From Thermoanaerobaculia bacterium (lineage in GTDB: Bacteria; Acidobacteriota; Thermoanaerobaculia; Multivoradales; UBA5704): 62,544 bases of DNA. Shown in pieces: positions 1-62,544 of the stretch. Position 1 is the stretch's first letter. Every line of letters begins with the position of its first letter. The notes under the pieces were generated by a model. It saw only the letters and a program-made list of their open reading frames with translations, was not told the DNA's origin and searched no databases. The translations under genes were made by a program, and so were the position numbers. The DNA is taken from the NCBI GenBank assembly GCA_044226625.1, contig JBGAGQ010000035.1:1-62544 (forward strand), written 5' to 3'.

Positions 1-667
1 TCTTCCGCCCGAACTCGAACGCGTAGCGGATCGCCTTGCGGACTAGGCGCTGGCTGCCGAACTTGGAGATCGGCTTGATCCCGATGCCGCTGCCCGGGCG
101 GACGTTCTTGCCCGCCTTGGCGAGGAAATCGATCAGGGCGTTCGCCCCTTCGGAGTCGGCCGCCCACTCGATGCCGGAATAGACGTCCTCGATGTTCTCG
201 CGGAAGAGGACCATGTCCACCTTCTCGGGCTCGCGGACCGGCGACGGGACGCCGGTGAAATAGCGCACCGGGCGGACGCAAGCGTAGAGATCGAGGATCT
301 GGCGGAGGGCGACGTTCAGGCTCCGAATGCCGCCACCCACCGGCGTCGTGAGCGGTCCCTTGAGGGCCACCCGATAGTGACGGATCGCCTCGACGGTGTC
401 GTTCGGCAGCCATTCGTTCCGGGTGGTGAACGCCTTTTCGCCGGCGAGCACCTCGAACCAGGCGATCGAGCGGGATCCGCCGTAGGTCTTCGCGACCGCG
501 CCGTCGAGCACGGTGCGGGTCGCCTTCCAGATGTCCGGGCCAGTGCCGTCCCCTTCGATGAACGGGACGATCGGTCGATCGGGTACTTCCAAGCGGCCTT
601 CGGCCGCGTGCCACTGAATCTCGCCGCCATCGGCGGGCGGCGTCATGTCATTGTATCGGCGCTCCAC
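1..667 (-). CDS. icd: NADP-dependent isocitrate dehydrogenase (5' part; runs off window start)
   Basis: Manual translation from GTG 667 (SD GAAGGAGGG upstream): [19 protein letters not shown]...[19 protein letters not shown]...[37 protein letters not shown]...[14 protein letters not shown]; not in the ORF track because it is truncated. Confidence 0.95.
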
Positions 668-810
668 GAGCCCCTCCTTCGTGCACACAAACGGAATCTC
701 ACCGCGGAATGCGACGGACTGCCGGGCGGCAATCGGGCCTTTTGGGTCAGGCGTTCGGACTATAGCAGGCCGAGCCCCTCGGGCGTCCGGCCGGGCGTAG
801 AATGAAGCCC

Positions 811-1209
811 ATGCCGAACGTCGATTGGGAACCGCTCCTCCGCGCCGCCGAGGAAGCCCGCTGGCGCTCCTACTCCCCTTACAGCCGGTACGCGGTGGGC
901 GCGGCGCTCCTCATGGAAGACGGCTCGATCCAGGCCGCCGCGAACGTCGAGAACTCGATCCCCGCCCTCTCGATCTGCGCCGAGCGCAACGCCGTCTCCC
1001 GAGCGGTCAACGCCGGCCTCACCCGGCCCCAGGCCCTGGTCGTAGTGACGGAGTCCTCCCCTCCGGCCCGCCCCTGCGGCCTCTGCCGCCAAACCCTCGC
1101 CGAGTTCGCGGACGACCTGCCGATCCTGGTGGTCAATCCGGCGGGAGAGCGCGAAGAGACGACCCTCGGCGAGCTGCTCCCCGCGGCGTTCCATCTGGCG
1201 CCGCGGTAA
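811..1209 (+). CDS. cdd: Cytidine deaminase (homotetrameric type)
   Basis: YSPYS..VGAA, NVEN, CAE and PCGLCRQ zinc motifs; start 811 chosen because TAGAAT at 798-803 overlaps the alternative ATG at 802. Confidence 0.9.
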
Positions 1210-1337
1210 AGCGGCCCCACCTTCTCGCGTAGGCCGAACCACCCGGCCAGGCATTTCTGCATCTGCCAAGGTGATGCAATCTGGTCGCGAGGCGTGGTTT
1301 GGGTCTCGCCATCTCTCCGCCGCGCCGGGAGGTTGCG

Positions 1338-3287
1338 ATGCGATCGCGAGCGCTTCTCTCCTTCTTCACCGGTCTCACGCTCGGTGTAACTCCCGCGCTG
1401 CTGGTCGGCCAAGGAAAACCGATCGGACAGCCTTTTTCAGTCTGCCAACATCGCGACCTCCCCGGGCGGTACGGATGCGCTCTTTCGAGCGTCAAGGCTC
1501 TCTCGACCGGCCGATTCGTCATCGGAACCGAGAGCGACGAGAGATTCCATTACCACGGCGACGACGAAATACGCACATATGACTACTGCGGGGTCGGCAT
1601 CTTCGACTCGGTCGGCCGACCGGTCGAGGTATATGACCTCGAAAGTCACTCGCTCGAATCCGGGAGGTACGGGCTCGGTCCAGCCGTGGCTCCTAACGGT
1701 GCCGGTGGCTTCGTCGCCTCCTGGGTGATGGGCGATTCACCCGACAGCTACATCCGAGCGCTCCGCTTTCTCGGAGCGGACGCCACACCCGAGCAGGACG
1801 AAGGTTGGTACGTCGGCCACGCCCCTTATCCGGGCGACGACGCTTGCGTCGGGGCGGCCGACGTTGCCACCAACGCCGCGGGACAATTCGTGATCGGTTG
1901 GCGAGAGCGCCCCTGTTCGGGGTGGACTCGGACGATCGCCGTTCGCGCGTACGGTACGGCAGGGCGACCGGTCACCTCCTACTTGAGGATCGAGCCGGAG
2001 TATCCATTGCCCGACTCTCCCTTCCCCGTGATGATGGACGGCCATGGAAGATTCATCGTCCTCTGGGAGGAATCCCTCTCTTCGACCGGACAAGCCTCGA
2101 GAATTCGCGGCCAGCGCTACGGTCGGGACGGCCGGCTTCTCGGAACGAGGTTCTCGGTCGGCGGCGAAGGAACTCGCCTCGCGGGCACGGCGATGCTGGC
2201 TGATGGGTCCTTCGTGGTTGGTTGGAACGAGAATCGGATAGCCGGTCCGCAGCCTTCCATTGGCTGGTTCAACTCGTCAGGGCTCCTCGACGGTGCCCCG
2301 CTCGAAGTGGCTGGGGGAGAAAGGCTCCTCGACCTCAGCCTCGACGGGCACGGCAATCTCGCGTTGCTCTCCTCGACGGGCAATAGCCTCCACCTGCGCC
2401 TGTTGAACCGATCGCTCGTGCCCCAAGGGGATCCGATCGATCTGCCGGAGGAATTCACGTCAGTAAACGCCGGTGTCGCGATGCAAGCTTCTGGGCGCCT
2501 TCTCGTCGCAGGCCGAGGAGACGTCGAATATCCCGATCCCGAGATCACGGTCTGGCCGGTCTACGGCCAGGTCCTCCAAGCCCGTCACGACGCGGACGCC
2601 TGCTCGTACCGGAGCGATGGATTCGCTTGTGACACGGCAGGCGACGGTGCCGGTCCAGAACAGGTAATCGCATTCCGAGCGCTCGGAATCCCCTTTCTTG
2701 CCGACTGGGATGGCGACGGTCGCGACGATCCGTGCAATTACCGCGGGGGCCGCTTCGCCTGCGATACGGCGCACGACGGCGGTTCCGCCGAGGCGGAGAT
2801 CCCCGCGATCGGACGTGCCGGCGATCGCCCGCTCCTCGGTGACCTCGACGGCGACGGGAAAGCCGACCCGTGCGTGCGGCGCGACGCGTCGTTCCTCTGC
2901 GACCTTGCTCGCGACGGCGGAGCCAAAGACCTGAAGATCGACTTCGGCCTGACGAACGATCTCGCCCTGCTCGGCGACCCGGATGGCGATGGGCGAGACG
3001 ACCCGTGCGTCTACCGCACCGGCCGCTTCCTTTGCGACACCGCGCACGACGGCGGGACGGCAGAGACAATTCTGAGCCTTCGGCGCCCAGTACCCGGCCA
3101 ACCCGCGGGGACTCCTCTCCTCGGCGATCTCGACGGCGACGGCCGCGACGAGGCTTGCTTCGCGACGCCATCGCAGCGCATCTGCGGCTTCTTCCATCTC
3201 GGGGGAGGGCAACCCTACCGAGTCGAGCGCCTCGCGTTCGGACAGGCTGGCGACGTACCGCTGATGGGTGACCTGGACGCCTTCTGA
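1338..3287 (+). CDS. Secreted beta-propeller protein with C-terminal Cys-containing FG-GAP-like (GDxDGDG) repeats
   Basis: SD GGAGG before ATG 1338; signal-like N-terminus; repeated PLLGDLDGDGxDDPC..R..F.CD units. Confidence 0.75.
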   Translation: MRSRALLSFFTGLTLGVTPALLVGQGKPIGQPFSVCQHRDLPGRYGCALSSVKALSTGRFVIGTESDERFHYHGDDEIRTYDYCGVGIFDSVGRPVEVYDLESHSLESGRYGLGPAVAPNGAGGFVASWVMGDSPDSYIRALRFLGADATPEQDEGWYVGHAPYPGDDACVGAADVATNAAGQFVIGWRERPCSGWTRTIAVRAYGTAGRPVTSYLRIEPEYPLPDSPFPVMMDGHGRFIVLWEESLSSTGQASRIRGQRYGRDGRLLGTRFSVGGEGTRLAGTAMLADGSFVVGWNENRIAGPQPSIGWFNSSGLLDGAPLEVAGGERLLDLSLDGHGNLALLSSTGNSLHLRLLNRSLVPQGDPIDLPEEFTSVNAGVAMQASGRLLVAGRGDVEYPDPEITVWPVYGQVLQARHDADACSYRSDGFACDTAGDGAGPEQVIAFRALGIPFLADWDGDGRDDPCNYRGGRFACDTAHDGGSAEAEIPAIGRAGDRPLLGDLDGDGKADPCVRRDASFLCDLARDGGAKDLKIDFGLTNDLALLGDPDGDGRDDPCVYRTGRFLCDTAHDGGTAETILSLRRPVPGQPAGTPLLGDLDGDGRDEACFATPSQRICGFFHLGGGQPYRVERLAFGQAGDVPLMGDLDAF

Positions 3288-3311
3288 ACCGGCAAAGGCC
3301 AACGACCCGCT

Positions 3312-3995
3312 CTAAGCCGTGAGCGCCGCCGCAAGCTCCCAGGCATTCTCGGGTCGTAGATCCGCCGCCAGAATCTTCCGCTCCTCCTCGCTCGCGAAGC
3401 CCCATTCGCAAAAAGCGAAGCGGCAGCCTGCGGCGGTCGCGGTCTCGGCGTCGAAGCGGCTGTCACCGACCAGGAGGAGGCTTTCGACCGGCACGCCGAA
3501 AAGGCCCGCGAGGTGGATGAGACCTGCCGGATCGGGTTTGCGTGTCGGAAGCGTGTCTCCTCCCACAACGGCGCGGAAGTGGGAGGCGAGGCCGAGACCT
3601 TCAAGGATATGGCGCGAAATGGCTTCGCCTTTGTTGGTGAGCACCGCGAGCGGATAACGAGGAGCGAGGTTGGCGAGTAGCTCGGAGATGCCCGGGTAGG
3701 AAACGGTCTCGTCCAGACAGACGTCCCGATAGAAGCCCCGGTAAGCGGAAAAAGCAGCTTCGAAGCGATTCACCGGAAAATCCGGACCGAGCGCGCGGGA
3801 GACCAGCAGCCGCGCGCCCTCGCCGACCATGCCGGTCACCTCGTCGAGGGCCAGGGGCGCCATGCCCAGCTCGCGGCGCAAGCGGTTGACCGCCGTCGCG
3901 AGATCGCGCCGCGAGTCGATCAATGTGCCGTCGAGGTCGAACACGATCGCCCCAGGCGACCACGCCGTTCCTTCTCGGCCAGTGCGTCCCGTCAT
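3312..3995 (-). CDS. HAD-superfamily hydrolase, phosphoglycolate phosphatase-like
   Basis: FDLDGTLIDS motif I, LTNK, RKPDP, VGDS..D. Confidence 0.88.
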   Translation of the reverse strand: MTGRTGREGTAWSPGAIVFDLDGTLIDSRRDLATAVNRLRRELGMAPLALDEVTGMVGEGARLLVSRALGPDFPVNRFEAAFSAYRGFYRDVCLDETVSYPGISELLANLAPRYPLAVLTNKGEAISRHILEGLGLASHFRAVVGGDTLPTRKPDPAGLIHLAGLFGVPVESLLLVGDSRFDAETATAAGCRFAFCEWGFASEEERKILAADLRPENAWELAAALTA

Positions 3996-4036
3996 CCCTT
4001 CTTACCCGGACGCTTTTGCTTCTTTCTTTCGATCTC

Positions 4037-4921
4037 TCACGCCTCGATGAACTCGGCTACCACGTGCTTCGGCAGCAAGCCGGCCTCGAAGCCCCGATCG
4101 AGCAGGAGTTGGACCGCTTTCTTTCCCGCGTCGCCGTAGGAGCGGGTCCATTCGTTCACGTACATGCCGACGAATTTGTCCGAGCGGGCGAGATCGTCTT
4201 CGAGCCCCCGGGCGTAGCGGATCGCGTAGCCGAGCGCCTCGCCGCGATGGTCGAGGCCGTATTCGATGCTCTCGGTGAGCAGGCGGCAGAGGCGGCGCTT
4301 CAGATCCTCCGGCAGCTCGCGGCGGATACCGTTGCAACCGAGCGGCAGCGGCAGGCCCGTCTCTCCCTTCCACCAGGCGCCGAGGTCGACGACCGAGCGG
4401 AGTCCCTGCTCCTGGAACGTGAGCTGTCCCTCGTGGATCACCACCCCCGCGACCGCTTCGCCCGCGGCGACGACGTCGAGGATGCGGTCGAACGGCACGA
4501 TCGTGGTCTCCAGATTCGGCTGCCAGAGCCGGAGCGCGAGGTGCGCCGTGGTGAGCTGTCCGGGGATGGCGATGGTCCGCCCCGCGAGATCCTCGCGGGT
4601 CAGATCGTCGCGGGTGACGACGATCGGGCCGTAGCCGTCCCCGAAGCTCGCCCCCGAGGGCATGATCTGGTAGCGGTCGGCCAGGTGGGCATAGCCGTGG
4701 AACGACAGCGCGGTGATCTCGTAGCGCCCTTCGAACGCGGCCTGGTTCAAGGTCTCGATGTCTTGCAGGACGTGCGAGATCTCGAGGCCGGATACGTCGA
4801 GGAGGCCCTGCGTGAGGGCGTAGAACATGAACGCGTCGTCCGAGTCCGGACTGTGCGCGATGCGGATCTGGGTTCCTTTGGGGGTCGGTGCGGAATTCGG
4901 GGCGATAGCTGTCTCGGTCAT
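4037..4921 (-). CDS. mqnD: Menaquinone (futalosine pathway) protein, 1,4-dihydroxy-6-naphthoate synthase-like
   Basis: AHSPDSDDAFMFYAL, DIETLN, IHEGQL, DLGAWW..TGLPLPLG, MYVNE. Confidence 0.85.
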   Translation of the reverse strand: MTETAIAPNSAPTPKGTQIRIAHSPDSDDAFMFYALTQGLLDVSGLEISHVLQDIETLNQAAFEGRYEITALSFHGYAHLADRYQIMPSGASFGDGYGPIVVTRDDLTREDLAGRTIAIPGQLTTAHLALRLWQPNLETTIVPFDRILDVVAAGEAVAGVVIHEGQLTFQEQGLRSVVDLGAWWKGETGLPLPLGCNGIRRELPEDLKRRLCRLLTESIEYGLDHRGEALGYAIRYARGLEDDLARSDKFVGMYVNEWTRSYGDAGKKAVQLLLDRGFEAGLLPKHVVAEFIEA

Positions 4922-4982
4922 GGCCGCGGAAGGGTATCAGAGGGGGCCTCGAAGCGAAGAGTCCCGGGCCCGTTCGGCCCGA

Positions 4983-5909
4983 TCAACCCAGATCCAGGTC
5001 CACGTCCCTTTCGAGCCGCGCGAGCATCGCCTTGTCCTCGCGCCAGTTCGGCTCGAGGCGGACTTCGAGGTCGAGGTAGACCTTCTGTCCCAGGTACTCC
5101 TCGAGGTCGAGCCTCGACGCGGTGCCGATCTCTTTGATCTTCGCGCCTCCGCGGCCGATCAGGATCGACTTCTGGCCCGGTTTCTCGACCAACAGGGTGG
5201 CCCAGATCTTCACCAGACCGGGCTTTCCGGGCGGGTTCGACTCCTCGTCCTCCCAACGCTCGAGCAGGACCGCGGTCGAGAACGGCAGCTCCTCGCGCGT
5301 CTGCTCGAGCACCTTCTCGCGGATCCGCTCGGCGACCAGGAAGCGCTCGGGGTGGATCGTGAGCAGCTCGGGGTCGTACACGGCTTCACCCTCCTCGAGC
5401 GCTCCCCAGAGCACCTCGAGCAGGCGGTCGCAACCGTCGCCGGTTCGCGCGGAGATCGGGATCACTTCGCGGAAAGTGGACCCGTCGCCATAGGAGGCGT
5501 ACTTGCCGATCTTCGGCAGGAGCGTCTTCTTCTCCACCCGGTCGATCTTGTTGAGCAGGAGGATCTTCGGGCTCTCGGCCTTGGCCACCAGGTCCAGCAT
5601 GTAGGCGTCGCCCTTGCCGAACGGCTCGCTCGCGTCGACCAGCAGGCAGATCAGATCCGCGTCGTTCAAGGCGTCGAGCGCATGGCCCACCATCTGCCGG
5701 TTCAACCGATGGAGCGGCCGGTGGATCCCCGGGGTGTCGTGGAACACGATCTGCCCGCGGTCCTCCGAAAGGATGCCCACGATCCGATGCCGCGTCGTCT
5801 GCGGCTTGTCCGAGACGATCGCGACCTTCTCTCCGAGCAGCCGATTGAGCAGCGTCGATTTGCCGGCGTTCGGCCGGCCGACCAGGGCGACGGTTCCGGT
5901 TTTGGCCAT
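4983..5909 (-). CDS. era: GTPase Era
   Basis: GRPNAGKSTLLN, KPQTTR, DTPG, NKID, C-terminal KH domain (REELPFS, IGRGG..IKEIG). Confidence 0.97.
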   Translation of the reverse strand: MAKTGTVALVGRPNAGKSTLLNRLLGEKVAIVSDKPQTTRHRIVGILSEDRGQIVFHDTPGIHRPLHRLNRQMVGHALDALNDADLICLLVDASEPFGKGDAYMLDLVAKAESPKILLLNKIDRVEKKTLLPKIGKYASYGDGSTFREVIPISARTGDGCDRLLEVLWGALEEGEAVYDPELLTIHPERFLVAERIREKVLEQTREELPFSTAVLLERWEDEESNPPGKPGLVKIWATLLVEKPGQKSILIGRGGAKIKEIGTASRLDLEEYLGQKVYLDLEVRLEPNWREDKAMLARLERDVDLDLG

Positions 5910-5918
5910 CGGGCGTCC

Positions 5919-7214
5919 TCAGCCTTCCTCGTCGGTCCCGAGCAGCGTGGGCGCCGACAGCGCTTCGACCACGATCGATTGGATCCGCCGTTCGTCCATC
6001 GACTCGACGGTGAAACGAAGGTCCCCTTGCTCGACCGTGTCGCCGACCTTCGGCACCCGCCCGAGCACCGAGAGGACCAGCCCGCCCACGGTCTCGACCT
6101 CGGCGTCGTCGAGGTCGACGTCGAACATCTCCTCGAGCAGATCCAGGCGCGCCTTGCCGTCGAGCCGATAGCGGCCGGGGCCGAGCGGTTCGACTTCGGC
6201 GACCAGCGCTTCGTGCTCGTCGGCGATCTCGCCCACGATCTCCTCGACCAGGTCCTCCACGGTGACCATGCCCGCCGTGCCGCCATGCTCGTCGACGACG
6301 ATCGCGACCTGCTGGAACCGCCGCTGCAGCTCGCGCAGCAGCTCGTCGAGCGGCTTGGTCTCCGGAACCAGCAGAGGGGGTTTGATCAGCGCGCGCGCGG
6401 AGCCCTGCGCCCCCGTGGACGGCGTCGACCGCAGCGCCCGCAGCAGGTCGCGAATGTGCAGCACCCCCTCGATCTTGTCGATCGAGCCGTCGTAGAGCGG
6501 GATGCGCGAATGGCCGGACTCGACGAAGCGGTCGGCAAGCGCCTCGATCGGCGCGTCGACCGACGCGCACACCATGTCGATGCGCGGCGTCATCACGCTC
6601 TTGGCCTGGCGGTTGGGAAAATCGACGACGTTCCAAACCCACTCGCCCGCCTCGGCTTCGAGGATGCCCTCGCTCTTGCCGACGTCGATGAACGCTTCGA
6701 TCTCCTCGTCGGAGACGTCCCCTTCCTCGCTCTCGTCGTCCTTGTCGCGCCGCACCAGCGCCTCCGCCGGCACCCACATCGACACCAGGGCGATCGGCGG
6801 CAGGAACAGCGGATAGAGAGCGCGGTAGGCGCGGGTGAGGACCGCGAGCGCCCGCTCCGGCGCGCGGGCGACGAACAGGCGGTTCGCCGTCTCGGTCGCG
6901 GCCAGCTCGACGATCACGAGCCCGAGGGCGATCCAGCCGGCCGCCGGCAGACCGAGCCCCGCGGCCAGCCGCCAAAGGGTGAGGAACAGGCCGATCGGCG
7001 CGAGCCGCGCGAGCAGCGAAAGGAGCGAGCGATAGATGCCGAATCGCAGCCGCGATTCGTAGAGGGCACGGAGGTTGCCCCCCGCCTCTTCGGCCCAATG
7101 GGAGAGCCGGATCGGCCCGCTCCGCTCGAGCAACGCCGACAGGACCGACAGGAGCACCGCGAGCGGCAGCGCGGCCCCGGCGAGCCACGCCCAGAGGGTG
7201 GGAAACTCGTTCAT
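5919..7214 (-). CDS. HlyC/CorC-family CBS-domain membrane protein
   Basis: N-terminal TM helices, VMTPRIDM, HSRIPLY, VVDEHGGTAGMVTVEDLVEEIVGEI, CorC C-domain; ATG 7214 overlaps ybeY stop. Confidence 0.9.
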   Translation of the reverse strand: MNEFPTLWAWLAGAALPLAVLLSVLSALLERSGPIRLSHWAEEAGGNLRALYESRLRFGIYRSLLSLLARLAPIGLFLTLWRLAAGLGLPAAGWIALGLVIVELAATETANRLFVARAPERALAVLTRAYRALYPLFLPPIALVSMWVPAEALVRRDKDDESEEGDVSDEEIEAFIDVGKSEGILEAEAGEWVWNVVDFPNRQAKSVMTPRIDMVCASVDAPIEALADRFVESGHSRIPLYDGSIDKIEGVLHIRDLLRALRSTPSTGAQGSARALIKPPLLVPETKPLDELLRELQRRFQQVAIVVDEHGGTAGMVTVEDLVEEIVGEIADEHEALVAEVEPLGPGRYRLDGKARLDLLEEMFDVDLDDAEVETVGGLVLSVLGRVPKVGDTVEQGDLRFTVESMDERRIQSIVVEALSAPTLLGTDEEG

Positions 7215-7654
7215 CGCTCGCTCGTGAGCAGCCTTTTGCGCAGGCGTCGTTCCAGGCGCTCCATCTCGCCGTCGTCGGTCTCGTGGTCGTACCCCGCGCA
7301 ATGGAGCACGCCGTGGAGCAGCAGGATCTCCACCTCGCGCTCCGTCGAGTGCCCCGCACGCTCCGCCTGTTCGCGCGCCCGCGGGACCGAAATCAGGACG
7401 TCGCCCAGATGGCCGTCTCCCTCGTCGCCCGGAAACGACAGCACGTCGGTCGCGTAGTCCTTGCCGCGGTACTCGCGGTTCGCCCGGCGCAGCTCGCGGT
7501 CCCCGGCGAAACGGACGCCCAGGCTCGCGGCATCCGGCGCCACCTCGTCGAGCACGCGCGCGAGCCACGGGCGGAGCCGCCGGACCGACGCCTCCGGATA
7601 GCGACTCGAGTTGAGGATCGCGATCTCGCGCTCGGGCTCCGCGGCTCGGCTCAT
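7211..7654 (-). CDS. ybeY: rRNA maturation endoribonuclease YbeY
   Basis: NREYRGKDYATDVLSF, LGDVLIS, HGVLHCAGYDH. Confidence 0.95.
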   Translation of the reverse strand: MSRAAEPEREIAILNSSRYPEASVRRLRPWLARVLDEVAPDAASLGVRFAGDRELRRANREYRGKDYATDVLSFPGDEGDGHLGDVLISVPRAREQAERAGHSTEREVEILLLHGVLHCAGYDHETDDGEMERLERRLRKRLLTSER

Positions 7655-7670
7655 CGCCCGCTCCGTCGCG

Positions 7671-8666
7671 TCACGGCCGCGGCGCCTCCGAGCTTTCCCC
7701 CGGCGGCTCGGGCCGCGCGGTGCGCTGCTGCTCGAAGGTCTCGTAGGCGGAGACGATCTTCTGGACCAGGGGGTGGCGGACCACGTCGCGCTTGTCGAAG
7801 AAGAAGAACTTGATCCCCTCCACCCGTTCGAGCACCGTCTGCGCCTCGCGCAGACCCGAGGTGTTGCCACGCGGCAGGTCGATCTGCGTGACGTCGCCGT
7901 TGATCACCGCTTTCGATCCGTAGCCGATGCGGGTGAGGAACATCTTCATCTGCTCGGTCGTGGTGTTCTGCGCCTCGTCCAGGATGATGAAGCTCTCGTT
8001 GAGCGTCCGGCCGCGCATGAAGGCGATCGGCGCCACTTCGATGATTCCGCGCTCCAGCATCCGGCCGACCTTCTCGAAGCCGATGATGTCGTAGAGCGCG
8101 TCGTAGAGCGGCCGCAGATAGGGGTTCACCTTCTCGACCAGGTCGCCCGGGAGGAAGCCGAGCTTCTCCCCCGCTTCGACCGCCGGCCGCGCCAGGACGA
8201 TCCGCTTGACCCGCTTTTCGAGCAGGCTCGCCGCGGCCATGGCGGTGGCGAGATAGGTCTTGCCGGTCCCGGCGGGACCGATCGAGATGACCAGATCGTG
8301 CTCGACCATCGCCTTCAAATAGAGCTGCTGGCGGTAGGTCCTAGGGGCCACCATGCGCCGCACCACCGCGAGCAGCCCCTCGGGCAGAAAGAAATCGACC
8401 AGCGAGGTCTCGGGAGCCTCGGCCGCGACGCGGATCGCGGTCACGATCTCGCCGGGGCGGAACCGGTACCCGCGCTCAAGGACGAGGGTGAGCTCCGCGA
8501 TCAGCCGCTCGACTCTCGCGACCGCGTCGGGCTCGCCGTCGATGCGCAGCTCGGTTCCGCGGGCGGCCACGGAGACGCCGAAGGTCGACTCGAGCCGCCG
8601 CAGGTTGTCGCCCTGAATGCCGAACAGTTCGTCGAGCCCTTGGTCGGCAAGGGTCATCTGTGCCAT
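7671..8666 (-). CDS. phoH: PhoH-family ATPase (YbeZ-like)
   Basis: C-terminal part of the 1444-aa track ORF: GPAGTGKTYLA, RPAVEAGEKLGFLPG, FMRGRTL, DEAQN, GDVTQIDLP. Confidence 0.93.
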   Translation of the reverse strand: MAQMTLADQGLDELFGIQGDNLRRLESTFGVSVAARGTELRIDGEPDAVARVERLIAELTLVLERGYRFRPGEIVTAIRVAAEAPETSLVDFFLPEGLLAVVRRMVAPRTYRQQLYLKAMVEHDLVISIGPAGTGKTYLATAMAAASLLEKRVKRIVLARPAVEAGEKLGFLPGDLVEKVNPYLRPLYDALYDIIGFEKVGRMLERGIIEVAPIAFMRGRTLNESFIILDEAQNTTTEQMKMFLTRIGYGSKAVINGDVTQIDLPRGNTSGLREAQTVLERVEGIKFFFFDKRDVVRHPLVQKIVSAYETFEQQRTARPEPPGESSEAPRP

Positions 8667-8884
8667 CGGTGGATTTCCAATTCTATGAAGCGGGCCGCCG
8701 GGGCGCGGGGCGTCCCGAGGGGAGACCTTTCGGTTGGACGTTCGGAGATCGCACGGTCTCGGGAGCACCGCGACCGACCCGTGGCGACGCGGACGGACCG
8801 GACCTCGGCGCCGGAAGTCTAGCAAATCCGCGAGAGCGGAGGCCGAACAGGCCGGGAGACCCGAGGACCGGCGACCGGTTCGGG

Positions 8885-9679
8885 CTAGGCGCCGTCGGGC
8901 TCGGCCTTCTCGCGCCGACGCACCACCAGGGCCGCGGCGCCCACGCCGAGCAGGTAAAGACCGATGCCGGGGAGCATGAAAACCATCATGTTCACGATGT
9001 CCGGCGTCGGCGTGAGGATCGCCGCCGCGATCGCGATCAGGACCACCGCGTGCCGGAAGTACTTCATCAGCGTCCGCGGCTTGACGATGCCGATCCAGGC
9101 GGCGAGGAAGATCACGATCGGCAGCTCGAACATCAGCCCGAGGCCGAGGATGACGGTGAGCAGGAAGCCCGAGTAGCGCTCGATCGTGATCACCGGCATG
9201 AACTGCTGCCCCATCTGCAGCAGGAAGCGCACCGCGTTCGGAAACGCCACGTAATAGCCGAACGCCCCGCCGGAGACGAAGAACACGGTCCCGAAGAAGA
9301 TGAACGGGATCGCGAAGCGCTTCTCCTTGCGGTAGAGCGCGGGCGAGATGAAGCTCCACAGCTGGTAGATCAGGAACGGCGCGGCGAGGAAGACCGCGGC
9401 GAGCGCCGCGACCTTGAAATAGAGGATGAACGGGTCCGTGACCCCGAGGAACGCGAGCTTGGTGCCGGCGGGCAGGAGTTTCTGGATCGGCGCCGCCAGG
9501 AAGGCGAAAATCTTCTCGACGTAAAACCAGCAGGGGGCGAACGCCGCCGAGACGATGAGCAGCGAGTAGAGGATCCGCTTGCGCAGCTCCTCCAGGTGGG
9601 AGAGGAGCGACATCCGCGGCAGGTCTTCCGGCGAGGGGGCGGCGGGGACCGCCGCCAGGCGTTTCGCTTCGCGAGCCAT
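8885..9679 (-). CDS. tatC: Twin-arginine translocase TatC
   Basis: MSLLSHLEELRKR, YQLWSFISPALYRKEK, FELP, TPTPD. Confidence 0.96.
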   Translation of the reverse strand: MAREAKRLAAVPAAPSPEDLPRMSLLSHLEELRKRILYSLLIVSAAFAPCWFYVEKIFAFLAAPIQKLLPAGTKLAFLGVTDPFILYFKVAALAAVFLAAPFLIYQLWSFISPALYRKEKRFAIPFIFFGTVFFVSGGAFGYYVAFPNAVRFLLQMGQQFMPVITIERYSGFLLTVILGLGLMFELPIVIFLAAWIGIVKPRTLMKYFRHAVVLIAIAAAILTPTPDIVNMMVFMLPGIGLYLLGVGAAALVVRRREKAEPDGA

Positions 9680-9706
9680 TTCGAGGTCCGAAAGGGATAT
9701 GAGCCG

Positions 9707-10150
9707 TCAGCTCGGCTCGATCCGGTCGGCGGCGGGCGCGACGGAAGGAGCGGTGGGCTGGGAGCCCGTAGCGCTCGGGCCTTCCGCGTCGTCCGGTTGG
9801 GGGTCCGCGTACGCCATGTCGACCAGATCGACGGGCGGGCCGTCCGGCACGTTTGGATCTTCCCAAGCGGGGCGCCGCGCGAGCGCCCCTTCCGGCGGGG
9901 TGCGCGCTTCGGGCGCCGCGGAGTCCGGTTCGGGAATCGTCACCCGGCGCGGAAACTGGGTGGGACGCGGCTCCTCCTCCAGCGCGAGCTCGGCATTGAT
10001 CGTCCGTTGGATCTCGGACGAAGCGCGACGGAACTCGGCGAGCCCCTTGCCCACGGTCCGGCCGATCTCCGGCAGACGCTTCGGGCCGAAGATCAGCAGC
10101 GCCAGCACGAGGATGAAGATGATTTCGGGTACTCCGAGCGATCCGAGCAT
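9707..10150 (-). CDS. TatA/TatB-family translocase subunit
   Basis: MLGSLGVPEIIFILVLALLIFGPKRLPEIGRTVGKGL plus long Pro/acidic tail; SD GAAGG; directly upstream of tatC. Confidence 0.9.
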   Translation of the reverse strand: MLGSLGVPEIIFILVLALLIFGPKRLPEIGRTVGKGLAEFRRASSEIQRTINAELALEEEPRPTQFPRRVTIPEPDSAAPEARTPPEGALARRPAWEDPNVPDGPPVDLVDMAYADPQPDDAEGPSATGSQPTAPSVAPAADRIEPS

Positions 10151-10229
10151 GGCGATCCTTCCGGTCCGATGATTGGCTCGCGCGACGGTGGAAGTCAAGC
10201 GGGCCGGGCGCTGATATGATCCTCCGGCT

Positions 10230-11843
10230 ATGAAACGTCCCTACAAGATCGCCGCGGCTCTCGCCTTCCTCGTCACCCTGGTTGCCGGCGGGTTCTGGGG
10301 CGACCGATTGCTCGCGCTCTCCGACGAGGCGCGCGACGGGCTCCGTCTTTATTCCGAGCTCGTGACCCTCGCGCACGACCGCTACGGCGCCGACATCACC
10401 TACAAGGACCTGGTCTTCTCCTCGGTCGAGGGGATGCTGCGGACGCTCGACCCGCACACGAACTTCCTGCCGCCGGACGCCTACACGGGCATGCGGGAAA
10501 AGCAGCAGGCGAGCTTCTACGGGTTGGGAATCCTGGTCGGCTCGCGCAACAGCCAGCTCACGGTGATCTCGCCGATCGAAGGGACGCCGGCCTCCCGCTT
10601 GGGCGTCCAGGCGGGCGACGTGATCTCGACGATCGAAGGGGAGCCGACCTCGAAGATGACCGTCGACGAGGCGGTCTCCAAGCTCAAGGGTCCGAAAGGG
10701 ACGCAGGTCAAGATCACGCTGGTCCGGCGTGGCCTGCCCGATCCCCTCGAGATGTCGATCACCCGCGCCGAGATTCCCCAGACCACCGTTCGGCAGGCCT
10801 ACATGCTCACGCCGGAGACCGGATACATCCAGGTGAGCGAGTTCTCGCGCTCGACCGGCAAGGAAATCGCCGACGCGATCCAGAAGCTTCAGGGCCAAGG
10901 GATGAAGCAGCTGCTCGTCGACCTGCGTAACAACGGGGGCGGCCTGCTCGACCAGGCGATCGAAGCGGCCGAACAGTTCGTGCCCGAGGGGGCCTCGATC
11001 GTCGAGACCCGCGGCCGGACGCCCGATTCGTTCCAGACCTACGAGGCGAGCGGCCGCTACTCCGCGCTCGGCAAGCCGGTCGTCGTGCTGGTCAACGAGG
11101 GGACCGCCTCGGCCTCCGAGATTCTGTCCGGCGCGATCCAGGACCACGACGTCGGCCTGGTGGTCGGGACTCAGAGCTGGGGCAAGGGCCTCGTTCAGAC
11201 GGTGTACGGCATCGCCAACGGCGCCGGCCTGGCGCTCACCACGGCGAAGTACTACACGCCGTCCGGGCGATTGATCCAGCGCGACTACACCTCGTACTAC
11301 GACTACTACGCCCATGCCGAACCGCCGGCGCCCGGCGACCCGGTCCCCCCGGGGGGCAAACCGCGCGAGGTCTTCAAGACCGACCTGGGCCGCGAGGTCT
11401 ACAGCGAGGGGGGCATCACCCCCGACGTGGTCGTCGAACCCGACAAGCTCGGGGCGTTCGAGCAGTTCCTGCTCGCCCGCAACGCGTACGTGAACTTCGC
11501 GCTCGACTACCACCTGCGCCACAAGGCGACCTCGATCGACTGGCAGCCGAGCGAGGACGTGGTCGAGCCGTTCCGCCGCTGGCTGGTCGAGGAGAAAGTC
11601 GCCTCGGAGAAGGAAGTCGCCGAGGGGATCGTGAGCCCCGAGGCGATCGATTTCGCCCGGCTGCAGATCCGCGCCGAGGTCTTGAACATCGACTTCGGCC
11701 AGGAGGCCCGCTCGCGGGCGCTGGCGCGCGCCGACCGGCAGATCGCGACCGCCCTCGCCCAGTTCCCGAAGGCGGCCACCCTGCTCGCCCAGCGTCGCAC
11801 CCTGGCCGACAAGGAGAAGCACGCGGTCGCCTCGAAGCTCTAA
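10230..11843 (+). CDS. S41-family carboxy-terminal processing protease (CtpA-like) with PDZ domain
   Basis: LDPHT, GLGI PDZ, DLRNNGGG, TASASEI, WGKG, TTAKYYTPSGR, GITPD. Confidence 0.93.
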   Translation: MKRPYKIAAALAFLVTLVAGGFWGDRLLALSDEARDGLRLYSELVTLAHDRYGADITYKDLVFSSVEGMLRTLDPHTNFLPPDAYTGMREKQQASFYGLGILVGSRNSQLTVISPIEGTPASRLGVQAGDVISTIEGEPTSKMTVDEAVSKLKGPKGTQVKITLVRRGLPDPLEMSITRAEIPQTTVRQAYMLTPETGYIQVSEFSRSTGKEIADAIQKLQGQGMKQLLVDLRNNGGGLLDQAIEAAEQFVPEGASIVETRGRTPDSFQTYEASGRYSALGKPVVVLVNEGTASASEILSGAIQDHDVGLVVGTQSWGKGLVQTVYGIANGAGLALTTAKYYTPSGRLIQRDYTSYYDYYAHAEPPAPGDPVPPGGKPREVFKTDLGREVYSEGGITPDVVVEPDKLGAFEQFLLARNAYVNFALDYHLRHKATSIDWQPSEDVVEPFRRWLVEEKVASEKEVAEGIVSPEAIDFARLQIRAEVLNIDFGQEARSRALARADRQIATALAQFPKAATLLAQRRTLADKEKHAVASKL

Positions 11844-11903
11844 GCCGCGGCTCCGCGCCCGAGATCCGGATCGGCGGTTTAAGGCGGTAAGATCGGCGCC
11901 CCC

Positions 11904-12968
11904 ATGAGCTTCGAGATCAGCGAGGAGACTCGCCGGGGCTACGCCGCCCTCGGCGAGATGGTGCGCGCCTCCAGCGGGGCGGGGCGCTGGCTCGTGCTCA
12001 CCCACGACAACCCCGACCCCGACGCTCTGGCTTCGGCGCTGCTGCTATCCCGCCTGCTGCGCATCCAGTTCAAACAGAAGGTGACCGCCGCTTATGGCGG
12101 CCTCGTCGGCCGTGCCGAAAACCGCGAGATGGTGCGCGCGTTGAAACTGCGCTTCAGCCACATCCGCCATCTCAATTTCAGGCACTACGCGCACTTCGCG
12201 CTGGTCGACACCCAGCCTCGCACCGGCAACAACCAGCTGCCGCGCGGCATCCAGCCGTCGATCGTGATCGACCACCACCCGATCCGCAAGGCGACCGAAG
12301 GGGTGCCGTTCTACGACGTGCGTCCGAGCCATGGCGCCACCGCGACGATCCTCGCCGAATACCTGATGGCGGCGGGTCTGCGCACGCCTCATGCGCTGTC
12401 GACTGCGCTGGTCTACGCGATCCGCTCCGAGACGCAAGATTTCGCCCGCGAGTTCGTCGGCCACGACAAGGCGATCTTCGATCACTACTTCCCGCTCGCC
12501 GACCATCGCCTGCTCGCCAAGATCCAGACTCCGCGCCTGCCGCTCTCGTACTTCGGCAATCTTCACGAGGCGCTCGAAAAGCTCGAGTGCGTCGACTCAC
12601 TGATCGTTTCGCATCTCGGCCAGGTGGAGCAGCCCGACATCGTTCCCGAGCTCGCCGACCTGCTGCTCCGCATGGAAGGTAAGACCTGGTCGCTCGCGAC
12701 CGGCCTGTTCGGCGATCGGATCTACCTCTCGATCCGCACTACGAATCCGCGCGCGGACGCCGGCACCTTGATGCGACGGCTGATCGGCCGCCGCGGCAAG
12801 GGAGGCGGCCACGGCCGCACCGCGGGCGGCTGGCTGGATGCGAGCAAGCTCGACGGCGAGGAGCGGATCCGCGCCCAGCGCGACCTCGCCAGCGGCCTCG
12901 CCCGCGAGCTCAAGAAGAACCCGGACAAGATCTCCCGGCTCGCCCTGCGCCCCGCGGGTTCCGCCTGA
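11904..12968 (+). CDS. DHH/DHHA1 phosphoesterase
   Basis: HDNPDPDA, VDT, IDHH, GGGH..AGG. Confidence 0.9.
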   Translation: MSFEISEETRRGYAALGEMVRASSGAGRWLVLTHDNPDPDALASALLLSRLLRIQFKQKVTAAYGGLVGRAENREMVRALKLRFSHIRHLNFRHYAHFALVDTQPRTGNNQLPRGIQPSIVIDHHPIRKATEGVPFYDVRPSHGATATILAEYLMAAGLRTPHALSTALVYAIRSETQDFAREFVGHDKAIFDHYFPLADHRLLAKIQTPRLPLSYFGNLHEALEKLECVDSLIVSHLGQVEQPDIVPELADLLLRMEGKTWSLATGLFGDRIYLSIRTTNPRADAGTLMRRLIGRRGKGGGHGRTAGGWLDASKLDGEERIRAQRDLASGLARELKKNPDKISRLALRPAGSA

Positions 12969-13091
12969 CGTTTTCGACCCGCGGGAAGCAGCCGGTCCGC
13001 GGCGACGAAACCGCAGGAACGGTCTCCCTTGCGGGTTTCAACGCGCGACGCGGGGCTTCCGCCCCGCTCGCCGATTCGAGGAGGGTCGCAC

Positions 13092-13652
13092 ATCAAACGT
13101 TGGTTCGCCGTTCTTACCCTCGCCGCTCTAATCTTGGGGCCCGCGGCCCCGAGCGCGGAAGCGGCTCGCGTCCGAGTCGTTCACCGCGGTCCCCGTGCGC
13201 GGGTCACGATCCGCACCGGTTTCCCGATTCGCCGCACGCTGCCGACCGTCGTGGTCCGGGCGCCTCGCATCACCGTCCGGGTGACGCCGCGGATCTTCCT
13301 TCCGGCGGTGGTCTTCGGCGCTACGGTCGCCGCGATCGCCGCCACAGAATCCCGCGTCTGGCACGAAGAGGAAACCCTCTCGCGCGCCGACGGCTGGACC
13401 GACTTCTCCTTGAACGTCGACGCGCGGGGCACCCGCCTCCTGCTCGACATCACCGGAGGATCGGCCCAGATCAGCTTCGCCGAGGTCGTCTTCGAAAACG
13501 GCGAGGCGCAGGTCGTCGACTTCAACGAACGCACCCACAAGCTCGGCACCTACGGGCTGCTCGACTTCAAGGACGGAAGGAAGGTAGACCACGTCCGCAT
13601 CGTCGCCAAGGCGAGCGGCGCCTCGACCACGATCGGGCTCCATCTCCTCTAG
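13092..13652 (+). CDS. Secreted hypothetical beta-rich protein (apparent ATC start)
   Basis: GAGGAGG SD 7 nt before ATC-AAA-CGT-TGG, followed by a classical signal peptide (KRWFAVLTLAALILGPAAPSAEA); coding-like GC3 bias. Confidence 0.65.
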   Translation: MKRWFAVLTLAALILGPAAPSAEAARVRVVHRGPRARVTIRTGFPIRRTLPTVVVRAPRITVRVTPRIFLPAVVFGATVAAIAATESRVWHEEETLSRADGWTDFSLNVDARGTRLLLDITGGSAQISFAEVVFENGEAQVVDFNERTHKLGTYGLLDFKDGRKVDHVRIVAKASGASTTIGLHLL

Positions 13653-13671
13653 CTTGCGCCTCAGGCCGCAA

Positions 13672-13700
13672 TTGACGGCCCCCGCGCAACTTCTTACGAT
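13672..13700 (+). promoter_or_regulatory. Sigma70-type promoter for the 104-aa ORF
   Basis: TTGACG-N17-TACGAT. Confidence 0.7.
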
Positions 13701-13735
13701 CGGAACCCTAACGATCCCAGGAAGGAGCGCACCCG

Positions 13736-14050
13736 ATGGGACTGATCAAAGATTGGATCCAAGAGATGGGCAGCACCTGGAGTGGGATGGCCCAAGGAGA
13801 CGCGAGCTCCTTCCTGGGCCTCCCCTCCACGGGAAGTTCGAACACCGGACACCAAGGCGGCTCGGCCGGCACCGGACATTCGAACACGGGACGCCAAGGC
13901 GGCGCGATCGGCACCGGATCCTCTGGCACCGGGCATACGGCCCTCACCCCGCACCAGCGGAAGATGCTCCTCCAGCTCTTCCACCAGCAGTACGGCCGCT
14001 ACCCGCTCACCGAGTTCGAATACGACCAGTGGCTCGAGGCGAATTGGTGA
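13736..14050 (+). CDS. Small Gly/Ser/Thr/His-rich repeat protein (104 aa)
   Basis: Own promoter, SD GAAGGAG, 14-aa repeat SNTGHQGGSAGTGH/SNTGRQGGAIGTGS. Confidence 0.7.
   Translation: MGLIKDWIQEMGSTWSGMAQGDASSFLGLPSTGSSNTGHQGGSAGTGHSNTGRQGGAIGTGSSGTGHTALTPHQRKMLLQLFHQQYGRYPLTEFEYDQWLEANW
13838..13936 (+). repeat. Imperfect 42-bp tandem repeat inside the small ORF
   Basis: tcgaacaccggacaccaaggcggc / tcgaacacgggacgccaaggcggc, then a partial third ggcaccgg unit. Confidence 0.75.
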
Positions 14051-14080
14051 ACGGACTCCCGAAGCGATCGCGTCCGACGC

Positions 14081-14677
14081 CTATTCGGTCCGCCACAACG
14101 CGAGCAGGAACACCGCCAGCATCCAGCCCAGCAGCGTGAGCGCCCCCTGGACCCGCCAGATCCTCTCTTGCGCGACGATCGCATCCTCCATCGCGCTCGT
14201 CGGTTGGTCGCCGCGGAGCCGCTCGATGGCGTTCGAATAGTCCTTGAGCAGCAGGAACGAGAAGGCGCAGGCTGAAATCGCCGCGATGAACGAGATCAGA
14301 AATCGATTGCCGAGCTTCGTGCTCACGGCGTCGGCGTAGAGGTAGGCGTAGAGCCCCACTCCCACCAAGCCGAGGAACGCGAAACCGGACGAGACGGCGA
14401 TGATCCGCACCCAGGAACGGGTGTTCTCGAGCGACTCGACCATCGTCTCGGTGATCTGACCGAACGGCGCTTTGGGCGGTTTGGACGGCGCCGTCACCCT
14501 CGAATCGTCGAGCGAGGGAAGGGGAGCGACCGCGGGAACGGCACCGACCGTCGGGACGGGTCCGGTTCCCGGGCCCGTCCCTGGCGGACGGCTCCGAGCC
14601 TTGGACACCAGGACGCCGCAACGAGGGCACTCGGAGGCACCCGGCGCGATCTCGGCACCGCACTTGACGCAGCTCAT
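14081..14677 (-). CDS. Zinc-ribbon membrane protein
   Basis: MSCVKCG...ECPRCG, Pro-rich linker, three C-terminal TM segments. Confidence 0.7.
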   Translation of the reverse strand: MSCVKCGAEIAPGASECPRCGVLVSKARSRPPGTGPGTGPVPTVGAVPAVAPLPSLDDSRVTAPSKPPKAPFGQITETMVESLENTRSWVRIIAVSSGFAFLGLVGVGLYAYLYADAVSTKLGNRFLISFIAAISACAFSFLLLKDYSNAIERLRGDQPTSAMEDAIVAQERIWRVQGALTLLGWMLAVFLLALWRTE

Positions 14678-14810
14678 GGGGATGGCGGGGATTGTCCGCC
14701 GCATCCGGAAATCCGTCAAGGGGCGGAACTCCCGAATCGCTCGCCCCGAAACGTCCCGTTCCGGCACTCCTTCAAAGAGAGGTCCAACGAATGAGAAGGA
14801 GCCATCGTCC

Positions 14811-16442
14811 ATGCGCCGCACGCTTCTACCGGTAGCCGCCGCCCTCCTGTTTCTCGCCCTCCCCTCCCTGGCGCTTCCAGCCGCCGACACCGTCCTCTAC
14901 CACGGAAAAATCTTCACCTCCGATCCCGCGCGTCCGTGGGCTCAAGCGGTCGCGATCCGCGGCGCGCGGTTCGTCGCGGTGGGCGACGACGCGCCGGTCC
15001 GCGCGCTCGCCGGTCCACATGCGCGGTCGATCGACCTCGGCGGCCGGACGGTCATCCCGGGTCTGAACGATGCCCACGTCCACCTGGGGGTCGGATTTCC
15101 GCGCCTCACGCTGCCACCGATCGACATTCCGGGCCCCGGGCCGACGCTCGCCCAGGCGGTCGATCAGGTGGCACGGGCGGCGGCGGTCGCCCTGCCGGGC
15201 GAATGGATCCTCGCGATCGTCGGCGAACGGCTGATCCTCGATCCAGCGGCCACCCGCCTGGCGCTCGATCCGGTCGCGCCCAACAACCCGGTCCTGCTCC
15301 TCACCTGGTCCTCCCACAGCGGGGTGATCAACGGCGCGGCAATGGCGGCGGCCGGGATCGCGCCGAACGCCGCCGATCCGTTCGGCGGCTCGTACGGCCG
15401 CTTTCCCGACGGAACGGTCAACGGCGTGGTCAACGAATACGCCCTTTTCCGCGTCATCTCGGCGGCCCGCGCGAGCGTTCCGGACGAGGTCCTCCGCGCC
15501 CAGTTCGAGGCGCTCACCGGCGCCTCCGCGCAGATGGGGGTGACGTCGCTTCAGGAGATGACGATCGGCGTGAGCCGCGAGCGGAGCGTTCGCGTCCTCT
15601 CCGGGGCGAACCTCGCGGTCCGCCTGCGCTCGATGTGCGTGCCGCTGTCCGGCGACGAGCCCTGCCGCGCGCCGCGTTTCGATCCCTCCGATCGCCTCAC
15701 CTGGTCGGGGATCAAATGGCTGCTCGACGGCACGCCGATCGAGCGCAGCGCCTACCTACGCGAGCCGTACGCCGACTTTCCCGGCATCGGCCACTTCAAC
15801 CTGACGCCGGCCCAGCTCGACCACGCGATCCGCCGAAGCCTCTTCGGGCTCCCGGTCCGGGATCAGCTGCTCTGCCATACCGTGGGCGACCGAGGCCTCG
15901 ACAACCTCCTCGGCGCGCTCGAGCGGGCGGCGCCGCCGTTCGTCTGGCGTCTGCTTCGCCCGCGCATCGAGCACGGGGACTTCCTCCATCCCGAACAGAT
16001 CGAGCAGGCGCGGAACCTCGGCGCGATCGTGGTCCAGAATCCGACCCACCTCGCGGTCGATTTCTCGCCGGCGATCGGCGCCGCCCGCGCGGCCGAGCTC
16101 CAGCCGCTCGAGACGCTCCTCGACTCCGGCATCCAGCTCGCGCTGGGCTCGGACGGCAGCTTGCCGAGCCCGTTCCTCGACCTCTTCCTCGCCACGCTCC
16201 ACCCGTTCCATCCGGCCGAGGCGCTGACCATGGAACAGGCCGTCACCGCGTACACCCGGGGCTCGGCGGCCGCCGAATTCCAGGAATGGCAGAAGGGATC
16301 GATCCGCCCCGGCTATCTGGCGGACCTCGCGGTGCTTTCGCAGGACATTTTCACCGCGCCGCCGCCCGCCGTGCCCGGCACGACGAGCCTGCTCACCCTG
16401 GTGGGCGGCGAGGTCGCCTGGGACGCCGGAGATCTCCCCTGA
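14811..16442 (+). CDS. Secreted amidohydrolase (YtcJ-like, amidohydrolase 3)
   Basis: SD GAAGGAG, signal peptide, DLGGRTVIPGLNDAHVH, HTVGD, RIEH, LGSD, GSI.PG.LADL. Confidence 0.88.
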   Translation: MRRTLLPVAAALLFLALPSLALPAADTVLYHGKIFTSDPARPWAQAVAIRGARFVAVGDDAPVRALAGPHARSIDLGGRTVIPGLNDAHVHLGVGFPRLTLPPIDIPGPGPTLAQAVDQVARAAAVALPGEWILAIVGERLILDPAATRLALDPVAPNNPVLLLTWSSHSGVINGAAMAAAGIAPNAADPFGGSYGRFPDGTVNGVVNEYALFRVISAARASVPDEVLRAQFEALTGASAQMGVTSLQEMTIGVSRERSVRVLSGANLAVRLRSMCVPLSGDEPCRAPRFDPSDRLTWSGIKWLLDGTPIERSAYLREPYADFPGIGHFNLTPAQLDHAIRRSLFGLPVRDQLLCHTVGDRGLDNLLGALERAAPPFVWRLLRPRIEHGDFLHPEQIEQARNLGAIVVQNPTHLAVDFSPAIGAARAAELQPLETLLDSGIQLALGSDGSLPSPFLDLFLATLHPFHPAEALTMEQAVTAYTRGSAAAEFQEWQKGSIRPGYLADLAVLSQDIFTAPPPAVPGTTSLLTLVGGEVAWDAGDLP

Positions 16443-16491
16443 CGACGAGAGGGCATCGTCCTTCGGCCCTCAAACCGGCGCAGCCCGGGGC

Positions 16492-17193
16492 TCAATCCGG
16501 TAGGACGATCTCCGTCCTCCGGTTGAGCGCCCGGGCTTCCGGGCTCGTGTTCGGCGCGACCGGATAGTCCGCGGCAAACCCCTGGGACTTGAGGCGTCCC
16601 ACCGCGACGCCGTGCTCGGCGAGGAAGCGGCTCACCGCCTCGGCCCGGCGTAGCGACAGGACGCGGTTGTGGTCCTCCTCGCCGGTCGAGTCGGTATGGC
16701 CGCAGACGAAGACCTCGATGCCGGAAAACGCGGTCGCGAGCAGCTCGGCCTGACGGGTGAGCAGCGCCTCGAAGGTCGGCTTGATCTCGTAGCGGTCGAC
16801 CTCGAACGTCGTCGCGTCGCTGTAGTCGAAGACGATCACCCGCGTGAGTCCGAGCGCCTTGGCGAGCGGCGAAGGCTCCGAGCCGGTGCGGATCATGACC
16901 TCGACCCGGTCCGGGCCGACCACGCGAAAGCGACGCTCCGTGGTCTTCGGCTCGGACCGTACCGCCTCGAACTGCGAGACGTCGGCCAGGCTCGCGATCG
17001 GTAGGCGGAAGGGCGTCTGCCCCGCCGGCTTGCCGCGAAAGGAGACGGCGAGGCCCGGAGGCTCGGAGGCCACCTCGGCCACCAACCCTCCCGGCCGGCC
17101 CGAGCGCGCCCCGCCGCTCGCGCATCCGGCGAGGGCACAGCCGGCCACCGCGAGGGCGACGACGAAAGAGAACCTGGCGACGCGATCGGTCAT
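16492..17193 (-). CDS. OmpA-family lipoprotein with PEGA-like domain
   Basis: Lipobox LAGC, SEPPG...GQTP, GHTDSTG..HNRVLSLRRAEAV, NRRTEI; ATG overlaps kinase stop. Confidence 0.85.
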   Translation of the reverse strand: MTDRVARFSFVVALAVAGCALAGCASGGARSGRPGGLVAEVASEPPGLAVSFRGKPAGQTPFRLPIASLADVSQFEAVRSEPKTTERRFRVVGPDRVEVMIRTGSEPSPLAKALGLTRVIVFDYSDATTFEVDRYEIKPTFEALLTRQAELLATAFSGIEVFVCGHTDSTGEEDHNRVLSLRRAEAVSRFLAEHGVAVGRLKSQGFAADYPVAPNTSPEARALNRRTEIVLPD

Positions 17194-18890
17194 TGGACCC
17201 CTCCGAGCTGAACGGAGATCGTAACGCCCGCGGACGTCGGACGTCCCTCGGCGTCCAGGGCCGGGTCGAAGCGATAGCGGAGCGCCGCCTCCTCGACCGG
17301 CGTGCGGCATTCGGCCGGGCTCGTACCGAGGGGACGGACGGCGGTCGGCCGGCCGTCTTCGCCGACCTGGATCGAAACGATCACCGAGGTACCGGCGCAA
17401 CGCGCCGCCGATTCGCCCGCGAGCGCCGGCTCGCTCCGCTCGACCAATCGCGGCGGCCGGACCGCGCGGCGCGGCGGTGCCGGCGAGGCGGGAGCCGGGC
17501 TCGGTGCGGCGGCCGGCCGCGCGGAAGCCGAGGCGCCCAGGGAGGCCGAAGCCATCGGCCCGTCCCGCGGAACCGAACGGCTCCCCTGTCCATCGGCGGG
17601 CTCCGCTTGCACCGAGCCGGACGACGACCGGCCGGCGGCTTCGGCGGGAACCTCCGAGGAAGGCGACGACGAGGGCGAGGAGAGACGCTCGCTCGAAGCG
17701 GCGTCTGGCGCGGGAGCGGCGGCCGGCACCGAAGGCGTCGCGGCCGGGATGACTCCCGACGTTGCGGCAGGCCTCGAGCTCGACGCGGGGGCCGGCGAGC
17801 CGGACGACGACGATCCCGCGAAATAGAGCCATACGCCGACGGCGCCCAGGGCGACGGCGCTCGCGGCCGCGGCCGCCCACCGGAGCCAGACTGGAGCGGG
17901 ACGCGGCGCCGCGTCATGGGTCCCGCCTTGAATGCCGAGCTCCGCGGTCGGTGCGCTCGGCGTCGGCGCGATCGGGCCTCCGGTCGACGGCCCTTCCGGC
18001 TCGAGCGGGACGGCCGATCCGGCCGGCGCCGCGAGCTCGAGCGGCGGCGGATCCCGCTCGTCGCCGAGGAACGCGACGAGATGCCGAAGCAGCTCGCGCG
18101 CCGAGGAGAATCGTTCCTCGCGGTCGCGCGCGAGGGTCTTCATCAGGATCGCCTCGAGCTCCGGATCGACCTCCGGCGCGAAGCTCGACAGGCGCGGCGC
18201 GTCGTCCCGCAGCCGGAGCAGGAGAAGCTGGACCGGCTCCTGCGTATCCCACGGAGAACGGCCGGCGAGCATCTGGTAGAGCACGAGGCCGAGCGAATAG
18301 AGGTCGGCCCGGCCATCGAGCGCCCTGCCCTCGGCCTGTTCGGGCGCCATGTAGGCGGGAGTGCCGAGGACACTGCCGGTCATCGTCTTCAAGTGGCTGT
18401 CGTCCGCCTTGGCGATGCCGAAATCCATCAGATAGGGGCGACCTTCGCGGTTCAGGATGACGTTGCTCGGCTTGAGGTCGCGATGGACGATCCCCCGCTG
18501 GTGGCTCGCGTCGAGGGCGCCGAGCAACGGGATCGCGATGCGCACGGCGGATGCCGAATCGAACCGTTTGCGCGCCGACATCTCGTCGCGCAGCATCGGC
18601 CCTTCGATGTACTTCATCGAGTACCAGAGGACCCCTTCGACCTCGCCGTACTCGTAGATCGGAACGATGTTGGGATGGTCGAGCGAGGCGACCATGGTCG
18701 CCTCGGCGACGAAGCGCGCGACCGAGTCGGACGAGAAGGTGTCGGCGAGGATCTTGAGCGCCTCGCGCCGCCGCAGCCTCACGTTCTGGACGAGATAGAC
18801 CGAGGCGAACGCCCCGCGTCCCAGGAACGCCTGGAACTCGTAGCGGTCGCCCAAGACCCGCCGGAAGTGCCGGAGTTGGTAGCTTTCCAA
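17190..18890 (-). CDS. Membrane-anchored Ser/Thr protein kinase with C-terminal TonB-C-like domain
   Basis: GRGAFASV, ALK, HRDLKPSN, DFG, GTPAYMAPE; TM; Ser/Pro linker; VIVSIQVGEDGR...AALRYRFDPA...GRP. Confidence 0.9.
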   Translation of the reverse strand: MESYQLRHFRRVLGDRYEFQAFLGRGAFASVYLVQNVRLRRREALKILADTFSSDSVARFVAEATMVASLDHPNIVPIYEYGEVEGVLWYSMKYIEGPMLRDEMSARKRFDSASAVRIAIPLLGALDASHQRGIVHRDLKPSNVILNREGRPYLMDFGIAKADDSHLKTMTGSVLGTPAYMAPEQAEGRALDGRADLYSLGLVLYQMLAGRSPWDTQEPVQLLLLRLRDDAPRLSSFAPEVDPELEAILMKTLARDREERFSSARELLRHLVAFLGDERDPPPLELAAPAGSAVPLEPEGPSTGGPIAPTPSAPTAELGIQGGTHDAAPRPAPVWLRWAAAAASAVALGAVGVWLYFAGSSSSGSPAPASSSRPAATSGVIPAATPSVPAAAPAPDAASSERLSSPSSSPSSEVPAEAAGRSSSGSVQAEPADGQGSRSVPRDGPMASASLGASASARPAAAPSPAPASPAPPRRAVRPPRLVERSEPALAGESAARCAGTSVIVSIQVGEDGRPTAVRPLGTSPAECRTPVEEAALRYRFDPALDAEGRPTSAGVTISVQLGGVQ

Positions 18891-18926
18891 GATCTCCAGT
18901 TTATGCGCTTTCGATCCTCGCGCCCC

Positions 18927-19931
18927 TCAATGCCCGCGCGGTGCGCCGGCGACGCCCAATCGATAGCGCATCAGGCTCGGTCGAAACGTCGTAGTGAAGA
19001 AAGGGAACGCTGCGTTGCCGATGTAAAGGTTCTTACGATCCTCGCCGCGCACACCGAAGGCGACCGAGGTCGGACCGTCGAGCCCGTCGGCGACCGTCAG
19101 CAACACCTCTGAGGACCCATCGGGAGAGACCTTGACCAGTCGGTTGAACGGGTCGGTCCCGCAATACAGGGCGCCGTGGACGTCGAAGGCGAAATCGTCG
19201 CAGCCGAGCGGCGGCGGGAGCTGCGCGTGGATCCGCGGCGCTCCGGCTTCGTCGCGACGCTCGAACGGAATCGCCACGATCTGGCCGGTGGCCGAAACGG
19301 AGACGTACAGCTCGCGGCGAAACACCTGCAAGCCGTTGGCTCCGGGGAAGGGCGATCCCGGAGGGGCGGCGAGCAGCGGATCCTCGATCCAGACCTCGGC
19401 GTCTCCGCCATCCATGGGGGCTCGCCAGATGCGCGGCGCCGACGAATCGGCGACGTAGACATCGTCGTGGTACAAGGCGATGCCGTTCGGCAGCGCTGAG
19501 GTCGGCAGCAAGGCCACGAGGCTCGCGGCTCCCGTGGCGGTCACCCGCCAAATTCCCCGGCTGGCCGCGTCGCAGGAGGCCACCGAAACGAACAGGTCCC
19601 CGGAGTCCTCGTCGAACGCGAGCGCGCCCTGGATGGCCAGAAATCCGAAGCACGGCGTGAGCGGCACGCCGATCGGCAGGAAGGCCAGGGTCGACTGCGC
19701 GCCGTTCGGCGCGAACTTCCGGATCTCGCCCGTGAGCGCCAGGCTCACGAACAGATTGCCCGCGCGATCGAACACGAGGCTTTCCGAAGTCTCGAGGCGC
19801 GCCGGATCGAAAAGGGCTAGCGTTTCGAGGCTGCCCACCGGCATCGGGGGATGGGCGAACAGCCCGGGCGGCAGAGCGAGGCCGCAGAGGATCAAAGCCA
19901 CAAAGATCAGGCGCCGACGGAATTCGAACAT
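18927..19931 (-). CDS. Secreted SMP-30/gluconolactonase-like beta-propeller
   Basis: Signal peptide, ESLVFD..GNLFVS, PNGI, ANGL, DDFAFD, PTSVAFG. Confidence 0.8.
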   Translation of the reverse strand: MFEFRRRLIFVALILCGLALPPGLFAHPPMPVGSLETLALFDPARLETSESLVFDRAGNLFVSLALTGEIRKFAPNGAQSTLAFLPIGVPLTPCFGFLAIQGALAFDEDSGDLFVSVASCDAASRGIWRVTATGAASLVALLPTSALPNGIALYHDDVYVADSSAPRIWRAPMDGGDAEVWIEDPLLAAPPGSPFPGANGLQVFRRELYVSVSATGQIVAIPFERRDEAGAPRIHAQLPPPLGCDDFAFDVHGALYCGTDPFNRLVKVSPDGSSEVLLTVADGLDGPTSVAFGVRGEDRKNLYIGNAAFPFFTTTFRPSLMRYRLGVAGAPRGH

Positions 19932-20090
19932 GTTCTCGACTCTCCTCGAAAGGTGGGGGGAGCTCCCCACCTCTGAGTGTGTGTCGAGCCTCGGGAAGCG
20001 CGACCCGCGAGGGCCGCGCTCCGGATCCGATCCTCGGAATCGTGAAAGCGACCCGGCCTCGGTCGAAGGGCCGAGGCCGGAACGGTCTCG

Positions 20091-22520
20091 CTACCCGTTT
20101 CGAAACGCCACCATCGGATCGGTCTTGAGCGCACGCTGCGCCGGAAACAGGCAGGCGAGCAGCGTGACCAGGCCGAGCGCGAGCGGCACGGAGGAGAAGA
20201 TCGTCGGGTCGGTCGGCCGCACCTCGAACAGGAACTCGGTGAGCACCTTCGAGGCGAAGAACGAAACCGGCAGTCCGAACGCGAGGCCCACGAGCAGCTG
20301 CCGAGCGCCCTGACCGAGCAGCAGCCGCAACACCCGCGAAGGCGCGGCGCCGAGCGCCAACCGGACGCCGATCTCTTGGGTCCGCTGGCCGACCGAGAAG
20401 GAGACCACGGCGTAGATGCCGACCGAGGCGAGCAGGAGCGCCGCCGCCCCGAAGATCGCGAACAGGGTCGAGAACAGGTCGAAGAAGAAGCGGGACTTCG
20501 CGATCGCCTCCTCCATCGTCTGGACGAAGTAAATCGGCAGGTCCTTGTCGACCGCGACCACCTGAGCGCGCGCCATGGCGGTGAGCGCGAGCGGGTTCTC
20601 GTGGGTCTTGACCGCGTAGGACATCCGCTGATCGTCGCGGCTCTGGCCGAGCGGCAGGAAGATCCCTTGCGGATCTTCCTTCTGGAAGCCGTTCATGCCG
20701 AGGTCCGGAACAACCGCGACGATCCGGCGCCAGGTCGTATCCGTGCCGCGGCCGAGCCGGACGCGGTGCCCCACCGCGTCGTCGCCCGGAAAGACCTTCG
20801 CGGCGAAGCTCTGGTTGACGATCACGACCGGCTCGGACCCCTCGCGGTCGAGCCGCGTGAAGTCACGGCCGGAGAGCAGCCGCGCGCCGAACAGGCCGAA
20901 GTAACCGGGCGAGACCGTCTGAAGGCGTGCCGACGGCAGGTCGTTCACCTTGGCGTAGGCGCGCCCCTCGACCGCGTACGACTCGGTGCCGGTGCCGGTG
21001 TAGGGCAGGGCGGTCGTCGCCACGACCGCGACGACGCCGGGCTGCCCCTCGAGCCGGTCGAGGATCCGCTCGTAAGTCTGGATCCGCTTCGCCTGCGTCG
21101 GATAGGCCGCCTCGAACAGCGGCACGCGGAAGGTGAGCAGGTTCGCGGTGTCGATCCTCGAATCCGCGCCGCGGATCTGCACCACGCTCTTCACCATCAG
21201 TCCGGCCATCACCAGCAGCAGGCAGGAGAAGGCGATCTCGGCCACCACGATCGACCGGCTGAACCAGCCGAGCCGCAGGCTCGACGAGCCGCGCCCCTCG
21301 TCCTTGAGCACCTCGTTGACGTCGGACCGTGAAGCCTGGAGCGCCGGGAAGAGGCCGCTCGCGAGGCCCGAGATCAGCGCAAGCGCAAGCGTGAACAGGA
21401 CCGCCAGGCCGTCGAGCTCGATGTGGAGCCAGTACGGCGGCTCGGTCGGCACGATCGCCCGATTGAAACCGGCCACCCCCAGCCACGCGAGGCCGAGCCC
21501 GAGGGCGGCGCCGAGCGTCGCGATCAGGAAGCTCTCGGCGAGGATCTGGGTGAGCACCCGGCGCCGTCCGGCGCCGAGCGCCGAACGGATCGCCAGCTCG
21601 CGGGTGCGCGCCGAGGCGCGGGCGAGCATCAGGTTCGCGACGTTCAGGCAGGCGATCAGCAGGACGCAGAAGACCCCGGCGAGCATGAGGAAGAGCAGGC
21701 TCGAGACCTCTTTCGGGATGAACTCCTGCATCAGCGGCTTGACCACCGCGTCGATCCCGGCGTTGGTATCCGGATATTGCGCGGCGAGCCGCTTCGAGAT
21801 CCCTCGGATCTCGGCCGCCGCCGTCTCGATCGTCACGCCCGGCTTCAGACGGCCGACCACCTCGTACGTGTCCCCTTCGCCCCGCTTCATCTTGGTCGGG
21901 TCGATCGGCAGCGGCGACCAGATCTTCTGGTTGAAGGGAAACTCGAATCCGGCCGGCATGACGCCCACTACCGTCGCGGGCTCGGCGTTCACCCGAACGG
22001 TCCGGCCGAGGATGCGCGGGTCGGAGCCGTAGCGGTCCTTCCAGACCTGCCACGAAAGGATCGCCACCCGCTGCGCCCCGGGCTGGTCCTCGCCGGGCAG
22101 GAACGAGCGGCCGCGCGCCGGCTTGGCGCCGATCAGGTCGAACAGATTCGCGGTGATGAACGCGCCGTCCAACCGCTCCGGCCGCGCGTTGCCGCTCGCC
22201 TCGCCGCTCAGGCTGAAGGTCGTGGGCTCGAACGCCGCCAGCCCGGTGAACGAGGTCTGCTGCGCGCGCCAATCGAGGAAATCGTGAAGCCCCACTTCGA
22301 GGCTCTTTTGGTCGCGCGACAGATTCTGGTTTTCGAGGTGGAGCAGGCGGTCCTGCTCGGGCAGCGGCAAGCCGCGCAGGACGACACCGTAGACGATGGA
22401 AAACATCGCGGCGGTCAGGCCGATGCCGAGCGCGAGGGCGACGACCGCGGCGGTCGTCTGCCCGGGCGACTTCGACAGCATGCGCAGGCCGTAGCGGAAA
22501 TCTCGAAACAGGTGGTTCAT
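20091..22520 (-). CDS. ABC transporter permease, duplicated MacB/FtsX (ADOP-type)
   Basis: DFRYGLRML.KSPG, LALGIG, IACLNVANL, RELAIRSALGA, QRTQEIGVRLALGA, PAQRA...DP. Confidence 0.92.
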   Translation of the reverse strand: MNHLFRDFRYGLRMLSKSPGQTTAAVVALALGIGLTAAMFSIVYGVVLRGLPLPEQDRLLHLENQNLSRDQKSLEVGLHDFLDWRAQQTSFTGLAAFEPTTFSLSGEASGNARPERLDGAFITANLFDLIGAKPARGRSFLPGEDQPGAQRVAILSWQVWKDRYGSDPRILGRTVRVNAEPATVVGVMPAGFEFPFNQKIWSPLPIDPTKMKRGEGDTYEVVGRLKPGVTIETAAAEIRGISKRLAAQYPDTNAGIDAVVKPLMQEFIPKEVSSLLFLMLAGVFCVLLIACLNVANLMLARASARTRELAIRSALGAGRRRVLTQILAESFLIATLGAALGLGLAWLGVAGFNRAIVPTEPPYWLHIELDGLAVLFTLALALISGLASGLFPALQASRSDVNEVLKDEGRGSSSLRLGWFSRSIVVAEIAFSCLLLVMAGLMVKSVVQIRGADSRIDTANLLTFRVPLFEAAYPTQAKRIQTYERILDRLEGQPGVVAVVATTALPYTGTGTESYAVEGRAYAKVNDLPSARLQTVSPGYFGLFGARLLSGRDFTRLDREGSEPVVIVNQSFAAKVFPGDDAVGHRVRLGRGTDTTWRRIVAVVPDLGMNGFQKEDPQGIFLPLGQSRDDQRMSYAVKTHENPLALTAMARAQVVAVDKDLPIYFVQTMEEAIAKSRFFFDLFSTLFAIFGAAALLLASVGIYAVVSFSVGQRTQEIGVRLALGAAPSRVLRLLLGQGARQLLVGLAFGLPVSFFASKVLTEFLFEVRPTDPTIFSSVPLALGLVTLLACLFPAQRALKTDPMVAFRNG

Positions 22521-22596
22521 GGCGGTCTCCAACGGATCAACCGTTCGACCGCTCTACGTCGAAGGCATGCCGAAAGTTACAGGGGCGAGAAAAATC

Positions 22597-23787
22597 TCAG
22601 GGGGGCGAGAGCAACAGCAGCGCGACGAGCGCCGCCCGCTCCGCGAGCCGCGCGACCCACAGATGCTCGTCGTCGGCATGCGCGCCCGCGCCCACCGCGC
22701 CGAGCCCGTCGAGGGTCGCGGTATGGAGGCTCGCGAGGCTGCCGTCCGAGCCGCCGCCGACCGACGCCTCGCCGAGCGTCTGGCCGAGGGCCGCGGCGCA
22801 GTCCCGCGCCCGGTTGAACAACGCGCGGTTCCGCGGCGTCCGCTCCAGAGGGGGACGCTCGAGCACTCCTTCGACCTCGATCTTCAAGCCGGGGAGCGTG
22901 GGCGAAAGACCGCGGATCTCCCGTTCGATCTCGGCGAACGCTTCGATCGAGGTGAAGCGGACGTCGACCTCCGCGCGCGCCTCCGCCGCGACCACGTTGC
23001 CCCGGGTCCCCCCCGAGACCACGCCGACGTTGACCGTCGTGCCGCGCGCCGGATCTCCCAGGGCCGACAACCGCTCGATCGCCCGCCCGAGCTCGCGGAC
23101 CGCGCTCGCCCCTTGCTCGGGATGGAGCCCGGCGTGCGCCGGCCGCCCCCGAAAGCGCACCTCGAATCGGGCGACCCCTTTGCGTTCGGTCTTCGCCCGC
23201 CCCTCTGGCCCGAACGACGGCTCGAGCACCAGGGCGCGCGCCGCACGGCGCGCCAGACGCTCGATACGAGGGATGGAGTCGGGGCTGCCGAGCTCCTCGT
23301 CGGAGTTGAGGAAAAGGACCGGCGCGAGTACGGGAGAGATCCCCTCCTCCCGCTCGAGGTCGGCGAGCGCGAGCAGCGCGACGACCGCGATCGCGACGCC
23401 CCCTTTCATGTCGAAAACCCCCGGCCCGAAGAGCCGGCCGTCGTCCATGCGCACCGGCATCGAGAGGAGGGTGTCGTGAGGCCAAACCGTGTCGACGTGA
23501 CCGAGCAGCAGCTGATAACCCGCGGCGCGAACGGACGGCGCGCGACGAGCCGGCCGCGCGAACAACTGGCCGCCGCTCGACCGGCCCGCGTAGTGCCTCA
23601 CGATCAGGCCGGAAGGCGCCAGCGCCCGTTCGACGAGGTCGAAGACCGGTGCCTGCGCCGCGGGATCGTCGGACGGCGACTCGATCTCGGCGAGCCGGAT
23701 CGCGAGGTCGAGAAGCTCCGTTTCGCGGCGCGCGATCCGGTCACGGATTCGCCCTGCGACCTCGCTGACCGGCGCTTCGGCGATCAC
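22597..23787 (-). CDS. M20/M25/M40 metallopeptidase (glutamate carboxypeptidase-like)
   Basis: GHVDTVW, GPGVFDMKGG, DEE, LEP, HAG, GGGSDG, GAHADDE; GTG start overlaps upstream stop. Confidence 0.9.
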   Translation of the reverse strand: MIAEAPVSEVAGRIRDRIARRETELLDLAIRLAEIESPSDDPAAQAPVFDLVERALAPSGLIVRHYAGRSSGGQLFARPARRAPSVRAAGYQLLLGHVDTVWPHDTLLSMPVRMDDGRLFGPGVFDMKGGVAIAVVALLALADLEREEGISPVLAPVLFLNSDEELGSPDSIPRIERLARRAARALVLEPSFGPEGRAKTERKGVARFEVRFRGRPAHAGLHPEQGASAVRELGRAIERLSALGDPARGTTVNVGVVSGGTRGNVVAAEARAEVDVRFTSIEAFAEIEREIRGLSPTLPGLKIEVEGVLERPPLERTPRNRALFNRARDCAAALGQTLGEASVGGGSDGSLASLHTATLDGLGAVGAGAHADDEHLWVARLAERAALVALLLLSPP

Positions 23788-24677
23788 TCCGAGCCCGCGC
23801 CGGCCGCCTGTTCGAGGCCGCGCCAGGTCGACTCGTCGTCGTCGAAGATCGGCAGCTGGGGCTGGATGCCGCGCGCGGCGTTGGTGTGCCAGCTCCACAG
23901 CAAGGCCCACTTGAGATAGGTGCCGTAACTCTGGAGCATGCAGAAGACCAGGCCGTGCATGCCGTCGAGGATGCCGAGCTGGAGCACGTAGGTGCGGAAG
24001 AAGCGCCAAGCCGAACGTCCCCAGATCTCCATCACCCCCGAGCGTCGCCCCTCCCGCCATTGCTGCGAGGCACCCCAGAAGCTGTATTTCTCGATCCGCC
24101 GCACGTATTCGTCCAGCGCGTCCGTCATGTAGTGCTCCATCGGGTTCTTGAGCAGCGGCGCGGGCCCTCGGGTCACCATGTCGGCGTGGACGCGGCGGTT
24201 GGGATAGCGCGCGGTCCCCTGGCGGACCAGGCGCACCACCTGGTCGTGCTGCCAGCCGGAGAACCGGATCAGCTTGCCCAGGAAATAGACGCGGCGGCGG
24301 ATCGTGTAGGCGTCGGCCCGGGGTCCCGCGGCGAGCAGCCCTTCGATCTCGCGCTGGAGCACCGGGGTGCAGCGCTCGTCGGCGTCGAAGATCAGGATCC
24401 AGTCGTTTTCCACCTGGTCCATCGCCCAGTTCTTCTGCGACGCCGAGCCGTAGTAGGTGCGCTGCAGGAAGCGCACTTTCGGATACCCGCGGCAGATCTC
24501 CGGCGTCCGATCGGTCGAGAAGGAGTCGACGACGAAAATCTCGTCGCACCAGAGCAGCGACTCGATGCAACCGGCGATGTTCTGCTCTTCGTTGAAGGTC
24601 GTGACGATCGCCGAAACCTTCGGCCGCGCGGACGGCGCGGCGGCGGAAGGACGACGGTCGAGCGTTTCCTCGGGCAT
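23784..24677 (-). CDS. GT2 glycosyltransferase (WaaE/KdtX-like)
   Basis: TFNEE, VVDSFSTDRT, QKN, FDADE, VH, GILDG.HG. Confidence 0.9.
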   Translation of the reverse strand: MPEETLDRRPSAAAPSARPKVSAIVTTFNEEQNIAGCIESLLWCDEIFVVDSFSTDRTPEICRGYPKVRFLQRTYYGSASQKNWAMDQVENDWILIFDADERCTPVLQREIEGLLAAGPRADAYTIRRRVYFLGKLIRFSGWQHDQVVRLVRQGTARYPNRRVHADMVTRGPAPLLKNPMEHYMTDALDEYVRRIEKYSFWGASQQWREGRRSGVMEIWGRSAWRFFRTYVLQLGILDGMHGLVFCMLQSYGTYLKWALLWSWHTNAARGIQPQLPIFDDDESTWRGLEQAAGAGSE

Positions 24678-24785
24678 TTTCGCGGCTCTCCTGGAACGGT
24701 ACGGCGCGGCGCGGAAGCGTATCATCCGCCCGCCGTTCTCCTTTATCATCCCGGCCGGTCCTCCCCTCGACCCCAACCTCCGCCC

Positions 24786-25484
24786 ATGTTCCGAGACCTT
24801 TTCGTCTTCACGCTCCTGCTCACGCTGAAGGTATTCGCCCGCACCTTCTACCGGATTCGCATGGAGTGGATCCACGATCCCCCGCCCGAACCCTGGCGTC
24901 ATCTGCGCTTGGTCGCGATCCTCAACCACACGAGCCTGTTCGAGCCGTTGTTCGCCGGCGGAACGCCGAACCACTTTCTCTGGCGTCTCGCCCACCACGG
25001 CCTGATCCCGGTCGCCAAGAAGACCACCGACCGCGCCGTGGTCGGGACCTTCTTCCGGTTGATCGCGAAAAACGTCGTGCCGATCACCCGGGCGCGCGAC
25101 GAGAGCTGGAAGCAGGTCCTCGCCCGGATCGATCCGGACGCCATGGTGGGCATCCTTCCCGAAGGGAGGATGAAGCGCGCGAACGGCCTCGATTCCGAAG
25201 GGCGCCAGATGAGCGTCCGGGGCGGCATCGCCGACATCCTCGAATCGGTGGGCGAAGGACGGATGCTGCTCGCCTACAGCGGCGGCCTCCACCACGTCCA
25301 AATCCCCGGCCAGCGCTTTCCGCGCCTCTTCCAGACCATCCGCATGCGCCTCGAAGTCGTCGAGATCTCCGAATACCGGAGCGATTTGATGGAGCGAGGA
25401 GGCGGCACCCACGAGGGCTTTAAAGCCGCGGTGATCGCGGACCTCGAACACCGGCGCGACACGTTTTGCCCGGTGGGGGGGTAA
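24786..25484 (+). CDS. Lysophospholipid acyltransferase family protein (PlsC-like)
   Basis: NHTSLFE (HxxxxD/E) and LPEGR motifs. Confidence 0.8.
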   Translation: MFRDLFVFTLLLTLKVFARTFYRIRMEWIHDPPPEPWRHLRLVAILNHTSLFEPLFAGGTPNHFLWRLAHHGLIPVAKKTTDRAVVGTFFRLIAKNVVPITRARDESWKQVLARIDPDAMVGILPEGRMKRANGLDSEGRQMSVRGGIADILESVGEGRMLLAYSGGLHHVQIPGQRFPRLFQTIRMRLEVVEISEYRSDLMERGGGTHEGFKAAVIADLEHRRDTFCPVGG

Positions 25485-25661
25485 GAGCGAGGCGGGCCTC
25501 CCGAACCGGAAGGGTGCGCCGAGCCGGAGCACTACAGCGCTTCGACGGAACACCACGGTTTGGCACCGGCTTCACGCTTGCCAAGCCCGCTTCCCCTGGC
25601 TACCCTTGTCGCGACGCAACGCTCGGACCTGGTCCGGACGCCATTTCGGAGGACGCCGCGG

Positions 25662-27581
25662 ATGATTCAGACGGTTCGAGCCCAGACTTCCCTTCTCCTC
25701 TCCGCGCTCGTCGTCGCCTCCGCTTGCAGCTCGAATCCGAAGCCCGCCCCCGTCAAGGTCAGCTACACCGACATCGCCGCGCCCGCCGCGGTAAGCCCGA
25801 AACCGGAGACCGTTGGACCTCCGGCGCCGTCCGGAGCAGCCCTCGCCGCCGCGGCGGCTCCGTCTCCCGACGCCAATCTTCCCGCCGCGCCCGCGCCGCT
25901 TTCGACCCGGGAGATCATCGATCGCTCGATGAGCTGGTCGGTCGAAGGGCTCGGCGCCTACGCGCGGGGCGATTACGCGAAGGCCTACGAGGGCCTGAAC
26001 GGCGCGCGAATCCAATTGCTCGAAGCCGACATGCCCGAGTATTGGAAAGAGCAGGGGCTCGCGGTGCTCCAGGCGGGGTTGCCGCGGGAGTTGCGCCGGT
26101 ACGACCTCGCGGCCGTGTTCGACGAGCTGGAGCGCAATCGCGCGAACCAGCCGACCGAGAAGGCGGAAAGCTCCTACATCGAGACCGAGGTCGGCCGCAT
26201 CCTGCGCCGCTTCGGCGAGGTCGATCCGGGCGCTCGCAACATGCCGGAGCTGGTCGCCGAAACCCATCGCTACGTCGATTTCTACCGCGGCCGCGGCCGG
26301 GAGTTCTACGAGCGCGCGCACCTGCGGAAACGGAAGTACTGGCCGACCATCCGTGAGGTCTTCGCCGCCCGGAACCTCCCCGTCGAGCTGGGTTACGTCG
26401 CAATGGTGGAGAGCGGGTTCAACCCGCGCGCGGTGTCCCACGCCAACGCCAACGGCCTGTGGCAGTTCATCCCCGAGACCGGGCGCCGGTACGGCCTTCT
26501 CGAGGCCGCCGACTTCTACGACGTCAGGAAGTCGACCGCCGCGGCGGCCGAGTACCTGATCGACCTGCTGAGCATCTTCGGCTCCCCGTCGTTCCTGCTC
26601 GCGACCGCGTCCTACAACGCGGGCGAGGGGAAGATCGTCTCCTGCCTGCGCCAGATCGACGATCCGTTCGAGAAACGGACCTTCTGGGAGATCCGCGGCT
26701 GCCTCGCGAAGGAGACGCGCGAGTACATACCACGCATCCTCGCCGCCGCCGTGATCGGCTCGAATCCGGCCCGGTTCGGTTTCGCCCTGCCCAGCGACGA
26801 GGAGATCGACCGCCGGTTCGACACCGTGGAGATCGCGCTTCCGCAGCCGCTCGCGCGCCTGGCCGAGCTGGCCGGGGTGGCGGTCGAGGACCTCCGCGCC
26901 GCCAACACCGAGATCTCGTCGGCCTCCGATTGGACGCCGGGCCGGAACTTCCCTCTCTACGTGCCGCACGGCGCCGGACAGCGCCTGGCCGAAGGGCTCA
27001 CCACCCTGCCAGCCGATCTCCCCACCGCCTCGGGACCGGAGGAGACGCGGTTCGCGGACGTCCGACCGAGCTCGCCGATGCGCTACAAGGTGCGGCGCGG
27101 CGACACGCTATCGAAGATCGCCGAGCGGTTCGATTCGAGCGCCCAGGAGCTCGCGCAGCGCAACAAGCTCCGGAAGCCCTACCGGCTGCAGGTCGGCCAG
27201 AGTCTGGTGGTCGGCGAGCAGAAGTCGGCGGCGACCCAGTCCTCCTCCAACGGCGCCGGCGAGGCGAGCCATACCCTCGTGTTCACCGTCCGGCGCGGCC
27301 ATACGTTGTCGGAGATCGCCGAGCTGTTCTCGGTCGACACCCGAGAAGTCATGCGCTGGAACCGCCTTTCGGGATCCGACCTCACGGTCGGCCAGAAGCT
27401 CACGCTCCACCCGAACCGCGTTTACCGCACCCGCACCCACCAGGTCCGCCGCGGCGAGAAGATCTCGTCGATTGCGCGAAAATTCGGGGTCTCGGTGGAG
27501 AGCATCCGGATGGCGAACGGCCTCGGCCCGGGCGAAGCGCTGCGGGCGGGTCAGCGGCTCACGGTGTACGTACCATCCTAA
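25662..27581 (+). CDS. MltD-like lytic transglycosylase lipoprotein with LysM repeats
   Basis: Lipobox ASAC; VESGFNPRA, GLWQF, SYNAG, ETREY; three clear LysM (VRRGDTL, VRRGHTL, VRRGEKI) plus one degenerate. Confidence 0.92.
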   Translation: MIQTVRAQTSLLLSALVVASACSSNPKPAPVKVSYTDIAAPAAVSPKPETVGPPAPSGAALAAAAAPSPDANLPAAPAPLSTREIIDRSMSWSVEGLGAYARGDYAKAYEGLNGARIQLLEADMPEYWKEQGLAVLQAGLPRELRRYDLAAVFDELERNRANQPTEKAESSYIETEVGRILRRFGEVDPGARNMPELVAETHRYVDFYRGRGREFYERAHLRKRKYWPTIREVFAARNLPVELGYVAMVESGFNPRAVSHANANGLWQFIPETGRRYGLLEAADFYDVRKSTAAAAEYLIDLLSIFGSPSFLLATASYNAGEGKIVSCLRQIDDPFEKRTFWEIRGCLAKETREYIPRILAAAVIGSNPARFGFALPSDEEIDRRFDTVEIALPQPLARLAELAGVAVEDLRAANTEISSASDWTPGRNFPLYVPHGAGQRLAEGLTTLPADLPTASGPEETRFADVRPSSPMRYKVRRGDTLSKIAERFDSSAQELAQRNKLRKPYRLQVGQSLVVGEQKSAATQSSSNGAGEASHTLVFTVRRGHTLSEIAELFSVDTREVMRWNRLSGSDLTVGQKLTLHPNRVYRTRTHQVRRGEKISSIARKFGVSVESIRMANGLGPGEALRAGQRLTVYVPS

Positions 27582-27632
27582 CGGGACGCGCCCTCCGCGA
27601 GTCGATCGAAGCCGGTCGTTCTCGGTTCCGCC

Positions 27633-28055
27633 TCAGTCCAGACAGAGGGTGACGCTGTCGCCGACGGCGTGGGGCTCCCGCTCGAGCGTCCGTACACGCC
27701 GCTCGTCGAGCTCCTCCTCTCCCGCGGTTGCGAAGGCCGAGCAGCGCAGGACGTCCTCCTCCAGACCGAAGAACCGCGCCGCGTCGGCGAGCGAAGGCCG
27801 AGCGCCGGGACGGGGGGCCATCGCGGGAACGATCTTGACGACGGCCCGCGTGCGCGGCAGCTCGCCGGCGCTGGCCGTGGCGAGCGGAGCCCCGCCGGAG
27901 AGAACCCCGCGCGGGGGGTAGTAGCCGAGATCCAGGAGCGCCGCGGCGACGAGCAGGCCCAGGGCGGCTAAACCCAACACCGCCACGCGCGAGATCGGGA
28001 GCCCTTCCGGCGGGCTCTCGGCCTCGGCCTCGTCACCAGCCGTTCGTGAGCGCAT
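27633..28055 (-). CDS. Small membrane-anchored protein with degenerate LysM-like domain
   Basis: TM VAVLGLAALGLLVAAALL; SLADAARFFG....L...GDSVTL pattern; last gene of operon; start uncertain. Confidence 0.6.
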   Translation of the reverse strand: MRSRTAGDEAEAESPPEGLPISRVAVLGLAALGLLVAAALLDLGYYPPRGVLSGGAPLATASAGELPRTRAVVKIVPAMAPRPGARPSLADAARFFGLEEDVLRCSAFATAGEEELDERRVRTLEREPHAVGDSVTLCLD

Positions 28056-30861
28056 CGCTCAAGACCTCCTCGATCAGCTTGCCGGCAAACGGCACGGCGA
28101 TGGTCGGTCCCTTGCCTTGGCCTTCGATCACGATCGCGACCGTGAGCGCCCGCTTCGGCGCGCGGGAGATCACGTCGACCTTCGGCAGCTCCGCGCCTCC
28201 GCCGCCACGCCGAGCCGCCGCATCCCAGGCGCCCATCGTAAAGACGTAGGCGGCTCCCACCGATTCGATCTCACGGCGGCGGAGGGCGCGCACCAGACGG
28301 CCCCCCCGGCGCTCGAACTGCACGCGGTCTTCCGGCTTGCTGTCGTTCCAGCTGTCGCACGCCTGGATCACCGATCGGGAGGAGACGCCGAAGCGGCGGA
28401 GCACCGCGAGATCGCCCGCGTTCGCCCGCAGCGCGTCGAGCGAGCGGGTCGCCCGCCCCTCCTCCGTCCGATCGGCGTCGACCGGACCGGCATCGCGGTA
28501 GACGATTCGATCGGCTCCGTCCAGGGTGAGGGCGCGCCGTGCGATCAAGGCGTCGAGCGCTCGCGCTAGGCCGGTCGAGACGTACGTGACGTTGTCGGGC
28601 GAGCCGGTCTTCGAGAAGAAACCGAGAACTTCGCCGCGCGCCGCGATCCGGGCGCCGAGCGCGCGCAGCTCGGGAGCGAGCGCCGCCGCCGTACCACCCG
28701 GCCCCGCGACGAGCGTCATCGCGTCGGCAAGCCGCTGCCTCGTCGCCGGTGCGAGATCGAGGTTGGCGAGCTTCGCGGCCTGCGGCTTCGCGGCTTCGTC
28801 GCCATCTTCGGCCCCCTCGGGACGGACGCGGCGCACCAGCTGCGGCTCGATGCGCTTTCCGGTGATCAGGCGCGAAAAGACGCTCGCGATACGCGGCATC
28901 GTCCAGGTCGACTCGCCGCCGCCGAGAACCAGCGAAAGGTATTCGCGCCGGTAGTCGTCGATCAGGTTGAGAGCGAGGTTCTCCCGCTCGGGCGAGGCGC
29001 CCCGGAAGGTCGTCTCCTTGGGCAGCCGATCGCCGTAGAGCTGGGCGAGCACCGGCCGCCAGATCGAGGTGTCGATCAGGTCGTCCCCTTCGCTCGGCGC
29101 CCAACGCTCCGCGGAGTGCTTGGTCGTGAACGGCACGCCGAACAGCCGCCGCAACGACGCGGCGAAGTCGCGATGCTCGAGCGTGATGATCCGACCGCAG
29201 GCGGCCAGGCGGGCGAGCTCCGGGTCCTTCGCGCCGGCATTGGAGACGATCGGGAGATTGAGACCGGGGCGACGGTCGTGCTCGGTCCCTCCGAGCGCGA
29301 AGCGTTCCTCCGGATCGAGCTGCTCCGGGATCTCGGGGTCGCCCACCGGCGGGAGCAGGCCCGTTCGCGCCTCGTCGACTCCGGTGGCGAGCGTGAGGAG
29401 CGTCGCGCCGTACTTGTTCGACGAGTGCTCGATGAACTCTTCGAAGTCGATCCAGCCGTCCGAGCCACCCCCGATCGAGTGATCCTCGAGCGGCGGATCG
29501 AGCGCGATGCCGAGAACCTGATCGAACTTGCCTTCCGCGTAGCCGCGGATCCGTAGGTCGGCGAGAAACGGCGCGCGATCCAGGATCGCCGCCGCGAACG
29601 GGACCTTCGCCACCGAGCCGATGGGCAGGCGCGAGAAGTTGTGATTGCGCAGCCACCGCGCCCGCGAGCGCTCGCCGTCGCCGTAATCGCCCAGCTGCTC
29701 GGCCGTGGGATAGCTCGCGAGCGCGAGCAGCTCCCCGGTCGTCGCATCCATCACCGTCACGGCCGCCCGGAACGGCGGCTCGGTCCGGCCGCGCAGGGTG
29801 CGAGCGTAAGCGTCCAGCTCGCGTTGCACCTCGGCGGCGAGCCGCGCGTCGAGGGTAAGGGCGAGGTCGAAGCGCTCGCTTCCTGGCGCGGGCGCCTGAT
29901 CCGGCGGACGATGGAGGGCGGCGTCGATCGCTGCGAGCATGTCCGCGGCGATCGGTGGATCGGGGCGTTCGGGAATGCGCCGGAAGCGGCCGTTGATCGG
30001 CCGGAAGACCGAGATCGGCGGCGCCTCGCCGAGGACCGAGCTCCAGAGCAGCGCGTACTGCGAGCCTCCGCCGAGGCGCCAGCGCAGCTTGAGCAGGTCG
30101 CCCGAGTCGATCCGCGCATGGCTCCCCTGCCGGACCTCGTCGCCGCTGATCGAGACCTCGACGCCCGCGGCCTGGCTCCGGTGGTTGAACAGCAGGGCGT
30201 CGCCGATCCGGTTCACCGTGCCGAGAAAAGCGCCGCCGCGGCCCGAGAGCTTCACCTTCTCGGCCTGAACCGCGCGCGGCGGCGTCCGGCTGGAGGCGCT
30301 CGTTCCTTCCGGCGCGCCGTCGTCGCCGCCCGCGCGCAAGGTGACCTCCGGGGGGTTCTCCAGTTGCCGCAGCGCCTTCGTCGGACCGACCAGCTCGAGC
30401 GCCACACCGCCGCCGCGCAGCTCGGCGATGCGGGTGAGGGTGGGCCGATAGGTCAACGCGCCGGTCCAGGCGCGCGACTCGGAAAACGGCAACGCGATGC
30501 GATGCCGCGACGGATCGAGGCCGAAGATCTGGTCGTTCTCGACCGAGAAGATCGCCCGATCCCCGGCGTTGAAATCAGCGACGTCGCGCGCGAGGTGGGA
30601 GCGCAGGAAGAGCTCTTCGATCGGCGTGCCGGCGAATTTCGGTTCGAGCTCGATGGTGCGCGATTCGGGTCGATACCGTAGCCAGCCGTGATGGATGTAG
30701 AGCTCGGCGGTTTCCCGGTACCCCTCCGGATCGTGGTAGGCCGGCAACGATTCGGCGCGCGACAATCCCAGGTAGGCCACGCGACCGAGCCAGGCCGCGA
30801 GCCAAACACCGAGAAGGAGGAGCACGGCGAGCGCCGCGCGGCGGTGGGCCGGAGCGTTCAC
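28033..30861 (-). CDS. Divergent class-B-like penicillin-binding transpeptidase with large N-terminal domain
   Basis: N-terminal TM; LTLD..L, VMDATTGELLALASYP, SxxK (GSVAK), SxN (SSN), KTG (SKTGS); GTG overlaps upstream stop. Confidence 0.85.
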   Translation of the reverse strand: MNAPAHRRAALAVLLLLGVWLAAWLGRVAYLGLSRAESLPAYHDPEGYRETAELYIHHGWLRYRPESRTIELEPKFAGTPIEELFLRSHLARDVADFNAGDRAIFSVENDQIFGLDPSRHRIALPFSESRAWTGALTYRPTLTRIAELRGGGVALELVGPTKALRQLENPPEVTLRAGGDDGAPEGTSASSRTPPRAVQAEKVKLSGRGGAFLGTVNRIGDALLFNHRSQAAGVEVSISGDEVRQGSHARIDSGDLLKLRWRLGGGSQYALLWSSVLGEAPPISVFRPINGRFRRIPERPDPPIAADMLAAIDAALHRPPDQAPAPGSERFDLALTLDARLAAEVQRELDAYARTLRGRTEPPFRAAVTVMDATTGELLALASYPTAEQLGDYGDGERSRARWLRNHNFSRLPIGSVAKVPFAAAILDRAPFLADLRIRGYAEGKFDQVLGIALDPPLEDHSIGGGSDGWIDFEEFIEHSSNKYGATLLTLATGVDEARTGLLPPVGDPEIPEQLDPEERFALGGTEHDRRPGLNLPIVSNAGAKDPELARLAACGRIITLEHRDFAASLRRLFGVPFTTKHSAERWAPSEGDDLIDTSIWRPVLAQLYGDRLPKETTFRGASPERENLALNLIDDYRREYLSLVLGGGESTWTMPRIASVFSRLITGKRIEPQLVRRVRPEGAEDGDEAAKPQAAKLANLDLAPATRQRLADAMTLVAGPGGTAAALAPELRALGARIAARGEVLGFFSKTGSPDNVTYVSTGLARALDALIARRALTLDGADRIVYRDAGPVDADRTEEGRATRSLDALRANAGDLAVLRRFGVSSRSVIQACDSWNDSKPEDRVQFERRGGRLVRALRRREIESVGAAYVFTMGAWDAAARRGGGGAELPKVDVISRAPKRALTVAIVIEGQGKGPTIAVPFAGKLIEEVLSDALTNGW

Positions 30862-33797
30862 GCGGCCTCCTCCGGGATCGGGGTGGGCGCGGGCGACGCG
30901 CTCTCCTCGAGCCGATCCGGCGCGGGTCCGAGCGCCCAGAGGGCGAGGAGGACCAGGAGCGCCCCCTCGACCGCATCCGACAACGAGGAGGCGGCGAGGA
31001 AGTAGATGTTCTTGCCGGTGAACAAGAGCAGCTCGACGTTGGCCGACAGCATGTAGAGCGCCGCGAACGAGAGCGTCCAGAGGAGGAGCAAGCCCCAAGC
31101 CGCGCGCGGCGGGAGCGAAGAGAGATCCGGCGCGCCCGGGGCTCCCGGCGCGCCCGCGACCGAGAGGGCGATCCAGCCGGCGAACAGGAGGAGCAGCGCG
31201 AGCGCGCCGACCCAGCCGAACGGCCCGAGCAGGTGGACTGCGCTCAGGTTGTCGTTCAGATGGGTGGCCGATAGCGGCACCGCCAGCGGCACCGCGAGAT
31301 ACCCCTTGCCGAGCGGCCCGCGCGCGGCATAGGCGCGCAGGTTCTCCATTACGGTCAGGAACCCTTCGGCTTCGGTCGTGCCGAGGCGTTTGAGCTCTTC
31401 CGGCGCGAGCCGGCTCCAGAAGCGCAGGTCGTTCCGTTTGACCTCGACCTTCTTTTCCACCAGCTCGGCGGCTTTCTCGGGGTCGGCGCGCGCCTCCTCG
31501 AAGGTCGGCAAGGGGCTCCAGTTGGGGGTCGCGGGGAGGGCGAAGAACAGGATCGCGAGCCCCAGGGGGACGGCGAGCAGCGCGTTGCGCACGCCCGGCC
31601 GGACCGCGAATGGCAGCGCGAACAGCAGGAGCGGCGGCAGCGAGAAGATCAGGATCGAGCCCAGGTCGCGCGCGAGGAACGGGACCAAGACGAAGAGCAG
31701 GCCGAGCAGGATCCAGGTCTGGGCCACCGCGACCGCGCTCCGTTTCGGACTTCTGGCCCCCGGATTTCGACCTGGGCCGAGCCGTGAGGCGAGCGCCATC
31801 GCGAGCAGCGCCCACGGAACGTAGAAGATGCTCACCGCGAACCGCGGCCCGAGGTCGATCCGCTCCTTCCATCCGAAGGCGTAGAGTGCGAAAAGCCGCC
31901 AGACCAGCAACGTCCCCGCCACCCAGAGAAGGGCTCTCGTGCCCTCGCCCCGCGCCTCGGTCGCGGCGAAAAACCGCGCGAGACGCGGCAGGAGCCAACG
32001 GCCGAAGAGCAACGGCAGGACGAGCGCGAAAGCCAGGGCCAGAGCGATCGACGGGAGTTCGACTCCCGCCCGGCCGAGCGCGATCGCTCCCGCCGAAAGA
32101 GCGATTGCGGCGTAGGCGATCCCGGCCGAACGAAGGTCCCGAGGAGATCCCGCGTCGCTCTCTTGCCCTCCGGAGGCGAGAAGGAGGGAGACCTGAACCG
32201 CGAACGGCACCAGAGCGAAGAGCGCGAGCGCCTCCCAGGCCGAGGAGGCCGAGGCGGGATCGAGATACGCCCCCTCGTAGGCGATCAGGGCGCGGAGCGC
32301 CAACAACACCTCCATGCCCGTGAGGACGGCGAACGGCAGAAGGCGGCGCCGGAGCGGCGCCGCCGCGAGGGCCGACGCGAGCGCCACCGCCGCCGCGAGG
32401 GGAAGAGCGCCCCAGGGCGCACCGAGCCGGGCGACGCGAACGATCGCCGCCGAGTCCTCTCCGAGCGGAAACGCCGCGCCGAGCGGATAGGCGCGCAGGC
32501 CCGAATGGGTCGTCACCTCGAGCCGGGTCGCGCCCTCCGCTGGGGGCTCGATGCGGCTGAACAGCTCGGCTCCGAGCGGCTCGCCGACCGCGGCGAACGA
32601 GAGGAGCATCTCTCCCGCGCCGGCGTAGAGCGCGTAGCGCTCGGGCGCGAGCGACAGGAGCGGGCGCCCCCCCTCCGCCCGGGCGCGCCGGGCGAGGTCG
32701 ACGAGGTCGCTACGCTCGATCTGCACGTAGGTCGGGGTATCGAAGGCCAGGCGCAGGAAACCGTCGCGCTCGAAGCTCGCGCGGAAGCTCCGCCGCTCCT
32801 GGGCGCGGCTGGGAGGACGCAGCCGTTCGCCTCCCTTGAGACCCGCGACGACGTGCGCCCAGACCCCCTTCGGCTCGGGCTCGGGCGCGGCGGCGTCTTC
32901 CAGGTCGATCCGAAAGAGCGACAGGCGGAGTGCCTCCCCCCGGCGCAGTGTCGCGACCGTGGAGCGAAACTCGGTCGGCGCGCCGCCGGCTTTCGGTACG
33001 ACGCGCGCCCCCGATTCGGTGAGGGCGAGGTAGACGCCACGCCGGAAATACCCGCCGCCGCGATAGGCGAACCCGCCGAGCGGGCGCCCTCCCGGACCCA
33101 GCACCGGCCGCGCCGGATCGACCGCGGCTAGCTCGCGTAGCGGAAAGATCGCCAGCTCCGGAGGCAGCTCGCGGCCGATTCCGAAGCCGAGCGCCCCGCG
33201 GCGCGACGGCAGGGACGGCCCCGCTCCAGACGCTCCAGAGAACCCGAGTCGCGAGGCTTCGAAAGTGAGCGGCTTGACCCCCGGAATCTCGAGCCGGTCG
33301 CCGTCCGCGAGGCGCACCGAGCCGAAGAACGGCTCGGCGGCGCAGGGCCAGACACGACAGGTCCAGGGGCGTTCCCCGGGGCGTGCTCGCACCGCTCCGA
33401 CCGCCACGCGGGCCGCTCCCTCGTCGTCGCCGGACGGCGGGCCGAGATCGGGATGGACGTCGATCCGGACGTCGGCTCCCTGCGAGGTGAACGTCAGAAA
33501 GCCCGACGGAAGGCCCGCGACGACCAGCGCGTCCTGCTCTTTGTCCCCGCCGATCCGCACGGTGCGCGGTTCGGTGGGATCGAACCGGAAACGGAGCCCT
33601 TCGAGCGAGATCCGAAGGTCGCCGAAGCGCGCCTGCGCCGAGAGCACCACGCCGAGGAGCAGCAGGGGCGCCACCGCCGCGGCGAGCGCCTGGAGCGCGC
33701 CTCCGACCGGCTCGCCGCGCCGTGAGCTGCGGTAAGCCAACAGCCAAAGGGCGAGCAGCAGCGCGATCGAGGCGGAGAAGGCGATCGAGGAGAGCAT
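30858..33797 (-). CDS. Divergent FtsW/RodA (SEDS) glycosyltransferase with a large N-terminal soluble domain
   Basis: Many C-terminal TMs; RDLGS, GPLGKGY, HLND..(HTD-like), FGWVG, LLLFTGKNIYFL..SS; paired with downstream PBP. Confidence 0.78.
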   Translation of the reverse strand: MLSSIAFSASIALLLALWLLAYRSSRRGEPVGGALQALAAAVAPLLLLGVVLSAQARFGDLRISLEGLRFRFDPTEPRTVRIGGDKEQDALVVAGLPSGFLTFTSQGADVRIDVHPDLGPPSGDDEGAARVAVGAVRARPGERPWTCRVWPCAAEPFFGSVRLADGDRLEIPGVKPLTFEASRLGFSGASGAGPSLPSRRGALGFGIGRELPPELAIFPLRELAAVDPARPVLGPGGRPLGGFAYRGGGYFRRGVYLALTESGARVVPKAGGAPTEFRSTVATLRRGEALRLSLFRIDLEDAAAPEPEPKGVWAHVVAGLKGGERLRPPSRAQERRSFRASFERDGFLRLAFDTPTYVQIERSDLVDLARRARAEGGRPLLSLAPERYALYAGAGEMLLSFAAVGEPLGAELFSRIEPPAEGATRLEVTTHSGLRAYPLGAAFPLGEDSAAIVRVARLGAPWGALPLAAAVALASALAAAPLRRRLLPFAVLTGMEVLLALRALIAYEGAYLDPASASSAWEALALFALVPFAVQVSLLLASGGQESDAGSPRDLRSAGIAYAAIALSAGAIALGRAGVELPSIALALAFALVLPLLFGRWLLPRLARFFAATEARGEGTRALLWVAGTLLVWRLFALYAFGWKERIDLGPRFAVSIFYVPWALLAMALASRLGPGRNPGARSPKRSAVAVAQTWILLGLLFVLVPFLARDLGSILIFSLPPLLLFALPFAVRPGVRNALLAVPLGLAILFFALPATPNWSPLPTFEEARADPEKAAELVEKKVEVKRNDLRFWSRLAPEELKRLGTTEAEGFLTVMENLRAYAARGPLGKGYLAVPLAVPLSATHLNDNLSAVHLLGPFGWVGALALLLLFAGWIALSVAGAPGAPGAPDLSSLPPRAAWGLLLLWTLSFAALYMLSANVELLLFTGKNIYFLAASSLSDAVEGALLVLLALWALGPAPDRLEESASPAPTPIPEEAA

Positions 33798-33820
33798 GCG
33801 AAGTGTCCGGAGCGCGAAGC

Positions 33821-35803
33821 CTATCCCGCCGAATCGGGACGCCGGCCGATCGCCTGGTCGCGCGCGAGCCCTTCGGCGTAGGCGCTCGCGAAAGCGCGCC
33901 GATGGGCGAGGACCAGGCCGCGAGCCCAGAGAGGCGCGGCGAAGAACAGAAAGCCGAGCACGATCTCCACCGCCCACGGCCAGGCGTTGCGGAACCAACA
34001 GCCCACCTCGCCGAAGAAGCCCCCGCGCGCGAGATGGCGAATGCCCGGGGGGAACGCCGGATCGTCCGAGACGAAACGGCGGATCGTCCGCGCCTTGCCA
34101 GGCTCCCCCGGCTCGAGCTGGGCGGCGCGGGCGAGAGCCCGGTTGCCCAGCTCAGCCATCGCGTCCGCCCGCCAGGCGAGGAAGAAATCGCGCGAGATCC
34201 CGCGCAGGCCGAGCGCCCGGCCGAACTCCCGCTCGAAAGCCGGCAGCTCCCCTTTAGCGAGCAGATTCCGCCACAGATGGAGGAACAGCCAGTCGTCGAG
34301 CGTCGATTCGGTCGCCGCGGTGAACGCCGCGCCCATCGGGCGGAACTCGACCGGCCGCACGCCACCCGGCAGCTCGATCTCCCGGTCGGGGGGATAGAGC
34401 TTGCGGAACAGGGCGCGCGGCAAACTCGGCTCGCCGCGCGATGCCGAAGCGGCCCGTGGGCCGCGTCCAGCGAGCACCGCGGCCGCCGCCGCGAGCCGGT
34501 CGAGCCGCGCGGCGTCCGCCGGCACGAGCGACGTCGAGCTCTCCTGCGCCTGGGCGAGGTAGCTCGACGCGGCCTCGAACTCACCGAGCTGGGCCAGCAG
34601 GGCGCCCAGGTTGTAGAGCAGATGCGGATCGTCCAGGGTCGCGGCCGGGTTCTCCGCCGTCCAGTCGATCGCGTTCGACAGCGCCCAGAGCAGGTTTTCC
34701 TCCTCCCAGGCTCGGGCGTCCCCCCGGTAGTAGCGGTCGAACCGCTCGCGGAAGAGACTGTCGAACGGCGGAGCCGAGCGTTTGAGGCTGCGGCAGAAAC
34801 CGCGGTCGCGGTAGCTCTTCTCGTCTCGGCCGCTCTTCGGCAGAGGATCGCAGGAGATCGGCTTGGGCCGCTCGTCGCTCCGATGGAAGCCGGGGCTCGA
34901 AAGGTAGCCGCCGATCAGGTCGCTCGCGAGCGATCCGGTCGACAGCCCGGTCGGCGGCAGACGAAAGACCTGGAGCGCCGAGGCGACGCCGGGAAACTCG
35001 GCGGGACATTCGTCGGTCGCGTGATAGAGCTCGACCAAGGCCCAGGAGAGGGAAAGCATCGCGCCCTCGCGGGCTTCGGCCGACGCCGAGCCCCCCGCCG
35101 CTCCGGTGACCGAACCGGCGATCCGGAGCTGCGCGTGTCCGAGCGCGTAACGCGTCGACAGGCTCGCGAGGTAGAGCGGCGTCCGGCCGCATCCGGAAGG
35201 GACGGCGCGAATCGCCCGGTCGATCGTCTTCTTGGCCCCTTCGAGCTCGCGCGCCGCCGCTCGCGCGTTGCCGCGACGCAGGTAGAGGACGCCGCGGTCG
35301 TAGTCGATCTGCCACGAGCCCGGTTGGCTTCGGCGTGCCAGACCGAGCAGGTCGATGCCCCGGTCGATCCGTTCTTCGAGCTGCTCCGGGTCTTCCGCCC
35401 CGGCGTCCTCCGCCGGATCGGGCAGGGTCCGAAGCTCGGCGAGCGCGGTGTCGAGCGCCGCCAGTGCCTCGGCGGTCGGCGGGCGCAACGCCGGGTCGGA
35501 CGGTACGTCCGTCCAGAGCAGGATTCGCGCGGCCAGCAAGGGTTCTCTCAGACGGAATTCGCGCTCGATCCGGGCGCGCTCGGTCGCGGTGGTCGCCGGG
35601 AAATCGGCCCAAGGCCAGGCGAGACTTCCGGCGAGCGGCGACGGACGACCGTCGAGCCGCAAGGTTCCCCGCGCGACGAAGGAACGCAGGCCGAAGAAGG
35701 CGGCGAGCGAGAGCGCCATCGCCACCAGGGCCAGGGTCCAGGCGAACGTCGAAGCGCGACGCTCGGTTCGGGCGAAGGCGCCCAAGGGGGTGCGAGCGCT
35801 CAA
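33821..35803 (-). CDS. TPR-containing membrane protein, Cys-rich extracytoplasmic domain
   Basis: N- and C-terminal TMs; TPR-like YDRGVLYLRRGN..AA and YNLGALLAQLGEFEAA; TTG start overlaps upstream TGA. Confidence 0.7.
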   Translation of the reverse strand: MSARTPLGAFARTERRASTFAWTLALVAMALSLAAFFGLRSFVARGTLRLDGRPSPLAGSLAWPWADFPATTATERARIEREFRLREPLLAARILLWTDVPSDPALRPPTAEALAALDTALAELRTLPDPAEDAGAEDPEQLEERIDRGIDLLGLARRSQPGSWQIDYDRGVLYLRRGNARAAARELEGAKKTIDRAIRAVPSGCGRTPLYLASLSTRYALGHAQLRIAGSVTGAAGGSASAEAREGAMLSLSWALVELYHATDECPAEFPGVASALQVFRLPPTGLSTGSLASDLIGGYLSSPGFHRSDERPKPISCDPLPKSGRDEKSYRDRGFCRSLKRSAPPFDSLFRERFDRYYRGDARAWEEENLLWALSNAIDWTAENPAATLDDPHLLYNLGALLAQLGEFEAASSYLAQAQESSTSLVPADAARLDRLAAAAAVLAGRGPRAASASRGEPSLPRALFRKLYPPDREIELPGGVRPVEFRPMGAAFTAATESTLDDWLFLHLWRNLLAKGELPAFEREFGRALGLRGISRDFFLAWRADAMAELGNRALARAAQLEPGEPGKARTIRRFVSDDPAFPPGIRHLARGGFFGEVGCWFRNAWPWAVEIVLGFLFFAAPLWARGLVLAHRRAFASAYAEGLARDQAIGRRPDSAG

Positions 35804-37053
35804 ACGCGGGCTCCGCGCCGCGCGCCGGCGTCCACCCGGCGCCGCAGCCAAAGCGGCCGGCCGGTCTCGAGATCGCCCGACAACAGCCCCCGTAGGACGC
35901 CGCCCCAACCTCCGCGCTCGACCTCGAGCTGGCGGTCCAACCAGTCGAACATCTCGACCACGCCGTAATGCGGCCGCGAGTAATCGACCCAGCCGTCGAG
36001 CCCCTCGTGACCGAAGAACGAGCTCACGAAATCGAAGCGGAAGCGAGTGAACCGATTCTCGATCGCCGCGGCGAGCACCGGCAGTCCGGCGATCCCGAAC
36101 GAGAACGGATCGTCCACCGGCTCGGCGCGGTCCAATCGATCCGCTTGGGAAAGCGCGACGAACAGCGGCTCGGACAACCGCGGACCCGGGCGGGCGCGGA
36201 TCGCCCGCAGGTCGTCTTTCGAGATCCCCTGGGCGAGAAATGCCTTGGGACCGAGCCTTGCGAGCCCCTCCTTGGCGAGGCGGATCGCGTCGATCAGGTC
36301 GTAGAACGACTCGGAGAGAGCGGCGACCTTCATCCGCTCCGCGACCGTGCCCCCCGCCGCGCGCGCCAGATGCTCCGCCTCGATGACGAAGATGTAGGCG
36401 CTCGCGCAGGCGAGCGCGGTCAAATACGAGCGGACGCCGATCCCCGACAGGCTCGCCCGGGTCGACTGCTCGTCGAACGCGCGTTGGAAGCTCTCTCCCG
36501 CGCAGTCGACCAATACGTAGGGGCTTCCGGATCCAGTGCGGGCGGGGTTGACCTCCGTGAGCCAGAGCCCCTCCGGCGTCATCTCGATCGTCTCCTGCTT
36601 GCGCGGGTGGACCGCCCAACGTCCGCCTCGGGGCAGGGCCTCGCGCAGGCGGTTGATCAGAAAGGTCTTGCCGCTCGCGCCGAATCCGATCACGGCGACG
36701 ATGCGCCGGCTCTCGCCAAAGGCGGTAAAGGTCTCCAGGTGGTTCGGGTCGAGCTCCTGGTCCGCCTCGGCCGCATCGTCTTTCGGCGGGGCCGACGCCT
36801 GGATCTTCGCCCCGCCGGCCGTCTCGTTCGAAGGGAAGGGCCCCGTGCGCGGTGGGCGCCCCGCGAGAGGCGGAGGAGCGAGATGCGACAAGACCACCGC
36901 GCGGGTCGCGGTATCGGCGGCCGAAGCGGCGGACGAGGCGGCAGGCGAAGCGGCGGACGGCGTCATCCGGGGGCGACCTAGCGTCGCCCCGCAGTGCTGG
37001 CAGACCTCGGTCCCCGCGGAGTTCAGCGTGCCGCACTCCGAACAGGTGATCAT
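35800..37053 (-). CDS. Zinc-ribbon plus TRAFAC-class P-loop GTPase (double-GTPase-family-like)
   Basis: CSECG...CQHCG; G1 GFGASGKT, G2 T, G3 DCAGE, G4 SQAD, G5 VSS, C-terminal GV.E.FDWL; SD GGAGG. Confidence 0.78.
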   Translation of the reverse strand: MITCSECGTLNSAGTEVCQHCGATLGRPRMTPSAASPAASSAASAADTATRAVVLSHLAPPPLAGRPPRTGPFPSNETAGGAKIQASAPPKDDAAEADQELDPNHLETFTAFGESRRIVAVIGFGASGKTFLINRLREALPRGGRWAVHPRKQETIEMTPEGLWLTEVNPARTGSGSPYVLVDCAGESFQRAFDEQSTRASLSGIGVRSYLTALACASAYIFVIEAEHLARAAGGTVAERMKVAALSESFYDLIDAIRLAKEGLARLGPKAFLAQGISKDDLRAIRARPGPRLSEPLFVALSQADRLDRAEPVDDPFSFGIAGLPVLAAAIENRFTRFRFDFVSSFFGHEGLDGWVDYSRPHYGVVEMFDWLDRQLEVERGGWGGVLRGLLSGDLETGRPLWLRRRVDAGARRGARV

Positions 37054-37099
37054 CGATCCCTCCGATTCGATCGCATCTCGAGCCGCCAAGTAGAACGCG

Positions 37100-39199
37100 T
37101 CAGAGTCGCGACGCGCGCGGGGTCAGCGCTTCCAGCCAGATCAACACCGGCCACCCCTTTCCGCGCAGGGCGGATTCTCTCGCATCCCGGCAGGCCGCTG
37201 CACGAATCGCCGCGAGCACACGCGGCTCGAAACGAGGCAAAGGGCCGAGCGAACGCCCGAGGAGAGCCGCCGCGCGGACCGCGCGGGCGGTGAGGCCCGT
37301 CGGGCACGCCGCGAGGAGCGCGGCGAGCGCCGCCAGGAGAGGCGCGCGATCTACCTCGACGCGGCGAGCCCCCGAGCCAATCAGCTCGAGCGCGGTACGA
37401 GCGAGGCGGTCGCCGGGGCGCTCCGGTGCGGCGAGGCGGTCCGCAACCCGAGTCGCCAGACGCTCGACGATCCGCGCCCGCTCGGGCCGGCGCGCGAGGT
37501 CCCACGCGGCCGAGCCGGTGCCGACGGAGCGCGCGGCGATCGCGAGGAGCGCCTCGAGCACCGGATCGGGCAGGGCGGCGAGGCGATCGTGGTCGAGCAA
37601 CTGAGGAAAGCTGGCCGCGAGCTCCGGGAGGAGAGGCAGCAGTTCCTCCGCGCCCATCGAATCGAGCAACCCTTCCTGGCCGGCGATGCGGGCGGCGAGC
37701 GCAGAGGGCACCCGCGTGCCCAGATCCTTCCGCAGGAGATGAAGGTAGGCGAGGAACCAGGCGCGCCTCTCCCCCGCCGGACCCGAAGGGGCCGCCCGTT
37801 CGACCGCCGCGAGGGCCGGCTGCAGAGCCACGTCCACGGGAAAGCTCGCGAGCGAACCCAAGATCGAGGGAAGCGCGGCCGGGCCATCCGCTTCACGGAG
37901 AGCGGAGAAATACGAGGTGAGGAAGGGCAGGGCGAACCCGGGCGCCGATACGAGCAGCCGCTCGATCCAGGTCGGGCCGTCCCCCCGAGCGAAGGTCCCC
38001 ACGGCGCGCAGGAGATCCGCGTCGCGGGCCGCGAGCGCGACCGCGATCCGGGCGGTCCGCGCGGCGAGCCCGCCTTGGCCCGCGAGCTCCGCGACCAGGT
38101 CTCCGGGGTCCACGGTTGCGATCGACTTTTCGCTTTCGGCGAACAGGCCGGCCGGATCGCCCGCGTCGAGCGCCGCTCTCGCGCTCTGCTCCAGACCATG
38201 GGCGAGAAGGCCGACCACCAGGCCGCCGAGGCGAGGAAGGGCGGCGTTCGCCGGGTGGCGCGCGATCTCGACGTCCCGGGCATCGGCACGGCGCAAGGTC
38301 TCCTCAACGAGACCCGGGGACGGCCCTGGCTCCCCGTCCTCCGGCAACGCCTGGAGGAAGCGGACTCTGGCGATCGCCCCCGCCGGATCGGCGAGCAACG
38401 ACAGGCCCGACACCGGCTCGATGCCGACCGCCGCGGCGGCGAGCCACTCGCGGATCGGCTCCGACGCCGCGTCACCCTGGATGTCGGCGCCCAAAGGCCG
38501 GACTGCGCCGCGGAGGAAGCGCTCGGCGAGCGCTCGGTCGTCGGGCACGAAGGCGGCGAATCGGTACGGCAGGGCGCGAGGCTGGCAGAAGCGGGACGTG
38601 AAGGAGAGCGCCGCCCGGTCCTCCGGCGGCACGGTGGAAAGGACCGACCGGCAGACCGCGACGGCGAGCGCTCCGTCGGCGACGGGCACGGCGAGCGGCC
38701 CCGCCAGGAGAGCGGAGAGGAAGGGCGCGAGCGCGTCGAGCTCGATTCCGGCCGGGCGATCGACGCCGCACGGCCGGCGCGACGCGACCTCGAACCGCGC
38801 GGGTTCGACCTCCGGAGCGGGAAGGTCGTCTCCTTCGGGCTTCGCATCGCTGAACCAACCCGCATCGGCGAGCAGGAAGAGATCGCCCCGCAGCGTCTCG
38901 AAGAGAACTCGGGAGAGGATCAGGGCGTGGGCGAGATATTCGTTCCCTCGCGCGCCCCGACCGAGCACCGTCGCGCGAAGGAACGCATGGCGCCCCCGGG
39001 AGGCGTCGAGGGGAAACGCGGCGTAGATCGGCTCGACCGTGGCGGCGGTGAGCGCCGTGCCCCCAAGATTTGCGTGCTGCTCCAACAGATCGCGCTCGGC
39101 GCGGCAGACGCCAGGGGACGCCGCGAGGAGGCGGTAGTCGCGGTCGCCCGAGCGAGAGCCGTAGATCGCCTGATCGAGGCGGAAGTCCGACGAGCCCAC
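37100..39199 (-). CDS. GTPase-associated protein 1 (GAP1-N2-like N-terminal domain plus alpha-helical extension)
   Basis: DQAIYGS...YRLLAASPG...GRGARGNEYLAHALIL; middle LSFTS segment; adjacent to GTPase; start uncertain (GTG 39199). Confidence 0.65.
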   Translation of the reverse strand: MGSSDFRLDQAIYGSRSGDRDYRLLAASPGVCRAERDLLEQHANLGGTALTAATVEPIYAAFPLDASRGRHAFLRATVLGRGARGNEYLAHALILSRVLFETLRGDLFLLADAGWFSDAKPEGDDLPAPEVEPARFEVASRRPCGVDRPAGIELDALAPFLSALLAGPLAVPVADGALAVAVCRSVLSTVPPEDRAALSFTSRFCQPRALPYRFAAFVPDDRALAERFLRGAVRPLGADIQGDAASEPIREWLAAAAVGIEPVSGLSLLADPAGAIARVRFLQALPEDGEPGPSPGLVEETLRRADARDVEIARHPANAALPRLGGLVVGLLAHGLEQSARAALDAGDPAGLFAESEKSIATVDPGDLVAELAGQGGLAARTARIAVALAARDADLLRAVGTFARGDGPTWIERLLVSAPGFALPFLTSYFSALREADGPAALPSILGSLASFPVDVALQPALAAVERAAPSGPAGERRAWFLAYLHLLRKDLGTRVPSALAARIAGQEGLLDSMGAEELLPLLPELAASFPQLLDHDRLAALPDPVLEALLAIAARSVGTGSAAWDLARRPERARIVERLATRVADRLAAPERPGDRLARTALELIGSGARRVEVDRAPLLAALAALLAACPTGLTARAVRAAALLGRSLGPLPRFEPRVLAAIRAAACRDARESALRGKGWPVLIWLEALTPRASRL

Positions 39200-39206
39200 G
39201 TAGCTC

Positions 39207-40346
39207 TCAACCCTGCGGCGCGAGCGCGAGCGCGCCGAGCGCGGCATAAGAAAAAGCGAGGTAGGCCTCGGCGGGGCTCTTGCCGTCGAACCGAAGCCCC
39301 TCGACCTCGAGGCATGCGCCGACCGCGTTCAGCACGATGAACGTCGTCGGTCCGGCGCTCCCGTCCGGTTTGAACTGCGACGGCTGGACCCTGCCGAGGT
39401 CCGCGTTCGGGCACCAGGGGAGCCCCGAACGATCCGTGCTCAGGAGGAGCTTCCGCGCCAGCGCCTGCGCAGCGAAGACGGCGGCGTTCGGGGTTCCCTT
39501 GGCGAGGGCAAAACGTTCGCTCACGCAGGGCGCGAAATCGCCCGGGAGATCTCCGTCGAGTCGTCGCTGCCGGTGGTCGAGCCGTTCGCGCGTCGAGCGC
39601 GGGAAGAAGCATTCGAGCTGCGCCTCCGCGGACTCGGACGAGAGCGGCGACCCGCCCGGCAGGGTCGCTCGGGCCGCGCGGATTTCGCGCAGCCACACGG
39701 CATCGAGGTCGGCTCCGGACGTCGCGCTCCCCGAGCCTTGAGTCGTTTCGGAGCTCTCGACTCTCGCGGAATCCGCCGCGGAGCCGCCCGGATCCTGAGG
39801 GCCCGAAGACCGATCCTTGAGCGCACCGCCGTCCCCCGAGGTCGAGCCGTTTTCGATCGCCCGCGATCGAGAGGTTCCTCGGCCGGCGAATCGGTCATAG
39901 GCGAGCCAGGTGGCTCCCGCCGTCACGAGGACCAGACAACCGGCCAGGAGCCAAACGATCCAGCTCCGCTCGCGCAGTCCGCCCGGGAGCCAGCTCCCTT
40001 CCTCCCGACGCTCGTTCCAGCCCCCGCGCGGACCGCGCCGCGAGGGGCTCGCCGCGGGCCCCGACCCCTCCTCGGCCAAGGAAATCCGGTCTCGCGAATC
40101 GCCCGCCGGCCTGCCGTACGTCTCGGACCCGAGGTGGCGCGCCTCCTCTCGGAGCGCCCGCTTCTGCCTCGATACGACCTCGCGAAGCGCCGCCTCGACC
40201 TTCGACTCCAGCTCGCGCCGAAACTCGGGTCGCGCCAGCTCCTCGCCGAGAACTCGGCGCACTACCGCCACGAGCTCTCGCTCGAGGGCGCGCGCGTCGT
40301 CCTCGTAGATTTCGTCCTCCGGATCGTCCATCCCGCGTCGGCTCAT
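39207..40346 (-). CDS. Bitopic membrane protein with Cys-containing extracytoplasmic domain and PG-binding-like DGxxGPxT motif
   Basis: Charged helical N-terminus, TM SWIVWLLAGCLVLVTAGATWL, Ser/Gly linker, PDGSAGPTT. Confidence 0.65.
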   Translation of the reverse strand: MSRRGMDDPEDEIYEDDARALERELVAVVRRVLGEELARPEFRRELESKVEAALREVVSRQKRALREEARHLGSETYGRPAGDSRDRISLAEEGSGPAASPSRRGPRGGWNERREEGSWLPGGLRERSWIVWLLAGCLVLVTAGATWLAYDRFAGRGTSRSRAIENGSTSGDGGALKDRSSGPQDPGGSAADSARVESSETTQGSGSATSGADLDAVWLREIRAARATLPGGSPLSSESAEAQLECFFPRSTRERLDHRQRRLDGDLPGDFAPCVSERFALAKGTPNAAVFAAQALARKLLLSTDRSGLPWCPNADLGRVQPSQFKPDGSAGPTTFIVLNAVGACLEVEGLRFDGKSPAEAYLAFSYAALGALALAPQG

Positions 40347-40450
40347 CGGGCGAGGGAAGAGCCTACCTCAGGAATACCCCGGTCCTTCCCGCGGCCAGCT
40401 CCGCGGCACCACGGGGTCTTCCAGGCCACTGCGGTAAAGTTTCGGCCGCC

Positions 40451-42520
40451 ATGACTTCGAAGACCGGTTCGCCGTCCGGCCCTCCCTCCGCTACCGATCC
40501 CCGCGCGCGCGCCGCGGAGCTCGCGACCTTGATCCGTCATCATGACCATCTCTACTACGTGCTCGACCGGCCGGAAGTGTCGGATGGGCAATACGACATC
40601 TGGTTTCGCGAGCTGACCGCCCTCGAAGAGGCGTTCCCGGAGGCCCGGAGCGCCGACTCCCCCACCCAACGCGTAGGAGGCGCACCGGTCGAGAGCTTCC
40701 CCACGGTCGAGCACGCGGCGCCGATGCTCTCGCTCGAATCGGACAACGCCGAAGCCTCGCTCCGCCGCTTCGACGAGCGGGTGAGGAAGGGCCTCGGACC
40801 GGAGACGCCCGTTCGGTACGTGCTCGAGCCGAAGCTCGACGGTCTGTCGATCGAGCTGGTCTACCAAGACGGGCTGCTGGTCCAGGCGGCCACCCGCGGC
40901 GACGGATTCCGCGGCGAAGGGGTGACCGAAAACGTCCGGACGATTCCGGCGGTTCCGCTGCGCCTGCTCGGCAATGAGCGGCCGATCCCGCCGTCGCTCG
41001 CCATCCGCGGCGAGGTGATCATGCGGAACGCCGAGTTCGACAAGCTGAACGAGCGGCTGGTGGCGGCGGGCGAGGAGCCGTTCGCCAACCCGAGGAACGT
41101 CGCGGCCGGGGCGATCCGCCAGCTCGACCCCAAGCAGACCGCGGCCAAGCCGCTCGACATGTACGCGTACGATGTCCTCTCCTTTGGTGGCGAGGACGCG
41201 CGTCCCGCGGACATCCGGTCGCAGAGGGACATCCTCGCGGCGCTCTCGGCCTGGGGCTTCCGGGTGAGCGACCGGATCTCGACCGGCGATGACGTCGAGG
41301 CGATCCTCGCCTACCACGCGGCGACGGAGAGCGATCGCGACGACCTCGGCTACGAGATCGACGGCATCGTGATCAAGCTCGACGACCTCGCCCAGAGAGA
41401 GACGCTCGGCTTCACCGCTCGCCATCCGCGCTGGGCGTTCGCCTACAAGTTTCCGCCGAGGAAGGAGATCACCCGGATCCTCTCGATCTTCCCCTCGGTC
41501 GGCCGCACCGGCGTGGTCACCCCGGTCGCCTTCCTACTTCCCGTCGAAATCGGCGGGGTCACGGTCGCGCGCGCCACGCTCCATAACCGCGAAGAGGTCG
41601 CGCGGAAGGATGTGCGGGAGGGAGACCGGGTGCGCATTCAGCGCGCGGGAGACGTGATCCCGCAGGTCGTCGAACGGATCGAAGAGCCCGACCGCGAACG
41701 GAGCGAGCCGTGGCGGATGCCCGCAGACTGCCCGTCCTGTGGCACCTCGTTGATCGAGAGAGGTCCGTTCACGGTCTGCCCGAACAGTTTCGAGTGCCCG
41801 GCTCAGCTGGTCGGTCGGATCGTCCATTTCGCCTCGCGCAACGCGCTCGACATCGAGGGTCTAGGGGACGAGAGCGCCAAGCTGTTCGCGACTCAGGGGC
41901 TCGTCCGCCAGCTCCCCGACCTCTTCGCGCTGCAAAGCGAACAGATCGCTTCGCTCCCTGGGTTCGCCCAGAAGTCCGCGACCAAGCTGGTCGAAGCGCT
42001 GGCGCGGGCCCGCAAGACCGAGCTCGCCCGCTTCCTCTATGCCCTCGGCATCCCGGAGGTCGGGACCGCCGTCGCGCGCGATCTCGCGCGACACTTCCGT
42101 ACCTTCGAGCGCCTCCGTTCGGCGAGCGCCGACGAGCTTCAGGGGATTACGGGCGTCGGACCGCGCATGGCCGAACAGATCCTCGCCTTTTTCGCCGAGC
42201 CTCGGATCGCCGAGGTCTTGGACGACCTGCGGCGCTTGATCGAGCTGGCGGAGGTCACGGCGCCGCCTCCGGCCGCGGCAAGCCCGCTGTCGGGTAAGAA
42301 ATTCGTCTTCACCGGCGGCCTCGAGAGCCTGTCGCGCGATCAGGCCAAGGAGCGGATCGAAAAGCTGGGTGCCAAGGCGGTGTCGTCGGTGAGCAAGGCG
42401 ACCGACTACGTCGTGGTGGGAGTCGATCCCGGCTCGAAGGCGGACGACGCCGCTCGGCTGGGAGTAAGGACGCTCGACGAAGCCGGCTTCCTCGCTCTCC
42501 TCGACGAGACCGAAACCTGA
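40451..42520 (+). CDS. ligA: NAD-dependent DNA ligase
   Basis: YY..D.P.VSD..YD, EPKLDG, TRGDG, FANPRN, AYKF, C4 zinc finger, HhH, BRCT. Confidence 0.98.
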   Translation: MTSKTGSPSGPPSATDPRARAAELATLIRHHDHLYYVLDRPEVSDGQYDIWFRELTALEEAFPEARSADSPTQRVGGAPVESFPTVEHAAPMLSLESDNAEASLRRFDERVRKGLGPETPVRYVLEPKLDGLSIELVYQDGLLVQAATRGDGFRGEGVTENVRTIPAVPLRLLGNERPIPPSLAIRGEVIMRNAEFDKLNERLVAAGEEPFANPRNVAAGAIRQLDPKQTAAKPLDMYAYDVLSFGGEDARPADIRSQRDILAALSAWGFRVSDRISTGDDVEAILAYHAATESDRDDLGYEIDGIVIKLDDLAQRETLGFTARHPRWAFAYKFPPRKEITRILSIFPSVGRTGVVTPVAFLLPVEIGGVTVARATLHNREEVARKDVREGDRVRIQRAGDVIPQVVERIEEPDRERSEPWRMPADCPSCGTSLIERGPFTVCPNSFECPAQLVGRIVHFASRNALDIEGLGDESAKLFATQGLVRQLPDLFALQSEQIASLPGFAQKSATKLVEALARARKTELARFLYALGIPEVGTAVARDLARHFRTFERLRSASADELQGITGVGPRMAEQILAFFAEPRIAEVLDDLRRLIELAEVTAPPPAAASPLSGKKFVFTGGLESLSRDQAKERIEKLGAKAVSSVSKATDYVVVGVDPGSKADDAARLGVRTLDEAGFLALLDETET

Positions 42521-42564
42521 CGACCCGAAGGGCTCCTGAACGCGCTGAACGTGGGGAAAAAGAC

Positions 42565-42598
42565 AAAAAAAGAGCCGGGGTGCCGTCCACACCCCGGC
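42565..42598 (-). terminator. Rho-independent terminator (minus strand)
   Basis: 9-bp stem gccggggtg/caccccggc (42574-42582/42590-42598) followed on minus strand by a T7 tract. Confidence 0.75.
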
Positions 42599-42941
42599 CA
42601 TCGCATCGCAAGGCGGACACCGGGTGGCCCCGATGCCCTCTGCTCCTAAAAGGGAGAGTCGAGCGACTTGTCAATTCCTACAGGCAATTACCGTGCCTGT
42701 TCGCTGAAGGGCTCCGCACCCCGAGAACCGGGGCCTCGAACGATCGGACGGGCACCGGGCGATGCAAAAAGGAAAACCGACCGCCCGTATCGGGCGGTCG
42801 CTCTGTAAATCTTGGAAAACGCGGAGAGCCCCGGACGGACCCGGGCACGGCCGCGAGATCCCGAGGAAGCGGCCGAACGGAATCCGGACGAGCGCGGCCG
42901 ACTACCGGACGACGGGGGCCGGCGCGGAAGGGGCTAGATCG

Positions 42942-44495
42942 TCAATCGTCGCCGTGCCCCCCACCATGGTCGTCGTCGTCCTCGTCGTCATCAGCGTCCT
43001 CAATCGGGACCCGGACGATCCCCTGGCCGGTGATCCGAAGCTCGGCGAGCCATACCGAGCTCGCCGCCTCGGTGCGACGGTCCGTCCAGGCCGCCCAGCA
43101 GCGCTCGCCGTTGGTCACGAGCCCTTGGTAGTCGCCGTAGATCTGGGCGGGCGCCGCGAGGACGTCGGACCGCTCGGTCGAGATCTCCCGCACCGAACGC
43201 CAGGTCGCTCCATAATCGTTGGAGGTCACCGCAACCCGTCGCGTCGTCAAGCCGCCGGGATCTCCCGAAGTATCGGTGAACGAGACCGCCAGACGTCCAT
43301 CGTGGCCATCGACGGCGATCGCCGGATGAAATTGGTCGGCGGCTCCGGCGATGGGGCTCACCTCGCGGGGGGCACTCCAGGTGGCTCCCGCGTCGCTCGA
43401 GGCGGCGAACCAGATCCGCGCACCGCTCGCGGGCGGGGTCGCCGGGTCATACCAAGCGACGAACAGCCGACGCCGGCCATGACGCTCGAGGATCGCCGTG
43501 GTGACGTGGTTCAGCGGGCTCCGCCCGGCGGCAGGGACGGAGAGGGTGGAAAACGGCTTCTCGATCGGAGCCACCGCGATCGGTGCACCGAACAGCGCGC
43601 CTCCGTCCTCGGAGACGGCTACGAAGATCGTCTTCCGGTTCGTGTCGGGCCAGAAGGCGAAGATCCTCCCCTCGGAATCGATCTCCAGGTCGCCACCGAA
43701 CCCGTGTGCGTCGGTCGGACTGACCCGGACGGGCTCGCTCCAAGCGGTCGCTCCGGGGCTTCTCCTGGAAACGAAAACCGCGCCGTTGTGCCAGATGATG
43801 TAGCGATTGCCTCGGAAGCTCGAATCTCGCGAATCGTCCACGCGGATCGTAGGCCGGTCGGAGATCCGACTGGTCCCCGAAAACGATCCGGCATAGGTCC
43901 AGGTCGCCCCCTCGTCGACGGAGGTAAAGGTCTGACCTCTGAGGACCAGCCCCTGACTGATCAGCCCCTCGATCGCCGCCGCCCACAGCGTGCCGTCCTC
44001 GTCCCAAGCGAGCGTGGGATCGCTCTGGAGAAAGGCGAAGGGAGAGGTCGTCGGCAGCTGGCTGCTGCGGAAAGTGCGGCCGCGATCGTGGGATATGAAC
44101 ACCGCCTGCCGGAATCCCGAGGGCGTGCTCGCGTTCGCGCCGATCGCTAGGAGCTTCGAGTTCCGCTTCGAAACCGCGATCGCCACTTCGCTCAGAGGGA
44201 AGGTCACGTCTCCCGAGACCTTCCGATTCAGGCCGTGATCGAGCAGACCCGGCGGTTCGGCGGGGGCGGGTTTTCGGGACTTCGCCTCCTCCGACTCCGC
44301 CAACAGCTCCCGGATCCGCTCGGTGTACTGCGAGCCTTGGCCGGCGCTCCCGAGCAAACGCTCGAGCGCCTCGGATTCGACCGTCACGGAGTCCGGCGGC
44401 GAGCCGCCCTCACCAACGGCTCGCGCGATCGAGCCTTCGGACGACAGGAAGAGAAGACCCGAGAGTCCCAGGGTGAAGAACGCTTGTCGTTTCAT
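42942..44495 (-). CDS. Secreted BNR/Asp-box (sialidase-like) beta-propeller protein
   Basis: SD GAGGAGG, signal peptide, SxDxGxT[WF] boxes ([40 protein letters not shown]), GDY. Confidence 0.85.
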
Positions 44496-44747
44496 GATGT
44501 CCTCCTCGGTTGCTGGTTCCGGTCCTGCCCGGTACGGCGGAAACGAAAGGGGGACCCAATCAACAGTGTTCCCAGGGAGCGCCGAAGAGACCGGCGCATC
44601 CGCCATGCGCCGATCGGACGTATCCTTCTCTCGCAAGCCGGCTCTCGAAGGGCCGGGCCGAATCGCCGGACACGGGAATTCGCCCCGAGACGGACGACCA
44701 CCCAACCCGACGTCAATCCGGCCGAGAAAGAGAGAAAGGACCGAACG

Positions 44748-45269
44748 ATGAAGATCCTCAGCGTGATGCTCCTGGTCCTGGTCGCCGGCCTCGTGGCGGC
44801 GTTCGCGTTCGCACGAACCGGCGCCAAAGAGGCTGCCGCCCATCCGACCGCACCCCAAAAAGGAACGACCGTGATCGACAAGGTAGAAAAGTCCGACGAC
44901 GAGTGGCGTAAGTTGTTGACGCCCGAGCAATTCCAAGTCCTGCGCAAAGCCGGAACAGAACGCGCTTTCACGGGTAAGTACTGGAACAACCACGACAAGG
45001 GAACATATGTTTGCGCCGCCTGCAAGCTGCCCCTATTCAGCTCGGCGACCAAATTCGAGTCGGGCACGGGCTGGCCGAGCTTTTGGGCCGCGATCGACCC
45101 GTCGCACGTGCTCGAGAAGAGCGACTGGTCGTTCGCCATGCGCCGCACGGAAGTGCTCTGCGCCCGCTGCGGCGGCCACCTGGGACACGTCTTCGACGAC
45201 GGTCCGAAGCCCACGGGTCTGCGCTACTGCATGAATTCCGCGGCCCTCGACTTCGTCCCCGACAAGTAG
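44748..45269 (+). CDS. msrB: Peptide methionine-R-sulfoxide reductase with signal peptide
   Basis: [37 protein letters not shown]. Confidence 0.95.
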
Positions 45270-45405
45270 AAACTCGTTCGCTGTCGTTTCATCTCAAGGG
45301 GCTGCCCGCCGTACCGGGGTCGCCCCGTTTCCGTCCCCGCCCGCGATCCGCGCGCCTCGCCTGGTGCTATCGTCCCGCCCGATGCCCACGACATCCGAGG
45401 TGCCC

Positions 45406-46950
45406 ATGAAGCTCCGATCGCTTCGATCGCTCCGCGTGCTCGCCGCGGTCGTGCTGTCGATCCTGTCGGCCCTGCCGCTGCCAGCCCAGAGCATCGCGTC
45501 GTTCGAAAAGCAGGTGACCGTGCACCGGCTGGCCAACGGCTGGACGTTCGTCCTGGTGAGGCGGCCGGTCGCTCCGGTGTTCACGTTCGTCACTTTGGCC
45601 GACGTCGGCTCCGCGCAGGAGGCGCCGGGGATCTTCGGTCTCGCGCACATGTTCGAGCACATGGCGTTCAAAGGGACGCCAAACATCGGTACGACCGACT
45701 GGCCTGCCGAGGAAAAAGCGCTCGCCGCGGTGGAGACCGCCTATCTGGCCTACCAGAAGGAACGACTTTCGGCGCGTCCCGATCCCCAGAAGGTCGCGGC
45801 GCTGCTCGCCGAGTTCAAGGCCCGAGAAGTGAATGCGGGGCGCTTCGTGGTGAAGGGCGAATTCGACTCGCTGATCCAGCGGGAAGGAGGCGTCGGCTTG
45901 AACGCCAGCACCGGCGCCGACACCACCCGTTATTTCTACTCGCTGCCGGCGAACAAGCTGGAGCTGTTCGCCTACCTCGAGTCGGAGCGTTTCTTCCATC
46001 CCGTCTTCCGCGAGTTCTACCAGGAGCGCGACGTCGTGCAGGACGAGCGCCGGTATTCGGTCGACAGTCAGCCCTTGGGCAAGCTGCTCGAACAGTTGCT
46101 CGGTTCCGCGTTCGTCTCCCATCCGTACGGCCATTCGACGATCGGCGCGATGTCCGACCTGGGAACTTTCACCCGAACCGACGCGGAGACCTTTTTCCGC
46201 TCCTGGTATGCCCCCGGAAATCTGCTCACCGTGCTGGTTGGCGACATCGATCCCACGACGGCGATCCCGATGATCGAAAAGTACTTCGGCCGCATCCCGG
46301 CGCGCGAGACGCCGCCGCCGCTGCGCACGGTCGAGCCCGAACAGATCGCCGAAAAGACCATCCTCCTCCGCGATCGTTCCGAGCCGCTTTATCTCGAGGC
46401 GTACCACAAGGGGGCGATCACCGATCCGGACGAAGCGGTGTGGGACGTGCTCGACCAGGTGGTGGCGAACGGCCGCGCCTCTCGCCTCTACCGCTCGTTG
46501 GTGCGCGACAAACGGATCGCCGTCTCGGTGAGCACCTTCAATGGCATCCCGGGCTCAAAGTATCCGAATCTGTGGGGGGTGTTCGTGGTTCCCGCGCAAG
46601 GAGCGGGCCTCGACAAGGTCCGCGACGCCATCCGCTCCGAGCTCGACCGGCTCGAGGCGGGCGACGTATCGGACGCCGAGCTCGCCCGAGCGAAACGAAA
46701 GGTCCGCGCGAGCTTGGTGAGAGACCTCCAGACGAACGAGGGCCTGGCCCGACAATTCGCCGACTTTCAGCGCTACTTCGGCGACTGGCGTGAGACGTTC
46801 CGCTACCTCGACCGGGTCGACGCGGTGTCCAAGGCGGACCTCTCGCGGATCGCCACGAAGACATTCACCGACGCACACCGGACCGTGGGGGAAATCTTGC
46901 GCGACGATCAGCCGGCCCCCGGCCCGACCACGGAGGACGGCGGCCAATGA
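45406..46950 (+). CDS. M16 (pitrilysin) metallopeptidase, catalytic subunit
   Basis: Signal peptide, LANG, GLAHMFEHMAFKGT (HxxEH), NAST, ERDVV.DER, HPY. Confidence 0.92.
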   Translation: MKLRSLRSLRVLAAVVLSILSALPLPAQSIASFEKQVTVHRLANGWTFVLVRRPVAPVFTFVTLADVGSAQEAPGIFGLAHMFEHMAFKGTPNIGTTDWPAEEKALAAVETAYLAYQKERLSARPDPQKVAALLAEFKAREVNAGRFVVKGEFDSLIQREGGVGLNASTGADTTRYFYSLPANKLELFAYLESERFFHPVFREFYQERDVVQDERRYSVDSQPLGKLLEQLLGSAFVSHPYGHSTIGAMSDLGTFTRTDAETFFRSWYAPGNLLTVLVGDIDPTTAIPMIEKYFGRIPARETPPPLRTVEPEQIAEKTILLRDRSEPLYLEAYHKGAITDPDEAVWDVLDQVVANGRASRLYRSLVRDKRIAVSVSTFNGIPGSKYPNLWGVFVVPAQGAGLDKVRDAIRSELDRLEAGDVSDAELARAKRKVRASLVRDLQTNEGLARQFADFQRYFGDWRETFRYLDRVDAVSKADLSRIATKTFTDAHRTVGEILRDDQPAPGPTTEDGGQ

Positions 46951-48476
46951 ACCGCGACAGGATGCCGAGAAGGGAGAACGCGACGATGAGTAGAACAACG
47001 AGAACGCGCGTCGGCGGTCGGCTCCCGGACCTCGTCGCGGGGCTCGCCATCCTCCCATTGGTCTTCGCTCTCTCCGCCCCGGGGCCCGCGAACGCGCAAG
47101 TTACGAAGGCGACCGAGCTGCGCTATCCGCCGCTCCGAGAAACCGTCGCCCCCGTTCCCCAGAGGGTCGTGTTGGACAACGGACTCACCGTTCTCCTGCT
47201 CGAGGACCACGAGCTTCCCCTGGTCGAGGTGACGGCCCTGATCCGAACCGGAGCGCTCTACGAACCCGAGGACAAGGTGGGGCTCGCCGACATGGTCGGT
47301 CGCGTCCTTCGAAGTGGCGGCACCCAGCGCCAAACGGGTGACGAGATGGACGATTTCCTCGAGAACCGGGCGGCCTCGATCGACGCGTGGATCGGCGACG
47401 ACGCCGGGACCGTCCGCCTTTCCGCCTTGCGTGAAGATTTCCCTGAGGTCTTCCAGACCTTCGCCGACGTGTTGCGTCGACCGATATTCGATGCCACCAA
47501 GATCGAGCTCGCCCGCAACCGCGCGACCGCGGAGGTCGCGCGCCAGAACGACGACCCGCAGGAGATCCTGGATCGGGAATTCCGCGAGGTCGTGTTCGGC
47601 AAGGATTCGCCGGAAGCCCGGACGCCGACGTTCTCCTCGCTCGCGGCGATCCGCAAAGCGGACCTCGTGGCTTGGCACGCCAAATATTTCCATCCCGAGC
47701 GCGTCATCCTCGGCATCGTCGGCGACGTGGATGCCGCCGCGACCCTGTCGCTGGTGCGAGCAGCGTTCGGGGACTGGCCCCGGGGGCCTGCGCTCGAGGA
47801 GCCCAAGCCGGCGCCGCCTCGGGAGGTCAAACCGGGCGTCTACACGGTCGACCTCGACGAGATTCCTCAATCGAGCATCGCGATGGGCTATCTGGGCATC
47901 CGCCGCGACGACCCCGACTTTTTCGCGGTCGAAGTGCTGAACCAGCTTTTCGGAGGCTCGTTCGCTTCGCGCCTGTTCGCCGAGATTCGGACGAAGAAGG
48001 CGCTCGGCTATGTGGTGTATGGCGGGATCGCCAGCGACTGGACGCGCCCGGACCTCACCCAGCTCGTCCTCACGACCAAGGCCGAGACCACGGGCGCCGG
48101 AATCGCCGCGTTGATCGACGAGACGAAAGCGCTGTTCACCTCCCCGCCCACCGACCGCGAGGTCGAGGAGGCGAAGCAGGCGATCCTTTCCTCGTTCGTC
48201 TTCACCGGAGACTCGATAAAAAAGGTCCTTCGCCAGCGCCTTCCGCTGGAGTACTGGGGCTATCCCGCCGACTGGTACGACCGCTACCGCGCGGGGATCG
48301 AAGCGGTGACGACCGATCAGGTGCGGAAAGCGGCGGCACGCCTGCTCCACCCCGAGAAGTTCGCGATCGTGGTGGTGGGGCCCGCGGCGCCGCGGGAGCG
48401 ACCCTTGTCGGATTTCGGCCCGGTGACCCCGCTCGACATCACCATTCCGGGCACCGCCAAGCCCTCCAAGCCCTGA
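46947..48476 (+). CDS. M16 peptidase-like non-catalytic partner subunit
   Basis: LDNGL..EDHELP, no HxxEH, SRLF.EIR..KALGY; ATGA overlap (alternative start 46986). Confidence 0.88.
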   Translation: MNRDRMPRRENATMSRTTRTRVGGRLPDLVAGLAILPLVFALSAPGPANAQVTKATELRYPPLRETVAPVPQRVVLDNGLTVLLLEDHELPLVEVTALIRTGALYEPEDKVGLADMVGRVLRSGGTQRQTGDEMDDFLENRAASIDAWIGDDAGTVRLSALREDFPEVFQTFADVLRRPIFDATKIELARNRATAEVARQNDDPQEILDREFREVVFGKDSPEARTPTFSSLAAIRKADLVAWHAKYFHPERVILGIVGDVDAAATLSLVRAAFGDWPRGPALEEPKPAPPREVKPGVYTVDLDEIPQSSIAMGYLGIRRDDPDFFAVEVLNQLFGGSFASRLFAEIRTKKALGYVVYGGIASDWTRPDLTQLVLTTKAETTGAGIAALIDETKALFTSPPTDREVEEAKQAILSSFVFTGDSIKKVLRQRLPLEYWGYPADWYDRYRAGIEAVTTDQVRKAAARLLHPEKFAIVVVGPAAPRERPLSDFGPVTPLDITIPGTAKPSKP

Positions 48477-48604
48477 CCGCGCGCCCAAGAGGGCTGACCG
48501 ACTCACCGGGCCGACGATCCGACCGGACCGTTAGCTGGCCCGCCTTCCTTTCCGCCACCCCCACGGGCGGTACGGCAGGGCTTTTTTCCGCTTTCTCGCG
48601 TTTT

Positions 48605-48620
48605 GGGCACGAAGTTTGCT
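48605..48620 (+). promoter_or_regulatory. Sigma54 (-24/-12) promoter
   Basis: gGGCACGaagtTTGCt: GG 48606-7 and GC 48618-9 exactly 10 nt apart, in an AT-rich intergenic region. Confidence 0.8.
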
Positions 48621-48704
48621 TTTTAAATCTCGGTCTATTTCCACCGTCTCTTCTAATGAACGGCATATGATCGAGATTCGAGATTGGAATCGACTCGCGT
48701 GACC

Positions 48705-49400
48705 ATGGTGCAAAACGAACGGCCCGCCACGCCGGTGCCGCAGGCCCCTCTCCAACCCACCCCCTCCGCGGCCGACCTCGCAGCGCTCGAACGGATCGCG
48801 CCCGCCCTCGCCCACGATTTGAGAGGGCCGATCAACACGATGAACTTCCAGCTCGAGCTGCTCTCCGACGTGCTCAGCGCCCGCCTGCCCCAAGATCCTT
48901 CGGCCGAGCGCTCCTTGCGCTATGCCCGAGGCTTGAAGAGCGAGCTTTCGCGCCTTCATCGCGGCCTGGAAGCACTGTTCGCCCAGATCGCCTATCCCCC
49001 GACCGACGTCTGGGACGCGACCGAGACGGTCGGTGACCTCGTCCTCCTCCTCGAAGCGGCAGCGCGGAAGGCACGCGTCGGCCTCGTGACCGACCTGCCG
49101 GACTTGCCCCTCGCGACGACCGGCGACCGCGCGACGTTTCGCCGCGTCTCCCTTTCGCTCGCGCTGGAGATCCTCGACCGGCTGGAACCGGGCGGATCGC
49201 TGGAAGTCCACCTGCTCACGACCGGCGACGGTCTTCCTCAGCTCGAGCTGATCGGCTCGGGCCCGCTCTCACCGCAGGCCGAGCCGCGGCTTGCGGCGGC
49301 CCGCTCGCGACTCGGCCATGCGGGCTTCGAACTCGCGCGCTCGGGCTCCGACGATCGACCGCGGCTAGTGGTGACCTGCGCCGGCACCTCGGAGAGCTGA
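48705..49400 (+). CDS. Sensor-less HisKA protein with degenerate ATPase domain (phosphotransferase-like)
   Basis: H-box LAHDLRGPINT; no recognisable N/G1/F/G2 boxes. Confidence 0.7.
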   Translation: MVQNERPATPVPQAPLQPTPSAADLAALERIAPALAHDLRGPINTMNFQLELLSDVLSARLPQDPSAERSLRYARGLKSELSRLHRGLEALFAQIAYPPTDVWDATETVGDLVLLLEAAARKARVGLVTDLPDLPLATTGDRATFRRVSLSLALEILDRLEPGGSLEVHLLTTGDGLPQLELIGSGPLSPQAEPRLAAARSRLGHAGFELARSGSDDRPRLVVTCAGTSES

Positions 49401-49403
49401 CGC

Positions 49404-50738
49404 ATGCCTCACGCCCTCGCCGTCGACGACGATCCCAACTTCCTCCTCGCCCTGGCCGAGCTGATCGAGGGGCAAGGGTTCACGGTCAACACGGCCACCA
49501 CGCTTCGCGACGCCCGCCAACGGCTCGCCCGCCAGATTCCCGACGTCGTCCTGGTCGACCTCTACCTCCCGGACGGCACGGGTACCGAGCTGCTCAAGGA
49601 GTTCGACCCGGTGCGCGCGACCCAGGTGGTCCTGATGACCGGCCACGCCGACCTCGAAAGCGCGGTCCAGGCGCTGCGCCTCGGCGCCAGCGATTACCTG
49701 ACCAAACCGCTCGACATCGGCCGACTCAAAGGGATCCTGACCAAAGTCGCGAACGAAAGCATTGAGGAGCGGCCGGCCGTCGTCGAGATGCCGCAAGTGG
49801 AGGTGGGCCGCTTCGGCCTCCTGATCGGCGAATCCACCGCGATGCAGGAGGTCTACTCCCTTCTCTCGCGAGTGGCGCCCACCGAGGCGACGGTCTTCGT
49901 CATCGGCGAGAGCGGCACAGGAAAGGACCTCGCCGCGCAGACCCTCCACATGCTGTCGGCGCGCGCGCGCGGTCCCTTCCTGCCGCTCAACTGCGGCGCG
50001 ATCTCGCCCAATCTGATCGAGAGCGAGCTGTTCGGTCACGAACGCGGAAGCTTCACGGGCGCGCAACGGCGGCATCAGGGTTATTTCGAGCGCTCCCACG
50101 GGGGCACCCTGTTCCTGGACGAGATCACCGAAATGCCGATCGAGCTGCAGGTCAAGCTCCTCCGTGTGCTCGAGACCGGCCAGGTGACCCGGGTCGGCGG
50201 CGATCAGCCGACCGACGTCGACGTTCGGGTGATCACCGCGACCAACCGAGACCCCGCCGAAGCGGTCACCCAAGGGAGACTGCGCGAGGACCTGCTCTAT
50301 CGGCTCCAAGTTTTCCCGGTCACGATGCCACCGCTGCGCCAGCGCGGCGACGACGTTGAATTGCTCGCGACTCATTTCCTCTCCGACCTGAACGAGCGGA
50401 GCGGCGGCCACAAGACCTTTTCGAACGACGCGATCGACCGGCTGCGCTCCCACTCGTGGCCGGGAAACGTACGCGAGCTCAAGAACGTGATCCATCGGGC
50501 CTACATCCTCGCCGACGCCGAGATCGAGCCACGGCACCTCCCGCACGCTCTGGCACCGGAGGCGACGCCGTCCCACTCGCTCCACTTCGAGGTCGGAGCC
50601 TCGATCGAGGAGGTCGAGCGCCGGTTGATCATCGCGACCCTCGACGTCCACGGCGGCAACAAGCGGAAGACCGCCGACGTCCTCGGGGTCAGCCTGAAGA
50701 CGCTCTATAATCGCTTGAATGCGTACCGGATGGTGTGA
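49404..50738 (+). CDS. Sigma54-dependent NtrC-family response regulator
   Basis: REC (VDDD, D, T, KP), GESGTGKD, ESELFGHERGSFTGA, LFLDEI, WPGNVREL, Fis HTH. Confidence 0.95.
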   Translation: MPHALAVDDDPNFLLALAELIEGQGFTVNTATTLRDARQRLARQIPDVVLVDLYLPDGTGTELLKEFDPVRATQVVLMTGHADLESAVQALRLGASDYLTKPLDIGRLKGILTKVANESIEERPAVVEMPQVEVGRFGLLIGESTAMQEVYSLLSRVAPTEATVFVIGESGTGKDLAAQTLHMLSARARGPFLPLNCGAISPNLIESELFGHERGSFTGAQRRHQGYFERSHGGTLFLDEITEMPIELQVKLLRVLETGQVTRVGGDQPTDVDVRVITATNRDPAEAVTQGRLREDLLYRLQVFPVTMPPLRQRGDDVELLATHFLSDLNERSGGHKTFSNDAIDRLRSHSWPGNVRELKNVIHRAYILADAEIEPRHLPHALAPEATPSHSLHFEVGASIEEVERRLIIATLDVHGGNKRKTADVLGVSLKTLYNRLNAYRMV

Positions 50739-50780
50739 GGGAGGGTAGCGCCTTATCAGGCGATGTCCGGAGGGTTGGTT

Positions 50781-50809
50781 TTGACAGGCACGGCTCGGGC
50801 AACTAGGAT
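50781..50809 (+). promoter_or_regulatory. Sigma70 promoter for tRNA-His-hisS
   Basis: TTGACA-N17-TAGGAT, 11 nt upstream of the tRNA. Confidence 0.8.
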
Positions 50810-50820
50810 TCGCCGGCTGC

Positions 50821-50895
50821 GCCGGTGTAGCTCAGTGGTAGAGCGCCTGACTGTGGATCAGGAGGTCATGGGTTCGACCCCCATCGCCGGTGCCA
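50821..50895 (+). tRNA. tRNA-His (GTG)
   Basis: Cloverleaf GCCGGTG-TA-GCTC/GAGC-CCTGA-CT GTG GA-TCAGG-ATGGG TTCGACC CCCAT-CGCCGGT-G-CCA, 75 nt. Confidence 0.95.
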
Positions 50896-50938
50896 TCCTC
50901 CCCCCTCTCCGTACGCCGTCCCGACAGGAAGACCTCTG

Positions 50939-52393
50939 ATGGCTGAGAACTCCGAGCCCTTGGATTCCAAGGCATTCGTCGAACCGCGCCTCTCTCGGGG
51001 GCTTCGCGACCTCCTGCCCGAGCAGATGCTCGCCCGCCAGAAGGTGATCGACACGGCGCGTCGGGTCTACGAGCTCTATGGCTTCGTACCGCTCTCCACC
51101 CCGGCGGTAGAGTTCCTCGACGTCCTCCGCGGCTCGGCCGGGCAGGAAGCGACGCAATCGATCTTCCGCGTCACCAACCCGGAAGAGGAGGCGCTCGGAT
51201 TGCGCTTCGATCTGACCGTGCCGCTCGCCCGCGTGGTCGCGCAGTACGTCGATCTACCGCGTCCTTTCCGCCGGTATCAGGTGTCTCCGGTCTGGAGGGC
51301 GGACAAGCCCGGGCCCGGACGGTTCCGCGAGTTCACCCAGTTCGACCTCGATTCCGTCGGAACCGAGTCGGAAATCGCCGATACCGAGATCATCGCCGGC
51401 ATGTGCGACACCTTGAAGGCGCTCGAGGCGGGCCCATTCCGCGTGCGCTTCTCCAGCCGCCGGATCTTGAACCTGCTACTCCGCCATGCCGAGATCGCGG
51501 AGCGACAAGGGGTCGACGTCTTGCGGGTGCTCGACAAGCTCGACAAGATCGGTATCGAGAAGGTGCGCAAGGAGCTCACCGTCGGCTACTACGACGAGTC
51601 GGGGGACTTCATCCGAGGCCTCGGGCTCGCCATGGCGCAGGTCGAGCGGATCGAGCGCTTCCTCGCGATCCGGGGCGAAAACCGCCGCGAGGTCCTGTTC
51701 GCGCTTCGCGACTACTTCTCGGGAGCGTCCGACGCCGCGCCGGAGCTCGACCTGGTCGAGCGGATCTCAAATCACCTCTACAGCTTGGGCTATGCCGAGG
51801 ATCAGGCGGAGCTCGATCTTTCGATCGCCCGCGGTCTCGCCTATTACACCGGTCCGGTTTTCGAAGGGGTCCTGCTCGACGCGCCCCAGTTCGGCTCCGT
51901 GTTCGGCGGCGGGCGGTATGACGATCTGGTCATGCGCTTCCGCGGCGAGCGGATTCCGGCGACCGGCGCCTCGCTGGGGGTCGACCGTCTGCTCGCGGCG
52001 CTCACCCATCTGGGGCTCGCCGGCGGACGCAAATCGACCTCGGAGGTCTTGGTGGCGCGGATCGACCCTGCCCTGGAGAGCGATTCGCTGGCGATGGTTT
52101 ACGAGCTTCGGCGCGCGGGGATCGCGGCCGAGCTCTATCTGGGGACCGAGAAATCGATCGGCAAGCAGGTCAAGTACGCCGACGCGACCGGCATTCCGAT
52201 CGTCCTCCTCTACGGCTCGAACGAGCACGAGCGTCAGGTGGTCACGCTCAAGGACATGGAGGCAGGGCGCGAGCGGGCGAAGAAGCTCGGCGATCGGCGC
52301 GAGTGGCTCGCCGCGCGGCCCGGCCAACGCGAGGCGGCGCGGGCGGATCTCATCGCGGAAGTGCGGCGAATGCTCGACGCCGCGGAGGGGTGA
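50939..52393 (+). CDS. hisS: Histidyl-tRNA synthetase
   Basis: RGLRD, LRFDLTVPLAR, WRADKPGPGRFREFTQFD, RGLAYYTG, GGGRYD, GVDR, anticodon-binding domain. Confidence 0.96.
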   Translation: MAENSEPLDSKAFVEPRLSRGLRDLLPEQMLARQKVIDTARRVYELYGFVPLSTPAVEFLDVLRGSAGQEATQSIFRVTNPEEEALGLRFDLTVPLARVVAQYVDLPRPFRRYQVSPVWRADKPGPGRFREFTQFDLDSVGTESEIADTEIIAGMCDTLKALEAGPFRVRFSSRRILNLLLRHAEIAERQGVDVLRVLDKLDKIGIEKVRKELTVGYYDESGDFIRGLGLAMAQVERIERFLAIRGENRREVLFALRDYFSGASDAAPELDLVERISNHLYSLGYAEDQAELDLSIARGLAYYTGPVFEGVLLDAPQFGSVFGGGRYDDLVMRFRGERIPATGASLGVDRLLAALTHLGLAGGRKSTSEVLVARIDPALESDSLAMVYELRRAGIAAELYLGTEKSIGKQVKYADATGIPIVLLYGSNEHERQVVTLKDMEAGRERAKKLGDRREWLAARPGQREAARADLIAEVRRMLDAAEG

Positions 52394-52397
52394 GGCC

Positions 52398-54308
52398 GTG
52401 GCACCGAACGATCCCCGCCCTCGCGGCCCCGGCGAAGCCGAGGAGCCTCCCCGGTATTGCGTCGTCCTCGACGGATCGAGCCTGACGCCCGCCGATCTCG
52501 CCCGGATCGCGCGAGATCCGGCGACCGAGGTGGTCTGTTCCGAGGAGGCGGTCGCGCGGCTCGGACGCGGTCGGCGCCGGATCGAGGCGATCGCCGAGGA
52601 ATATACCCGGGCCTATCGCCGGCTCGAACGCGGCGAAGAGGGGAATCCACCGGTCCTGGATTACGGGGTGACGACCGGCTTCGGCGAGTTCAAGAACATC
52701 CCGATCGCCCCCGATCAACTCGAGCTGCTGCAACAGAACATCCTGCTTTCCCACGCCGTGGGCGTCGGCGAGGGGGCCGACCCGGACGATCCCGCCAGCT
52801 ACTTCCCGGCCGAGGTGGTCCGAGCCGCCCTGGCGATCCGCCTGAACGCGTTTCTGATCGGTTGCTCGGGGGTCCGTGTCGAGGTCGCCGAGGCGGTGCG
52901 TCGGATGCTCGTTCGAGGCGTGATCCCCCGTGTGCCGATTCGCGGTTCGGTCGGCTCGAGCGGTGACCTCTGCCCGCTCGCCCACCTTTTCGTGGTCCTG
53001 CTGGGCGAAGGGGATTACTTCGTGGTCCGCACGACCGAGGACCTTAAGAACCGTCCCCGAACGCTCCGGCGCGGTCTCGATCAGCTGGCCGAAGATCTCG
53101 CCGATCCGGCCTCCGGAGCCCCCTGGCCTTCGCCGGGCGTGAGCTTCAAGGAAGGCCTCGCGCTCACGAACGGTGCGACCTTCTCGGCCGCGATGTTGGC
53201 TCTCGCGGTACACGACGGCGAAGCGGTCGCCGAGCACGCGGACCTTGCCGCCGCTCTCTCGCTCGAGGCGGTCCGCGGCTGCGCGCGGGCGCTTGATCCG
53301 AAAGTCCATCGGATGCGCGGACATCGGGGCGCGATCGAAAGCGCCGCGCGTATGCGCGAGCACCTCGCGGGCAGCTCTCTGCTCGATGGCGCCGGGGCTG
53401 TCCAAGATGTCTATTCGCTCCGCTGCGCGCCACAGGTCCACGGCGCCGCGCGCGACGCGATTGCCTTCGCGCGGACGGTTGCCGAACGGGAGATCAACGC
53501 CGCGACCGACAATCCCCTGTTCTTCCCCGAAGCGGAGGACGAGCCCTGGGATTGGCAATTCCGCGCCAACTGGCCGGCGGGATATGACGGGACCCGGCGC
53601 GCCTCGTTTTCCGCCGGCAACTTCCATGGCGAGCCGGTCGGCATGGCTGCCGATTTTCTCGCGATCGCCCTCGCCGAGCTGGCGAGCATCTCGGAGCGGC
53701 GGACCCAAATGCTGCTCGACGGACACCACAACCGCGGCTTGCCGCCGAACCTCATCCCCTGGGCGGGGGTGAACTCGGGATTGATGATCGCGCAGTATTC
53801 GGCGGCGGCCGTCGTCTCAGAGAACAAAGTCCTCGCCCATCCGTCGTCGGTGGATTCGATTCCGACCTCGGCGAACAGCGAGGACCACAACGCCATGGCG
53901 ACCTTTGCCGCCCGCAAGCTTCGGACGGTGCTCGGCAACGTTCAGGCGGTGCTCGCGGTCGAGCTTCTGTCGGCCGCCCAGGCGATCGAATGGCGTACCT
54001 TGATGGCCGCCGGCGGCGGCGCTTTGGCGGAGTCGGCCGTTCGAGCCGAAGATCCCGGGAGCCTCATCCGCGCCGCGCAAGAGAAGGCGAGCGCCTACGA
54101 TGCCCAGCTCGCCGACTTCACTGCGTGGACGGTGGAGGAGCGGCGCGGGACGATCGCGAGCTTGCTCGGCGCGGGCACGGGGCCGGGCTATTTGGGCGTT
54201 CGGAGCGCAGCCCCGTCGATGCTCAGCGACCGGCGCCTGGACGTGGACGTCCGGGCGGTACGCGCGCTCGTCGAGCGGGGCGAGCTCGTGAACCGTTTGC
54301 CTCGTTGA
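52398..54308 (+). CDS. MIO-dependent aromatic amino acid lyase, probably histidine ammonia-lyase
   Basis: YGVTTGFG, LSHAVGVG, GSVGSSGDL.PLAH, KEGLALTNG, QDVYSLRC.PQV, TDNP, GNFHG, SANSEDH. Confidence 0.88.
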   Translation: MAPNDPRPRGPGEAEEPPRYCVVLDGSSLTPADLARIARDPATEVVCSEEAVARLGRGRRRIEAIAEEYTRAYRRLERGEEGNPPVLDYGVTTGFGEFKNIPIAPDQLELLQQNILLSHAVGVGEGADPDDPASYFPAEVVRAALAIRLNAFLIGCSGVRVEVAEAVRRMLVRGVIPRVPIRGSVGSSGDLCPLAHLFVVLLGEGDYFVVRTTEDLKNRPRTLRRGLDQLAEDLADPASGAPWPSPGVSFKEGLALTNGATFSAAMLALAVHDGEAVAEHADLAAALSLEAVRGCARALDPKVHRMRGHRGAIESAARMREHLAGSSLLDGAGAVQDVYSLRCAPQVHGAARDAIAFARTVAEREINAATDNPLFFPEAEDEPWDWQFRANWPAGYDGTRRASFSAGNFHGEPVGMAADFLAIALAELASISERRTQMLLDGHHNRGLPPNLIPWAGVNSGLMIAQYSAAAVVSENKVLAHPSSVDSIPTSANSEDHNAMATFAARKLRTVLGNVQAVLAVELLSAAQAIEWRTLMAAGGGALAESAVRAEDPGSLIRAAQEKASAYDAQLADFTAWTVEERRGTIASLLGAGTGPGYLGVRSAAPSMLSDRRLDVDVRAVRALVERGELVNRLPR

Positions 54309-54328
54309 CCTTAGCTCTCCGTCTCCCC

Positions 54329-54356
54329 TTGAAATCGGTCGGGAAACTTGTATACT
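54329..54356 (+). promoter_or_regulatory. Putative sigma70 promoter upstream of a long leader
   Basis: TTGAAA-N16-TATACT. Confidence 0.55.
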
Positions 54357-54596
54357 TCCGGGCCATTCACACCGCCCCAGAGCCCAGCAGCCAGATTTGC
54401 ACGTTGCGAGTCTCCGGGGAGGGTGAGTGTACAAAGGGCGAAAGCCGACGAAATGCACGACCCAAAGTCGATTCCGATGGCGCTCTGCGGCCGGAAAAGT
54501 GAAATGATGCCGCTGAGCTTTGACCCGAACCGTGCGAGCGTCCGGGCTTAGCCGGATTCTCGTTCTGTCCTTAAATCCATAAAAGGGAGAAGACCA

Positions 54597-54800
54597 ATGA
54601 AGAAGGCTCTGATTTCTCTGTCCATGCTGTTCGTTTTGGCCGCGCTCGTCGCTCCGATGGTCGGTTGCGCCAAGAAGGAAGAGCCGGCGGAGACCGCCGT
54701 CGAGACGACCACCGAGACCAGCGGCACCGAGATGACCTCCGAGGCTCCGATGAGCACCGAGATGACCTCGGAAGCTGCCCCGATGACCACGGGCCAGTAG
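54597..54800 (+). CDS. Small Thr/Glu/Met-rich lipoprotein (67 aa)
   Basis: SD GGGAG, MKK signal, lipobox VGC, repeat TEMTSEAPM, own terminator. Confidence 0.8.
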   Translation: MKKALISLSMLFVLAALVAPMVGCAKKEEPAETAVETTTETSGTEMTSEAPMSTEMTSEAAPMTTGQ

Positions 54801-54844
54801 TTTTAGATTCAGCCAGAACGTTTCCTCGAGAAACGAGCCGTAGG

Positions 54845-54870
54845 AACGGGCGCCGCAAGGCGCCCGTTTT
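54845..54870 (+). terminator. Rho-independent terminator
   Basis: aacgggcgcc-GCAA-ggcgcccgtt-tt. Confidence 0.8.
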
Positions 54871-54911
54871 CGTTGGTGACTCTCCCCTTCGGAGGAACCG
54901 TCCGTTCGATC

Positions 54912-55580
54912 TCATCCGCCGATTTCGGCGAGAAACCGTCCGGCGATCGCGCGGAACTCGTCGGTCCACTCGTGTCCGCCGGCAAAGGGAGCGGGGCGGG
55001 CATCGACGCCGGCCGCGCGGAGGCGTCGGATGTCGGCATCCAGCTTGGCGGGGGTGTAGAACGATTCGGCTACCCCCGCTCCGACGAGGACCGGAGGAAG
55101 CCCCGCGAGCTCAACGTCGGAGATCTCGGGCGGCACGTCGCCGCCGAGCGCGATTACCCCGGCGGAGCGCGCGCCGCTCTTGGCCGCCGCCCGGTAAGCC
55201 ATCGCCACCCCTTGAGAAAAGCCGGCGAAGACGAGAGGACCCTCCGCTCGCTCCCGCAACCGGACCACAGCCGAGGCCACGTAGGCGACGTTGTCGTCGA
55301 TCGCATGGTCGCGGTCGAAACGGGTCATCCAGGAGGCCACCACCTCTTGGGTCCGGGTATAAAAGGGATGTAGCGCCTGGACCGCCGCTACCCACCAGCG
55401 GTCGGTTCCCGGGATCTTCATCAGCTCCGCTAGATGGCGCTCGGCACTCTCGCCATAGCCGTGAAAACCGATCAGGAGAGGCGACCTCTCCCTCATCGCG
55501 AACGGCGGCCGGAGAAGGACCGTCCCGTGGACCCGCGCCGAAATGCTGAGAGACTCGGTCGCCGAGCTCCCAAGGATCAT
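54912..55580 (-). CDS. Phospholipase/carboxylesterase (alpha/beta hydrolase)
   Basis: FHGYG, GFSQG nucleophile, GGH; ATGA overlap with trpA. Confidence 0.85.
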   Translation of the reverse strand: MILGSSATESLSISARVHGTVLLRPPFAMRERSPLLIGFHGYGESAERHLAELMKIPGTDRWWVAAVQALHPFYTRTQEVVASWMTRFDRDHAIDDNVAYVASAVVRLRERAEGPLVFAGFSQGVAMAYRAAAKSGARSAGVIALGGDVPPEISDVELAGLPPVLVGAGVAESFYTPAKLDADIRRLRAAGVDARPAPFAGGHEWTDEFRAIAGRFLAEIGG

Positions 55581-56401
55581 CGCCGCCCTCCTTTTCGAAG
55601 CGGCGCGGATAGCTCCCGCACGCTCGCCTCCAGCCGTTCGGCCAGATCGGCAGAACCGGCGTGTTCCTCGACCAAGCGCACGAGGGCGCTACCGACCACC
55701 ACGCCGTCGGCGACCTCCCCCACCTCGCGAACCTGCTCGGGGGTGGAAATACCGAAACCGACTGCGAGCGGGAGCGAAAGACTCTTCTTCAACCGGCGGA
55801 TCTCCGCGCCAAGATCTCCCGAGAGCGCGGTCCGTTCTCCGGTCACCCCCGTCCGGGAGACGTAGTAGAGGAAACCCGACGAGGCCTTGGCCGCTCGCCG
55901 GACGCGCTCTTTCGTGCTGGTCGGCGCGAGCAGGTAGATGGAGTCGATTCCGTGCGCTCCGAGGATGGGCGACAGCTCGCGCTCCCCCTCCTCCGGAGGC
56001 AGGTCGACGCAGAGGACGCCGTCCACCCCCGAGGCCGCCGCCTGCTCGGCGAAGCGCTCGATTCCGCGGGCGTGGATCGGGTTGAAGTAAGTGAAGAGGA
56101 CGATCGGCGTCTTCACCCTCCGGCGGACGGAAGCGATCGTTTCGAGAACCCCGGAGAGGGTGGTCCCCGAGGCGAGCGCCCGAAACGCGGCTCGTTGGTT
56201 CACCGGACCGTCGGCGATCGGATCGGAGAACGGTAGGCCGAGCTCGATCAAATCCGCGCCGCCGCGCTCGAGCGCTTCGATCAACTCGCCGGTGGTCCGC
56301 AGGTCGGGATCTCCCGCCATCAGAAAGGGGATGAACGCCACGCGCTTCTCGCGACGACAGGCCGAGAACGCCTGCTCGATCGCTCCGACCGGCCGCCTCA
56401 T
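55577..56401 (-). CDS. trpA: Tryptophan synthase alpha
   Basis: [39 protein letters not shown]. Confidence 0.97.
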
Positions 56402-57663
56402 CGCTCCACCTCCCCATGCGCGGCCTCATCAACCCGCTCCGTCTCTCGCTCTTGGGCTCGCCCGAACTCGAGCACCGAATCGAGGTCTTTGTCGCCGCGG
56501 CCGGATAGGTTCACCAGAATCACGGCGTCGCGCGAGAGGCGGGGCGCTCGCCGGATCGCTTCGGCGAGCGCGTGGCTGCTTTCGAGCGCCGGGAGAATCC
56601 CTTCGGTTCGCGCGATGCGATGGAACGCGGCGATCGCGTCGCGATCGGAGGCCGAGGTGTATTCGATCCTGCCCCGTTCGGCGAGCCAGGCGTGCTCCGG
56701 GCCGATCGCGGGATAGTCGAGTCCGGCAGAAACCGAATGGGTAAGGCCGATCTGGCCCTCCTCGTCCTGGATCACCATCGTCCGCGTGCCGTGGAGCACG
56801 CCCAACCCGGTTCCGCCCTTACCGAACCGCGCGGCGTGCTCGCCGGGGGCGTTGCCGCGCCCTCCCGCTTCGACGCCGATCATCCGCACCTTCGGATCGG
56901 CCAGGAATGCGGAGAACAGCCCGATCGAATTGCTGCCGCCCCCGACACAGGCGATCGCGAGGTCGGGGCTGCTCGTACCGGCCTGTCGCTCCAGTTGCCG
57001 TTTCGCCTCCTCGCCGATCACGCGATGGAAATCGCGCACCATGCGCGGGAAAGGATCGGGGCCGAGCACCGAGCCGAGGATGTAATGGGTGGTCCGAACG
57101 TTCGTCACCCAATCGCGCATCGCTTCGTTGATGGCGTCCTTGAGGGTCCGGCTGCCCGAGTCGACCGGCACGACCTCGCTGCCCAGCAAGCGCATTCTTT
57201 GAACGTTGAGCGCTTGACGCCGCATGTCCTCCGAGCCCATGTAGATGGTGCAGGAGAGCCCGAGCGCCGCAGCGGCGGTCGCGGTCGCGACCCCGTGCTG
57301 CCCCGCCCCGGTCTCGGCGATCACCCGTTCCTTGCCCATCTCCACCGTCAACAGCGCCTGGCCGAGCGCGTTGTTGATCTTGTGCGCGCCGGTGTGAAGG
57401 AGGTCCTCGCGTTTCAGGTAGATGCGGCCGCCCGAAAGCTCGCCCGTCAACCGCTCGGCGAAGGTCAGGGGCGTCGGCCGGCCAACGTAGGTCGAAAGCA
57501 GCTCGTCGAGACGTCGGCGAAATTTCCGGTCGCGGCGCGCCCGGTCGTAGGCGCGCGCCAGGTCTTCGATCGGCGCCATCAGCGTCTCGGGCACGAACCG
57601 GCCGCCGTAACGGCCGAAATAGCCTTGAGGGTCGGGTGAGGTGGGAGTCGATTTACGGAACAT
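56398..57663 (-). CDS. trpB: Tryptophan synthase beta
   Basis: [44 protein letters not shown]. Confidence 0.98.
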
Positions 57664-58327
57664 GAAGCTCCTCAGTGGCAGCGATTCGAGCGAAGAGTCG
57701 ACGAAGACGATCGGGATCCTTTACCCCGGGGGCGCTCTCGACCCCCGAGCAGACGTCGAGGTGGGTGGCGCCGCTCGTTTCGAGCGCCGATCGTACGTTG
57801 TCCGGGCCGAGACCGCCGGCAAGAAAAACTAGCCTCGGGGCGAGGCGGGAGACGAGCGGCCCAAGCGCCGGATAGTTCCAAGCCCTTCCCGTGCCGCCCG
57901 GGATCGAATCCGACGGCGGGGCCGGAGCGTCGAAGAGAAAGCCCGCCACCGCCGGGTAATTTTCGACCTCGCCTCGCGGAACGCCGCGGAACGCTTTGAT
58001 CGCGCGGTCCGAAAACGGCGCGATCGCCTCCGGGCCTTCGCCGCCATGAAACTGGAGCAGGTCGAGGCCGACGCGCTCGGCGATCTCGGCTACTTCGTCG
58101 CTCGGCGCGTCGACGAAGACCCCGACGAGCGGTACCCGCGAATCGATCCCCTCGGCGATCTCCCGCGCCCTTTCGATCGAGAGAAAGCGCGGACTCTTCG
58201 GATAGAAGTTGAGCCCGAGATAGGCGGCGCCGAGATCCGCCGCGAGCCGCGCGTCGCCGAGAGTCGTGACGCCGCAGACCTTCACCCGGATCCTCCCTGC
58301 GGCTCGCGGCGAGGATCCGCTCGTCAT
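57653..58327 (-). CDS. trpF: Phosphoribosylanthranilate isomerase
   Basis: VKVCG, SPR, QFHG, GGTG, LAGGL, SGVE..PGVKD. Confidence 0.95.
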
Positions 58328-59139
58328 CCGAGCCGTCCCGCGCCGGTCATCTCGGCCAGGAGATCCCCGGGGCTCTCGCCCAGCAGCAGCGACTCCCCGA
58401 CGAGAAAGGCGTCGAACCCCGCGTCCAGGAGGAGCGCCACGTCGGCGCCGCGCCGGATGCCGCTCTCCGCGACCTTGATCGCCCCATGCGGCAGAAGGGG
58501 GAGCAGCGTCAGGGACCGCTCCAGCGAGACCTCGAAGGTGCGGAGGTCGCGATTGTTGACGCCTACGATCTCGAAGCTCTCCTCGGCCATCGCTACCTTG
58601 GCGAGATCGTCCGGGTCGGTGGTTTCGACCAAGGGCACGAGCCCGAGGCCGCGCGCCCAGCCGGCGTACTCTTCGAGCTCCCGGGCGGAATGGAGGGCCG
58701 CGATCAGCAGCACCGCCGAGGCGCCGGCGTCGCGGGCCTGGACCAGTTGAATGGGATCGACGATGAAATCCTTGGCGATCGCCGGAAGTCCCGAGGCCTC
58801 GCAGCAGGCGGTGAGCAGCTCGTACGAACCGAAGAAGGCATCCGGCTCGACGACCACCGAAAGGCACGCGGCCCCTCGCTCGGCGTAGAGGCGCGCCTGC
58901 GCGATCGGGTCGAACCTGTCGCCGACGAAACCGAGCCGCGGCGAGCCGCGCTTGATCTCGGCGATGACCCCGGGCGCGCCGGCTCGCCGCTTGCCCACGA
59001 GACGGGCGAGGAACTCGTTGTCGGACGGCGTTCGGGGGGCTCCCGCGGAAAGCTCCGGAGCCGAACCCAGCATGCCCTCGGCCGAGAGGCGTCGGCGGCG
59101 CTGCTCGACGATTCGCTGAAGTACGTCGGGAGCGCTCAC
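58324..59139 (-). CDS. trpC: Indole-3-glycerol phosphate synthase
   Basis: IAEIKRGSP, LSV, KDFI, LLIA, GVNNRDL, AESGI, LVGE. Confidence 0.95.
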   Translation of the reverse strand: MSAPDVLQRIVEQRRRRLSAEGMLGSAPELSAGAPRTPSDNEFLARLVGKRRAGAPGVIAEIKRGSPRLGFVGDRFDPIAQARLYAERGAACLSVVVEPDAFFGSYELLTACCEASGLPAIAKDFIVDPIQLVQARDAGASAVLLIAALHSARELEEYAGWARGLGLVPLVETTDPDDLAKVAMAEESFEIVGVNNRDLRTFEVSLERSLTLLPLLPHGAIKVAESGIRRGADVALLLDAGFDAFLVGESLLLGESPGDLLAEMTGAGRLG

Positions 59140-60161
59140 GCCTGAAACCTGCACAGCTCTTCGAGCTTCTTCGCCGCCGCTCCCGAGCCGAGCGCCTCGC
59201 GCGCGATCGCGACGCCGGCCGGAAGATCCTCGGCCAGCCTGCCGACGCGGATCGCCGCCGCCGCGTTCGCGACCACGACGTCGGCGAGCGGCCCGGGCTC
59301 GCCGGCCAGCAGGCGCCTCATCGCCGTGGCGTTTTCCTCGGGTCCCCCTCCGGCGAGGTCGGCGAGCGTGGCACGCGGCAACCCCAGGTCTTCCGGCTCG
59401 AGCGTGAACGTCCGCACGGATCCGTTTTCGACCTCGGCCACGCGGGTGGAACCGGTGGTCGAAATCTCGTCCAAACCGTCGTCCCCGTGGACGACGAGGG
59501 CGTGCTCGGCTCCGAGCTCCGCGAGCACCCGGCCGATCCGCTCGACGAGATGCGGCGCGTAGACGCCCATCAACTGGCGCCGCGCGCCGGCCGGGTTCGT
59601 GAGCGGCCCGAGAACGTTGAAGACCGTGCGGAGGGCGAGTTCGCGGCGGACCGGCATCACCTCGCGCATCGCTGGGTGCAGCACGGGGGCGAACAGGAAA
59701 GCGATGCCGATCCGGTCGAGCGCCGCTCCCGCGACCTCGGGGCTGACGTCGATCTTCACGCCGAGCGCGGCGAGCACGTCGGCGCTCCCCGACTTGCTCG
59801 AAACGGATCGGTTCCCGTGCTTGGCGACGGGCACCCCCGCCGCGGCGGCGACCAGCGCGGCGGCGGTCGAAATGTTGAAGGTTCCGTGGCCGTCTCCGCC
59901 GGTGCCGCAGGTGTCGACCACCGAGGCGCGCGTATGGGGAATCCGCACCGCTCGGCGCCGCATCGCGGCGGCCGCTCCCGCGATCTCCGCCGGCTCCTCC
60001 CCTTTCATCCGGAGGGCGATCAAGAGGGCCGCCTTGACCGGATCGGACAGCTCGCCGTCCATCAGGCGGCCGAACAGCTCCTCGGTTTCGGCGCGGGTCA
60101 AATGGCCGCCGCCGACCAGGCGCTCGAGCGCTTGTCGAGGCTCGAATCGGGACTCGCTCAT
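59136..60161 (-). CDS. trpD: Anthranilate phosphoribosyltransferase
   Basis: DTCGTGGDG..TFNIST, KHGNRSVSS.SGSAD, GPLTNP, DGLDEI. Confidence 0.97.
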   Translation of the reverse strand: MSESRFEPRQALERLVGGGHLTRAETEELFGRLMDGELSDPVKAALLIALRMKGEEPAEIAGAAAAMRRRAVRIPHTRASVVDTCGTGGDGHGTFNISTAAALVAAAAGVPVAKHGNRSVSSKSGSADVLAALGVKIDVSPEVAGAALDRIGIAFLFAPVLHPAMREVMPVRRELALRTVFNVLGPLTNPAGARRQLMGVYAPHLVERIGRVLAELGAEHALVVHGDDGLDEISTTGSTRVAEVENGSVRTFTLEPEDLGLPRATLADLAGGGPEENATAMRRLLAGEPGPLADVVVANAAAAIRVGRLAEDLPAGVAIAREALGSGAAAKKLEELCRFQA

Positions 60162-60739
60162 CGCTGGGCTCCCGGGGTCATGGCGAGGAAGTTTCCCATC
60201 AAACGGGGTCCGGAGGCCGTGAGCACCGATTCCGGGTGGAACTGCACGCCCCAATACGGAAGGTTGCGGTGGCGCATCCCCATGAGGGTGCCGTCGTCGA
60301 CCGTCCACGCGTTCGGCACCAGTTCCTCCGGCAGCGTGTCCTCCCGCACGCAGAGGCTGTGGTAGCGCGTCGCCTCGAACGGGTCGTCGAGACCTGAAAA
60401 GACCCCTTCGCCCAGGTGTCGAACGGCCGAGGTCTTGCCGTGCATCAGGCGCGGCGCGCGCTCGACCGTCGCGCCGAATGCAACCCCCATCGCCTGGTGG
60501 CCGAGACAGACGCCGAGGATCGGCACGGTCGTACCGGAGCGCAAAAGGTCGAGGCAAACTCCCGCTTCTTCCGGCCGGCCGGGCCCAGGGGACAGAACGA
60601 TCCCCGCCGGCTGCCGGGCGAGCAACGCCGCCACCGGCTCGGCGTCGTTGCGAACGACCGCGACCTCTTCGCCTGCCGCCGCGATCATCTGCACCAGATT
60701 CCAGGTGAAGGAGTCGTAGTTGTCGATCATCAAAATCAC
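60158..60739 (-). CDS. trpG: Anthranilate synthase component II
   Basis: IDNYDSFT, SPGPG, GVCLGHQ, RYHSL, QFHPES. Confidence 0.95.
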   Translation of the reverse strand: MILMIDNYDSFTWNLVQMIAAAGEEVAVVRNDAEPVAALLARQPAGIVLSPGPGRPEEAGVCLDLLRSGTTVPILGVCLGHQAMGVAFGATVERAPRLMHGKTSAVRHLGEGVFSGLDDPFEATRYHSLCVREDTLPEELVPNAWTVDDGTLMGMRHRNLPYWGVQFHPESVLTASGPRLMGNFLAMTPGAQR

Positions 60740-62235
60740 GGCCGCCCCTCCGGCTTTTCGCTCCCTCGCTCTTCGGTTCGGGTCTCCATTCGCTCGGCGA
60801 GCGCCACGGCTGCGAGCATCCCCGCCGCCTTGTTCTCCGTCTCGCGCTGCTCGGAGAGGGGATCGGAATCGGCGACGATGCCGGCGCCAGCGGTGATCGA
60901 GGTCTCGCCGTTCGCTACCACCAGGGTGCGGATCGCGATGCAGGTGTCGAGGTCGCCGGTGAAGGAGACGTAGCCGACCGCTCCGGCATAAGGGCCGCGC
61001 GCCTCCGGTTCGAGCGCGTCGATAATCTCCATCGCTCGGATCTTCGGGGCGCCGGACACCGTGCCGGCGGGGAAGCAGGCGAGCAGCGCATCGAGGGCAT
61101 CGAACCCTTCCCCCAGCTCGGCATCGACCGACGAGACGAGATGCATGACGTGACTGTATCGCTCGACCGCCATGAACTCGGGAACGCGCACGCTCCCCGG
61201 CGTCGCCACCCGACCGAGGTCGTTCCGGCCGAGGTCGACCAACATTAGATGCTCCGCCCGCTCCTTGGGATCGGCCGCAAGCTCTTCGGCGAGCCGCCGG
61301 TCGGCTGCCTCATCGACGCCGCGGGGTCGGGTGCCGGCGATCGGCCGGGTCTCGATGCGCCGGCCGACTTTCTTGACCAACATCTCGGGGCTCGCGCCGA
61401 CCAGGGCCACCTCCGGCGCCTCGAACAGAACCATGTAGGGGCTCGGGTTCACCCGCCGGAGCGCGCGGTAAAGGGCGATCGGATCGGGAGCGCGCGGCAC
61501 GCGGAACCGGCGCGCGAGGACCACCTGGAAGATGTCGCCCGCCGCGATGTGCTCCTTGGCGGTCTCGACCGCCCGACAATAGGCGGCGCCGTCGAGGCTC
61601 GCCTCGGCGAAGCTCGCAACGGCCGGCTTTTCGATCGGCGGCAGCGCCGAGGCGCGCGCCCCCCTGGCTGCCGTGAGCAGCCCCTCCAGTCGGTCCAGCT
61701 CGGCCTCGGCCTGTTCCGCGCTCACCTCCCCTTCGATCTCGTTCGCGACCGCGAGCACCCGCTCGAACGCGTGGTCGTAGGCGAGGATCGAATCGAACCG
61801 ACCGAGCATCGCGACCGGCAGGCCGAACGGATCAGGGGGGCGATTCGGGAGCCGTTCGACCAGGCGGATCAGGTCGTATCCGAAAGAGCCGACGTAGCCG
61901 CCCAGGAACGGCACCGAACCGAGCGCGGGCGGCACGTCCGAAGTGATCCGCGACAGCTCCGAACGGAGGGCTTCGAGCGGCGCGCCGGGGCGCACCTCGA
62001 TGACGCCGGAACCTTCCACCTCCAGTCGATCCGGATAGAGCCGCGCGATCGCGCGCGGCCCGGCACCGAGGAAGCTGAAGCGCGAGACTCGCTCGCCGCC
62101 GGTGACGCTCTCGAGCAGGAACCGGACAGGGGAGACCGCGGCGAGGCGACGGTAGGCGCCAAGCGGCGTCAGCTCGTCGGCGAGCAGCTCGCGGACGTGG
62201 GGAACGGCTTTCCGTCGCGGATCACTTTCCGGCAT
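60736..62235 (-). CDS. trpE: Anthranilate synthase component I
   Basis: LLES, GDIFQVV, NPSPY, SPE, PIAGT, EHLMLVDLGRND, PAGTVSGAPK, AGAGIV. Confidence 0.96.
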   Translation of the reverse strand: MPESDPRRKAVPHVRELLADELTPLGAYRRLAAVSPVRFLLESVTGGERVSRFSFLGAGPRAIARLYPDRLEVEGSGVIEVRPGAPLEALRSELSRITSDVPPALGSVPFLGGYVGSFGYDLIRLVERLPNRPPDPFGLPVAMLGRFDSILAYDHAFERVLAVANEIEGEVSAEQAEAELDRLEGLLTAARGARASALPPIEKPAVASFAEASLDGAAYCRAVETAKEHIAAGDIFQVVLARRFRVPRAPDPIALYRALRRVNPSPYMVLFEAPEVALVGASPEMLVKKVGRRIETRPIAGTRPRGVDEAADRRLAEELAADPKERAEHLMLVDLGRNDLGRVATPGSVRVPEFMAVERYSHVMHLVSSVDAELGEGFDALDALLACFPAGTVSGAPKIRAMEIIDALEPEARGPYAGAVGYVSFTGDLDTCIAIRTLVVANGETSITAGAGIVADSDPLSEQRETENKAAGMLAAVALAERMETRTEERGSEKPEGRP

Positions 62236-62544
62236 GGCGCCTCCCCAACTCGGCCGCGACGTCCGCGGGATCGACGCCGCACGCCTCGAGCAGTACGAGC
62301 AGATGGTAGAGCAGGTCGGCCGACTCCTCGGTCAGTCGCCGACGCCGGTCGGCATCGTCACCCCTCGCTTGAAGCATCGCTCCGGCGAGCGCCGTCTCGA
62401 CGCCCTCCTCTCCGACTTTCTGAGCGATCCGCTCGATCCCCTCGGCGAGCAGGCGCGCGGTATAGCTCTGGTCCGGCTCGGCGCCGCGGCGCCCGGCGAT
62501 CACCGCGGCGAGCCAACCGAGCTCCAGCCGCGTCGGATCGGACG
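62222..62544 (-). CDS. hisE: Phosphoribosyl-ATP pyrophosphatase (3' part; probably the C-terminus of bifunctional HisIE)
   Basis: SYT..L, KVGEEGVE, ESADLLYHL; frame is open to the window end. Confidence 0.88.
   Translation of the reverse strand, partial: SDPTRLELGWLAAVIAGRRGAEPDQSYTARLLAEGIERIAQKVGEEGVETALAGAMLQARGDDADRRRRLTEESADLLYHLLVLLEACGVDPADVAAELGRRHAGK

Follow-up and report, generated by a model that had tools for sequence, protein, structure and literature searches.

Pairs of a SEDS protein and a class B penicillin-binding protein (bPBP), such as RodA-PBP2, FtsW-FtsI and SpoVE-SpoVD, form the core of cell-wall construction and are important targets of antibiotics. FtsZ/FtsA, MreB/RodZ or the sporulation programme organise the pairs known so far, and SpoVE-SpoVD provides the precedent for an extra, dedicated pair. 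In the RodA-PBP2 complex, both the anchor helix and the N-terminal ectodomain of PBP2 are docked on RodA. The DO-GTPase/GAP1 systems form a second point of reference. In the sections of Kaur et al. 2020 (PMC7159879) considered here, these are described as containing a TRAFAC GTPase with a conserved Walker-B glutamate and often an N-terminal zinc ribbon, with GAP1 encoded downstream of the GTPase and the GTPase itself often present as two paralogous copies. The same sections list a third signature component, which is either GASH (N1 type) or an FNIII-repeat protein (N2 type) (PMC7159879).

Genes resembling both kinds of system occur side by side in the window analysed here, a stretch of 62,544 nucleotides from a Thermoanaerobaculia bacterium (contig JBGAGQ010000035.1). 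Positions 27633 to 40346 are filled by seven closely packed ORFs, all called on the minus strand (genes A to G, Table 1). The stop codon of C and the start codon of D overlap in the sequence TTGA (35803-35800, read on the minus strand), and those of E and F in GTGA (30861-30858, likewise). The reading frames of F and G share 23 nt, and B and C are spaced by 10 nt. Terminator-like sites within the block are not above chance (5 versus 6.3 expected). The block is thus a single operon-like cassette, in which D is translationally coupled to C. The original prediction of seven co-oriented genes joined by overlaps or short gaps was borne out, including the positions of TTGA and GTGA, as was the claim that mreBCD, mur and fts genes are not adjacent: none was found among the neighbours scanned (LigA, the SLT+LysM lytic transglycosylase and an acyltransferase-like ORF).

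Table 1 Genes of the cassette and the neighbouring ORFs scanned
Gene	Position	Strand	Length (aa)	Description
A	39207-40346	-	379	Bitopic membrane protein, no known family
B	37100-39247	-	715	GAP1-family (GTPase-associated protein 1)
C	35800-37089	-	429	N-terminal zinc ribbon and TRAFAC P-loop GTPase with Walker-B glutamate
D	33821-35803	-	660	Two-TM protein, large middle domain with weak TPR matches
E	30858-33797	-	979	Polytopic; SEDS-like (RodA/FtsW-fold) membrane domain; open frame extends to 33998
F	28033-30861	-	942	Class-B-PBP-like; N-terminal TM, N-terminal ectodomain, transpeptidase domain
G	27633-28055	-	140	One TM (18-47); no known family
LigA	40451-42520	+		Flanking neighbour
SLT+LysM lytic transglycosylase	25560-27581	+		Flanking neighbour
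Acyltransferase-like ORF				Further neighbour

F matches the transpeptidase family PF00905 with 26.5 bits, above the Pfam cut-off of 22.1, and its catalytic motifs S416xxK419, S480xN482 and K751-T-G753 are invariant in 20 sequences. A profile search of the PDB matched class B PBPs from 7.5e-8. The AF2 model of F (pLDDT 77.1) yielded 380 Foldseek matches at E<=1e-3, with C. difficile PBP2 at the top (3.1e-13), and the matches listed are PBP/transpeptidase structures, mostly of class B. One TM anchor is located at 7-33 by hydropathy, followed in the model by a mixed helix/beta N-terminal region (45-330). PBP_dimer (PF03717) was not matched in Pfam, and the score against the NCBIfam equivalog TIGR03423 (pbp2_mrdA) was 46.6 bits, far under the cut-off of 455. 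On the basis of its sequence, we assign F as a divergent class-B-type PBP with intact active-site motifs, in agreement with the original view of F as a giant PBP.

The assignment of E required structural comparison. The protein starts with two N-terminal TMs and a beta-rich domain of approximately 400 aa, which precede the SEDS-like domain. No Pfam or NCBIfam family was matched at E<=0.1, and a sequence profile search of the PDB returned no SEDS match. Foldseek searches with the AF2 model (pLDDT 75.9) retrieved RodA (8tj3_B, 6pl5_A and 6pl6_A) and FtsW (8p1u_A and 8bh1_A) with probabilities of 0.99-1.00 and target-normalised TM-scores of 0.47-0.51, at E-values of 4e-3 to 4e-2; none of all matches reached E<=1e-3. 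The ligase WaaL (7tpg_B) was retrieved with a probability of 0.99 and a target-normalised TM-score of 0.35, tied with RodA 8tj3_B for the best E-value (4.3e-3). Alignment of the E family with 30 canonical SEDS proteins by hhalign gave 88% (E 3.2e-6, 182 columns) in local mode and 48.6% in global mode, both alignments being shallow and membrane-biased. In the space of Atlas language-model features, E lies at 0.93 to FtsW/RodA clusters, with one unnamed cluster besides among the matches shown. The A4 profile search places the E family in 692 clusters at 50% identity, and as this is the entire yield, the E profile does not reach canonical SEDS proteins.

Inspection of the aligned motifs reveals both retained and altered positions. 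The D849 column of E contains D or E in 18 of 18 A4 rows by eye, and hhalign pairs D849 with the Asp within the Thr/Ser-Asp-Phe motif of canonical SEDS proteins. In the portions of a study of E. coli FtsW considered here (PMC8765783), ECL4 is listed as including H295-T296-D297, with D297 the catalytic Asp; the Asp of the canonical motif is therefore taken to correspond to D297, an equivalence that is motif-based. The invariant D711-x-G713 of E is aligned with the canonical SEDS Asp-x-Gly motif. At the position of the canonical Ser-Tyr-Gly-Gly motif (loop 5), the E family has other residues as judged by eye, and the preceding Thr-Gly is invariant. In E. coli FtsW, the substitutions Y379A and G380A within this motif abolish complementation according to the same portions of that study (PMC8765783), which suggests that the substrate or chemistry of E may differ. 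Taken together, the model-based comparison indicates that the membrane domain of E is a very divergent SEDS-type domain with a RodA/FtsW fold. The earlier description of E as a giant SEDS protein was therefore upheld at the level of fold, profile-profile and language-model comparison, and failed at the level of the sequence-family match (Pfam FTSW_RODA_SPOVE or NCBIfam).

Of 29 related loci, 28 have F following E; in L024, a MarR-GNAT gene takes the place of F after E. A search for fused E-F forms scored none (query E 540-979, targets of 1715-4895 aa), a result that constitutes weak evidence. When E 455-979 and F 1-340 were modelled as a complex, the median ipSAE over 3 runs was 0.78, compared with 0.01 for the highest-scoring of 3 controls; 58 of 80 solved complexes and 2 of 110 mismatched pairs attain the ipSAE mark applied, and the pass may reflect likeness to the solved RodA-PBP2 and FtsWI complexes. 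The runs agreed in at least 89% of contacts, with a partner pLDDT of at least 53. In the model, E contacts F through helices 862-882 and 914-923, on which the F TM (5-36) lies, and through residues 766-841, on which F residues 43-127 lie. The predicted docking of F on E resembles the RodA-PBP2 arrangement.

It could be argued that E is instead a WaaL/Wzy-type ligase or polymerase acting on a different glycan linked to undecaprenyl, be it of a capsule, an S-layer or an O-antigen-like kind. F would then be a DD-peptidase-fold partner that, for instance, trims, anchors the product to peptide stems or only binds, and the cassette would build or attach a surface polymer under control of the GTPase. 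Like WaaL/Wzy proteins, E is a polytopic membrane protein, and the tied E-value places 7tpg_B among its top Foldseek matches. The failure of any Pfam or NCBIfam SEDS model to match E, the residues found at the Ser-Tyr-Gly-Gly position and the beta-rich domain, which is missing from canonical SEDS proteins, are all compatible with such an enzyme. However, the target-normalised TM-scores favour RodA/FtsW over WaaL, the Atlas clusters shown belong to the FtsW/RodA family bar the unnamed one, and the lack of matches at E<=0.1 extends to every Pfam family. The obligate partner F, with its intact penicillin-binding triad and PBP2-like docking in the model, fits a peptide-stem substrate, and WaaL/Wzy-type enzymes are not known to have a penicillin-binding protein as partner. 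We consider a WaaL/Wzy-type role for E unlikely.

The genes upstream of the E-F pair encode a putative nucleotide switch. The sole Pfam match of the window copy of B is GAP1-N1, with an E-value of 0.086. Among 10 aligned B orthologues, the Pfam families GAP1-N2 and GAP1-N1 are each matched by 7 (best 9.1e-10 and 3.3e-5, respectively) and GAP1-M by 2 (best 1.3e-5); these are the three families reported, and GAP1-C was not matched. The B family also aligns with the proteins encoded before the GTPase in loci L019, L021, L022 and L031 (hhalign 98.3%, E 2.6e-14). PF20013 had no match at E<=0.1 genome-wide. The membership of B in the GAP1 family, predicted as GAP1-N2-like, is therefore supported through its orthologues, with the window copy by itself below the Pfam cut-off. 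B is probably cytoplasmic.

C matches Zn_ribbon_3 at 9e-6 and DO-GTPase2 at 1.3e-3 (18.9 bits, below the Pfam cut-off of 27); the latter family is matched by 7 of 13 members of the C family, with a best E-value of 1.2e-3. In alignment A3 (13 sequences), the invariant positions comprise four Cys residues, G123, G128-K129, D183, G186-E187 and D305, thus including both the P-loop and the Walker-B glutamate. Hydropathy analysis of C did not reveal any hydrophobic or TM segment. The GTPase of this family is present as a single copy in this genome, and a second GTPase paralogue near the cassette occurs only in L020/G467. Judged from these sequence features, B and C form a pair of a GAP1 protein and a Walker-B-Glu zinc-ribbon GTPase, the latter as originally predicted, with DO-GTPase2 under its cut-off.

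The remaining three genes encode membrane proteins. D has two TMs by hydropathy (17-44 and 607-633) and a match to Pfam TPR_8 at 5.8e-4, below cut-off, in line with its earlier description as a TPR membrane protein; homologues of D were found in 15 loci. A consists of a charged N-terminal part of approximately 125 aa, one TM (127-150, hydropathy) and a C-terminal domain of approximately 230 aa, with C246, C274, C312 and C345 invariant in alignment A6 (9 orthologues). No Pfam or NCBIfam match and no usable Atlas match were obtained for A. The bitopic proteins encoded by the first gene of L026 and L022 share, by eye, one TM and a C-terminal part, and in the case of L026 an N-terminal part is seen and the C-terminal part contains several Cys residues. 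G homologues occur immediately after F in 10 loci. A and G may be lineage-specific membrane accessories. The initial gene labels hold for five of the seven proteins (GAP1-like, zinc-ribbon GTPase, TPR membrane protein, SEDS-like and PBP), with two labels found unsupported: a PG-binding-like A, for which the PDB profile search at E<=10 produced only irrelevant MIP/PPIase matches to the N-terminal helical part, and a LysM-like G, which lacks any Pfam or NCBIfam match at E<=0.1.

A lack of conservation of the GTPase/GAP1 genes beside SEDS/PBP genes elsewhere had been named beforehand as an outcome that would refute the proposed system. A co-oriented GTPase gene was found upstream of E-F in 22 of the 23 loci with enough upstream sequence, these being distributed over several phyla, and the lineages concerned share only about 20-30% identity. 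The exception, L028, contains E-F with no GTPase detectable in approximately 5.5 kb upstream. Of the 22 loci with a GTPase, 13 have a detectable GAP1; in the other 9, the gene before the GTPase is not detectably GAP1. When proteins encoded before the GTPase were compared with the B family, hhalign gave 0.1-0.3% for the Longimicrobiales-type loci, L026, L033 and L035, and among these, the proteins of L025, L026, L027, L032 and L033 had no Pfam match. In L022, six genes follow one another in the order seen here although identity is only about 20-30%, and 4-nt overlaps are present there too. In L026 (Pseudoduganella umbonata, strain CECT 7753), C and D are fused into a protein of 918 aa (zinc ribbon, GTPase, TM, approximately 370 aa, TM) encoded directly before E. 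Even distantly related lineages have kept these genes together as a set.

The cassette is nevertheless rare. It was found in 11 of 301 Acidobacteriota genomes, in 6 of 8 genomes of the host genus and neither of 2 sister genera, and in a single one of the 151 genomes of the Pseudoduganella family. The distribution is thus patchy and mobile-looking. The original prediction further depended on E-F not being the only pair of its kind in this genome. PF01098 matches genome-wide are confined to contigs C34 and C123; on these, a canonical FtsW of 361 aa lies between Mur-ligase-like and MurG-like ORFs (by eye), and RodA adjoins PBP2. Separate housekeeping FtsW-FtsI and RodA-PBP2 pairs are present on other contigs. 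A gene set that is rare yet conserved, and that joins a GTPase to a private, divergent SEDS/PBP pair, suggests that wall synthesis is governed here by a molecular switch.

We lean towards the view that the cassette encodes a self-contained accessory peptidoglycan synthase, controlled by a cytoplasmic GTPase switch and with E-F docked in the manner of RodA-PBP2. In such a scheme, E would polymerise a lipid-linked muropeptide precursor, and F, docked as in RodA-PBP2, would cross-link the product. B would set or read the nucleotide state of C, and this state would be relayed via the membrane helices of D to the large D middle domain, which should be extracytoplasmic provided that the positive-inside rule applies and which could license or position E-F. 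FtsZ/FtsA and FtsQLB/FtsN act on FtsWI, and MreB-RodZ on RodA-PBP2, in an analogous form of control, and the action of D on E-F may parallel these. Candidates for the trigger of the switch include envelope damage, attack by phage or predators and a developmental cue; the role originally suggested was that the switch would set off wall synthesis locally, for instance as a seal against phage or predators. The direction of signalling, from switch to synthase, is assumed.

Should the signal run the other way, E, F and D would use their large outer domains to sense wall damage or wall precursors, as do the PBP-fold sensors of the BlaR type, and would report to the GTPase-GAP1 pair, with the output located outside the cassette and E and F acting as receptors rather than synthases. 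Sensing by outer domains, together with a role close to the membrane, has been proposed for GAP1-N2 systems in the sections of Kaur et al. 2020 considered here (PMC7159879), and this agrees with a sensory reading. A and B are also the fastest-evolving proteins, with 55% and 63% identity to L009, whereas F reaches 83% and the flanking LigA 85%. The same values place F at the degree of conservation of a housekeeping protein, and both E and F keep invariant catalytic residues over deep divergence, which a pure receptor need not do. Moreover, an effector-type domain was found in none of the seven proteins by Pfam or PADLOC. A purely receptive role for E and F appears improbable. That the GTPase/GAP1 genes and E-F are two unrelated modules merely side by side, as the GTPase-free L028 and the 9 loci with undetectable GAP1 might be taken to indicate, was already disfavoured and is scarcely credible given the upstream GTPase in 22 of 23 loci from lineages of such low identity, the 4-nt overlaps here and in L022, and the L026 gene just before E, in which the GTPase is fused to the D-type membrane protein.

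If a switch-controlled synthase is indeed encoded, a SEDS-bPBP pair under a small-GTPase-type switch would represent a new regulatory logic for wall synthesis, and would provide the first enzymatically interpretable output for the DO-GTPase/GAP1 systems, which so far are computational predictions only. E and F also stand as sequence families in their own right: current libraries do not place E among SEDS proteins and barely place F among PBPs, and censuses of wall synthases relying on current family models would miss both. A bolder and rather doubtful extension is that the cassette constitutes a fourth SEDS-bPBP machine beside the elongasome, the divisome and the spore-cortex pair, namely a horizontally mobile, self-sufficient synthase organised by a DO-GTPase/GAP1 switch and not by tubulin- or actin-like filaments. 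As the effector of an envelope-guarding system, it might upon damage or invasion locally build a cross-linked wall patch or barrier, and would thus provide immunity or repair by building, not by cell killing.

No description of this gene combination was found in the literature searched, and the PADLOC defence models matched none of the seven cassette proteins. The words SEDS, FtsW, RodA, transpeptidase, penicillin and acidobacteria are all absent from the main text of Kaur et al. 2020 (PMC7159879). With the predicted DO-GTPase/GAP1 conflict systems as outlined there (PMC7159879), the cassette shares a Walker-B-Glu TRAFAC GTPase, a zinc ribbon, a GAP1 neighbour, TM partners and a patchy distribution. 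It differs in the reverse gene order, GAP1 being upstream of the GTPase here and in related loci, and in the presence of one GTPase instead of two; the linked genes are a SEDS-like/PBP-like pair, and neither an FNIII nor a GASH component was matched in Pfam at E<=0.1 in any of the seven whole proteins. When compared with the SEDS-bPBP pairs, E and F are considerably larger, at approximately 940-980 aa versus the 361 aa of the FtsW of this genome, and E adds the two N-terminal TMs, the beta-rich domain and three more helices before the SEDS-like core. There is no SEDS or PBP_dimer Pfam match, other residues occupy the Ser-Tyr-Gly-Gly position, and the cassette is located outside the dcw and mrd contexts and is not universal. 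Like RodA-PBP2, FtsW-FtsI and SpoVE-SpoVD, on the other hand, E and F are encoded by overlapping genes as a polytopic protein of RodA/FtsW fold and a single-TM PBP. The SxxK, SxN and KTG motifs of the PBP are kept in F and an acidic residue at the position of the catalytic Asp is kept in E, and in the complex model the F TM lies on two late E helices, with the F N-terminal ectodomain against the loops that precede these helices, similar to the known pairs.

The block at 27633-40346 is filled by seven ORFs, all on the minus strand. Both overlaps noted in the original prediction, TTGA at 35803-35800 and GTGA at 30861-30858, are exact on that strand, and terminator-like sites within the block (5 found vs 6.3 expected) show no excess over chance. 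The divergently transcribed ligA lies ~100 nt from the block start. Facing the cassette end, a plus-strand gene (25560-27581) encodes an MltD-like lytic transglycosylase with an SLT and three LysM domains; a homologue occupies the position shortly after F in L022 and L028, which are distant loci, and in the closely related L009-L011 and L014. This enzyme may work with the cassette, or its position may be retained synteny. The G+C content of the window is ~65-73%, with the block (28-40 kb, 0.705-0.731) slightly above its flanks (~0.65-0.70), and AT skew is markedly positive across the cassette (28001-40000), reaching up to 0.30 at 32-34 kb.

Genes of the cassette in order of transcription
Gene	Position	Strand	Feature	Product
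A	39207-40346	-	ORF, 379 aa	bitopic protein
B	37100-39247	-	ORF, 715 aa	GAP1-family protein
C	35800-37089	-	ORF, 429 aa	zinc-ribbon GTPase
D	33821-35803	-	ORF, 660 aa	two-TM/TPR protein
E	30858-33797	-	ORF, 979 aa (the length of database record P0003)	SEDS-like protein
F	28033-30861	-	ORF, 942 aa	class B PBP-like protein
G	27633-28055	-	ORF, 140 aa	one-TM protein

Sequence searches of Pfam, NCBIfam and the PDB returned no match for E. The AF2 model (pLDDT 75.9) contains two N-terminal helices, a ~400-aa beta-rich domain and a helical membrane domain. The latter resembles RodA (8tj3_B, 6pl5_A, 6pl6_A) and FtsW (8p1u_A, 8bh1_A) with Foldseek probabilities of 0.99-1.00 and TM-scores on target of 0.47-0.51; WaaL (7tpg_B) is also among the top matches with a TM-score on target of 0.35, and none of the Foldseek matches of E reaches E<=1e-3. 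Profile-profile alignment of the E family against 30 canonical SEDS sequences from this genome and 15 relatives gave 48.6% (E 2.7e-5) globally and 88% (E 3.2e-6, 182 columns) locally. By ESM Atlas features, E lies beside large FtsW/RodA-family clusters (0.93, with 174-178 shared features). The canonical SEDS Asp-x-Gly motif aligns with the invariant D711-x-G713 of E, and D849 aligns with the Asp of the canonical Thr/Ser-Asp-Phe motif, in a column that is D or E in 18 of 18 rows of the E-family alignment (by eye). In the sections of PMC8765783 covered here, FtsW D297 is the putative catalytic residue, directly following H295 and T296; judging by this H295-T296-D297 motif, the canonical Asp aligned with D849 probably corresponds to D297. 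The same sections report that the Tyr and Gly of the loop-5 Ser-Tyr-Gly-Gly motif are required in FtsW, and this motif is not retained at the aligned positions of the E family (by eye). E thus differs from SEDS (PF01098) at the level of the sequence model and of one functional motif, and for this reason we refer to it as SEDS-like as opposed to a member of the SEDS family.

F passes the Pfam Transpeptidase cut-off (26.5 vs 22.1 bits), and S416xxK419, S480xN482 and K751-T-G753 are invariant across 20 aligned family members. Searched against the PDB, the F-family profile matches class B PBPs with E-values starting at 7.5e-8; the AF2 model (pLDDT 77.1) has 380 Foldseek matches at E<=1e-3, with C. 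difficile PBP2 at the top (3.1e-13). A complex model of E 455-979 with F 1-340 gave an ipSAE of 0.78 (median of three runs) vs 0.01 for the highest-scoring of three controls. Among solved complexes 58 of 80 attain that ipSAE mark, as do 2 of 110 mismatched pairs, and this pass may come from likeness to RodA-PBP2-type complexes already solved. At least 89% of contacts are common to the runs, with partner pLDDT of at least 53. E helices 862-882 and 914-923 carry the anchor helix of F in this model, and F residues 43-127 contact E 766-841, which we take to be the PBP2-on-RodA arrangement (TM8/TM9 and loop 4).

Separate canonical FtsW and RodA-PBP2 do exist in this genome (97.9% complete): a PF01098 scan identified exactly two genes, on contigs C34 and C123. 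The C34 FtsW (361 aa) is preceded by a Mur-ligase-like ORF and followed by a MurG-like ORF (by eye), and the C123 RodA lies directly after PBP2. PF00905 identifies six genes across the genome, the weakest being F.

In C, a zinc ribbon at the N terminus is joined to a P-loop GTPase domain, and G128-K129, D183..G186-E187 and D305 are invariant in 13 sequences; the family alignments are shallow (10-23 sequences). DO-GTPase2 matches C weakly (18.9 bits vs a cut-off of 27) and 7 of 13 family members. The sole Pfam match of the window's B is GAP1-N1 (E 0.086), and the aligned orthologues match GAP1-N2 (7/10, best 9.1e-10), GAP1-N1 (7/10) and GAP1-M (2/10). Pfam TPR matches of D are weak, and its hydrophobic segments span 17-44 and 607-633. 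Topologies, including those of A, D and G, were assigned from hydropathy and a reading of charged flanks. A combines a single TM with a C-terminal domain containing four invariant cysteines; it was labelled PG-binding-like in the original prediction, a label left unsupported by searches of Pfam, NCBIfam, the PDB and the Atlas, none of which gave a family match. Similarly, the one-TM protein G has no match in Pfam or NCBIfam that would support its description as LysM-like.

A pattern scan using one genome per species yielded 29 related loci, 28 of which have E followed by F. A search of longer proteins (1715-4895 aa) with E 540-979 gave no fused E-F form, which is weak evidence against such fusions. 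In locus L024 a MarR-GNAT fusion gene (10664-11680, plus strand) follows E instead, and the contig ends ~2.9 kb further on. The GTPase is conserved beside E-F elsewhere: among the 23 loci whose sequence extends far enough upstream, iterated profile searches detect it ahead of E and co-oriented in 22, and the other six loci are cut off upstream. It was not found upstream in L028, where the upstream genes are oppositely oriented and E is broken into several frames. The E gene spans several frames in L018 (9884-12876) and L028 (5258-7135), through frameshift errors or real decay. D homologues occur in 15 loci by the same searches. GAP1 was detected in 13 of the 22 GTPase-bearing loci, nine by jackhmmer and four more (L019, L021, L022, L031) by hhalign at 98.3%; the remaining nine have a large ORF before the GTPase in which hhalign, and for some also Pfam, detected no GAP1 identity. 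Locus L022, with only ~20-30% identity to the window, has the order bitopic protein, GAP1-like protein, GTPase, TPR protein, E and F, with 4-nt overlaps and the same weak Pfam hints. In Pseudoduganella umbonata (L026), none of the five genes has a Pfam match at E<=0.01. The 918-aa protein encoded directly before E there has a zinc ribbon, GTPase, TM, ~370 residues and a second TM, and is therefore C fused to a D-type protein. A dCache-HAMP-PAS-GGDEF diguanylate cyclase gene (14126-17230, plus strand) follows F at this locus on the same strand after a ~0.9 kb gap. One Thermoanaerobaculaceae chromosome carries a second, paralogous GTPase of this family (L020 1-865, equivalent to L073 15115-17155, minus strand), split over two frames. 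It is encoded on the strand opposite to the cassette, ~2.3 kb upstream of the first cassette gene, and is not flanked by homologues of B, D, E or F. A second GAP1-N-like fragment at the start of L019 (5-415, minus strand), on the opposite strand, suggests that a paralogous GAP1 gene may lie nearby. The identities, coupling and co-conservation of the cassette genes are established.

Among 1.84 billion representatives, the E family comprises 692 clusters at 50% identity (E<=1e-3; 377 at E<=1e-30). Of the 301 Acidobacteriota genomes sampled, 11 carry it (6 of the 274 of high quality). Within the window's genus it is present in 6 of 8 genomes, and those that lack it are 85% and 89% complete. None was found in two sister genera or in 12 genomes from other families of the order, and the Pseudoduganella family has it in 1 of 151 genomes. 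Judged by their record titles, other loci belong to Gemmatimonadota/Longimicrobiales, Wenzhouxiangella and 'Multivoradales'. Such a patchy distribution is typical of an accessory module that can be transferred. Identities to L009 are 55% (A), 63% (B), 73% (C), 74% (D), 74% (E), 83% (F) and 67% (G), compared with 85% for the flanking LigA. The constraint on the enzymes is thus close to that on a housekeeping gene, while A and B drift faster.

We infer that the cassette acts in the manner of a SEDS-bPBP pair, with a muropeptide precursor that E-F would polymerise and cross-link. Together, C and B would form a nucleotide-dependent switch, tethered to the membrane via D. Provided that the positive-inside rule applies, the large middle domain of D would lie outside the cytoplasm, and it would pass the switch state to E-F.

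Literature searches combining SEDS with 'GTPase-associated protein' or with a zinc-ribbon GTPase operon found nothing, and the word GTPase is absent from the portion of a 2025 morphogenetic-synthase survey covered here (PMC12516126). The main text of Kaur et al. 2020 (PMC7159879) contains no mention of SEDS, FtsW, RodA, transpeptidase, penicillin or acidobacteria; its supplementary tables could list such neighbourhoods. Other DO-GTPase literature, in the excerpts covered, does not link DO-GTPase to SEDS. As far as the covered sections of Kaur et al. (PMC7159879) describe it, the DO-GTPase/GAP1 pair shares its defining features with B and C. In contrast to those systems, the window's B and C score under the Pfam cut-offs, the cassette is without an FNIII or GASH component, and its gene order is reversed, with a single GTPase.
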